DNA of 32,000 bases from Pseudomonadaceae bacterium. Its GTDB lineage: Bacteria; Pseudomonadota; Gammaproteobacteria; Pseudomonadales; Azotimanducaceae. Made by a program: the position numbers and the translations under genes. Location of the stretch: NCBI GenBank assembly GCA_024743435.1, contig JANSWO010000008.1, positions 193,491 through 225,490 on the forward strand. The letters run 5' to 3'. Positions 1-32,000 of the stretch are shown one piece after another; within the stretch, counting starts at the first letter, position 1, and every line of letters starts with the position of its first letter. Under the pieces are notes generated by a model that made no database searches, was not told the DNA's origin, and worked only from the letters and a program-made list of their open reading frames with translations.

Positions 1-374
1 AAACCGTCACAAGCGCGTGTGTGCTCGCAACCGCTGACAGCCAACATAACGATAGCCTGTCGCTCACTCGTTGTTTGCCAGCGAGCTCTGTCCATGTCTG
101 GACTTGTCTGCCCTTAAGTGCCGTACCAGCGTTTTACGACTGTGGGCTGAAATCGCGGCGCGACATTCTCGCGTCACAGCCGTTGCAGGTCAAGCTGTTG
201 CAGTGCAGCAATGAGTGGCCTTGGGCTATACTTGCCGCCGGATTATCGTGGCGCCGTGAAAGCACGCACGCCGTATGCTGCCACGAACAGGACCGGCCAA
301 CGCAGACAGAGCGTTGGTCAAGAACTAACAATAGAAGATTGCTAGAAGCGAGGGTGATTGTGGAACGCGAATCG

Positions 375-2018
375 ATGGAGTTTGACGTAGTCATAGTGGG
401 CGGTGGCCCCTCAGGACTAGCGAGCGCTTGCCGGCTAATGCAATTGGCGGAGAGCAGCGGCACAGAGATCAGCGTATGTCTGGTTGAAAAAGGCTCCGAG
501 ATCGGCGCCCACATATTGTCCGGCGCGGTGTTCGAGCCGAGGGCGCTGAACGAATTGTTCCCCGATTGGGCCGAGCGCGGCGCGCCACTCAACAATCCGG
601 TGACGCATGATGACTACTATTTCCTCGTCAACGACACCAACCGAATCAAGATTTCTCCCTGGATGCTGCCATCCGACAGCCACAACGCAGGCAACTATGC
701 GCTGAGTCTCGGCAACTTCTGCCGCTGGCTCGGCGAGCAAGCAGAAGCAATGGGCGTCAACATTTTCCCTGGCTTTGCCGCAACCGAGGTGCTCTACAAC
801 GACGATGGCTCCGTTGCTGGCATTGCAACCGGCGATATGGGCATCGCTGCCGACGGCGAGAAGAAAGGCACCTTCACCCCGGGCTATGAGCTGCGAGCAA
901 AATACACCCTGTTTGCCGAGGGTTGTCGTGGCCATCTGGGCAAACAGCTCATCCAGAAATTCGAGCTGGATAAAGACGCGGGGCCACAGCACTACGCCAT
1001 CGGCTTCAAGGAATTGTGGGACATCGAGCCGGAGAAACACGTCCCGGGCAAAGTTGTGCATACCATGGGCTGGCCAATGGGCTTTGGCCGCGACGGCTTC
1101 AGCGGCTCCTACCTGTATCACCTGGAAGGCGGCCAGGTTGCGGTCGGGCTCATTGTCGATCTCGGCTATAAAAACCCACACGTGAGCCCATTCGATGAGT
1201 TCCAGCGCTACAAGCATCATCCCCTCGTCAGTGAAACGCTGGCGGGCGGCAAGCGCGTCTCCTACGGCGCACGGGCGATTGTCAAAGGCGGCCTGCAAGC
1301 GCTTCCCGAACTGACCTTCCCGGGCGGCATGCTGATAGGCGATGACGCAGGTTTCCTGAATATGCTCAAGATCAAGGGCAGCCATACCGCGATGAAGTCG
1401 GGGATGCTGGCAGCCGAGGCAACGTTCGAGCACATCGCTGCCGGCGGCGTTGGAGCGGACGTGGTGTCCGGCTACCCGGAAAAATTCAAGGCCTCGTGGC
1501 TGTTTGATGAGCTCTATCGGGCGCGCAACACAGGCCCCGCCATACACAAATTTGGCGTGCTCATGATGTCGCCGTTCCAGTTCATCGATCAGAAGATTTT
1601 CAAAGGCAACCTGCCATTCACGCTGGCTGACCCGACGCCGGACTACGCAACACTGAAGCCTGCGGCGTCGAGCAAAAAGATCGACTACCCGAAGCCAGAC
1701 GGCGTTCTGTCCTTCGACAAGCTATCGAGCGTATTCCTGTCAAACACCAATCACGAGGAAGACCAGCCCTGTCACCTGGTGTTGTCAGACCCATCCATTC
1801 CGGTGGCTAAGAACCTGCCGATGTATGACGAGCCAGCACAGCGCTATTGCCCCGCCGCCGTCTATGAAGTGGTCGACGAACCGGGCAGCGGCCCGCGCTT
1901 CCAGATCAACGCCCAGAACTGTGTGCACTGCAAAACGTGTGATATCAAAGATCCAGCTCAGAACATCACCTGGGTTGCCCCAGAAGGCGCTGGCGGGCCG
2001 AACTACCCGAATATGTAG
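375..2018 (+). CDS. electron-transfer flavoprotein:ubiquinone oxidoreductase (ETF-QO)
   Basis: ORF 21..2018. The FAD Rossmann motif DVVIVGGGPSGL follows directly after the ATG at 375. The C-terminal ferredoxin-like NCVHCKTCDIKDP and the ...GGPNYPNM end are typical of ETF-QO. The 118 upstream codons look non-coding, so the start is trimmed to 375. Confidence 0.9.
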   Translation: MEFDVVIVGGGPSGLASACRLMQLAESSGTEISVCLVEKGSEIGAHILSGAVFEPRALNELFPDWAERGAPLNNPVTHDDYYFLVNDTNRIKISPWMLPSDSHNAGNYALSLGNFCRWLGEQAEAMGVNIFPGFAATEVLYNDDGSVAGIATGDMGIAADGEKKGTFTPGYELRAKYTLFAEGCRGHLGKQLIQKFELDKDAGPQHYAIGFKELWDIEPEKHVPGKVVHTMGWPMGFGRDGFSGSYLYHLEGGQVAVGLIVDLGYKNPHVSPFDEFQRYKHHPLVSETLAGGKRVSYGARAIVKGGLQALPELTFPGGMLIGDDAGFLNMLKIKGSHTAMKSGMLAAEATFEHIAAGGVGADVVSGYPEKFKASWLFDELYRARNTGPAIHKFGVLMMSPFQFIDQKIFKGNLPFTLADPTPDYATLKPAASSKKIDYPKPDGVLSFDKLSSVFLSNTNHEEDQPCHLVLSDPSIPVAKNLPMYDEPAQRYCPAAVYEVVDEPGSGPRFQINAQNCVHCKTCDIKDPAQNITWVAPEGAGGPNYPNM

Positions 2019-2042
2019 CGGCCCGAGACCGTAGCTTTGCGT

Positions 2043-2072
2043 GATGCGGCCAGAACACTCGATGGCCGCATC
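2043..2072. terminator. hairpin between convergent genes (possible bidirectional terminator)
   Basis: Perfect 10-bp inverted repeat GATGCGGCCA / TGGCCGCATC with a 10-nt loop. It sits about 25 nt past the ETF-QO stop and about 40 nt past the stop of the minus-strand gene. The T-tract is weak. Confidence 0.5.
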
Positions 2073-2114
2073 TCTTAACTATAAAGAGCTATTCGAGAGA
2101 GTTATTCAAACGAA

Positions 2115-2675
2115 TCATTCGAGCGAGAAACGACAGCCTCGACTGACAACATATGCCGGGGCACCCTCCTCCACGCAAACCAGATCGGCTAGCCGATAGT
2201 AGACACTGCGCGTGAGCAGCGCATTCAGCCCGTCGCGAACATGCAGGTACGGTTTGCCTGCCCGCATGAACAACGCATGCTCCTCGCAGGCAACAACATG
2301 CTCTCCCACGTTCGTGGTGAACAGCAATTGCTGTTCGTCACCAGCGCCCTGGACAACCATATCAATGGCGACAAAGGGAGCATCTTCCACCTCGATCAAG
2401 AGCCGCTCGGCTGGCGTAACCAATACAAACCCGTCCGGATCACGGCGCAGTATCGTTGAGAACAAGCGCACCATCGCCTCGCGCTTGATCTCACCGCCCT
2501 CGTGATACCAACGACCATCGCTGGCAATGCGAATATCGATCTGGCCGTTGCGCTTGGGTTGCCAGGCGTGAACCGGCGGCAGGGAACGCTCGGATTGTTC
2601 TTTCTCGAGGCGCGCAAAAAGCAGATTAAGGGTCTCGGACCCTGAGGGCTCAGTAGCCGGGCTTTTCGTATTCAT
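2115..2675 (-). CDS. DUF1285-like protein of unknown function
   Basis: 186-aa ORF. The pattern W.PKRNG.IDIRI..DG.W.HEG..I.R..MV.LF..IL.RD..G..LVTP.E...I.V.DAPF matches my memory of the DUF1285 family. No catalytic motif was recognised. Confidence 0.7.
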   Translation of the reverse strand: MNTKSPATEPSGSETLNLLFARLEKEQSERSLPPVHAWQPKRNGQIDIRIASDGRWYHEGGEIKREAMVRLFSTILRRDPDGFVLVTPAERLLIEVEDAPFVAIDMVVQGAGDEQQLLFTTNVGEHVVACEEHALFMRAGKPYLHVRDGLNALLTRSVYYRLADLVCVEEGAPAYVVSRGCRFSLE

Positions 2676-2720
2676 TGCGGCACACTAGCGCCGTGGGGGT
2701 GAAACGTCGATCAATCCGGC

Positions 2721-3293
2721 TCAGGCATCGCTCGGGGATACGAGCGCGCGGCCGAAGCGCTCGAACCCGTGAGCGAGCAGAGCAGCACCCACCGGGTCGC
2801 GTCGATACATCGCGGGATCAATGGTCAGCTCGACCACGTCAACGACCTGATTGGCGGCAAGGTCCAACAAATGCACGCGATAAACGGCGCTCGCTGCGGG
2901 TTTGGGCAGCAGATGTTCGATCGGAAGCAGACGCACACGCAAGCCAAGCGCCGGCTCCGGGCGAGTCGCCGGCGGCTCCAGCACCATCAGCAATCCCATC
3001 GCCGGTAGGGCATCCGGGTCTGCCGGACTCACCTGGTAAAACACTCGGGCCAGGCCGGTCAGCGCGACATCCAGCTCCACACCATCATCGCGACCACGAT
3101 GCTGCAGGAACACCGGCGTCGTTGGCGACAGCCTAAACCCTTGCAGTCGAGATACCTCGATGCCGCTGCGCAAATCGATCGCTTGCAGGGCATCGCCGGC
3201 GCTGGCATTGATGCGCGCCGCCGTACAGCCTGGCAATACAGAAAGGGCCAGCAGGAGAAGCCCCCCACGAGGCAATATTGAACGAGACATCAC
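2721..3293 (-). CDS. putative lipoprotein, unknown function
   Basis: 190-aa ORF with an N-terminal signal peptide and lipobox (LLLLALSVLPG-C). Same strand as, and closely spaced with, moaA and the DUF1285 gene. Confidence 0.7.
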   Translation of the reverse strand: MMSRSILPRGGLLLLALSVLPGCTAARINASAGDALQAIDLRSGIEVSRLQGFRLSPTTPVFLQHRGRDDGVELDVALTGLARVFYQVSPADPDALPAMGLLMVLEPPATRPEPALGLRVRLLPIEHLLPKPAASAVYRVHLLDLAANQVVDVVELTIDPAMYRRDPVGAALLAHGFERFGRALVSPSDA

Positions 3294-3366
3294 AGGCTCC
3301 CAGTACCGCCGCTCGCGGCTTGTCCGGAGAGTATAGAAAGCGCTGAGAATCTCGCTGGCCGAGGAT

Positions 3367-4344
3367 TCAGCCGCCGATGAACTTCATGACGGTGACTTCG
3401 CCCGTAAAATGCAGCGGCTGTTTGTCTGCGAGCGCCATACCCAGAACGTCTTTTAGGCGCTCGCGTGCTTGCTCATCGTCCAGCGTCAGCAAGTCGCGAA
3501 TATCGTGACTTTTGGCGCTCGACAAACAACCGTACAGGCGCCCGTTCGACGACAGCCGCAACCGGGTACAGGAGGAGCAAAAAGGTTCGCTTTCGTTAGC
3601 GATGATGCCGAAGGTGCCACCGGACTCAACGGCAAAGCGCACTGCAGTGGAATCAAACGGCGCATCCGTGCGAGTAAAGGCATGGCGCGAACCGATGATA
3701 TCCAGCAACTCATCCATGCCGAGAAAATCACGCTCAAAGCGCGGGTCATGCTGCAGGTGGCCCATTTTCATGAGCTCGATGTAGCGAAGCTCCATGCCAT
3801 TGCTCAGCGCGTAGTCGAGCATGGGCAGAACCTGATCACGGTTCGCGCTTCGTAGCGGCACCATGTTCAACTTAACGCTGATGCCCGCATCCAGCATTCG
3901 ATCAATACCACGTTGCACGGTTGCCAGGTCACCGCTACGCGCAATGGCTCGAAACCTCTCTGGATCCAGAGTATCGAGGCTGACGTTAATGCGCTTGAGT
4001 CCACTATCGATGATCAGATCCGCTTTTCTATCCAGCAATTGACCATTAGTGGTGAGCGATACATCTCGCAGCGGACGCTGCATGAGGTCTGGCATGAGAT
4101 CGTCAAACTTCGGCGACAACAATGGCTCACCACCGGTAAGACGCACTTTGTCGATACCAGTGGTAGCAATCATCAGATCAACCGCGCGCAAAACCTCAGT
4201 GGCTTCCAGCTCCGCTCGGGCAGGCATCAAGCGCTTTCCATCCGGAACGCAATACGTGCACGCGTAGTTACACGCCGCAGTCAGCGAGATGCGTAGGTTC
4301 GAGAAGCTGCGGCCGTAGCGGTCGCTAATCATGCGCGCGAGCAC
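3367..4344 (-). CDS. moaA: GTP 3',8-cyclase MoaA (radical SAM, molybdenum cofactor biosynthesis)
   Basis: Radical-SAM cluster CNYACTYC, LTGGEPLL, and a C-terminal second cluster region (CSSCTRLRLSSNGRLYGC). The start is either GTG at 4344 or ATG at 4332 (MISDRYGRSF...). Confidence 0.9.
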   Translation of the reverse strand: MLARMISDRYGRSFSNLRISLTAACNYACTYCVPDGKRLMPARAELEATEVLRAVDLMIATTGIDKVRLTGGEPLLSPKFDDLMPDLMQRPLRDVSLTTNGQLLDRKADLIIDSGLKRINVSLDTLDPERFRAIARSGDLATVQRGIDRMLDAGISVKLNMVPLRSANRDQVLPMLDYALSNGMELRYIELMKMGHLQHDPRFERDFLGMDELLDIIGSRHAFTRTDAPFDSTAVRFAVESGGTFGIIANESEPFCSSCTRLRLSSNGRLYGCLSSAKSHDIRDLLTLDDEQARERLKDVLGMALADKQPLHFTGEVTVMKFIGG

Positions 4345-4453
4345 CCATAGGCAAAACTAATGGGTCAGTATGACATGCCCAGCAGATTCAACCAAAACCG
4401 CGATTCTCTTCTCAATTAATCGAAAAATCGTTCGATATCATGCAGATAGGAAA

Positions 4454-4620
4454 CCAGGGGTCAGGACCAGGGGTCAGGACCAGGGGTCAGGACCAAGTGC
4501 CAGGTCCAAGCAGGTCCCCGGTGACTAACGAGTATCTGGTTACTTTGTGGCTACTTTGGACCTGGCACTTGGTCCTGACCCCATTTTTTGACCTGGCACC
4601 TGGTCCTGACCCCATTTTTT
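4454..4620. repeat. composite tandem / inverted repeat element
   Basis: Three tandem 13-nt units CCAGGGGTCAGGA (4454-4492). Perfect 27-bp inverted repeat 4483-4509 / 4556-4582 around a 46-nt loop. Then the 31-nt unit GACCTGGCACYTGGTCCTGACCCCATTTTTT occurs twice in tandem (4559-4589, 4590-4620) with one mismatch. Confidence 0.9.
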
Positions 4621-4710
4621 CAGCTGCCTACGGGCCTTTCAGAGATATCGAGGGGCAAATTCGGGAACCAGATCACTGGCGAATCCGAAATTCTTTGCTT
4701 AACTGAAGTT

Positions 4711-4838
4711 GTCGGCATCGTGATCTCCCCCCTCCCCCAACGAACACGATGACGACAGGGGTGGGTAACCACCCTACATGTGTGACTCCTAACGGAACTA
4801 GCCCGGTGATCTCCCCCCAGTGATCCGGGCCTTTTTTT
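4711..4838 (+). ncRNA. candidate small RNA (three stem-loops, C-rich loops, intrinsic terminator); family not recognised
   Basis: Stem-loop 1 is 4711-4756 (12-bp stem with one mismatch, loop ATCTCCCCCCTCCCCCAACGAA). Stem-loop 2 is 4759-4774 (GGGTGG-GTAA-CCACCC, a GNRA-type loop). Stem-loop 3 is 4801-4830 (GC-rich stem, loop TCCCCCCAGT) followed by T7 (4832-4838). There is no credible ORF. The 5' end and promoter were not determined. Confidence 0.35.
4781..4837 (+). repeat. attL: left copy of the 57-bp direct repeat
   Basis: TGTGACTCCTAACGGAACTAGCCCGGTGATCTCCCCCCAGTGATCCGGGCCTTTTTT is identical to 17342-17398. Confidence 0.85.
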
Positions 4839-4900
4839 GTTCATTTACAGCGTCTTGCACGCATATCATGAACTAGGGAAATCGGCGCCAGGCAACGCCT

Positions 4901-4919
4901 GCCCTACGATACGCCCTAC
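4901..4919 (+). promoter_or_regulatory. phased GCCCTAC direct repeats (candidate integrase arm-type or regulator sites, left arm)
   Basis: GCCCTAC at 4901-4907 and 4913-4919 (12-bp phase). A further ACCCTAC lies at 4771-4777. The same heptamer core recurs in phase at the right arm (17193-17199, 17205-17211). Confidence 0.3.
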
Positions 4920-4933
4920 AGGAGCACACGCTT

Positions 4934-5311
4934 ATGACTACCAAGATTGACGAACTAATCTCCTCACCCAACGAGCCGATGACCGATCTGCTTGTATCCC
5001 TGCTACCTCGCTTACACGGTGGCAAGAACCACCAACTCAACGCCAACCCCGAAGCCCGGAACCGCGCGCTACTCGAAAGCATCATTCAGCAAGTCAGCAA
5101 TGCGCAGCTCCCGCTCGACAGCGTCGCGCAGTCACTAGGCATTCTGCTGGCTACCAGCCAAGCTCACGGTGAAGTGGCGGATTCAGTGGTAATCGACGCC
5201 GGATGGGGAATTCAGTTCCTAGCGGAGCTGTCGAGCGCACTTGAGCACGTTCGCAGCGACGCTCAGAGCTTGCTAGACAACCCGCCAAAGGTCCGGGAGG
5301 TCGCAGCATGA
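4934..5311 (+). CDS. hypothetical protein (125 aa)
   Basis: AGGAG lies 9 nt upstream of the ATG. This is the first gene of three translationally coupled ORFs. No recognisable domain. Confidence 0.6.
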   Translation: MTTKIDELISSPNEPMTDLLVSLLPRLHGGKNHQLNANPEARNRALLESIIQQVSNAQLPLDSVAQSLGILLATSQAHGEVADSVVIDAGWGIQFLAELSSALEHVRSDAQSLLDNPPKVREVAA

Positions 5312-5652
5312 GCACCTCCAAGAGCCCTAGTTTGCTACATCAGTTCAAGTACAACCATGAGCACCTGTCCGCAGAAGAACGAGAAGGTTTCCTAGAGTCT
5401 CTGTGTGAGAGCGATAAACGAGAGTACGTCGAACAAGGCTTGATATGGCTAGCGGATGGCTGGCCGGATCTATTCACCGCCGCGGCGGTGCGAGTTCTCG
5501 AGAAAGCCGGCCGAGCCAGCGTAGATGAAGCTGGCAACGTCTCGCTGTTTGGCGATCTGGAGCCGTACGAAAGCTCGTTTACTAGACTCTACAAGGCAGC
5601 ATTGGAAGATAAGCAAGGCGCAGGGGCGCCAAAGAGGAATGCAAATGGCTGA
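5308..5652 (+). CDS. hypothetical protein (114 aa)
   Basis: ATGA start/stop overlap with the upstream ORF. GGGAGG lies 7 nt upstream. No recognisable domain. Confidence 0.6.
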   Translation: MSTSKSPSLLHQFKYNHEHLSAEEREGFLESLCESDKREYVEQGLIWLADGWPDLFTAAAVRVLEKAGRASVDEAGNVSLFGDLEPYESSFTRLYKAALEDKQGAGAPKRNANG

Positions 5653-5779
5653 ACTAACCCTCGAAGAAGTAACACGCTGGCTAACTGGACTGAGCGACGA
5701 CGTTCGACAGCGGATCGAATCAGCGATCGATGCGGAATACTTGAGGCTATCTCGCTCTAACGAGGCTAGAGAGGACTAG
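5645..5779 (+). CDS. hypothetical micro-protein (44 aa), paralog of 17701..17880
   Basis: The ATG at 5645 overlaps the upstream stop (ATGGCTGA), with AGAGGA upstream. Trimmed from ORF 5525..5779. About 20 of 30 aligned residues are identical to the 59-aa ORF just outside the island (ELTLEEVTRWLTGLSDDVRQRIESAIDAE vs EFTLEEVTAWLAGLSDEARSVIETAIDSE). Confidence 0.55.
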   Translation: MAELTLEEVTRWLTGLSDDVRQRIESAIDAEYLRLSRSNEARED

Positions 5780-6144
5780 CGAGCAAAGTAAGCAACACTT
5801 GCCACCGTAGGATTAGATGACCAGACAATAAGTGGTGTGACAGCCCGGAGAGACGGGCCAATGGTGCCACCCGTAGGCGACGCACTTTTAGATTCGGTCC
5901 GACGATCTGTTGCAAGTTTCGCTTCGCTAAACACTGCTCCAAGGCAGACCGGGATACAAAAGAACTGGCGGTCCGCCCTGTGGGCCGCACAAGACACCTC
6001 GTTGGCCGCGCAACTCCTGAAGTCTTGTACCAAATTACGCCCGATCGATTCACCCGCACGTGGCACGAATCGATCAATAAACCCCTGGAACACAAACTCA
6101 GCCCGGTAGGAACCTGAAAGATACTGCTTCGGCGTCAAGGGCAT
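5776..6144 (-). CDS. hypothetical protein (122 aa)
   Basis: Strong SD (GAAGGAGATAACCCTATG) before the internal ATG at 6144 of ORF 5776..6228. Third-codon positions are G/C-rich in the stretch checked. Competing ORFs in two other frames look less protein-like. Confidence 0.5.
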   Translation of the reverse strand: MPLTPKQYLSGSYRAEFVFQGFIDRFVPRAGESIGRNLVQDFRSCAANEVSCAAHRADRQFFCIPVCLGAVFSEAKLATDRRTESKSASPTGGTIGPSLRAVTPLIVWSSNPTVASVAYFAR

Positions 6145-6370
6145 AGGGTTATCTCCTTCAAAGCTACGACGGGCAGAACATGCCAAGCACCCAAGCTCCG
6201 CAGTCGATGTCCAGAGCCTGCCAATCAAAGAGCATCTAAGGTGGGACGCGAGCTTCTAGATCAATAACACTCACCGATGTAGTCTCAGATTACTGAGCTG
6301 GACCAAGACAGCATTTGCGCTGACCTCGAAAACAGCGACCTTCTATAGAAAGGCCGCAACGGAGAATTGC

Positions 6371-7633
6371 ATGGCCGAAGCCAATGAGTATTTTGCGCAG
6401 CAAAAAACCGATCTCCAGCTTCATGAGAGCCTGCTGCGCTTGCCGACCACCGCCGGAACAAACCCAGATCAAACAACCCTCAACTTGGAAGTGGCTACCG
6501 GCTCAAACACTGCTTTCAAGCACACTGCGTCTGAGGCGTTGGAGAACGAGGTTGCTCTAGGTGTGTTGGCAAGAAACGGCCACTATTTCGTGCGAGCCAC
6601 TCTTGCCGAAACGAATCGGCACCGACTAGTGGTAGATAGGGACGAGAGCGGCTTTGACAAAATTTCAGTATTCCCCGGGCACAATTGCACTCCTGAAGAA
6701 AAGACCCAGTTCATTATTGCTGTCAAGGATGAATTCCCCCCCTATTCACGAAACATGGCCCTCGAAGAGGCGCTAGAACCATCACTGCGCGAATACCATC
6801 TCTATCGCGAAGCCGAATTGGAGAAGCTCAAGGGAATTGTCGAAAACCTACTAAAAGATGGAATCGCGCTACGAACGGCTCTCGACGAAGAGAAAACAGC
6901 GTTTCAGGAACAAACGGCAAATGAGCTCAAGAAACACAAGACCAGTCTAGATAGTGAAAACGAAGCAGCAGTGGCCAAACTTCAGACTCGGACCGCAGAG
7001 CTCGATGAGAGAGAAGAACAATTAGACAATCGAGAATCGAAGCACGTTAGAAGAGAAATACGGAAGGAGCTACAGCAAGAGCTTAGATCTAGGGGTGAAG
7101 AGTTCAATCTGACCAATTCAACTAGGAAAAAGCGTTGGCCAGTAGCAGCCGCATACGGCTTGCTCGTCCTGGCACTAGGAGCCGCAACAGGGGTTTCAGG
7201 CTGGCATCTCTTGGCAGCCCCTACGGATGTACTGGCCAACATACGGTTTGTCACTTCGCTTTTTGGCTTCGCTGGCTCAACCATATTTCTCATTCGATGG
7301 TTCGATTCCTGGTTCCGCAGACACGCTGATGAAGAATTCGAGCTCAAAAGACTCCAACTAGATCTCGATCGTGCCAGCTGGGTGGTTGAGATGGCCATGG
7401 AGTGGAATGACTCTGCGGACAAAGAACTGCCACCTGAACTCGCCACAACCCTTACTCGCGGCTTGTTCACTTCGGGCGAACCTCAGCAAGCTTCATCCCA
7501 TCCCAACGAAGACCTCGCCTCACTGCTCTTGGCTGCCACTGGGCTCAAATTGAACATCCCTGGTGTCGGAGAAGCGACCTTCGATTCGAAGGCGTTGAAA
7601 AAAATTGGTGATACATCAGAAAACACGAGATAG
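6371..7633 (+). CDS. coiled-coil protein with two transmembrane helices (420 aa), unknown function
   Basis: GGAG lies 8 nt upstream. There is a central E/K/R/Q-rich heptad-like segment (LEKLKGIVENLL...REIRKELQQELRSR). It is followed by two hydrophobic helices (WPVAAAYGLLVLALGAATGVSGWHLLAA; FVTSLFGFAGSTIFLIRWF) and a roughly 110-aa tail. Confidence 0.75.
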   Translation: MAEANEYFAQQKTDLQLHESLLRLPTTAGTNPDQTTLNLEVATGSNTAFKHTASEALENEVALGVLARNGHYFVRATLAETNRHRLVVDRDESGFDKISVFPGHNCTPEEKTQFIIAVKDEFPPYSRNMALEEALEPSLREYHLYREAELEKLKGIVENLLKDGIALRTALDEEKTAFQEQTANELKKHKTSLDSENEAAVAKLQTRTAELDEREEQLDNRESKHVRREIRKELQQELRSRGEEFNLTNSTRKKRWPVAAAYGLLVLALGAATGVSGWHLLAAPTDVLANIRFVTSLFGFAGSTIFLIRWFDSWFRRHADEEFELKRLQLDLDRASWVVEMAMEWNDSADKELPPELATTLTRGLFTSGEPQQASSHPNEDLASLLLAATGLKLNIPGVGEATFDSKALKKIGDTSENTR

Positions 7634-7676
7634 CGCGGCGGGACCAATAACCCAAGCAAAGGCCACCCAGACTGGA

Positions 7677-8249
7677 TCAATGCTCAAGATGCCGTCGCTC
7701 ACCTTCGGGGTCCCCGGGCGGCTCTGTCGTTCCCAACCGAACGCCTGCAGAAAAGGTAAGTGTGGCCGTAGCCAGGCTGCTGAGCGCGTCGCTAATTTCG
7801 GTGGCCAATAGCGCTTCTATCTGAGCCTCGCGCATTGCCACAGCGACTGGAGCGGCCTTTGTCGGTATCGACAACAACCGCGCCCGCACTACTGAAAACA
7901 CTTGCTCGAGAGCCAAAGTTACTTCATTTGCTGGCACGAGCTCATCAGCCAACACGCGGGCTTCCAGCGCCACCTTTCGGCGCTGTTCCCGGGCAAGTTT
8001 CGCGCGCTCCTGCGTATAGTCCAGAATCTGTCCATCCTCATCCGTCATCAAGGCCGCCAGGCGCTGACGCACACCCCACTCGAACACAGTGTTTGGATCG
8101 AATTGGTGCTTCGCGCCGCGCCCGCTGCCTCCACGGCGCAAAACGGGAAGCGGGTCTTCTGGTCGATCGCACCACCGCCTCCCAGTACGAGCATCTCTAT
8201 CAAATAGAGCTGCTATCTGATTGATTTCTATTGTTTCTTTGCCGGACAT
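7677..8249 (-). CDS. phage Nu1-type terminase small subunit homolog (orphan)
   Basis: The N-terminal wHTH segment INQIAALFDRDARTGRRW...LPVLRRGGSGRGAKHQFDPNTVFEW aligns by eye with lambda Nu1 (LADIFGASIRTIQNWQEQGMPVLRGGGKGNEVLYDSAAVIKW). The following Y..ER...A helix region also aligns. No large terminase gene is in the window. Confidence 0.6.
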   Translation of the reverse strand: MSGKETIEINQIAALFDRDARTGRRWCDRPEDPLPVLRRGGSGRGAKHQFDPNTVFEWGVRQRLAALMTDEDGQILDYTQERAKLAREQRRKVALEARVLADELVPANEVTLALEQVFSVVRARLLSIPTKAAPVAVAMREAQIEALLATEISDALSSLATATLTFSAGVRLGTTEPPGDPEGERRHLEH

Positions 8250-8374
8250 CCGTAGAGGACCTGATAGCTATTCAACGACTGCAATGCGAATTACCTGCGG
8301 TCTAACTCACAGGAAGGACCCAAACCACCTTAGAACGCGGGACCTATCCAAGCCAAGCATAAATCAGCCACGGT

Positions 8375-8758
8375 CTACAAATCCGACTGCTCCGCGCGCA
8401 CGTTTTCCGCCAATTCCCCAAGGGTTAAGTCAGCGTACCTTTTGGGCTTGGCCCAGATAGACCAAAGCAGAGAATCAACACGACTAAGGAGACGCAAAAT
8501 GGGGTGACGCTCAGGTTTGTTCATACGAACGCTCGACAACACGTAATGCATGCTCGCGGATGCTTCGGTCGGGAAATGCCGCTCAAAATCTAGATCAGAC
8601 AGCGACACTCCAAATTCGGATTGAACTGAAGATAGAAACTCTTCGGCGGTATCTCCAACAAGTTCAAGCTCCTTCACGATAGACGAAGACATCGAAATTC
8701 TCTCTCGATCCACACCGGAGAACTCAGAAGCTAAATCCACGAGTCTTGCTTCGATCAT
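8375..8758 (-). CDS. putative Rhs immunity protein (DUF1493 / ACP-like)
   Basis: Starts 4 nt after the Rhs stop on the same strand. The motif LELVGDTAEEFLSSVQSEFGVSLSDLDFERHFPTE resembles the DUF1493 pattern as I remember it. The gene is markedly more AT-rich than the toxin tip. Confidence 0.65.
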   Translation of the reverse strand: MIEARLVDLASEFSGVDRERISMSSSIVKELELVGDTAEEFLSSVQSEFGVSLSDLDFERHFPTEASASMHYVLSSVRMNKPERHPILRLLSRVDSLLWSIWAKPKRYADLTLGELAENVRAEQSDL

Positions 8759-8762
8759 TACT

Positions 8763-11700
8763 TTAATAATCTCCGATCAAGCAGGTGCCTTCTTCCTCGC
8801 ACTCGCGCTTACAGCGAGAGAAATCCAGCGAATCTTTCAACGCCAGTCCCCATCCTAGATATGGGACGGCTTTACCTGCCGCACGAGCGCCGTCGCGCCC
8901 CAATCTACGGGCCGCTGGGGTAGGAAGCGCCGCGGCTGCTTTGCTCGCCGGGCTGGTCCAAGGACCAGCTGGACCACCGCCAGCAATCCCACCTCTCGGC
9001 TTTCGAACCACTTTTCCCGTAGCCACAGCAGTTCCTGCAAGAGCTGCCTCCTCATACCCAACTACTTCAGCTAAGCATCGCCTAACACATGGCGATGCAA
9101 CAAAGCCAAATTTCTGACCTTGAACGAACCTAGCGGTCGCATTTCGATCACCGGGTCTGATTTGAGTATCACGCGGAGTCCAACTTAACCCGAAAGCGTC
9201 CGTCCTCGAAATAGGGTTGGCCGCGACATAGGAAAATTGATTCAAACCGCCATCAAGCCCGATTGGGTCCGATTGGCTGTATCTACCCAAACTCGAATCA
9301 TAGTCTCGGAAGTTGTTGTAGCTCGAACCAGATCCATCCTCGACTTGCCCCGGAAAGCGCAGCGGCTGATTTATAACGGACGTTACTTCCGTCACGCCCC
9401 CAAATGGCTTGTAGTTAGCGTCCCACGCGACACTTTGAGAACCATCCGAAATCACTTGCGGCGTTCCGAGATGGTCCGAGTGAACAAAGTTCAACGCAGG
9501 AGGTCCAGCCGGGCCACTGCTCTGGGGCACTAGTCTCACTTCACCGACGTACAGATTTCGTCGTTGTGGGTTATTCCCCGCTGTGATTCGCACTACACCG
9601 GTGCCGGATGCAAACGTGTAGCTACCGACGAGATTCCACTGATCGCCATTCGTCGTCTGATCGAATGCTACTTGCGCGGTTCCGCCATCGTGATCGACGC
9701 TATAAACCGCCTGGGTCGCCGGATTGGCCTGTCCTGATGGCCACTTAACATAGACATCATAGGTATCCGTTGCCGGAACCTGGAGATCCCATGTCCCCGT
9801 ATGGACCGCCGACGACGACGTTGGCACGAGGTAGAACGCATCAAGGGTCGTGATACCTCCTGTTGAGCTCTCAACAGTGACGTCCATGTTGCCAGCCGCT
9901 AGAGGGAGCGCAGAGCCATTAGTTCCCCAGATATTTCCACCCTGTCGCAGATTCACATTTACGGTCACCGGACCGTTCTGTAGGTCCAGCGTGATGGGCA
10001 TCGCCGTGGTGTTCTGGTTCGAGGCAACATGAGTCAGGTACGCGTAATAGTTGCCTGCGGCTGGGATGTTGATGGTCCACGTCGCCGTGGCTGTGCCAGC
10101 GCTCGCGGGCGTCGTCAGGTAGTCCGCATTGATCGCCAGGTTGTCGCTCGCTGTCGTCCAACTGCCGGTCAGCACCGCCTGGTCTTCGTCGACCATGATG
10201 CCGCCCGCGGGTGTGTTCTGAGTTCTCTGTCGCGTGTATCCGCCGCTACCGAGATCCTCCCATTGGCTGAGCCCAGTGAACTGAGAACTCGTGTGATCGA
10301 GCACGATCTCCGAGGCTCCTGATCCCGTCGGCGCGGCGACCATCGCCAGGCGCAGCCCGTCCGCAAAGATGTACTCTCGGATTACGACGCCTTGATCGTC
10401 GGATTCAGCGATCAGCTGACCGTCACGATCGTAGTGGTAGTGAGTGGTCGAACCATCCTCGACTTTCACCACCCGCTGGCCGAGCGCATTGAGCGTGTAG
10501 ACCCCGAGATTGCCGGTGCCGTCATCGACGCTCGTCAGCCGGTTACGGTTGTTGTAGCTCAGGGTGCGGCTGGTGCCATCGTGGCGTACGTCGCTGCTGG
10601 TGTTGCCACCGGCGGTGTAACCCAACGTTCGTGTACTCGCGACGCCATTGTCAGTCCTCGACACCGAGGTCAGCCGATTGTCACTCGTCCCGTAGGCATA
10701 GGTCTCAGTTAGGGTATCGGTCCCATCGACGATCGAACGACTGGTTCGGTTGCCAACCGCATCGTAGCCGTAGTCGATGTCGCCGTAGACACCAGTTGCA
10801 TCGGTTAGGCGATCCAGCGCGTCGTAGACGAACGTTTGCGAACGAGCTGAGTCGATATTGTCGGTGATGGCGGTGATGTTGCTGACGCCGTCGTAGGCGA
10901 TTGTGCGGTCGAAGATGGTAGGGGTCGCGATGCCCGTTAGCCGATAGTCATTATCGTAGGTCAAGGTCGCGGTTAAGCCGTTGCCGTAGGTCCAGCCGGT
11001 GAGGCCTCCAAAGGGCAGGTAGCTCATGGACGAGGCGACGTTCTCGACGCTGCCGCCGCTGGCTTGGGTCGTCACACTGCTGACGCGACTCAGCGCATCT
11101 CGAGACAGTGTCACTACCCGCCCTGATGGATACGTCGTCGTGAGCACGTTGTCAGCCAGATCGTAGGTGTAGCTCGTCACATAGGTCTGGCCACCAAACG
11201 TGCGGGTCTCGGTCAGGACGTTGCCGCGATCGTCGTAGGCGTAGGCTGTTGTCCCGCTCACATCCGCCATGGATGTCAGACGGCCAAGACCATTAGTTCC
11301 AGCATCGTAGGTATACGTCACGTTCTCCGACGTGGCCGCTGGATAGGTGATGCTGGTGACTCGTCCCAGGGCGTCATAGGCGTAATTTTCGACCACTCCG
11401 CGAGGATCCGTGGACTGGGTCATGTTGCCCGCGACGTTGTAGACATTCACCGTTGTACCGGCATCGGCGCTTGCTTCCCGAATCTGTCGATCAAGGCCAT
11501 CGTACGTATACGAGGTCACGACGCCGCGAGGGTCCGTGACCTGAACCAGGTTATCCCGGTCGTCATAGACATAGTCCGTGTCGTTCTGAGCGGGATCCGT
11601 CACGGTGATGAGTCGATCGAGCGCATCGAACACGTTGGACGTGACCCGAGCATTGTCGTCCGTCATAGACGTCTGATTGTTGTTCAGATCGTAGTCGTAG

Positions 11701-13934
11701 GTTGTTGACTGACTAGCGCCGCCAATAATCTCTCTCAGCCGAGACAGCTCATCAAATACTCGAGTCTGGCTCTTTCGGATCGTACTGCCAGCATCACGAA
11801 TGACTTCAGCGGTTTGGTTGCCAGCGGCATCGAGCGTGTACTCAATGCGCTCGCCCAGGCTGTTCTCAACAGCCGTCAATCGGTGCGCCGCGTCGTACTC
11901 GTAATCGAGCGTCGAGCTATCGGGCATCGTGATACTGGTGACCTGGCCGACAGCGTCATAGCCGTAGGTCGTGATCGCATCGCCTTGGGCAGACTTGATG
12001 GTGCTCGTCGTCAGCCAGCCGCGCGCGTTGTACGCGAGCTCAGTGACCACATCATTGACGTCTTCGATGGCCGTGGGCAGCCCGCGAGCATCGCGCGAGC
12101 TGATTTCTGTCACCTGCCCCAGGGGATTGGTGGTGGACAGTAAGTCACCGGCGGTGTCGTAGGTGAACGTTGTGACGTCGGTGACATCAGTACGCGGACC
12201 ATCGATCGTCGCAATCAGACCCTGAGCGTTGTAGGTGTAGGTGGTGGTTTGCGAGGTTCCGGTGGTGGTGTAGGGAACCGTCTGTGTCTGTGTGTCCGTC
12301 GTCGTGCGTGTCAGCAGTCGACCTTCGGCGTCATAGGTCATATCGATCGTTTGGCCGGGGCGGACGATCTGTGTCGGTACACGGAAGTTGGAGTGCCAAG
12401 TGCGGGTCTCGACACGCTCATCGGGCGTGCCCACCGCCTCAGTCTTTGTGAGAAGCAAGCCATTAGAATCGAAGTCGTGGTCAGTAACGTTGCCTTCTGG
12501 ATCTGTCTCGAGATCCACGTAGCCGTTCGAATCGTAGGTGCGCGATTGAACCGTCGCACCACACAAGGCGGTGGCGACTCCTTCGGTACTAACGACCCGC
12601 TCGACACCTTGAACATTCTGGGTGGTAAAAATGGATTGCTTACCGAGTGGATTGGTAAGCGTAACCGTCCCATTTGTATTGAATGCCAACGTGTTCTTAT
12701 CAACACCGCCAGCGTGTTCGCTCGAGATCACGCGACCACTCGAATCGTAGTCCCATGTTGCATATCGATCACCGTTCTCGTCGGTGATGCCAGTCAGCGC
12801 ATTCGGAAAAGCAGAGTCTTCGTAGTGATATGTCCGGACAGGATTGTCATTCGAAACCAACGGAGTCTCGTCTGGATACGTAACCGTCTCCAAACGCCCA
12901 CTTGAATCGTACGAATAGGAATACGTGTTCGAAAGCGGATCAGAAACGCTTACAAGCTGATCAGACTGAATGACGACTGAAAGGCTTCGATTCTGGTCAT
13001 CCGTGATAGATGACAGGCCATTGCTATCATAGGTAAGCGTCAACGCCTGCCCTGCTTTGTTGGTAATGGATGTTAGACGACCATCCACGTCGTACTCTTC
13101 GATCGAATCGTCCGGCGTTGTTACAGTCCACCCGTCCACAACGACAGGATTAGGCGACGTAACGATTGGCGTTAACTGAAAGTCGACATCCGAATCAGCC
13201 TCGTAGATCAACACTGGTGAGGTTGCGGCTACGGAGAACCGGTAGCTACGGCCATCGTCCCTAACTACGTCAAGCAATCCATTAAGATTGCGGACTTCAC
13301 GTGAATAGCTCCACCGCCACTCACCTTCTAGGCTTCGGTAGTACCGGTCGAATCGTAGAGGTAAGTTGGTACCGATTGGACGAATATCGGAGTCTGTCTG
13401 TCGTTTACTTCCGGTACCAATCTCCATCGGATTACCCGCGACATCGCAGCTTCCCTTTTCGGGTTTGTCTTCAACCTCGCACGTACCATTTGGCTGAAGA
13501 GCCCATCCGGCGGGGCAACCACTTCCTGCCGCAGAGTTGTACATGAAATAGGTGCTAACCCCCTCGCAGCTGACGCCGGGGTTAGGCGCAGTTACAAAGC
13601 CCCATCCAGAAGATGGACTCGGGTAAGCACCACCCCAATAAGTGTTCACGGCAGCAGCGTTGAGATTGCAGCTACTGACCACATCGGAAGCGGAAGCTTC
13701 CGCTGCTAAGCATGCTGACTGAGCAAGCGATGGCGAATCGTAGTACCCGCCCGAGATGTACACGCCACAAGCAAGTGACGCGTATGAGGTTAGCGAAAGA
13801 AGGGTTAGTAACGAGAGCTTTATCAGAAGTCGACCGCTACTGAGAAGCCAAGCGGACAACTTGTTGCGTTCGGTGTGATCTCTGAGGTTGGAAAAACCAC
13901 AAGAAACCTTCGGAAAACCACCTAGTGTCGACAT
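8763..13934 (-). CDS. Rhs / YD-repeat polymorphic toxin with Sec-type signal peptide and variable C-terminal toxin domain
   Basis: Dozens of YD repeats (YxYDxxGRL/V type) and the N-terminal GNPMEIGTGSKRQTDSD motif. The RHS core end is FVHSDHLGTPQ...PLRFPGQVED...YNNFRDYDSSLGRYSQSDPIGLDGGLNQFSYVAANPISRTDAFGL. The ATG at 13934 has GGAGG 8 nt upstream; the ORF track starts at TTG 13955. The hydrophobic leader is LLIKLSLLTLLSLTSYASLA. Confidence 0.92.
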   Translation of the reverse strand: MSTLGGFPKVSCGFSNLRDHTERNKLSAWLLSSGRLLIKLSLLTLLSLTSYASLACGVYISGGYYDSPSLAQSACLAAEASASDVVSSCNLNAAAVNTYWGGAYPSPSSGWGFVTAPNPGVSCEGVSTYFMYNSAAGSGCPAGWALQPNGTCEVEDKPEKGSCDVAGNPMEIGTGSKRQTDSDIRPIGTNLPLRFDRYYRSLEGEWRWSYSREVRNLNGLLDVVRDDGRSYRFSVAATSPVLIYEADSDVDFQLTPIVTSPNPVVVDGWTVTTPDDSIEEYDVDGRLTSITNKAGQALTLTYDSNGLSSITDDQNRSLSVVIQSDQLVSVSDPLSNTYSYSYDSSGRLETVTYPDETPLVSNDNPVRTYHYEDSAFPNALTGITDENGDRYATWDYDSSGRVISSEHAGGVDKNTLAFNTNGTVTLTNPLGKQSIFTTQNVQGVERVVSTEGVATALCGATVQSRTYDSNGYVDLETDPEGNVTDHDFDSNGLLLTKTEAVGTPDERVETRTWHSNFRVPTQIVRPGQTIDMTYDAEGRLLTRTTTDTQTQTVPYTTTGTSQTTTYTYNAQGLIATIDGPRTDVTDVTTFTYDTAGDLLSTTNPLGQVTEISSRDARGLPTAIEDVNDVVTELAYNARGWLTTSTIKSAQGDAITTYGYDAVGQVTSITMPDSSTLDYEYDAAHRLTAVENSLGERIEYTLDAAGNQTAEVIRDAGSTIRKSQTRVFDELSRLREIIGGASQSTTYDYDLNNNQTSMTDDNARVTSNVFDALDRLITVTDPAQNDTDYVYDDRDNLVQVTDPRGVVTSYTYDGLDRQIREASADAGTTVNVYNVAGNMTQSTDPRGVVENYAYDALGRVTSITYPAATSENVTYTYDAGTNGLGRLTSMADVSGTTAYAYDDRGNVLTETRTFGGQTYVTSYTYDLADNVLTTTYPSGRVVTLSRDALSRVSSVTTQASGGSVENVASSMSYLPFGGLTGWTYGNGLTATLTYDNDYRLTGIATPTIFDRTIAYDGVSNITAITDNIDSARSQTFVYDALDRLTDATGVYGDIDYGYDAVGNRTSRSIVDGTDTLTETYAYGTSDNRLTSVSRTDNGVASTRTLGYTAGGNTSSDVRHDGTSRTLSYNNRNRLTSVDDGTGNLGVYTLNALGQRVVKVEDGSTTHYHYDRDGQLIAESDDQGVVIREYIFADGLRLAMVAAPTGSGASEIVLDHTSSQFTGLSQWEDLGSGGYTRQRTQNTPAGGIMVDEDQAVLTGSWTTASDNLAINADYLTTPASAGTATATWTINIPAAGNYYAYLTHVASNQNTTAMPITLDLQNGPVTVNVNLRQGGNIWGTNGSALPLAAGNMDVTVESSTGGITTLDAFYLVPTSSSAVHTGTWDLQVPATDTYDVYVKWPSGQANPATQAVYSVDHDGGTAQVAFDQTTNGDQWNLVGSYTFASGTGVVRITAGNNPQRRNLYVGEVRLVPQSSGPAGPPALNFVHSDHLGTPQVISDGSQSVAWDANYKPFGGVTEVTSVINQPLRFPGQVEDGSGSSYNNFRDYDSSLGRYSQSDPIGLDGGLNQFSYVAANPISRTDAFGLSWTPRDTQIRPGDRNATARFVQGQKFGFVASPCVRRCLAEVVGYEEAALAGTAVATGKVVRKPRGGIAGGGPAGPWTSPASKAAAALPTPAARRLGRDGARAAGKAVPYLGWGLALKDSLDFSRCKRECEEEGTCLIGDY

Positions 13935-14333
13935 GCTCACCCTCCCTGGTTGCAATGATCGATTGTGTGAACGAGCTGGCTAGATTCATTCACGCTACTC
14001 ACTCGTCAACGACATGAAACAATCACGAACAAGAAAACGCAAGTAGAGATAAATGAACTCTCTATGAAACCGGGTCCGGAATACCACGCAGTGAGTATCT
14101 GCGAAAAGGTCGACAAGGGAACTTCGCTTTCATCTAGTGCGTTTGGCCATGGGCCAAAACGCGCAGGGACTGCCGGTGCTCGTGGACCTCACATATTTTG
14201 ATCATTAGCGGAGTTCCAGCGCGCTCGCCGAAAAATCGCGCGGGAGAGGCTATGCGTGCTTGAGTCGCCAGCCGCTCCCGCGCTTAGTCGCCAAGCGCTA
14301 GCTAGGCGACCCTCCGGGAAAGATCTTAAGAGG

Positions 14334-14454
14334 GTCCTCACAAACGAGTACGGTACGGTCCTCACCAACGAGTATGGCAAACGCTCGCTCGTCCTCACTC
14401 ATGAGGACTGACTACCTTCACAAACGAGTACGGTCCGTACTCGTTCATGAGGAC
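14334..14454. promoter_or_regulatory. iteron-like repeat cluster (candidate island ori or operator)
   Basis: GTCCTCACAAACGAGTACGG (14334-14353). GGTCCTCACCAACGAGTATGG (14357-14377). Palindrome GTCCTCA-CTCA-TGAGGAC (14391-14408). TCACAAACGAGTACGG (14418-14433) runs into the palindrome AACGAGTACGG-T-CCGTACTCGTT (14423-14445) and CATGAGGAC. Confidence 0.6.
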
Positions 14455-14843
14455 GGTGATTTTTCGTGGCACTGCCATTTTTCTAGCGGCAGGGAGCCAC
14501 AGTCGAAATCAAGTCCTTTCGTTTTTGAGACCGCCAGCCAGCCGAGGGCATACAGACTAGGGATGCGCGCACTCGTACGCCCCCCTTGCCTCGTCACCAC
14601 CAACAGTCCACTCGACGTCAGCTGTCCAAGTGCTCGAGCCATCGAAGCTTTGCTGTTAAAACCAAACTCTCGATAGCGACTGTAGGGAAGCGAAATGTTC
14701 CCATTACTATCTGGCCCAAGGTATTCACAGGCCGCCATCATCAGAAGATGTGGCGACCTGCCGGTTAGTTTTTGATACTCGGCGCTGTAGACGACACGTT
14801 TGGGTATCTGACCAAATCGCTCTCGCCTCTTTCTTGGAGCCAC
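14445..14843 (-). CDS. winged-helix DNA-binding protein, possible replication initiator/regulator
   Basis: 132-aa ORF. It has a basic N-terminus and a wHTH-like segment SKASMARALGQLTSSGLLVVTRQGG. Its 3' end abuts the iteron-like cluster. Confidence 0.6.
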   Translation of the reverse strand: MAPRKRRERFGQIPKRVVYSAEYQKLTGRSPHLLMMAACEYLGPDSNGNISLPYSRYREFGFNSKASMARALGQLTSSGLLVVTRQGGRTSARIPSLYALGWLAVSKTKGLDFDCGSLPLEKWQCHEKSPSS

Positions 14844-14849
14844 GCGAGA

Positions 14850-15197
14850 TCAAGGTCTTTGATCGGCAGTTGAAGTAGGCCCGCCGGCTATTCTTGGGAC
14901 TATTTGGTATCGAAGAACACGCGCCGGAGCGGCAAACCGTGTTGGGACAACTTCCCATATCCCCTGAATCTCGTAACCTTTAGCCCGCAGCGTAGCGATG
15001 GTGCTATTCAGCGCGTGATCGCCTAGATCCTCAGCTTCAAAACGATTTAGGGAACCTGCCTCCAGCGCCTCAAGAATGCGTAGCGCTTTCGTGTTCTTTC
15101 GGGGTCGGTTACTATCGAGGGCGTGTTGTTTGGCGACGACACTTCCCACCTCACGATCGTGTAACACTAGCCCCGCATTCGTGCGGGGTATCTCCAT
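14850..15197 (-). CDS. winged-helix (HTH) domain protein
   Basis: 115-aa ORF. ILEALEAGSLNRFEAEDLGDHALNSTIATLRAKGYEI resembles small wHTH proteins of islands and satellites. Its start overlaps the upstream stop (TAATG). Confidence 0.6.
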   Translation of the reverse strand: MEIPRTNAGLVLHDREVGSVVAKQHALDSNRPRKNTKALRILEALEAGSLNRFEAEDLGDHALNSTIATLRAKGYEIQGIWEVVPTRFAAPARVLRYQIVPRIAGGPTSTADQRP

Positions 15198-15430
15198 TAC
15201 GCGGCCCCCTTATCTTGCAGTACGAAAGCTTCGAGATAGTCTCGGGTCGAGAACATGGCAGCGTTGCCCATGAAAAAACTCGGGACCAGATTTAGCCGTT
15301 TTTCATGGCGCCATTGCGTAACAGAGGAAATCCCCAAACTCTCTCGGAGGGCTGTTCGGCGCTCAAACGTGGGATTAAGACCATGATCGGCTACAAGCCG
15401 GTCGATCTTCTCTTCGGTACTGAGAATCAT
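15197..15430 (-). CDS. AlpA-like HTH regulator / excisionase
   Basis: 77-aa ORF with AAGGTGA SD. The segment LRESLGISSVTQWRHEKRLNLVPSFFMGNAAMFSTRDYLEAFV fits the AlpA / MerR-type excisionase layout. Position between int and the replication-like genes is typical. Confidence 0.55.
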   Translation of the reverse strand: MILSTEEKIDRLVADHGLNPTFERRTALRESLGISSVTQWRHEKRLNLVPSFFMGNAAMFSTRDYLEAFVLQDKGAA

Positions 15431-15487
15431 GTATCACCTTACTTTAATGAGGTGATACCAACTGTAATGGTCGATCCCAGGTGGGAA

Positions 15488-15994
15488 TCAATAGGGCTCT
15501 TTAACACCCCCCCTATCGGCGTTTTCATATGAACGCGCAACGGCTTGCGCGAGAAGTGCCGTTACCTGCATCTTCTGAGCGTCATTCAAGTTCGCAGATC
15601 GCTTCATCTCTTTAAGCTTGTCCTTCTTCATTCCGAGCGACCGAGCGATTGGCGCTGTACCGAAAAGTAACGCCAAGCCCGCAAGGATGAACGCACGCCC
15701 TTTTACGAAACGATTGCTACCGCTAGGGTTCTTGAAAACCTCGGTCGGATCCTCCCCTGTCGACATACGGCGGAACATATCAACCAGGTCATCAAGATGC
15801 TCAGCGATCACCTGACTATCGGGATAATCGTGCTCTCTTTCCCTAGCCTGTAGCACCTCCAAGATTCGCGTGTAATTCGAAAGCCGCTTCTTGGAAATGT
15901 GCTGATCCGTAAGCTCCTCTACCGATGAGACCTCATAGGCCTCGAATATCACTTTCACAGCACGATCGGCTGCCGCTTGTTCTTCTTGCCCCAT
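15488..15994 (-). CDS. hypothetical protein (168 aa)
   Basis: The ATG at 15994 has a strong SD (TAAGGAGGCGATTCGATG) embedded in the last 40 nt of int. An alternative GTG at 15958 overlaps the int stop (GTGA). No domain recognised. Confidence 0.6.
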   Translation of the reverse strand: MGQEEQAAADRAVKVIFEAYEVSSVEELTDQHISKKRLSNYTRILEVLQAREREHDYPDSQVIAEHLDDLVDMFRRMSTGEDPTEVFKNPSGSNRFVKGRAFILAGLALLFGTAPIARSLGMKKDKLKEMKRSANLNDAQKMQVTALLAQAVARSYENADRGGVKEPY

Positions 15995-17175
15995 CGAATC
16001 GCCTCCTTATTCGCCCGCCAGCCTTGAACCGTATCTGACCAAAACTCCAGCAGCTCAGCCTTATCCTCTACTCGCAAAGAGTGATCGTAGTGCCGGCCAC
16101 CAGCCGTCTTCCTGCGAGAAGCAGGACGCTCGATCTGATCCACAAGGTCAAAAGGCGCCCCAAGCTCACAGCAATGAGTGTGAAAGGCAGTGCGGAAATC
16201 ATGGAACGTCCACGGTGCAATCTGCGCCCGCTCTGTCATACGGCGTCTGAGGGCTCCACGACTGCCATTGGAGATCTCGCCTGTCCTGGTGAAGAACCAA
16301 TCGCCAATCGGCGGGCAGTCCTCGAGCTGCGCTCGCGCCAGCTCTGGCAATTCAAGTATCTGCTCCACCTGGGTCTTCTGGATTCGGATGCGCCACCGTC
16401 CGTCCACTACATCTCGTCTGCGAATCGTCGACACATCCGACCAAATCCGAAGCGGCACCAACATCGAGAATCGAACCAACTGTTTGTAGGGGTACCGCTC
16501 ATCGCCGGCCGCATCCCAGATAGCAACCATCTCCCGAGGCTCCAGGACGCGATCTCGCACCGCCATGGGGTGGGGTTTCGGAATCCGTGCCAGTGGCGAT
16601 AGGTCGATCAGGGACCACTGCCAGGCGCGCTTAAAGAACGCGGTGAGGCTCGCATGAGCATTGTTCACCGCCGCCCGACCTCCACTGGTTGACCGCTTGT
16701 CTGCCGCAGCGGCACTTTCGACCTCATCAAGCAGCTTCTGACAGTCTGAGGGTGCGATGTCCCGGATATGGTGTCGATCCCACCGGTTTCCGATTCGCCG
16801 GCGCAGGTATCGATAGATCTCCTGGGATCGCGGCGCGAGCTTAGCGACGTGTCTGGCTTCGTAGCGTTCCCAGACGTCTGGAAACATCACCGCGTCTGGA
16901 TATGGAGCAAGACCAGCTTTAACTCGGCGCCGCACCTCTTCGGCCGCTTCACGCGCCTGAGAAAGCCCCATAGCCTCACCAGAGCCATGGTAATACCCAA
17001 TGGTGCGCATGCCTGCGCCGCGCAGCTGAAGCTCCCAAGCAAACAAGCTGCGACTGCTAACGCTCAGATAGAGCCCAGATGAGCCCTCGTCCTTGTAGTA
17101 GACCTTGCCTTTCCGCGGTGGTTGGAGCTTGCGGAGTTTGGCGTCTGTCTTAAACCGCCCTAGTACCGTTGGCAT
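15955..17175 (-). CDS. int: tyrosine recombinase / integrase (P4-type, N-terminal arm-binding domain)
   Basis: N-terminal DUF4102-like KLRKLQPPRKGKVYYKDEGSSGLYLSVS. C-terminal catalytic region with HDFRTAFHT and ...GGRHYDH (tyrosine). It is adjacent to attR. Confidence 0.9.
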   Translation of the reverse strand: MPTVLGRFKTDAKLRKLQPPRKGKVYYKDEGSSGLYLSVSSRSLFAWELQLRGAGMRTIGYYHGSGEAMGLSQAREAAEEVRRRVKAGLAPYPDAVMFPDVWERYEARHVAKLAPRSQEIYRYLRRRIGNRWDRHHIRDIAPSDCQKLLDEVESAAAADKRSTSGGRAAVNNAHASLTAFFKRAWQWSLIDLSPLARIPKPHPMAVRDRVLEPREMVAIWDAAGDERYPYKQLVRFSMLVPLRIWSDVSTIRRRDVVDGRWRIRIQKTQVEQILELPELARAQLEDCPPIGDWFFTRTGEISNGSRGALRRRMTERAQIAPWTFHDFRTAFHTHCCELGAPFDLVDQIERPASRRKTAGGRHYDHSLRVEDKAELLEFWSDTVQGWRANKEAIRWGKKNKRQPIVL

Positions 17176-17189
17176 GTATTGAAACCGCG

Positions 17190-17259
17190 CTTACCCTACG
17201 CCTTACCCTACAAAGGCATTGAAACGTACTTAAACAGGATTTAAGGGTAGTATCTACCC
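17190..17259 (+). promoter_or_regulatory. direct and inverted repeats upstream of int (candidate arm-type or operator sites)
   Basis: CTTACCCTAC at 17190-17199 and 17202-17211 (12-bp phase). Palindrome GGGTAG-TAT-CTACCC at 17245-17259. Confidence 0.3.
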
Positions 17260-17341
17260 GTGAACAACAAAAAGGCTGGTTTTCAGAGGTTTGAGATCGG
17301 GCAAGCATACGTTTTGAAACACAGTGAAATGCCTAATTTCC

Positions 17342-17398
17342 TGTGACTCCTAACGGAACTAGCCCGGTGATCTCCCCCCAGTGATCCGGGCCTTTTTT
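17342..17398 (+). repeat. attR: right copy of the 57-bp direct repeat
   Basis: Identical to 4781-4837. Includes the terminator-like hairpin and a T6 tract. Confidence 0.85.
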
Positions 17399-17404
17399 AG
17401 GTCA

Positions 17405-17660
17405 ATTTTGAATTCGCTCGCAAAGCGAGCGCATTCAAAAATGACCAGATTCAAACCTCGAGAGAGCGACAGAGCATGGCCAAGGCAGTGCGAAGCACAG
17501 CCTGCCATGTCTCGAGAGCGTCCATCCCCTATTTTGAATTCGCTCGCAAAAAAATGACCAGATTCAAACCTCGAGAGAGCGACAGAGCATGGTCAAGGCC
17601 GTGCGAAGCGCAGCCTGCCATGTCTCGAGAGCGTCCATCCCCTATTTCGAATTCGCCTCC
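17405..17660 (+). repeat. tandem structured repeat (126 bp + 113 bp + 17-bp partial third copy)
   Basis: Copy 1 is 17405-17530 and copy 2 is 17531-17643. They are nearly identical apart from a 13-bp insertion in copy 1 and a few substitutions. A partial third copy is at 17644-17660. Each copy holds a long imperfect hairpin centred on GCAGTGC-GAA-GCACAGC. Confidence 0.9.
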
Positions 17661-17700
17661 ACGACCCTCTCTATTTCCCCAGTTCTCAATAGGAAACTAA

Positions 17701-17880
17701 ATGAAAGCCCAACCAGCGCAACCCACCGAATTCACCCTCGAAGAAGTGACCGCCTGGCTCGCGGGCCTCAGCGATGAAGCTCGATCTGTCATCGAAACCG
17801 CGATCGATAGTGAGCTGGCGAGAAAGCATGAGCAGCAGCGCATGTCAGCTGAAAATCGCCATGAGGGCTTGACGCACTAG
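17701..17880 (+). CDS. hypothetical micro-protein (59 aa), paralog of island ORF 5645..5779
   Basis: Read by hand, because it falls below the ORF-track cut-off: MKAQPAQPTEFTLEEVTAWLAGLSDEARSVIETAIDSELARKHEQQRMSAENRHEGLTH. AGGAA lies upstream. Its stop overlaps the convergent ligase stop in CTAG. Confidence 0.5.
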   Translation: MKAQPAQPTEFTLEEVTAWLAGLSDEARSVIETAIDSELARKHEQQRMSAENRHEGLTH

Positions 17881-19310
17881 CGCGAAGCTTTGCCTAACGC
17901 ATCGCGCAGTCCTTCCGTCCAGCCACTCGCCCAAAACACCAGGTTTGAGCCTTTGACAAGAACGACGTCCCCGCTGGAAAGAGAATCTGCCAGCGCCTGA
18001 GTGTCGATATCTGCTGCCTGGGCATGCCATCCGAGGCGCTGATCAGCAGGCAATGCTTCATACAAATTGCGCATCTCGGGCCCAACGGCCAATACCTCGA
18101 TCCCTGCCGGCACCGAGCTGGCAAGCCCGCGATGCGCAGCCTCGCTCATCTCGCCAAGCTCAAGCATGTCGCCGACAATAGCCACCCGGCGCGAAGTTCC
18201 GGACGCTTGCTCAGGCAGGCTGGACAATGCAGCGGCCATGCTGTCCGGGTTCGCGTTGTAACTGTCGTCCACGACCGTAACCCCCCGAATATCGCTCCGG
18301 CTGCCGCGACCGGCGGGAACCAGTGATGCGGATAACTCAAGCGCTGACTCTATCGGTAACCCGGCTGCCAACATTGCCGCGACAACCGAGGCAACCGTGG
18401 TGCCACGGTGTCGCCCTCCGCCAGGCACGCTTGCTGTGATACGCCGGCCATCCACCGCAAGCTCGATACTGTCACCGGACATCGACAGGCAGCGCACTCG
18501 CGCATCCCGGCTATCACCGAAGGTCACGATCGGAAAGCCCGATGGCAGTCCTTTTGCAGCAATCTCATCATGTACAACAAATGGAGATTCAGGCTTTAAG
18601 CCACTGATAATTGATGTTTTTTCAGCGCGGAGCTCATCGATATCGACAAAGTTGCCAATGTGCGCGCGCTGCACGTTCAAGAGAATCGAAACCGTCGGCG
18701 CTGCGAGATCAGATAGCGGCCCAATCTCACCGGGATGATTGGTACCGATTTCAACCACCGCATACTTTGTACCTTTAGGGATGCTCGCAAGCGTCAGTGG
18801 TACGCCGAGATGATTATTCAGGCTGGCCGCCGACCGGTGAGTGGCGCCGAGGCAAGCCAACGCCTCCGCGAGAAATTCTTTCGCCGTGGTCTTGCCGCTG
18901 CTACCGGTGATGGCAAATAACTGCTCGCTCGCTCGTTGTCGCCCTACTCTACCAAGTGTCCAGAGGGCATCAATGCAATCGTCAACGACGAGCAGCTTGT
19001 CACCAGGCGTGCCCGGCTCGATGCCGTCGAGGGCAAAACGGGATAGACGGGATACCAGCGCCCCGGCCGCCCCTCCCGCGAGCGCAGCGGCAACGAAATC
19101 ATGCCCATCCCGAGGGCTAACCGGCACGTTGAATCGACCACCAAGATCCGCAGGAATCGCAACAAACAGATCGCCTTGGGAGATGCGTCGGGAATCGATG
19201 CAGAAGCCCAAAATATCTGGGCCACTGGCTGCGTCCAGACAAAGCGCAGCACTCAACTCAGACCAGGACCAAAGCACTGGCGCCTCTTCGGACCCTTGTT
19301 CCTTCAGCAT
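17877..19310 (-). CDS. murF: Mur ligase family protein, MurF-like (UDP-MurNAc-tripeptide:D-Ala-D-Ala ligase type)
   Basis: Motifs DSRRISQGDLFVAI, ITGSSGKTT, EIGTNHPGEI, DDSYNANPDSM, VGDMLELG and VLVKGSN. No other dcw-cluster gene is nearby. Confidence 0.75.
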   Translation of the reverse strand: MLKEQGSEEAPVLWSWSELSAALCLDAASGPDILGFCIDSRRISQGDLFVAIPADLGGRFNVPVSPRDGHDFVAAALAGGAAGALVSRLSRFALDGIEPGTPGDKLLVVDDCIDALWTLGRVGRQRASEQLFAITGSSGKTTAKEFLAEALACLGATHRSAASLNNHLGVPLTLASIPKGTKYAVVEIGTNHPGEIGPLSDLAAPTVSILLNVQRAHIGNFVDIDELRAEKTSIISGLKPESPFVVHDEIAAKGLPSGFPIVTFGDSRDARVRCLSMSGDSIELAVDGRRITASVPGGGRHRGTTVASVVAAMLAAGLPIESALELSASLVPAGRGSRSDIRGVTVVDDSYNANPDSMAAALSSLPEQASGTSRRVAIVGDMLELGEMSEAAHRGLASSVPAGIEVLAVGPEMRNLYEALPADQRLGWHAQAADIDTQALADSLSSGDVVLVKGSNLVFWASGWTEGLRDALGKASR

Positions 19311-19671
19311 CGTAAATCAACAAATAGCTTCAGCATCTCAATCAACACTCTTCTCCAGCCAACCGGCTGCGATGGTTTAGCCCAGTGTGACCCTGTCTCA
19401 CCGCGAGACAGTCCTCTACCTCAGTTGCGAGCGGGCACCCAAGCAGTTGCATTGGCTGTTCGAGTTGAGCCAGCATCGCGACGCTGACATGCTACCCGCT
19501 TGTGAGAACGCGGCACACCTGGCGTCTATCGCACGCAGCGGTACGGACCAGAGCGCTTGCATCGAGCACATTTGAAGTGCTCACTCGATGAGCAGCTTAT
19601 TTACAGGCCGTCACGTCTTTGGGTGTCGAACTAAATAGCCAATCAGAGCTTTCAAACCAGTCAAAAGGGCA

Positions 19672-21528
19672 ATGCCAGTGAGAGGTTTCTTTCGAGCAGT
19701 GGGGCGAGCATTCACGTTTGCCCGCACTGCTACGGCCAATATCATATTTCTGATCTTCATCGTCATTGTGTTGTCGATTCTGTTCGCACCGTCAGATGCA
19801 GTTCGAGTGCCAGACAGCGCGGCACTGGTTTTAGAACCATCCGGCGTGATCGTGGAGAAGGCCAGCGTCCGCGACCCAATCAGCTTGCTGACGGGCCCCT
19901 CGGCCCTACCCGAAACCGCTCTTGGCGATGTGCTCACCGCAATTGAGCGCGCCACCGATGACGACAGAATCGATACGATTGTCCTGAAGCTCGATCAACT
20001 CGCTGGCATCAACTCGACGCAGGTCACCGCCATCGAATCTGCGCTTAAGTCGTTTCGTGCGCAGGACAAACAGGTGCTGGCTTACGGCAGCTTCTTTGGC
20101 CAGCAGCAGTACCAACTCGCGAGCGCCGCTGACGCTGTCTATCTGCACCCCATGGGAGCCGTGCTCCTGGAAGGCTACGGCATCTATCAACCGTACATTA
20201 AGGGTCTGTTGGACCGCTTGAAGGTTAACGTAAATGTGTTCCGAGTGGGCACGTACAAGGCTGCTGTCGAGCCATTCACCCGGGACGATATGTCCGCCGC
20301 CGCAAGACAAAACTTCTCGGAACTGATCGCAGGCTTGTGGCAACAGGCGTTGCAGCGAATCAGCGGCAATCGATCTCTGACCACCGAGGCGGTCAACGCT
20401 TACGCACAGAATTTCCCCGGCCTGATAAACGCCGCCGGTGGCGACATGGCACGCGCTGCGATTGAAGCACGCCTCGCAGATGAATTGATGACACCCGACC
20501 AATTTAACCGGAGGGTGGCGGAGCGTGTCGGCGTCTCAAGCGAAGACGGTGCTGGCTTTGAGGGCATCACGATGACCGAGTACCTGTCGGCGACGAACAG
20601 ACCGGAGTTGCCTTCGAATAACGACAAGGTCGCCGTCATCACAGCCACGGGAACCATCATGGGCGGCGTTGATGGACCCGGGCTAATGGGTGCAGATAGC
20701 GTGATCGAACTGATTCGCCAGGTGCGCGATGACGACAGCATCAAGTCCCTGGTTGTTCGCATCGACTCACCCGGAGGCAGTGTGCTGGCGAGTGAGCTCA
20801 TTCGCCAGGAGATTGAGCTGGTTCAGCTAGCCGGCACACCTGTCGTTGCGTCTTACGCCGGGACATCGGCTTCAGGCGGTTATTGGATTTCTGCAACGAG
20901 CGATCACATCGTCGCCGCACCGTCCAGCGTCACCGGCTCCATTGGCATATTCAGCATCGTTCCGACATTGAATGAGTCGGCGAGCAGCATCGGTATCGAG
21001 ACGGATGGCGTTGGCACAACCCCCCTGTCCGGCTCGCAAAGCCTGCTGTCACCGATGACCGAAGAGTTCGCATCAGTACTGCAGAGCAGTGTTGAGCACG
21101 GCTACCAACGCTTCCTGAATCTCGTGGCCCGAGGTAGGGATATGACACCGGAGGCCGTAGATGAAATCGCGCAGGGTCGCGTCTGGCTAGGCGAACGCGC
21201 TCTTGAGCTGGGCCTGGTGGATAGCCTCGGTGACCTGGAAGATGCTATCGAAGTGGCAGCCGAGATAGCCGAACTTGGTGACGACTACGACGTGTTGCAC
21301 GTCAAGCGTAAGCTCACCCCACAGGAGCAGCTACTGGCGCAGCTTGCTGATCAAATGGGGAGCGTATCGCTCGCGCCATCTCTGCTAGGCCGCGCCGGTA
21401 CTGCCGTGAGCGTCGCCAGGTACAAAGCTGACGCCGAAGACGCGCTGGCAACGCTACTGATGGCCACCGAACGACCAACCAACATGGCGCTTTGTGAAGC
21501 CTGCCGAGTCACGTCGAACGGACGCTAA
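19672..21528 (+). CDS. sppA: signal peptide peptidase SppA, 67K type
   Basis: 618 aa with an N-terminal membrane anchor (IIFLIFIVIVLSILF). Duplicated ClpP/crotonase-like peptidase S49 halves (IDSPGGSV..., GGYWISATSD). Confidence 0.85.
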   Translation: MPVRGFFRAVGRAFTFARTATANIIFLIFIVIVLSILFAPSDAVRVPDSAALVLEPSGVIVEKASVRDPISLLTGPSALPETALGDVLTAIERATDDDRIDTIVLKLDQLAGINSTQVTAIESALKSFRAQDKQVLAYGSFFGQQQYQLASAADAVYLHPMGAVLLEGYGIYQPYIKGLLDRLKVNVNVFRVGTYKAAVEPFTRDDMSAAARQNFSELIAGLWQQALQRISGNRSLTTEAVNAYAQNFPGLINAAGGDMARAAIEARLADELMTPDQFNRRVAERVGVSSEDGAGFEGITMTEYLSATNRPELPSNNDKVAVITATGTIMGGVDGPGLMGADSVIELIRQVRDDDSIKSLVVRIDSPGGSVLASELIRQEIELVQLAGTPVVASYAGTSASGGYWISATSDHIVAAPSSVTGSIGIFSIVPTLNESASSIGIETDGVGTTPLSGSQSLLSPMTEEFASVLQSSVEHGYQRFLNLVARGRDMTPEAVDEIAQGRVWLGERALELGLVDSLGDLEDAIEVAAEIAELGDDYDVLHVKRKLTPQEQLLAQLADQMGSVSLAPSLLGRAGTAVSVARYKADAEDALATLLMATERPTNMALCEACRVTSNGR

Positions 21529-21558
21529 GGGAATCGCCTAGCACTCTCCCAACACTCT

Positions 21559-21583
21559 CCCAGCACTCTGCTCGAGTGCTGGG
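21559..21583. terminator. hairpin between convergent genes
   Basis: CCCAGCACTC-TGCTC-GAGTGCTGGG is a perfect 10-bp stem. There is no clear T-tract. Confidence 0.4.
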
Positions 21584-21635
21584 CTCGTTGAGGCGATCGC
21601 CTCTGGACTGCCGCTTGCGCCGCGCTTGGCTAAAG

Positions 21636-22199
21636 TTAAAAGAGGCGGAATCTCGGACGTGAGCCTGAACCACGACCTACGCGACGGCCGGTACGGCGGC
21701 GGCGCATTCGGGATTGCAGTTCCCGTCGTTTCACATCGAGATACTGCTTACGCGAAATATTCGAGTTTCGATTGCGCGACGCTTCTTCCTTGCGGTATCG
21801 GCAGAAATCGTCAAACGCTTCCATCTCGTGCTTCAGGTCTTTAACCACCAGCTCCACCATGATGGCGTCGTCGATGTAACCCAGCACAGGAATTTCGTCG
21901 GGAATCAGATCCGCAGGATCAGCGAAGTATTTGAGCGCAGCGAGTACATTGCCTCGCTCCTTGGCGGCAAGCGCCCACTCCTCGTCCTCAAGCATGTCGA
22001 CCAGCGACTGCAAGCGTTCAATCCGAGACCGAACGAAGGCCGGTACCGATGCCGCCTTGATTTCCTCAATAACCGCTGCGGCCTGCTTGATGACCGTGGG
22101 TTCATCGTCAGCACTCACACTGTCGCGAGCTTTCTTCATCAGCTTTCGGAAGTAGCGAAGGTCCGCATCTTCCAGATCAAACGTCACACGCAACGGCAT
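21636..22199 (-). CDS. DUF1232 (YkvA-like) domain protein
   Basis: DLIPDEIPVLGYIDDAIMV is the hallmark DUF1232 motif. The C-terminal tail is basic. Confidence 0.75.
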   Translation of the reverse strand: MPLRVTFDLEDADLRYFRKLMKKARDSVSADDEPTVIKQAAAVIEEIKAASVPAFVRSRIERLQSLVDMLEDEEWALAAKERGNVLAALKYFADPADLIPDEIPVLGYIDDAIMVELVVKDLKHEMEAFDDFCRYRKEEASRNRNSNISRKQYLDVKRRELQSRMRRRRTGRRVGRGSGSRPRFRLF

Positions 22200-22312
22200 G
22201 CCTTCCCCCTCAGTAGTAAATCAATTCGAACGCGCCAGCTGAGCGCCCCCGCACTATACCCCACCCCCGCGCTGGCGAAACCCACATTGGAGGTGATCCG
22301 CAGGTGGATCGG

Positions 22313-23980
22313 TCACGTCCGACGATGCCGCTGCCAGTATTCCGACGTGTCGCTCTTTATCTCTCTGGCCAGCAGGCATATGCCAAACAGGTTAGGCAAG
22401 GTCATGAGCGCAATCGTGATCGCTGAGATCAGCCACACCAGCGACGTATCGACAACGGCGGCGAGAAAGAACCCGAGCACATAGACTACTCGATAGGGTA
22501 GAACGGATCGGGCACCAAACAGATACGTCATCGCGCGATCACCGTAGTACGACCAGGCGAGCGCGGTAGAAAACGCGAACAATACGAGGGCAACGGTTAC
22601 CGCATCACCGCCAAACTCGCCAAAGAAACTGCGCTTGAAGGCCTCGCGCGTGAGCGGAACGGAGTGCAGCAAAGATTGGCCACTGAGGACGAGCGTTGAA
22701 TCGACCGGAGAGCCACCAGCGATCTCAAGCGAACCGGTAAACGGATCACCGTCAGCGGTTGCAACGACGACATTTTCCGCAATCGAGCGGTTGTGCAGCA
22801 CCGTGAAATCACCAGCTTGTACAGCGCCGCCGACAACGCTGATGACCCCCTCATAGGCGACGACCGGGTCATCTTCGGGCGGCGTCAGATCGAGATGAGC
22901 CGACAACTGTGCAACATGCACAGCGTTCGATTCGGCGTAAACGCCGGCGACGACCTGAGTGTCGAAGGGCTGGAATTCGTTGTCGAACTTTTCGTTCCAT
23001 ACACCCGACGACAGAATGACGACTCCGGTTAACGTACAGATGATGATGGTGTCGATGAATGGCTCGAGTATCGACACCATGCCCTCCGACACCGGCTCAT
23101 CCGTTCGCGCAGAGGCGTGCGCTATGGGCGCACTGCCCTGGCCAGCCTCGTTAGAAAACAGGCCTCGATTGACACCGCGGTTAAAGGCATAGGCGAAACT
23201 TGCACCGAGGAAACCGCCAGCAGCAGCACTACCCGTGAAGGCACCTTCAAACACCGAGATAAACGCCGGTCCAACCTCACCCAGATTCGACACCAGAACG
23301 GCCAAGGCGGCGACGGCATATAGAACACCCATTGCAGGCACGATGCGGGCCGCAACATAAGCAATACGGTGAATACCACCCAGAATGACGGCTCCAAGAA
23401 GCAGCGCAAGTGCACCACCGGTGGCCCACGTTGGCCAGCCAAAGGAGGCCTCGATACCAGCGGCCATGTTATTGCTTTGAGGCAATGAGCCCGTGCCGAA
23501 AGAACTGATGACGGTCGCGAGTGCAAACAGCACTGCCAGCCACTTCATGTTCAAGCGCCGCTCCATGAAGTACATCGGACCGCCGGCCATCTCGCCTTTG
23601 TCGTCTTTAACTCGATACTTATGTGAGAGGCTGACTTCGACATATTTGGTCGTCATGCCGACGAATGCAGTCATCCACATCCAGAACAGGGCAGCCGGGC
23701 CACCCAGGAAAATGGCGAAGGCAACGCCACCAAGGTTGCCGGTGCCGACTGTGCCGGACAGCGCGGTCGACAGCGCTTCAAAGTGGCTGGTATCTCCGGG
23801 CTTCTTGTCATCTTTGTTTCTGCCCAGCAACACCGAAAAGGCGTGCCGGAAGAAGCGAATCTGTGGGAAGCCGAGGTAGAGCGTGAAGAACAGTCCCACG
23901 CCTAACAGCAGGAAAGGGAAATAGATTGCGCTACCGAGCAGCGAATCGAGCAAGTTCAGGCCGTCAGTGAAGATATCCAT
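22313..23980 (-). CDS. alanine/glycine:cation (sodium) symporter family transporter (AGCS)
   Basis: [24 protein letters not shown] motif and multiple TM helices. The start is trimmed to ATG at 23980 ([11 protein letters not shown]...), 10 nt after the upstream gene's stop. The longer ORF would overlap the phosphatase by about 190 nt. Confidence 0.85.
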
Positions 23981-23990
23981 CAGTTGCTGC

Positions 23991-25472
23991 TCACCCACCA
24001 AAGCCGCTGAGGGCTCTTTCATTCGAACCGCTGAGGGCTCTTTCAAATCCGCTGAAGGCTCTATTAAGAACAAAGAAGATCTCGTTCTGCTCGATAACGC
24101 CGCGCAACGCAGCGCTGCCCGGGCCGGTTGCGAACGCAGCGACGTCTTCGCCAGCATGGGTTTCGACAGCCATCGGCACACCAGCGTGTTGCTGATAATC
24201 AGACTTCGTCGTATCTATCCCTGCAAGATCCTGCGGTGGGTTTCGGTGGCCCGGTCCGTTGGCATACCCCAACGTGGTGTAGGGCTGGCCTTGAGCGTCT
24301 TTCATCACGGCACCGCCGAGAGCAACCGCTTTGCCCAGGATCGGATTGCCGCGCCTCGGATAGCCCGCGATGGTCAGCGTGTGCGAGTGATCAGCAGTCA
24401 CCAATGTCAGCGTATCGGCGGCACTGGTCATCTCCTGAGCAACAGCGACCGCATCGGACAATGCGACGGTATCCGTCAGAGCGCGATACGCATTACCAAA
24501 ATGGTGTGCATGATCGATTCGGCCCGCTTCAACCATCAGAAAATAGCCCCGCTCCGCACCGTCCGGATGATTCTGCAAATGACTGATGGCCCGCGCAGTC
24601 AGTTCAGCCAGCGACGGCTCGCCACCGGGATCATCGCTTCGATCCGCATCAAAGCGCATGTGCGACGGCTCAAACAGCCCAAGCACCTGGCGCGCATCTG
24701 TCTGTTTAAGCTGGGCTGCGTTCCATACGAAAGCCCGGTCCGGCGCAGCTGCCTGCCACTCACGAGTGAGATCACGACCATCGTCTCTGGCGCCGCGCAC
24801 GTCGGGATACTCAGGATCAATCATCTCCTTGGGTAGAAATTTCTCCCGGCCACCAGCGAGCGCGATATCAACGCCGTCACCGTAGGCCATCTCGACAAAC
24901 TGGGTTGCTATGTCGATGCACCCTGCTTTCCTTGCGGCGTCTGACATATCGCTGTCCGCCTCCCAGTTGCGATCAACGGTGTGGGCGTATGTTGCTCCGG
25001 GCGTTGCGTGGGTGAGCGTTGCCGTTGACACCACGCCGGTTGCATAACCGTTTTCCTCAGCCGCTTCCAACAGCGTTTTTACCAGCGCTTTTTCTTGAGA
25101 TTGGCAGATACCGCGGGCAGCTTGGTCATCGACACCGAACACCCCCATCTTCGTTTTTACCCCGGTCATGATTGCACTCATCGTGCCAGCAGAATCGGGC
25201 ACCTGGGCGTTGGTGTTGTAGGTCTTTACCAACGCGACATTCTCGAACCGCTCGAATGACAGCGAGTTCTCTTCACCAGGCTCACCACGCTGTTGACCGT
25301 CAAAAATTCTCGCGGCTGTAATGGTGGAGATGCCCATGCCGTCACCGATAAACAGGATGACGTTGCGCGCCTTGGCCGTCGGTTCATCATCGGCTGCGCT
25401 GACCCAGCCGGCGACCAATGCAAGCGATGTGACAACACAGGACTGGGTAAATCGTTTGATTGAGAACTTCAT
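23991..25472 (-). CDS. alkaline phosphatase (PhoA family), secreted
   Basis: Signal peptide [26 protein letters not shown]. Metal/active-site motifs FIGDGMG and [12 protein letters not shown], plus DHAHH and ADHSH. Confidence 0.88.
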
Positions 25473-26815
25473 GCACGCTTCTCCCGCATGGTGACAAACT
25501 CTTCCGCCGCGGTTGGGTGAATGCCGATGGTGCGATCAAAGTGCGCCTTCGTCGCGCCCGATTGCATGGCCACCGCCATGCCTTGAATGATTTCTCCCGC
25601 ATCAGGGCCTGCCATATGAATGCCGACAACGCGATCATCTGACCGGCGCACAATGAGCTTCATCATCGTCTTCTCATCGCGACCAGTAAGCGTGTGCTTC
25701 ATCGGTTTGAAGGTCGATTCAAAGACATCGATCTCGTAGCGAGCCGCGGCCTCTTCCTCAGTCAGCCCACAGGTACCGATATTGGGTTGGCAAAATACTG
25801 CGGTGGCGATGTTGTCGTAGTCCATAGTCCGGCTTTCGCCGTTGTAGAGGTTGGCCGTCAGTACCATCGCCTCGGCAATCGCAACCGGCGTCAACTGAAA
25901 GCGATCAATCACGTCACCAATCGCGTAGATACCCGGCACTGATGTCTGAAAGGCATCATCAACAATCACGGCATTGCCTTCCGAGAGCTTCACCCCTGCG
26001 GCTTCCAGGCCAAGATTCTCCGTGTTCGGCCGACGGCCAATGGCAGCCATCACGAAGTCAACGTCGAGCGTTTCGCCATTACTGAGTTTGACGCTATCGC
26101 CATCATCTGAATGCTCGAGCGATTCGACGACGGTGTTGAGATGAACCCGAATACCCTGTTTGCGGATCTCGTCGAGCACAAATTTGCGGATGCCCAGGTC
26201 AAAACCGCGAAGTGGGACATCACCGCGGTAGATAAGGTCAACCTCCGCGCCAAGCCCTTTAAATATGCCGGCAAACTCCACCGCGATATAGCCGCCGCCA
26301 AGCACCATCACCCGCTTGGGAAACTCTGGCAGATAGAACGCATCATCGCTGACGATGACGTGCTCGCTGCCCGGGAAATCAGGCCGGGATGGCCTTGAGC
26401 CGGTGGCTACCAGAATCCGCTCCGCCGTGACCTGCCTGCCATCGATTTCCAGTGTGTGTGCATCCAGCAGCACAGCCCTGCCCTCAAACAACGTCACACC
26501 CGCGTTGTCCAGCAGCGTTCGGTAGATGCCGTTCAAGCGCTCAATTTCCCGGCTCTTGTTATCGCGCAGCGTTGGCCAGTCGAAATCGTTCACTTGAGCG
26601 TCCCAGCCATAAGCGGCTGAGTCCTCAACATCGTGAGCAAAATGCGATCCGTAAACGAACAACTTCTTCGGCACACAACCGACATTGACGCAGGTACCGC
26701 CCAGGTACGTGCTTTCAGCGACAGCAACGCGGGCACCAAAGCTGGCTGCCATGCGTGAGGCGCGAACGCCACCTGAACCTGCTCCAATGACAAAAAGGTC
26801 GAAATCGTAAGACAT
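25469..26815 (-). CDS. gor: glutathione-disulfide reductase
   Basis: [16 protein letters not shown], the redox-active [13 protein letters not shown], and the C-terminal HPTAAEE dimerisation/His-Glu motif. The start is ATG at 26815 or GTG at 26827. The stop overlaps the phosphatase ATG (ATGA). Confidence 0.88.
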
Positions 26816-27073
26816 AAAAAGAGTCACACCTGATCTGTTGAGTTGCGCCTGGAACAGAACCTTCGAACCCTAATCGAGGAACCGGCTATAGCGCGAGATT
26901 TCCTCGGCAGACTACTGCATCAAGCCCCAATTGCAATGTAGCCTGTGCATCGCATAATGCCGCCGCGTTCACTCGGTCTGCGCCCCGGCAACGACATTCG
27001 AGCGGAACGTGGCGCACTAGTAGCACGCGCCATGCAAGCCAGCGCCGGTAGAACCCAACAGTCAGGAGCAGCA

Positions 27074-28657
27074 ATGAGCAAGGAAGATTCTTCGAGCGCC
27101 AACAGCGGTGCAGCTAACGGTGCCACCCGGATGCTGCAGACGCTGGTGGATGCCGGTGTCGATACCTGCTTCACCAACCCCGGCACATCCGAGATGCACT
27201 TTGTGGCCGCAATCGATCAGCAGCAAGGCATGCGTTCGATTCTCGGGTTGTTTGAAGGCGTTGTTACCGGCGCTGCTGACGGTTATGCGCGCATGGCCGA
27301 CAAACCGGCCTGCACGCTGCTGCATCTGGGGCCTGGGCTTGCCAACGGCCTGGCTAATCTGCACAACGCTCGACGGGCGCACACGCCTGTGATCAATCTC
27401 GTTGGCGAGCACGCTACTTATCATCGCGAACTGGATGCACCACTCACCGCTGATATCAATGGTTTTGCGGAACCGGTCTCAGGCTGGATAAAGACCTGTA
27501 ACAGCGCCGATGAGCTGGCTGGCGCAGCGGCCGACGCTGTCACCGCCTCCCTCCAGCCTCCCGGTCAAATTGCTTCGCTCATTCTGCCCGCCGATACAGC
27601 CTGGACCGACACCCAGGTCACCGCAGAGCCAAATCCGCTGCCCGTTCGCACCAGCGTGACCGACGCGCAGATCGAAGGCGTCGCAGCTGTGCTGCGCAGC
27701 GGCGAGCCCTGTGTGTTTTTGCTGGGTGATATAGCCACCCGCGAGCAGGCTCTGGACACGTTGGGCAAAATCTCTGAGCACTGCGGCGCTACGTTGTTGG
27801 GCGATACATTCCTTAGCCGACAGAGCCGGGGTGCAGGACGCGTGCCCCTTGATCGCCTACCCTATTTTGCCGAGCAGGCAATTGAAGTACTGGCGCCGTT
27901 CAAGCACCTGATTCTGGTTGGAACCAAAGCGCCGGTATCCTTCTTTGCCTATCCTGGCGTGCCCAGCACACTGGCTGGTCAGGACACTCAAATTCATTCT
28001 CTTGCTGGCGTCGGCGATGATATTCACGGCGCTCTGGACGGCCTGGCTCAGGCGCTTGGCGCAGACAAGCTCGCGCCGCCCCGGGCCGAGCTTGCACTAC
28101 CAGGGCTACCCTCGGGCAGTCTGGATCTCGCCGCGATCGGCGCTGCGGTTGCGACTCTGCTGCCTGAAAATGCGATCGTTATGAACGAAGCGGCAACCTC
28201 TGGCTTTGCTATACCCGGCCCCACGGCAACGGCTGCGCCCCACGAGTGGCTCGACCTCACCGGTGGCGCGATCGGTATGGGCATCCCGGCTGCAACCGGT
28301 GCGGCCGTCGCCTGCCCGGATAGGAAGGTAGTTTGTCTGCAGGCAGATGGCAGCGGTATGTACACCCTGCAAGGGCTTTGGACACAAGCTCGAGAAGGCC
28401 TGGATGTGACCACGGTCATCTTTGCCAATCGCAAATACGCCATCCTTCAGGTTGAGCTGATGCGCGTGGGCGTGGGCAACCCGGGCCCCAAGGCATTCGA
28501 CATGCTCGATCTGTCACGGCCAGATCTGCAGTGGGTGTCCCTGGCTCAGGGCATGGGCGTGCCAGCGGAGCAGGCAACCAGCGCGGATGAGTTTGTTGCT
28601 GCATTAAGGCGCGGTCTTGAGACGCCTGGCCCATATCTGGTGGAAGTGCTCTTGTAG
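27074..28657 (+). CDS. thiamine-pyrophosphate-dependent enzyme, acetolactate synthase large-subunit-like
   Basis: N-terminal TPP pyrimidine-binding region (VDTCFTNPGTSEMHF) and C-terminal TPP motif (LQADGSGMYTLQGLWT...IFANRKY). AGGAG lies before the ATG at 27074. Upstream codons of ORF 26945.. look non-coding. Confidence 0.8.
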   Translation: MSKEDSSSANSGAANGATRMLQTLVDAGVDTCFTNPGTSEMHFVAAIDQQQGMRSILGLFEGVVTGAADGYARMADKPACTLLHLGPGLANGLANLHNARRAHTPVINLVGEHATYHRELDAPLTADINGFAEPVSGWIKTCNSADELAGAAADAVTASLQPPGQIASLILPADTAWTDTQVTAEPNPLPVRTSVTDAQIEGVAAVLRSGEPCVFLLGDIATREQALDTLGKISEHCGATLLGDTFLSRQSRGAGRVPLDRLPYFAEQAIEVLAPFKHLILVGTKAPVSFFAYPGVPSTLAGQDTQIHSLAGVGDDIHGALDGLAQALGADKLAPPRAELALPGLPSGSLDLAAIGAAVATLLPENAIVMNEAATSGFAIPGPTATAAPHEWLDLTGGAIGMGIPAATGAAVACPDRKVVCLQADGSGMYTLQGLWTQAREGLDVTTVIFANRKYAILQVELMRVGVGNPGPKAFDMLDLSRPDLQWVSLAQGMGVPAEQATSADEFVAALRRGLETPGPYLVEVLL

Positions 28658-28697
28658 ACTCCGCATTTAAACTCGCACGGATTCGAGGACGCACGAC

Positions 28698-30038
28698 GTG
28701 AGAATTACTCTGTTCGGAACAGGCTATGTAGGGCTTGTCACCGGAACCTGTTTTGCTGAGATGGGCAACGACGTGATGTGCGTCGATGTCGATAAAGACA
28801 AGATCAAAGCGCTCCTTCGAGGCGAGATCCCCATCTTTGAGCCTGGCCTGGAATCGATGGTTCAGGCAAATACGGCCAGCGGTCGCCTGGACTTCACAAC
28901 GGACGCAGCAGCTGGGATCGACCACGGCGAGATCATCTTCATCGCGGTCGGCACGCCGTCGGACGAAGATGGCTCGGCAGATCTCAAATACGTGTTACAG
29001 GTGGCTGATACCATCGGCTCGCACATGACCTCACGCAAGGTGATCGTGGACAAGTCCACCGTACCGGTGGGCACCGCAGACCAGGTTCGCGAAACGATCG
29101 TCGCTGCACTGGCCAGGCGCGGCGCTGACGTCGAGTTCGACGTAGTTTCCAACCCGGAATTTCTCAAAGAAGGCGCAGCAGTCGCGGATTTCATGAAGCC
29201 TGACCGGGTTGTGATCGGCAGTAGTGAGCAATGGTCCAAGGAAATGCTCGACCGCCTGTACGCCCCCTTTAATCGCAACCACGACAAGATCGTGCATATG
29301 GACGTTCGCTCCGCCGAACTGACGAAGTACGCAGCAAACGTGATGCTGGCCACCAAGATCAGCCTGATGAATGAGTTTGCGAATCTTGCCGAACGTCTCG
29401 ACGCCGATGTCGAAGCGGTGCGCAGGGGAATCGGTTCAGACCCGCGGATCGGTCATCACTTCATCTATCCGGGCGCCGGTTACGGCGGCTCCTGCTTCCC
29501 CAAAGACGTTAAGGCCCTTATCCATACCGCTGGGGACATTGGCTACGACGCTGAGATCATCCGCGCAGTTGAGGCGGTCAATCAACGCCAGAAACATGTG
29601 CTTGTAGACAAGATCATCGAGCATTTTGGCGGCAAGCTGGATGGTCTGACGTTCGCTCTTTGGGGCCTGGCCTTCAAACCAAACACCGATGACATGCGTG
29701 AAGCACCGGCGCGCTCCGTGATGGAGAGCTTGTGGCAACACGGCGCCAACGTTCGCGCCTACGACCCTACCGCCATGGACGAGGCACAACGCATCTACGG
29801 CAAGCGCGACGATCTGACGCTCTGCGAGAAACGCGATGAAACGCTCAAAGGCGCCAGCGCGCTCATCATCATCACCGAATGGAATCAGTTCCGCTCCCCG
29901 GACTTTGAGATGTTGCGCGGCGCACTGAAACAGCCGGTGATCTTCGATGGGCGCAATCTGTTTGAGCCTTCGATCATGCGCGATTTAGGCTTCAGTCACT
30001 ACAGCATCGGGCGTCCGTCTGTCCGCGCAGGCGAGTAG
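28698..30038 (+). CDS. ugd: UDP-glucose 6-dehydrogenase
   Basis: GTG start with GAGGA upstream. Motifs [17 protein letters not shown] (NAD) and GGSCFPKD (catalytic Cys). Length of 446 aa is typical. Confidence 0.88.
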
Positions 30039-30100
30039 ACACCTCGTTCCAGCGAGGCAGGAAGCAGAGTGTGCTCACTTTGAGCGCGCCCTGCGTCTGC

Positions 30101-31606
30101 TCAGTTTACGGACGCATCCTCAGCCGACGCAGTAAACAGCAGGGCCTGAAGATCTGACGGATCGGCAAGATACAAAGGCTCCTGGCTCTCCAGCCAAAGA
30201 TCCACCGCCAGGTCACGTTCCTGTGCCGCTTTGGTATCGATCTGCCAATACTGCAGCCAGTTGTCCTGCCACTCCCGGCACCAGGGCTGATGCGAGCTAA
30301 GCGAGCACACTGGCTTTTTGCCGCGGTCACGCTCAGGCAATGCAAAGTGGTCGCCAACGCGCTCGTCCAAACGTTTTTCAAACGGCAGCCTCAACCAGAA
30401 ACGACTGCCGCGACCGGGCTTGGACGTTGTCTCGATGTCACCGCCCATCGTATCCAGCAGGGCTTTGACGATCGACAGACCCAAGCCGCTACCTATTGAA
30501 GCACCACCAACCAGCGAATCTGCAGCCTCCTGGCTATCGCTTGTACTGAGTTGGGTGTATGGCTCGAAGATCTGCTCAAGCTGTTCGCTCGACATGCCGA
30601 CTCCAGTATCGCTCACTTCCACACTGAGCCCACGCTCTTCACGCAGCCGTACCAACAACCAGCCATCGCGCGTGTTCTTGATTGCGTTGCTCAGCAGGTT
30701 AACGAGGATCTGACGCAGTTGGGTGGGCTCGCCATACCAATAGCGCGGTAGATTCGGCGACAGATCCAACAGCAACCGATTACCGCGCAGAGCTGCATCA
30801 TTCACCATCCATCGGCAAACGTCTTCAGACAACTCAAGCAAGTCAAACTGCTCCTCGCGCAGTACAAACTGGCCGGCCTCCATGCGCGCTAAATCCAACA
30901 CGTGATTGAACAGCTTGACCAGGGCATCGCTACCCTGGCGAATTGCTGTGCGCATGGATTGTTGGTTGTCGCTCAAGCCATCGGATTCGAGCAGATCGGC
31001 AGCGTTGCTGATTGTCATCAACGGTGTGCGCAGCTCATGACTCATGATGGCAAGAAATCGTGCACGAGCACGCTCGGCGGATTGCGCCGTGGCCAGCGCT
31101 TCGCGCATGGACTGCTCTCGCCTGTCGCGGTTGAGCAACACATAGTAAGCGCAGAGCGACAGCATGATGCTGACGGCGCTGACATTGATCAACGTCAACG
31201 GATGTTGCCAGAGCAAGTCCTGCGGTGACGCCCTATACGCAACCCAAAAGATAGCGAGCAGACACAGAGGCCCCCAGACGAATACGTGTTGTTTGCGGCC
31301 AAACAGCGCAACGTAAACCGGCGGCAATAAAAACCACACGACGCCAATGTGTATCAGATCCCGGTTCAGCTCCATCACGATGAGCTGATAGATGCAGAGG
31401 CTGCCGACTAACAGATGGATGGCTGCCGAGCGGCCAAGCCTTTTGTTATTCAGCTGAACAACTAGCGCGAAGATAACCTCCACCAGCAGCAGCATCGCGT
31501 TGCGAGCGGTATCCGCCAGAAGGATCACCAGCACGAAGGCTGCCCCGAGGATCAGCGGTATGAGCAGATACAGGCGCCAGGAGGTTGTGTTGTGTTCAGC
31601 ATCCAT
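30101..31606 (-). CDS. membrane sensor histidine kinase (orphan; no adjacent response regulator)
   Basis: N-terminal polytopic membrane domain. H-box FLAIMSHELRTPL. HATPase N/G boxes (LLSNAIKNT, DTGVGM, GSGLGLSIV). There is a 92-aa C-terminal extension of unknown nature. Confidence 0.85.
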   Translation of the reverse strand: MDAEHNTTSWRLYLLIPLILGAAFVLVILLADTARNAMLLLVEVIFALVVQLNNKRLGRSAAIHLLVGSLCIYQLIVMELNRDLIHIGVVWFLLPPVYVALFGRKQHVFVWGPLCLLAIFWVAYRASPQDLLWQHPLTLINVSAVSIMLSLCAYYVLLNRDRREQSMREALATAQSAERARARFLAIMSHELRTPLMTISNAADLLESDGLSDNQQSMRTAIRQGSDALVKLFNHVLDLARMEAGQFVLREEQFDLLELSEDVCRWMVNDAALRGNRLLLDLSPNLPRYWYGEPTQLRQILVNLLSNAIKNTRDGWLLVRLREERGLSVEVSDTGVGMSSEQLEQIFEPYTQLSTSDSQEAADSLVGGASIGSGLGLSIVKALLDTMGGDIETTSKPGRGSRFWLRLPFEKRLDERVGDHFALPERDRGKKPVCSLSSHQPWCREWQDNWLQYWQIDTKAAQERDLAVDLWLESQEPLYLADPSDLQALLFTASAEDASVN

Positions 31607-31734
31607 GCCGTTGACTTGAAACCCTTTAATGCGGCCACGAAAGCCGTGCGCCGGATCCGCACAGTACCAGCTTACGGACGACTAACCGGCAGCTTGGCCG
31701 GCGAAGACCGGGAAATTTAACAAAGCCCTTGAAA

Positions 31735-31750
31735 CTGTATTTTTATACAG
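31735..31750. promoter_or_regulatory. LexA (SOS) box 1
   Basis: CTGTATTTTTATACAG is a perfect CTGT-N8-ACAG with an AT-rich spacer. Confidence 0.75.
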
Positions 31751-31766
31751 CTACTGTTTCCGACCC

Positions 31767-31782
31767 CTGTACATAAATACAG
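31767..31782. promoter_or_regulatory. LexA (SOS) box 2
   Basis: CTGTACATAAATACAG is a perfect CTGT-N8-ACAG, 16 nt after box 1. Confidence 0.75.
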
Positions 31783-31816
31783 CTTTTCTGAGAGGCTTTT
31801 CCAGGCAATAGCGGAT

Positions 31817-31864
31817 CTAAGCAGTGGCAAGTTTAAGCAGTAGCAAGCCTAAGCAGTAACGAGC
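31817..31864 (+). repeat. 16-nt tandem repeat YTAAGCAGTRRCRAGY x3 (plus two degenerate units to 31896)
   Basis: CTAAGCAGTGGCAAGT / TTAAGCAGTAGCAAGC / CTAAGCAGTAACGAGC. Followed by the duplicated GCAACTCGAAGA at 31908-31936. Confidence 0.8.
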
Positions 31865-31975
31865 TAACACGAGAATCGCGTAAGCACGCGCCAGCCCAGA
31901 CAAGCACGCAACTCGAAGACAAGCAACTCGAAGATAAACAGCGGAAACAAGCCAGAAACACTAGAGGCTCGGTCA

Positions 31976-32000
31976 ATGACGATATTCCAAACCAATGACC
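31976..32000 (+). CDS. 5' end of an unidentified, probably SOS-regulated gene (partial)
   Basis: ATG at 31976 with GAGG 9 nt upstream. Only MTIFQTND is visible before the window ends. Confidence 0.3.

Follow-up and report, generated by a model that had tools for sequence, protein, structure and literature searches.

A 12.5-kb site-specific integrative island with a PICI-like gene arrangement and an Rhs toxin gene in an uncultured marine Pseudomonadales bacterium

What kind of mobile element carries a small terminase gene and a long Rhs toxin gene and no other gene of a virion? The question is raised by a block of genes in a stretch of 32,000 nucleotides (the window) from the metagenome-assembled genome (MAG) of an uncultured marine Pseudomonadales bacterium. 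A preliminary description of the window postulated a satellite related to the PICI and P4 elements, which redirect the packaging of a helper phage. We lean, with little more than even confidence, towards a site-specific integrative element of 12.5 kb which has the architecture of a Gram-negative PICI-type satellite and carries Rhs as cargo. Three other explanations are weighed where the evidence bears on them.

The island and its attachment site

The island is bounded by an integrase gene and by perfect 57-bp direct repeats, attL at 4781-4837 and attR at 17342-17398, which a comparison of the repeats confirmed. At its full extent the pair covers 4781-4846 and 17342-17407 (66 nt, 95% identity), the first 57 nt being identical; the expectation of an exact 57-nt repeat arising by chance in 32 kb is ~1e-26. 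The GC content is 55.0% in the island and 57.7% in the flanks. The closest relative found, L127 (MoaA 89%, SppA 84% and MurF 70% identical to the window), lacks the island, and both repeat copies map to one attB at its positions 4961-5017. The flank downstream of attR (AGGTCAA...) is the sequence which follows this attB, and the flank preceding attL is the body of a small RNA gene whose original 3' end is now displaced to attR. The order moaA, sRNA, murF, sppA of the empty site is found in 16 genomes besides L127, so the empty attB which had been proposed as a check exists in relatives. These data support a discrete island, integrated site-specifically.

The sRNA gene (4640-4837, plus strand) is aligned by the Rfam model RF00628 over its full length (model 1-194) with 29.8 bits and an E-value of 1e-5, which is under the gathering score of 88.4, and it is called RgsA-like here. 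Nineteen genomes conserve the gene between moaA and murF; its seed is invariant among them, and it has a terminator and a C-rich-loop hairpin. Judged from the sequence, attB is the 3' end of this conserved RNA, that is the seed GUGUGACUCCUAA and the terminator hairpin. Other phage-like elements also have an sRNA gene as attachment site; the sRNA family (as far as compared), the bacteria and the integrases are different here.

The integrase (15955-17175, minus strand) is a tyrosine integrase by its matches to Arm-DNA-bind_3 (4.7e-8) and Phage_integrase (4.9e-5), and in an alignment of its clade R243, H325, R328 and Y363 are invariant. Searches of large collections gave only three relatives, 42-48% identical. 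One of them (P0008, 42%) adjoins a 3' fragment of the sRNA beside murF in contig L003, from a distant host (MurF only 42% identical); a homolog of the island's 77-aa ORF and a primase fragment come after this integrase gene. Alignment and location thus indicate a rare integrase clade which targets the 3' end of RgsA-like sRNA genes.

It might be argued that the island was created during assembly, a circular element or a foreign contig having been misjoined at the shared 57-bp sequence. The source is a MAG, and an independent Logan contig of 12,564 bp contains the island only and ends inside the repeats. This length, however, equals the interior of 12,504 bp plus 30 nt into each repeat, as expected from a k=31 graph of a true two-copy repeat. 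The matching flanks on both sides, and the related integrase at the corresponding site in the independent contig L003, also speak against a misjoin, which we regard as very improbable. The Logan contig was also considered as an excised circle; this was rejected, the contig ends being an assembly break at the repeat.

Replication genes and candidate regulators

Every core gene from int through terS is on the minus strand, and the core genes of Gram-negative PICIs likewise lie on one strand (PMC6092414). Next to int is a 168-aa ORF (15488-15994, minus) of unassigned function which gave no match in profile searches; unannotated ORFs have the same position in L003 (171 aa) and in the PICI-like island L221 (184 aa). 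The following 77-aa ORF (15197-15430, minus) had been called AlpA-like, a claim which fails every profile search, as there is no match in Pfam, PHROG, NCBIfam or among PDB sequences. What remains is a predicted MerR/excisionase-type winged-HTH fold (AF2 pLDDT 87.5; best Foldseek matches to RacA, MerR-family proteins and the TorI excisionase, with TM ~0.5-0.6 and E > 0.07) and the position of the gene: a 43% homolog lies in the corresponding slot of L003, and a true Phage_AlpA occupies the equivalent slot in L221. The protein is a candidate regulator or excisionase.

Then follow a winged-helix protein of 115 aa (14850-15197, minus; Pfam HTH_39, 2.6e-6) and, in the same frame with one stop codon between them in the in-frame translation, a 132-aa protein (14445-14843, minus). 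The latter matches no profile, and its homologs are accompanied by iterons. The putative origin (14304-14454) holds iterons (GGTCCTCACAAACGAGTACGG) of ~21 nt, four direct copies and one inverted at 14333-14454, and a conserved CCTCTTAAGATCTT-type motif which is common to the window and L221. In PICIs the origin is found immediately 3' of the initiator gene (PMC6092414).

Homologs of the 132-aa protein occur in L221, an ENA contig (P0021, 57% identity), between primase and helicase in L223, an island on the Cupriavidus oxalaticus plasmid NZ_CP032520.1 (391.5-403.6 kb; 39%), and in the record PP003913.1 (30%), where the protein is annotated 'replication protein O'. Each of the homologs in L221, L222 and L223 has iterons of its own at the 3' end, and such iterons accompany all of the homologous rep genes (4/4), two of which lie in PICI-like islands, unidirectional and organised int-HTH-rep...major-head-protein. 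The replication-like module of the preliminary description is thus real: the comparison argues for a replication initiator, with putative origin binding, and an iteron origin. It should be noted that the families of int, of the 77-aa protein and of Rep each have very few members, and that a second full-length copy of this type of island was not found.

The PICI-like islands L221 and L223 share with ours the order int, (X), AlpA/HTH, rep in one direction, and L221 also a conserved CTCTTAAGATCTT-type motif; the iterons are specific to each element. They differ in having a gene for an HK97-type major head protein, in L223 also primase and helicase, in lacking Rhs, and in their integrases and att sites. 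L221 also encodes a 150-aa protein with only a weak likeness to TerS, which has no homology to the TerS of the window.

PP003913.1, 'Pseudomonas phage vB_Pae_U1' (PMC11381890), is a 16.2-kb region beside tRNA-Thr predicted by VIBRANT in P. aeruginosa ST773; the software prediction is the sole source of its boundaries, and its presence in particles was never demonstrated. Among 50,697 phage records the 132-aa Rep has a homolog in this one only, also with iterons, and the Rhs of the window too finds its best match in a phage database here (37-40% identity). Like the island it has int and an HTH protein (HTH_17, 'cox') and no virion genes. It differs in carrying a primase, in the tRNA site, in having no annotated terS, and in its Rhs, which is split in two ORFs and has no Golvesin_C insertion.

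The small terminase and the missing virion genes

The 190-aa protein at 7677-8249 (minus) had been described as a small terminase of the Nu1 type. It is a real TerS (phrog_57, terminase small subunit, 7.6e-23, residues 5-167); the strict label Nu1 is not supported by profile searches, the protein having no Pfam match and none to Phage_Nu1 in particular. Its homologs P0002 and P0004 are encoded directly upstream of a GpA TerL and a portal gene, which is the Nu1 position, and in 76 of the 80 homolog loci from IMG/VR a TerL gene is immediately downstream, three more loci being cut by a contig end. The protein shares a conserved C-terminal half with phage TerS proteins and diverges from them in the N-terminal, DNA-binding part. 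By profile and gene neighbourhood this is a genuine small terminase, of a family which pairs with GpA-type large terminases, and it is orphaned here. Recurrence of TerS without TerL was seen only in the window island and in L006.

As the preliminary description stated, virion genes are otherwise missing: tblastn gave no TerL or portal, nor remnants of them, in the window, and no capsid, tail or lysis family was found among the island ORFs with Pfam and PHROG. Profile searches of the island found no repressor/cro, Q or O/P family; primase-helicase and a capsid-morphogenesis gene are absent, and no known interference gene was found.

The left arm consists, as described before, of genes of no assigned function, all on the plus strand. 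An ORF of 125 aa (4934-5311) has a match to a phage family without assigned function (phrog_14904, 4e-7) and none in Pfam, and one of 114 aa (5308-5652) has no match in profile searches. An ORF of ~42 aa (5651-5779) is a paralog of a chromosomal small ORF just beyond attR (17701-17880), with which it forms the 81-nt repeat D2 (73% identity), and is 67% identical to the chromosomal homolog in L127 (tblastn). The 420-aa ORF (6371-7633) is convergent with terS; its weak matches in Pfam, PADLOC and NCBIfam are attributed to coiled-coil composition. Read by eye, its translation suggests a coiled coil and two hydrophobic segments, and the gene is likely accessory cargo.

Could the island be what is left of a lambdoid prophage? 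TerL and the genes for head, tail and lysis would have been deleted, with int, terS and a few early genes surviving, and Rhs would have come later. The homologs of TerS are indeed phage genes, as is the family matched by the 125-aa ORF. The perfect repeats and the intact integrase do not look like decay, however, no remains of TerL or portal pseudogenes are seen in the window, and the repressor/cro, Q and O/P families are absent together with lysis genes. In a lambda-type prophage map int and Nu1 have opposite orientations; here int and terS are co-oriented, and the order int-X-HTH-rep-ori is that of the PICI-like islands L221, L223 and L003. A prophage remnant is therefore an unlikely explanation.

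The Rhs cargo and the satellite model

The largest cargo of the island is supported to be an intact Rhs polymorphic toxin gene (8763-13955, minus) with a small gene downstream. The protein has 1730 aa from a TTG start, or 1723 aa from the ATG at 13934, and contains 12 stretches of RHS_repeat (1.1e-81), an RHS core (4e-7), DUF6531 and two Golvesin_C domains. Its N-terminus has a hydrophobic signal-like segment (translation read by eye), PAAR and VgrG domains were not found, and the DPIGL motif at aa 1563 is followed by a C-terminal region of ~140 aa without family match. A 127-aa ORF (8375-8758, minus), starting 4 nt past the Rhs stop, is by its position a putative immunity gene; its DUF1493 match (8e-4, 20.5 bits) is just short of the cutoff of 21. 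Both genes lie between the origin and terS, co-oriented with terS, and the view of Rhs as main cargo with a gene in the immunity position holds.

In the satellite model the rare integrase would place the element within the 3' end of the RgsA-like sRNA gene, whose end the att copy of the element would restore. Excision would probably be aided by the 77-aa protein, after which the 132-aa initiator would bind the adjacent iterons and the circle would replicate. The TerS would recognise a site on the island and recruit a large terminase of GpA type, supplied by a lambda-like helper phage; island DNA, probably as multimers, would enter helper virions and be transduced. Against this reading, the 12.5-kb unit is far from lambda-like headful size, and there is no gene for remodelling capsid size.

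The model is made plausible by comparison with known elements. Gram-negative PICIs such as EcCICFT073 and PmCI172 (Fillol-Salom 2018, PMC6092414; de Sousa 2023, PMC10085698) resemble the island in a size of ~12 kb with a specific att site, in the one-directional order of int at one end, small gene, HTH regulator and initiator, in an iteron origin immediately 3' of the initiator, and in a terS homolog as the only virion or lysis gene, with accessory genes past terS. The island differs in having the 132-aa initiator and the HTH_39 protein in place of pri-rep, no capsid-morphogenesis gene, a regulator which profiles do not recognise as AlpA, MerR or Stl, a new integrase clade and attB, and the 5.2-kb Rhs between origin and terS. 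The published PICI definition has five components (PMC10085698), two of which (int, terS) are detected by profiles, so the island agrees only partly with the formal criteria. The satellite logic of the preliminary description survives in int, orphan TerS, Rep with iterons and the lack of virion genes, and not in the AlpA call.

A helper-independent integrative island is less likely, and has a real share of probability. It would excise, replicate in the manner of a plasmid as a circle, move by routes such as mobilisation, generalised transduction or transformation, and serve defence or competition, the TerS-like protein having been co-opted as an HTH regulator or as an anti-phage decoy which sequesters the large terminase of an incoming phage. 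Neither a helper phage nor an excised circle or a packaged form came to light, and a search for a cos/pac site by sequence shared with the upstream regions of 55 phage terS genes yielded no signal beyond the flank control. The lack of capsid-morphogenesis and known interference genes fits such an island, int and terS alone are below the level considered reliable by de Sousa et al. (PMC10085698), and PP003913.1 combines the same Rep family with Rhs and has no annotated terS. Against this rival speaks, on the other hand, a full-length TerS which matches its PHROG profile end to end, retains the conserved C-terminal half and belongs to a family otherwise nearly always coupled to TerL. The Rep family is moreover present in islands with a major head protein, and orphan terS, int and rep-ori together are a signature by which PICIs are recognised. 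From this we infer a satellite lifestyle as the better reading.

For such a PICI-like satellite the SaPIs, PICIs of Gram-positive bacteria, offer a parallel: their TerS redirects the large terminase of the helper to satellite DNA, and they carry toxins (superantigens) beside packaging genes (PMC6092414). They belong to another lineage, are regulated differently (a Stl repressor with divergent transcription) and have pac headful helpers as well as genes for capsid remodelling, and their toxins are directed at the host of the bacterium, whereas Rhs is interbacterial. Our literature search found no paper pairing phage satellites with Rhs, which agrees with the earlier remark that no such element was known; a toxin of bacterial warfare of the Rhs type is, on the evidence of that search, undescribed as the main cargo of a satellite. 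With Rhs and its putative immunity gene inside an element moved by phage, phage transfer would spread the toxin together with its antidote.

Boundaries, attachment site and integrase of the island

A repeat search found two 66-nt repeats, at 4781-4846 and 17342-17407, which are 95% identical and in which the first 57 nt are the same. The perfect 57-bp repeats reported in the preliminary description are thus real, and the ORFs it named were all present where expected. An exact repeat of 57 nt is expected by chance about 1e-26 times in 32 kb. The GC content is 55.0% between the repeats and 57.7% in both flanks. A Logan contig (L004, SRR18498042; 12,564 bp) consists of the 12,504-bp interior plus 30 nt of each repeat. 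This independent assembly contig confirms the two-copy repeat in the reads, and that the island was produced by faulty assembly is considered highly improbable. The contig could be mistaken for a circular element; it was considered as an excised circle and rejected, as its ends at 4808 and 17371 lie 30 nt into each repeat, which is a graph break at k=31.

No tRNA or tmRNA gene is present as attB, and an Rfam scan at the gathering threshold gave no match. On the plus strand the repeat holds a G+C-rich hairpin with a T-run behind it, and a permissive Rfam scan aligned 4640-4828(+) with the whole RgsA model (RF00628) at 29.8 bits (E 1e-5; the gathering score is 88.4). The 57-bp repeat contains both the terminator and the conserved seed, ACUCCUAA. 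Scanning GACTCCTAAYGGNACTNGCCCGG against 185,579 species-representative genomes gave 18 loci with one copy at each, which belong to uncultured Pseudomonadales or related Gammaproteobacteria except for one record labelled Limisphaerales (L139). The gene order moaA(-), sRNA(+), murF-like(-), sppA(+) is found in 17 of them, where nothing separates murF from the sRNA terminator; the last (L129) ends too soon past the sRNA for its order to be judged. When 19 sRNA regions were aligned the GTGTGACTCCTAA seed was invariant and the terminator and a hairpin with a C-rich loop were present, with a modest covariation (compensatory pairs, 3 of 18). A conserved RgsA-like sRNA between moaA and a murF-like gene was seen in 19 uncultured Pseudomonadales and related genomes. 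As it scores below Rfam's RgsA threshold, this sRNA would effectively be an unannotated variant of the sRNA family, serving as attB for a new integrase clade. That sRNA genes can be phage attachment sites is already known, e.g., from the Salmonella sdsR locus, according to a passage in PMC3333887 citing Balbontin 2008.

The check proposed in the preliminary description, an empty attB with one repeat copy in relatives, came out positive in L127, the closest of the loci (MoaA 89%, SppA 84%, and MurF 70% identical), where the 3' end of the sRNA is almost the same as the repeat. In blastn alignments 2115-4836 of the window corresponds to 2287-5017 of L127 and 17342-17471 to 4961-5093; these alignments overlap at the sRNA 3' end, so both repeat copies collapse onto a single attB. 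The sequence from 4838 to 17341 has no counterpart in L127.

Some features around the site were observed in passing. A small ORF in the island (5651-5779) is a paralog (73% nucleotide identity) of a chromosomal ORF at 17701-17880, just outside attR (17342-17398); the chromosomal ORF is also found at the empty site of L127 (5179-5331) and is absent in 16 more distant genomes. The paralogs could stem from a past imprecise excision capturing flanking DNA, or from what is left of an older island that used the same attB. Immediately outside attR, between the att site and the chromosomal ORF, a 107-nt unit is duplicated in tandem (17437-17656, 96% identity); in L127 just the beginning of this stretch can be aligned, and no duplication is apparent there. 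On the other side, a long imperfect hairpin (4453-4616) lies between moaA and the promoter region of the sRNA. It is built from three tandem units of 13 nt (ACCAGGGGTCAGG) together with their inverted counterparts, yields spurious matches to microRNA precursors in Rfam, and may be REP-like or regulatory. A scan for promoters and terminators gave counts at or under the shuffled expectation.

The integrase (15955-17175, minus strand, 406 aa) has an Arm-DNA-bind_3 domain (4.7e-8) and a weakly matching catalytic domain (Phage_integrase, 4.9e-5); the catalytic residues R243, H325, R328 (the H-x-x-R motif), and Y363 are invariant in the alignment of its clade. This clade is tiny: a search of 5.8 billion proteins turned up two relatives (42-44% identity), and a third, 48% identical, is on a 1-kb metagenome fragment. 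Otherwise the alignment matched only generic P4-type integrases (~25% identity) in IMG/VR and metagenomes. Single-protein scans of IMG/VR with the integrase and the small terminase gave no match, and exact-protein look-ups with MoaA and protein P0001 gave no record. The contig of one relative (P0008, on L003) carries sppA, murF, a 3' fragment of the sRNA (…GACTCCTAATGGTACTTGCCCGG…CCGGGCTTTTTT, L003 9778-9826) and then the integrase gene, followed by a 171-aa ORF, a homolog of the 77-aa ORF of the island (43%), a primase fragment (phrog_6088, 4e-43) and the contig end. MurF and SppA of this host are just 42-45% identical to those of the window and the sRNA site is the same, which argues that the site specificity of the integrase is conserved across distant hosts. 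A previously unrecognised integrase clade thus appears to target the 3' end of RgsA-like sRNA genes, in hosts with housekeeping proteins only ~42-45% identical.

Replication module and candidate regulator

A replication-like module with iterons had been proposed in the preliminary description, and a comparison of four elements bears it out. The 115-aa ORF is a winged helix of the HTH_39 family; the 132-aa ORF next to it matched no profile. The two ORFs lie in the same frame (14445-15197, minus strand) one stop codon apart (14850-14852). We considered whether they are a single broken Rep gene of 250 aa; the homologs of the 132-aa protein are stand-alone genes of 130-155 aa, and two separate genes are therefore more likely than a broken fusion.

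The closest of these homologs (P0021, 57% identity) is on the PICI-like ENA contig L221, with the order int, 184-aa ORF, Phage_AlpA, Rep homolog, further ORFs, a 150-aa weakly TerS-like HTH protein, and an HK97-type major head protein. A 39% homolog was found in an island of a Cupriavidus oxalaticus megaplasmid (L223), in the order int, group II intron, HTH, primase, Rep homolog, helicase, further ORFs, and major head protein. This ~12-kb PICI-like island (NZ_CP032520.1, 391.5-403.6 kb) splits a TctC gene (tripartite tricarboxylate transporter substrate-binding protein). The third homolog (30%), in PP003913.1 (L222), is annotated 'replication protein O'. The 3' end of the Rep gene has its own set of iterons in all four elements: at 14333-14454 in the window, where they overlap the stop codon of the 132-aa gene, at 2338-2448 in L221, at 4162-4297 in L222, and at 12389-12589 in L223. 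A CCTCTTAAGATCTT-type motif beside the iterons is common to the window and L221. An origin directly 3' of the initiator gene is a hallmark of PICIs (PMC6092414), and because every one of the four elements has this arrangement the assignment of the 132-aa gene and the iterons as Rep and origin seems well supported on comparative grounds. Profile searches found no primase or helicase domain in the ORFs of the island, and alignment scans with the Rep family and the 77-aa family gave no match. An AlphaFold2 model of the 132-aa protein, built on two sequences, had a pLDDT of 43.8 and was set aside.

The 77-aa ORF had been described as AlpA-like. By profile this could not be upheld: neither alone nor with its five homologs as a six-member family did it match Pfam, PHROG, NCBIfam, or PDB sequences. 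Its AlphaFold2 model is a winged HTH (pLDDT 87.5) with RacA, MerR-family regulators, and the TorI excisionase as the nearest PDB structures (TM 0.5-0.6, E > 0.07), and the ORF occupies the same slot as the true Phage_AlpA of L221. From model and position the AlpA-like call is plausible but unproven.

The small terminase and the Rhs cargo

The 190-aa protein is matched along almost its full length by phrog_57 'terminase small subunit' (7.6e-23). It has no match in Pfam even at E 10, which includes Phage_Nu1 (PF07471); a single member of its family reaches E 0.054 against Phage_Nu1 and two match DUF1441, and a PDB sequence search with the family profile gave only noise. Of the proposed Nu1-type small terminase, what stands is the gene position, the GpA-type partner, and the phrog_57 match; membership of Pfam Phage_Nu1 does not. 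The genes of the closest homologs (51 and 47%) are followed directly by those for a GpA_ATPase/GpA_nuclease large terminase and a portal of the lambda type. Scanning IMG/VR with an alignment yielded 80 loci, in 76 of which a GpA-type TerL begins ~150-250 bp past the TerS match, usually with the portal next; three are cut by the contig end, and TerL is absent from one only (L006). In this contig (IMGVR_UViG_3300037346_000573, 1312-6428) the TerS homolog lies beside a P4-type integrase, a 210-aa ORF, an AlpA-like ORF, and a helicase (phrog_2373), and it is the only IMG/VR homolog that has space for a downstream TerL yet lacks one. An upstream ORF is a candidate capsid gene end. L006 is a candidate for a second TerS-bearing satellite.

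The window contains no trace of TerL or portal, and the island has no tail, holin, portal, connector, or TerL gene, in agreement with the claim that other virion genes are lacking. It thus has a phage-type small terminase and none of these genes; that it is the remnant of a prophage is considered improbable. In the TerS alignment the invariant residues fall within the C-terminal half; the island protein diverges in its N-terminal HTH part. If lambda Nu1 is taken as a guide, this pattern would fit a satellite TerS which keeps its contact with the large terminase and reads a different DNA site; ordinary phage divergence looks the same. The search for a cos/pac-like site, also proposed in the preliminary description, did not help, as the short matches shared with 55 phage terS upstream regions are no better in the island than in the chromosomal flanks. 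No helper phage, excised form, or packaged form of the island was found. An island which replicates but is no satellite, and in which TerS has been put to another use, is kept as an alternative, although a rather unlikely one.

The Rhs gene (8763-13955, minus strand) is intact, with 12 RHS-repeat stretches (RHS_repeat, 1e-81), DUF6531, and an RHS core (4e-7); after a DPIGL motif at aa 1563 comes a C-terminal region (~140 aa) that matches no family. Polymorphic toxins are recognised by YD/RHS repeats, RHS core, a DPxGL-type motif, a variable C-terminal domain, and a downstream putative immunity gene, all of which are found here. The translation reads as having a hydrophobic signal-like segment at the N-terminus, and no PAAR or VgrG domain was found in the protein. 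Relative to a P. aeruginosa homolog, aa ~1209-1478 are an insertion of two Golvesin_C units. This pair separates the YD-repeat shell from the RHS core, and might be an externally displayed binding module. The 127-aa ORF begins 4 nt past the Rhs stop codon, has a borderline match to DUF1493, and is by its position the putative immunity protein; terS, this ORF and Rhs have the same orientation. PADLOC found no defence family in the island, and its weak matches were attributed to coiled-coil composition. The preliminary description knew of no Rhs-bearing satellite; likewise, in the literature searched we found no paper linking phage satellites with Rhs.

Comparison with known satellites and significance

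PICIs are defined by five core components, int, regulator, pri-rep, capsid morphogenesis, and terS, and elements with only three of them have been called unreliable (de Sousa 2023, PMC10085698); the further features tested were those of Fillol-Salom 2018 (PMC6092414). The island has the integrase, the terS (by phrog_57 and by the TerL synteny of its homologs), and the absence of tail, holin, portal, connector, and TerL. The PICI regulator is homologous to AlpA, MerR, or Stl; the 77-aa ORF, which has no profile match, is a candidate for it by its modelled fold and its slot. In place of a primase-replicase there is a small initiator-like protein. The iteron origin is immediately 3' of the initiator, but the two sets that flank an AT-rich region in PICI origins could not be clearly made out. 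No capsid, Ppi, Cpm, Sid, or Psu-like family was detected, while ORFs with no assigned family remain. Two of the five components (int and terS) are thus detectable by profile. As far as its gene content can tell, the island is PICI-like in architecture, with its unidirectional layout, origin 3' of rep, orphan terS, and lack of virion genes, and is not a typical member.

The other satellite families fit less. P4-like satellites have a psu-delta-sid operon, epsilon/ash, and the alpha primase-helicase besides int and AlpA (PMC10085698), and none of the psu-delta-sid, epsilon/ash, or alpha families was detected here. PICMIs combine int, AlpA (PF05930/PF12728), and a primase (DUF3987/DUF5906) next to fis and have no terS (PMC10803314); the island has no profile match to primase or AlpA, is attached at an sRNA between moaA and murF, and carries terS. 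The capsid, portal, head-tail adaptor/connector, and TerL that cf-PICIs bring themselves are all absent. The nearest precedent is PP003913.1 ('vB_Pae_U1'), a software-predicted 16-kb 'prophage' of P. aeruginosa ST773 with int, HTH_17, the same Rep family, and Rhs. In this region (1-16187, predicted by VIBRANT) the HTH_17 gene is called 'cox', the Rep gene is followed by iterons, and a primase is present; no virion genes were found. Its label as a complete phage genome is probably mistaken, the region being a satellite-like or integrative island. The idea that it is a packaged Rhs satellite was discarded, as the source paper shows a software-predicted prophage region.

We infer that the island is a PICI-type phage satellite, a reading which was strengthened by the analysis and which we hold with modest confidence. 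A more detailed version is put forward tentatively, as a possibility we lean somewhat against. It states that the island functions, in marine Pseudomonadales, as a PICI-type satellite of lambda-like (GpA-terminase) phages, and that an Rhs toxin-immunity cassette in the same orientation as terS has taken the place of the slot for capsid morphogenesis or interference. Infection by the helper would then transduce an interbacterial weapon and might also lead to its co-expression. The element would combine a previously unrecognised integrase clade at the 3' end of an RgsA-like sRNA with a minimal replicon of initiator and iterons, and may belong to a wider unrecognised group of Rhs-carrying phage-like islands including the vB_Pae_U1 region.

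Current profile-based satellite detection would probably miss such an island, because only two of the five PICI markers are detectable. The sRNA 3' end would be a conserved attachment site for the new integrase clade, and the minimal Rep-iteron replicon a family common to PICI-like islands in both Gamma- and Betaproteobacteria. Virulence toxins and anti-phage defence systems are known as satellite cargo. If the island is packaged by a helper, toxin-immunity pairs could spread at transduction frequencies, and phage epidemics would be tied to shifts in bacterial competitive hierarchies.

Follow-up and report, generated by a model that had tools for sequence, protein, structure and literature searches.

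Tandem Golvesin_C modules at the end of a predicted Sec-exported Rhs toxin shell, a candidate glycan-binding arm

An Rhs polymorphic-toxin gene occupies positions 8763..13934 of the minus strand in the window, the whole 32,000-nucleotide stretch of DNA that was analysed. Its reading frame of 1730 codons (8763-13955) is open up to 13955 and closes with a stop codon at 8763-8765. The start codon is probably the ATG at 13934, which is preceded by GGGAGGG. The gene is recognised by Pfam through RHS_repeat, DUF6531, and the RHS motif, and by NCBIfam through YD_repeat_2x and Rhs_assc_core. The database gene call (P0001) starts at M177 and leaves out the signal region, and a search for a record identical in sequence to the window protein returned none. 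Judged by its sequence, the product is an Rhs/YD-repeat polymorphic toxin with cocoon repeats and an aspartyl-protease core, which is predicted to close the shell and cleave off the toxin.

The N-terminus carries a predicted export signal region (13770..13934, minus strand, aa 8-62; hydrophobicity heuristic), composed of a long n-region, the hydrophobic core LLIKLSLLTLLSLTSY, and then ASLA/C, which may be read as a signal-peptidase I site or as a lipobox-like ASLAC. A Cys-rich region follows (13437..13769, minus strand, aa 63-173), in which 7 of 111 residues are Cys, whereas shell and insert together have a single Cys in 1350 aa. This enrichment fits a disulfide-bonded extracytoplasmic protein, and none of the retrieved homologs has a sequence related to this region. 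DUF6531 comes next (PF20148; 13236..13436, minus strand, aa 174-240; 26.5 bits against a cut-off of 24.1); by comparison with Tse5 (PMC10684867), it would plug the cocoon at its N-terminal end.

The YD-repeat shell (10338..13235, minus strand, aa 241-1206) is delineated by Pfam, NCBIfam, and an AF2 model, and ends in the strand YIFADGLRLAMV at aa 1195-1206. Within the protein, PF05593 RHS_repeat matches 20 stretches (E 9.6e-82) and the NCBIfam model TIGR01643 matches 12. The shell model has a pLDDT >90 over the modelled part and resembles solved Rhs cocoons (Foldseek E 1e-44). The last shell strands lie beyond an inserted block, at the PF03527 "RHS protein" motif (VHSDHLGTPQ...; 9387..9485, minus strand, aa 1491-1523), and lead into the Rhs-associated core (TIGR03696, E 5e-20; 9186..9413, minus strand, aa 1515-1590). 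The core corresponds to the C-terminal plug with its aspartyl-protease motif, described as DPXGX19DPXG (PMC10684867). In the window protein this motif reads DPIG-x19-DAFG, a P to A change in the second half, and cleavage is predicted after L1590.

Past the predicted cleavage site lies a C-terminal toxin tip of 140 aa (8766..9185, minus strand, aa 1591-1730). At 14.6 kDa, with a pI of 9.6 and 5 Cys, it has the size typical of Rhs toxins (~15 kDa). Profile searches and a word-indexed homolog search of the tip returned no relatives and no family. A 127-aa open reading frame (8375..8758, minus strand) begins 5 bases past the Rhs stop codon and is a candidate immunity gene; its sole profile match is a sub-threshold one to DUF1493, and related loci have small open reading frames at the equivalent position. 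At the attachment repeat of the island, an Rfam scan for an RNA gene returned nothing and no tRNA was found.

An inserted block separates the last YD repeats from the core. Since YIFADGLRLAMV ends at aa 1206 and FVHSDHLGTPQ occupies aa 1490-1500, the block comprises aa 1207-1489 (9489..10337, minus strand), or 283 aa and 29.4 kDa. It starts immediately past the last YD hairpin, within a hairpin turn near the end of the shell, and ends at the core motif, ~25 residues ahead of the C-terminal plug. An initial annotation of this DNA had proposed an extra block at this place, and all of the peptides that it quoted are found there, on the minus strand, a detail it had left unstated. Its limits of 9501-10334 and ~278 aa are right to within a few codons. 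Its further proposals, that the block holds two similar modules and that these recall golvesin-C-like or carbohydrate-binding beta-sandwiches, are borne out by profile search, by a sequence match to a solved structure, and by the predicted fold.

Golvesin_C (PF25275) matches the insert twice, for a total of 113.8 bits against a cut-off of 31.6 (E 7.8e-33), well clear of what chance would give; scored apart, the modules reach 56.3 and 71.2 bits, both above the gathering threshold. The insert opens with a leader (10191..10337, minus strand, aa 1207-1255), recognised by alignment with homolog segments and modelled as beta-strands, which consists of a degenerate half-unit of the VDNxDxxFxxxGxWxxS...GYYGxxY type (EIVLDHTSSQFTGLSQWEDLGSGGYTRQRT) and a linker. 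Module 1 (9873..10190, minus strand, aa ~1256-1361; E 4.6e-15; pLDDT 86-94) also matches CBM_6 weakly (2.9e-4). It is of full length, and several family motifs are gone (ARW to LTH, NRAT to NQNTT, LLGT to GTNGS); having lost these conserved positions, it may be a non-binder. Module 2 (9564..9854, minus strand, aa ~1368-1464; E 1.1e-19) is a short form lacking the leader strands that keeps the canonical motifs (VYVKW...HDGG...FDQTTNGDQWNLVGSYTF) and matches residues 947-1021 of 6F2P in sequence (E 1.5e-8). The two modules are distant paralogues, with 26% identity over 73 aa (E 4e-5).

An AF2 model of the insert alone has a mean pLDDT of 81.6. Among solved structures, the closest relative is 6F2P, the terminal xanthan-binding module of a Paenibacillus xanthan lyase (Foldseek E 2.3e-11); the model also resembles several glycan-bound CBM6/CBM35 modules, namely CBM6 2CDP (TM 0.67), CBM6E, the Pc1,3Gal43A CBM35, and MiXBM. 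On profile matches and predicted fold, the insert is a tandem Golvesin_C pair of CBM6/CBM35/CBM36-like beta-jelly rolls.

The modules recur at the same place in other proteins. The relatives of the insert were found by an exhaustive HMMER search after a word-indexed search had come back empty, and 41 sequences were aligned. Every one of the 23 carriers that were mapped in the set of nearest Rhs homologs has its modules at the junction between the final YD repeat and the core, where they span 177-1434 aa. The 149 nearest relatives of the insert include 58 Rhs matches, 57 of which have modules at this junction. The number of modules there varies from a single one to at least 7. As had been assumed at the outset, Rhs proteins usually join the final YD repeat directly to the core: 53 of 83 insert-less homologs have a turn of only 6-11 residues there. 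Large junction gaps in P0070, P0077, P0059, and others proved to be artefacts in which the probe had matched an earlier YD repeat, and these were left out of the insert counts. Rapid gain and loss of modules was considered and rejected; cluster mates at least 90% identical differ in length at their start sites and toxin tips, not in the array. The alignment had no stretch conserved enough for a genome scan, and a scan of GTDB genomes with a single protein recovered nothing but Rhs flanks that lack the insert.

Other domains occupy the pre-core hairpin or the adjacent one in homologs, including a Glce-type beta-sandwich, dockerin-like EF-hand pairs, a ~400-aa coiled coil, and domains of no known family. 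These are unrelated inserts, and the site therefore tolerates many folds. Outside Rhs proteins, Golvesin_C arrays are found on peptidoglycan amidase, GHL10, NAGPA, and adhesin-like proteins. Whether such inserts are common and already annotated has a divided answer: they are common in this Rhs clade and are labelled automatically by Pfam in 28 of the best 120 Rhs homologs (about a quarter, from precomputed annotation), but no publication describing the design was found. The design recurs in environmental bacteria. Database names such as "RHS repeat-associated protein" and "DUF6531 domain-containing protein" mask the module-bearing architecture.

Published Rhs cavities measure about 32,000-35,000 A3 (PMC10684867). 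The estimated folded volume of the insert is ~35,600 A3, and that of the toxin tip ~17,700 A3. The insert alone thus exceeds the published cavities and should lie outside the cocoon. The toxin tips point the same way, since their length is equal with or without an insert: 65 carriers have a median tip of 134 aa, and 81 non-carriers one of 135 aa (Mann-Whitney p 0.97), and tip length does not follow insert length (Spearman rho 0.02). By these volume and toxin-size statistics, rather than by geometry, the insert is almost certainly external, which lends indirect support to the display on the outside of the cage that the initial annotation had suggested. That annotation had also named the outcome that would undo it, a block of divergent YD repeats integrated in the shell wall. 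This reading, or that of a cargo-like domain packed inside the cocoon, draws on the all-beta character of the block and its position within the repeat region, but is highly improbable. The block scores on Golvesin_C as given above and not on RHS_repeat, its model has a CBM6/35 jelly-roll fold, and a cavity smaller than the insert would have to accommodate arrays of up to 1434 aa that leave toxin size unaffected.

Export of the protein appears to be independent of a T6SS, as also proposed initially, and the evidence is again indirect. Carriers have canonical Sec signal peptides by the hydrophobicity heuristic, most of them of the SPI type and not lipoprotein signals, and 6-14 Cys in the N-terminal Cys-rich region. 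No PAAR, prePAAR, or VgrG-type domain is present in the Rhs protein according to Pfam or in the precomputed domain lists of the carriers. T6SS structural genes are absent from the 32-kb window and from the 10 kb around the gene in 7 related loci. Two related loci (L009 and L010) have the Rhs gene embedded in a T2SS cluster; of the 8 carrier loci covered (the window and 7 others), no more than these two show T2SS linkage, and their carriers form one sub-lineage (56% identity). Locus L012 has a gene for a Tle1-like lipase ~2 kb away from its Rhs gene, and a T6SS link at some other place in those genomes is therefore possible. From these features, the window protein looks Sec-exported and not T6SS-injected, a route that we infer for this organism.

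The reading given most weight, at a probability of roughly 0.6, is that the insert serves as a glycan-binding adhesion or targeting arm on the outside of a Sec-exported, non-T6SS Rhs capsule. The insert would fold independently and project from the cocoon, which would still enclose the toxin tip of ~15 kDa. Following export by Sec, the capsule would be released or displayed on the surface through the T2SS or a comparable route, with no T6SS firing. Outside the cell, the modules would act as a multivalent glycan-binding arm that fixes the toxin capsule to a surface polysaccharide of the target cell (LPS, capsule, or exopolysaccharide), and would thereby play the part of the receptor-binding domain in diffusible bacteriocins. 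Carbohydrate binding by the insert is suggested by analogy with other Golvesin_C family members. In xanthan lyase PXL, the last module has been described as xanthan-binding (PMC10881899), and on arrays the IPR033803 domains of Cbeg4/5, when isolated, bound defined glycans (PMC9166713). Identity of the window modules to those of PXL and Cbeg4/5 is 19-30%, a level at which ligand specificity is not transferable.

That the bound surface would be the target's rather than the producer's is something we infer, and the opposite assignment is possible, if clearly less probable. The modules would then attach to polysaccharide of the producer itself, at its surface or in its matrix (LPS, capsule, exopolysaccharide, or peptidoglycan), and would tether the toxin capsule to the cell or within the biofilm, where it would serve in a contact-dependent way. 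The wall-binding domains in WapA or bacterial teneurin-like proteins act in this manner. Sec-exported Rhs/WapA and bacterial teneurin-like proteins do have cell-wall, S-layer, or lipid anchors (PMC12704120; 10.1101/2025.11.11.687626), but these known anchors are N-terminal and not inserted beside the C-terminal plug. The lipobox-like ASLAC past the hydrophobic core of the window protein suits such tethering, but the signals of most carriers are of the SPI type. Peptidoglycan amidases with Golvesin_C arrays, and the bacterial exopolysaccharide that is the ligand of the nearest solved relative, speak for a producer-side ligand; Bcn-A activity in cell-free supernatant (PMC7259588) speaks against retention on the producer. 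A non-lectin role, in which the insert is recognised by the secretion machinery, braces or gates the neighbouring C-terminal plug, or binds proteins, is unlikely. CBM-like folds sometimes have protein rather than sugar ligands, and this account is favoured by the closeness of the insert to the plug, the degenerate motifs of module 1, and the unrelated inserts at the same or adjacent hairpin. Against it, a copy number of 1 to at least 7 at one site suits avidity better than fixed structure, most close homologs work without any insert, the alternative inserts are likewise adhesion- or binding-type modules, and the Golvesin_C family members with data bind glycans.

A broader reading, tentative and rather doubtful, takes the pre-core hairpin as a general port for swappable targeting modules in a large class of Sec/T2SS-exported diffusible Rhs bacteriocins; Golvesin_C arrays would be its commonest occupant. 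Engagement of a target glycan would open the capsule and release the toxin, and because the port adjoins the C-terminal plug, opening might be mechanically coupled to engagement. Such a protein would be an autonomous, addressable toxin container that requires no injection machine. The glycan-binding arm bears on the question of how non-T6SS Rhs toxins find and enter their targets, delivery being stated as unexplained in the papers on Bcn-A (PMC7259588) and on bacterial teneurin-like proteins. A carbohydrate-binding-type array at a fixed site and in variable copy number is a concrete candidate for the targeting step. A shell position that accepts inserts of 177 to >1400 residues would also be useful for engineering Rhs capsules as addressable containers.

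A functional comparison can be made with Bcn-A of Xanthomonas perforans, a secreted Rhs bacteriocin dependent on the T2SS secretin (PMC7259588), and with Rhs families linked to gspG (10.1101/2025.05.08.652813). The window protein shares with them an Rhs/YD cocoon, no T6SS association, and a downstream immunity gene (a candidate in the window), together with T2SS pointers through the two insert carriers within T2SS clusters. Bcn-A has the size of an insert-less homolog (1398 aa), and the accessible portion of its report mentions no Golvesin_C or CBM insert. Its authors proposed the N-terminus as the target recogniser. Unlike the Bcn-A type, the 32-kb window has no gsp genes. WapA and bacterial teneurin-like proteins resemble the window protein as YD-shell toxins unconnected with a T6SS. 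They combine a signal peptide (predicted in the window protein) with an enclosed polymorphic toxin, an immunity gene (a candidate in the window), and further domains for adhesion or anchoring. These further domains (LysM, S-layer, NHL, FN-plug, and TIP) lie N-terminal to the shell instead of being inserted ahead of the core, and in the accessible text of the sources none is of the Golvesin_C type.

A structural parallel for the insertion is mosquito SGS1 (PDB 8FJP), a structural match of the Rhs shell model, in which a CBM and a lectin-CRD are inserted in the YD shell and lie on the exterior as putative receptor domains (PMC9935623). Both proteins encode beta-sandwich domains of carbohydrate-binding type as insertions in YD-repeat sequence, with an exterior placement that is predicted in the present case. 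SGS1 is eukaryotic, and its insertions are mid-shell, single-copy, and not annotatable from sequence, whereas those described here occupy the pre-core hairpin of bacterial toxins, belong to a recognisable Pfam family, and form tandem arrays of variable number. The modules of PXL (the 6F2P terminal module) and the Cbeg4/5 lectin domains (IPR033803) belong to the same domain family, but are appended to an enzyme or an Fn3 lectin rather than inserted in a toxin shell.

With the T6SS Rhs effectors (RhsA 7Q97, Rhs1 7PQ5, Tse5 8CP6, RhsP 8H8A, and Tse15 8UXT), the window protein has in common the cocoon, the DUF6531 plug, the aspartyl-protease plug, and a toxin of ~15 kDa. Unlike the window protein, with its predicted signal peptide, these effectors have PAAR, prePAAR, or VgrG-binding N-termini, lack a signal peptide, and are encoded near T6SS genes. 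The point of insertion corresponds in RhsP to a plain turn at ~1045-1050 (LENGSI) and in Tse5 to a longer loop ahead of FFHTDHLGTP.

An Rhs gene of 1730 codons, read from the minus strand (8763-13955), is the largest open reading frame of the window. Its product contains DUF6531, 20 RHS_repeat stretches (Pfam, E 9.6e-82), and the PF03527 RHS motif. A 283-aa insert (aa 1207-1489, window 9489-10337, minus strand) lies between YIFADGLRLAMV (aa 1195-1206) and FVHSDHLGTPQ (aa 1490-1500) and is immediately followed by the Rhs-associated core (TIGR03696, NCBIfam, E 5e-20). Pfam recognizes two Golvesin_C modules (PF25275) within the insert, at approximately aa 1256-1361 and 1368-1464, and the insert alone scores 113.8 bits against a cut-off of 31.6 (E 7.8e-33). 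The modules are distant paralogues, with 26% identity over 73 aa (E 4e-5). Alignment with homolog segments shows that family motifs are kept in module 2 and that several are gone from module 1, which has a degenerate leader half-unit ahead of it. The initial annotation placed a block of about 278 aa with two golvesin-C-like modules at this repeat-to-core junction (9501-10334); its coordinates are correct to a few codons, the strand was unstated, all of its quoted peptide strings are present in the minus-strand translation, and the two PF25275 matches bear out the module assignment.

Golvesin_C modules recur at this site. Among the top 120 Rhs homologs, at 33-50% identity, 28 (the window's own protein included) have PF25275 in their precomputed Pfam lists. 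In all 23 carriers in which insert, last YD repeats, and core were mapped, the modules follow the last YD repeat and precede the core, within a repeat-to-core span of 177-1434 aa. The insert's 149 nearest relatives include 58 Rhs proteins or Rhs C-terminal fragments, and in 57 of these the modules directly precede the core. The exception, P0232 (2431 aa), has N-terminal modules ahead of the shell (residues 66-407), so Golvesin_C also has a second position on Rhs scaffolds. By an approximate motif count, each protein has between 1 and about 14 modules, 3 being the commonest number. Cluster mates at least 90% identical showed no differences in module number, and the arrays are therefore not changing fast. 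The junction is a tight hairpin turn of only 6-11 residues in 53 of the 83 homologs with no detectable modules, which confirms the premise that YD repeats normally run straight into the core. Related Rhs proteins (P0068, P0087/P0098/P0100/P0109, P0051, P0027, P0025/P0102/P0112/P0083, P0057/P0080) hold other foreign inserts at the same or preceding hairpin: a Glce-type beta-sandwich (185 aa), a Cys-flanked domain (~210 aa), a 285-aa domain, a 623-aa repeat region, dockerin-like EF-hand pairs, and Ala-rich coiled coils (~400 aa). Some large apparent gaps at the junction arose as artefacts of the probe and were not counted. At one related locus (L008, 19587-25989), two short ORFs lie downstream of the carrier P0004 (2881 aa) amid transposase genes, one of 518 aa with Golvesin_C only and one of 357 aa with Golvesin_C and an RHS core. 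They look like orphan cassettes of modules plus core and toxin, in which case recombination could swap modules and toxin jointly.

The sole solved sequence relative of the insert is the C-terminal domain of a Paenibacillus xanthan lyase (6F2P residues 947-1021, E 1.5e-8). An AlphaFold2 model of the insert alone is all-beta (mean pLDDT 81.6), and its best structural match is again 6F2P (E 2.3e-11). The next matches are CBM6/CBM35 modules solved with glycan bound, namely agarase CBM6 2CDP (TM 0.67), CBM6E, the CBM35 of Pc1,3Gal43A, and the xanthan-binding module MiXBM. The suggested resemblance to carbohydrate-binding beta-sandwiches thus holds in both sequence and model. An exhaustive HMMER search with the insert retrieved 1,986 representative proteins at E ≤0.001; the best non-Rhs matches are module arrays fused to peptidoglycan amidase, GHL10, NAGPA, adhesin-like repeats, or multihaem cytochromes. 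Such varied partners mark it as a mobile extracellular module. PF25275 is presumably equivalent to IPR033803. The terminal module of the 6F2P lyase is described in a review as an unclassified xanthan-binding module (PMC10881899). Golvesin and xanthan lyase are reported as members of IPR033803; array experiments in the same paper showed binding of a defined glycan motif by the CBM6-CBM35-CBM36_like_2 domains (IPR033803) of Bacteroides Cbeg4 and Cbeg5 (PMC9166713).

The toxin tip at the C-terminus (window 8766-9185) has 140 aa, a pI of 9.6, 5 Cys, and Gly/Ala-rich stretches. No relatives were found in a word-indexed search of 5.8 billion proteins and no family match in Pfam or PHROG, and it is therefore considered a putative orphan toxin. 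The DPIG-x19-DAFG protease motif is intact. Four bases separate the Rhs stop codon from a 127-aa ORF (8375-8758) with a sub-threshold DUF1493 match only, which is likely the immunity gene candidate.

The database version of the protein, P0001 (1554 aa), begins at M177 and is probably truncated at the N-terminus (window 13425-13934), since it omits an ATG at 13934 preceded by a GGGAGGG Shine-Dalgarno, the predicted signal peptide that follows (a hydrophobic core and ASLA↓C), and the Cys-rich region of the homologs. ASLAC (C63) also fits a relaxed lipobox, and the protein could be a lipoprotein. Canonical Sec signal peptides are predicted at the start of at least 15 of 22 carriers, and the apparently signal-less P0110 and P0002 have longer cluster mates with predicted Sec signals. 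Between signal and DUF6531 plug is a region with 7 Cys in 111 aa (6-14 Cys in carriers); shell plus insert has 1 Cys in 1350 aa. The Cys-rich region would fit an extracytoplasmic, disulfide-bonded protein. Neither Pfam analysis of the window protein nor the carriers' precomputed Pfam lists contain a PAAR or VgrG-type domain, and no T6SS structural genes turned up in the 32-kb window or, for seven related loci, at distances of up to 10 kb from the gene. Together with the predicted Sec signals, these absences agree with the earlier proposal of T6SS-independence. As a caveat, a T6SS_Tle1-like catalytic domain is encoded some 2 kb downstream of the carrier P0110 (L012 17243-18436), although the gene does not belong to the T6SS structural set.

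In two related loci, a type II secretion cluster surrounds carrier Rhs genes and a small ORF downstream of them: two Golvesin_C-array Rhs genes in L009 (1-22353) and one in L010 (4570-23545). GspE/F/G/H/J flank them on one side; GspL/M/N-like, secretin GspD, and GspK flank them on the opposite side, and the downstream half is inverted between the loci. Their Rhs proteins are 56% identical and therefore represent one sub-lineage, not two independent events. The closest functional class is that of T2SS-linked secreted Rhs bacteriocins, which is already known. Bcn-A of Xanthomonas perforans, a 1398-aa Rhs bacteriocin, is reported to be active in cell-free supernatant and to lose activity in an xpsD mutant (PMC7259588), and in a 2025 preprint entire Rhs families from Xanthomonas and Ralstonia are linked to gspG (10.1101/2025.05.08.652813).

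A model of aa 401-1600 (1200 residues) has a mean pLDDT of 86, with the shell above 90 and the insert at 56-85. It matches solved Rhs cocoons (E 1e-44), including S. bongori Rhs, Tse15, RhsA, Tse5, and RhsP, followed by TcB-TcC, teneurins, and SGS1. In Tse5, DUF6531 is described as the N-terminal plug and ~77 residues ahead of the cleavage site as the C-terminal plug (PMC10684867). On this basis, the insert occupies the turn of a hairpin that is among the last in the shell, and the C-terminal plug follows ~25 residues later. Aligned by sequence, RhsP residues ~1045-1050 ('LENGSI') and the Tse5 loop ahead of FFHTDHLGTP are the equivalents of the insertion point. The folded insert is computed at 29.4 kDa and ~35,600 Å3 and the toxin tip at 14.6 kDa and ~17,700 Å3; published cavities are ~32,000-35,000 Å3 for Tse5, RhsA, and Rhs1 (PMC10684867) and ~44,000 Å3 for a bacterial teneurin-like protein (10.1101/2025.11.11.687626). 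The shell could not accommodate inserts as long as 1434 aa. Competition for cavity space would predict shorter toxins in carriers; the median tip is 134 aa in carriers (n=65) versus 135 aa in non-carriers (n=81; Mann-Whitney p 0.97), and tip length shows no correlation with insert span (rho 0.02). Because of these volumes and the unaffected toxin length, the insert is very likely external to the cocoon, as the initial annotation had supposed. That the block is instead divergent YD repeats or a domain enclosed in the shell is contradicted by the data and has a negligible probability.

The closest structural precedent is mosquito SGS1, in which CBM and lectin-CRD beta-sandwiches inserted in the YD sequence decorate the outside of the shell and are putative receptor domains; unlike the window's insert, they are described as mid-shell, single-copy, and unrecognisable from sequence (PMC9935623). 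A literature search found no paper combining Rhs with golvesin, CBM6, or CBM35. The Rhs-Golvesin_C architecture is real and recurrent, and the refuting case named in the initial annotation, a common and already annotated insertion, holds in part: it is common among homologs and Pfam-labelled by machine, but no paper describing it was found.

The Golvesin_C pair most likely serves in multivalent attachment to surface polysaccharide, a putative role. The Rhs capsule, with normal N- and C-terminal plugs, would be exported by Sec with a basic putative toxin of ~15 kDa encapsulated, and the pair would form an exterior arm adjoining the C-terminal plug. A released Rhs bacteriocin needs a targeting step, and polysaccharide attachment would provide it. 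The main rival, that the modules retain the capsule on the producer's own surface or matrix, has precedent in WapA and teneurin-like proteins as described (PMC12704120; 10.1101/2025.11.11.687626) and is given about one chance in four. A non-lectin structural or gating role of the modules is distinctly less probable than retention. Attachment to polysaccharide is thus the preferred role.

The Rhs gene lies inside a 12.6-kb integrative island (4781-17407) flanked by housekeeping genes. Copies of a 66-nt direct repeat (4781-4846 and 17342-17407, 95% identical) mark the two ends of the island, and the repeat closes with a terminator-like hairpin. Within the island are an integrase (15955-17175, E 1.4e-30), an HTH gene (14850-15197), and a terminase small-subunit homolog (7677-8249, PHROG 57, E 7.6e-23), all on the minus strand. 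The island's G+C is below that of the flanks, with 51-56% at the island ends versus 57-60% in the flanks. The attachment site yielded neither a tRNA nor an Rfam RNA. The island resembles a phage-satellite-type element with the toxin as cargo. An 81-nt direct repeat (5651-5731 and 17728-17808, 73% identical) pairs a small island ORF (5525-5779) with sequence just beyond the right end; the island seems to carry an incomplete second copy of the chromosomal target region. Short tandem repeats adjoin both ends: two 107-nt copies, 96% identical, at 17437-17656; 13-nt units of ACCAGGGGTCAGG at 4453-4504; and two 31-nt copies at 4555-4616.
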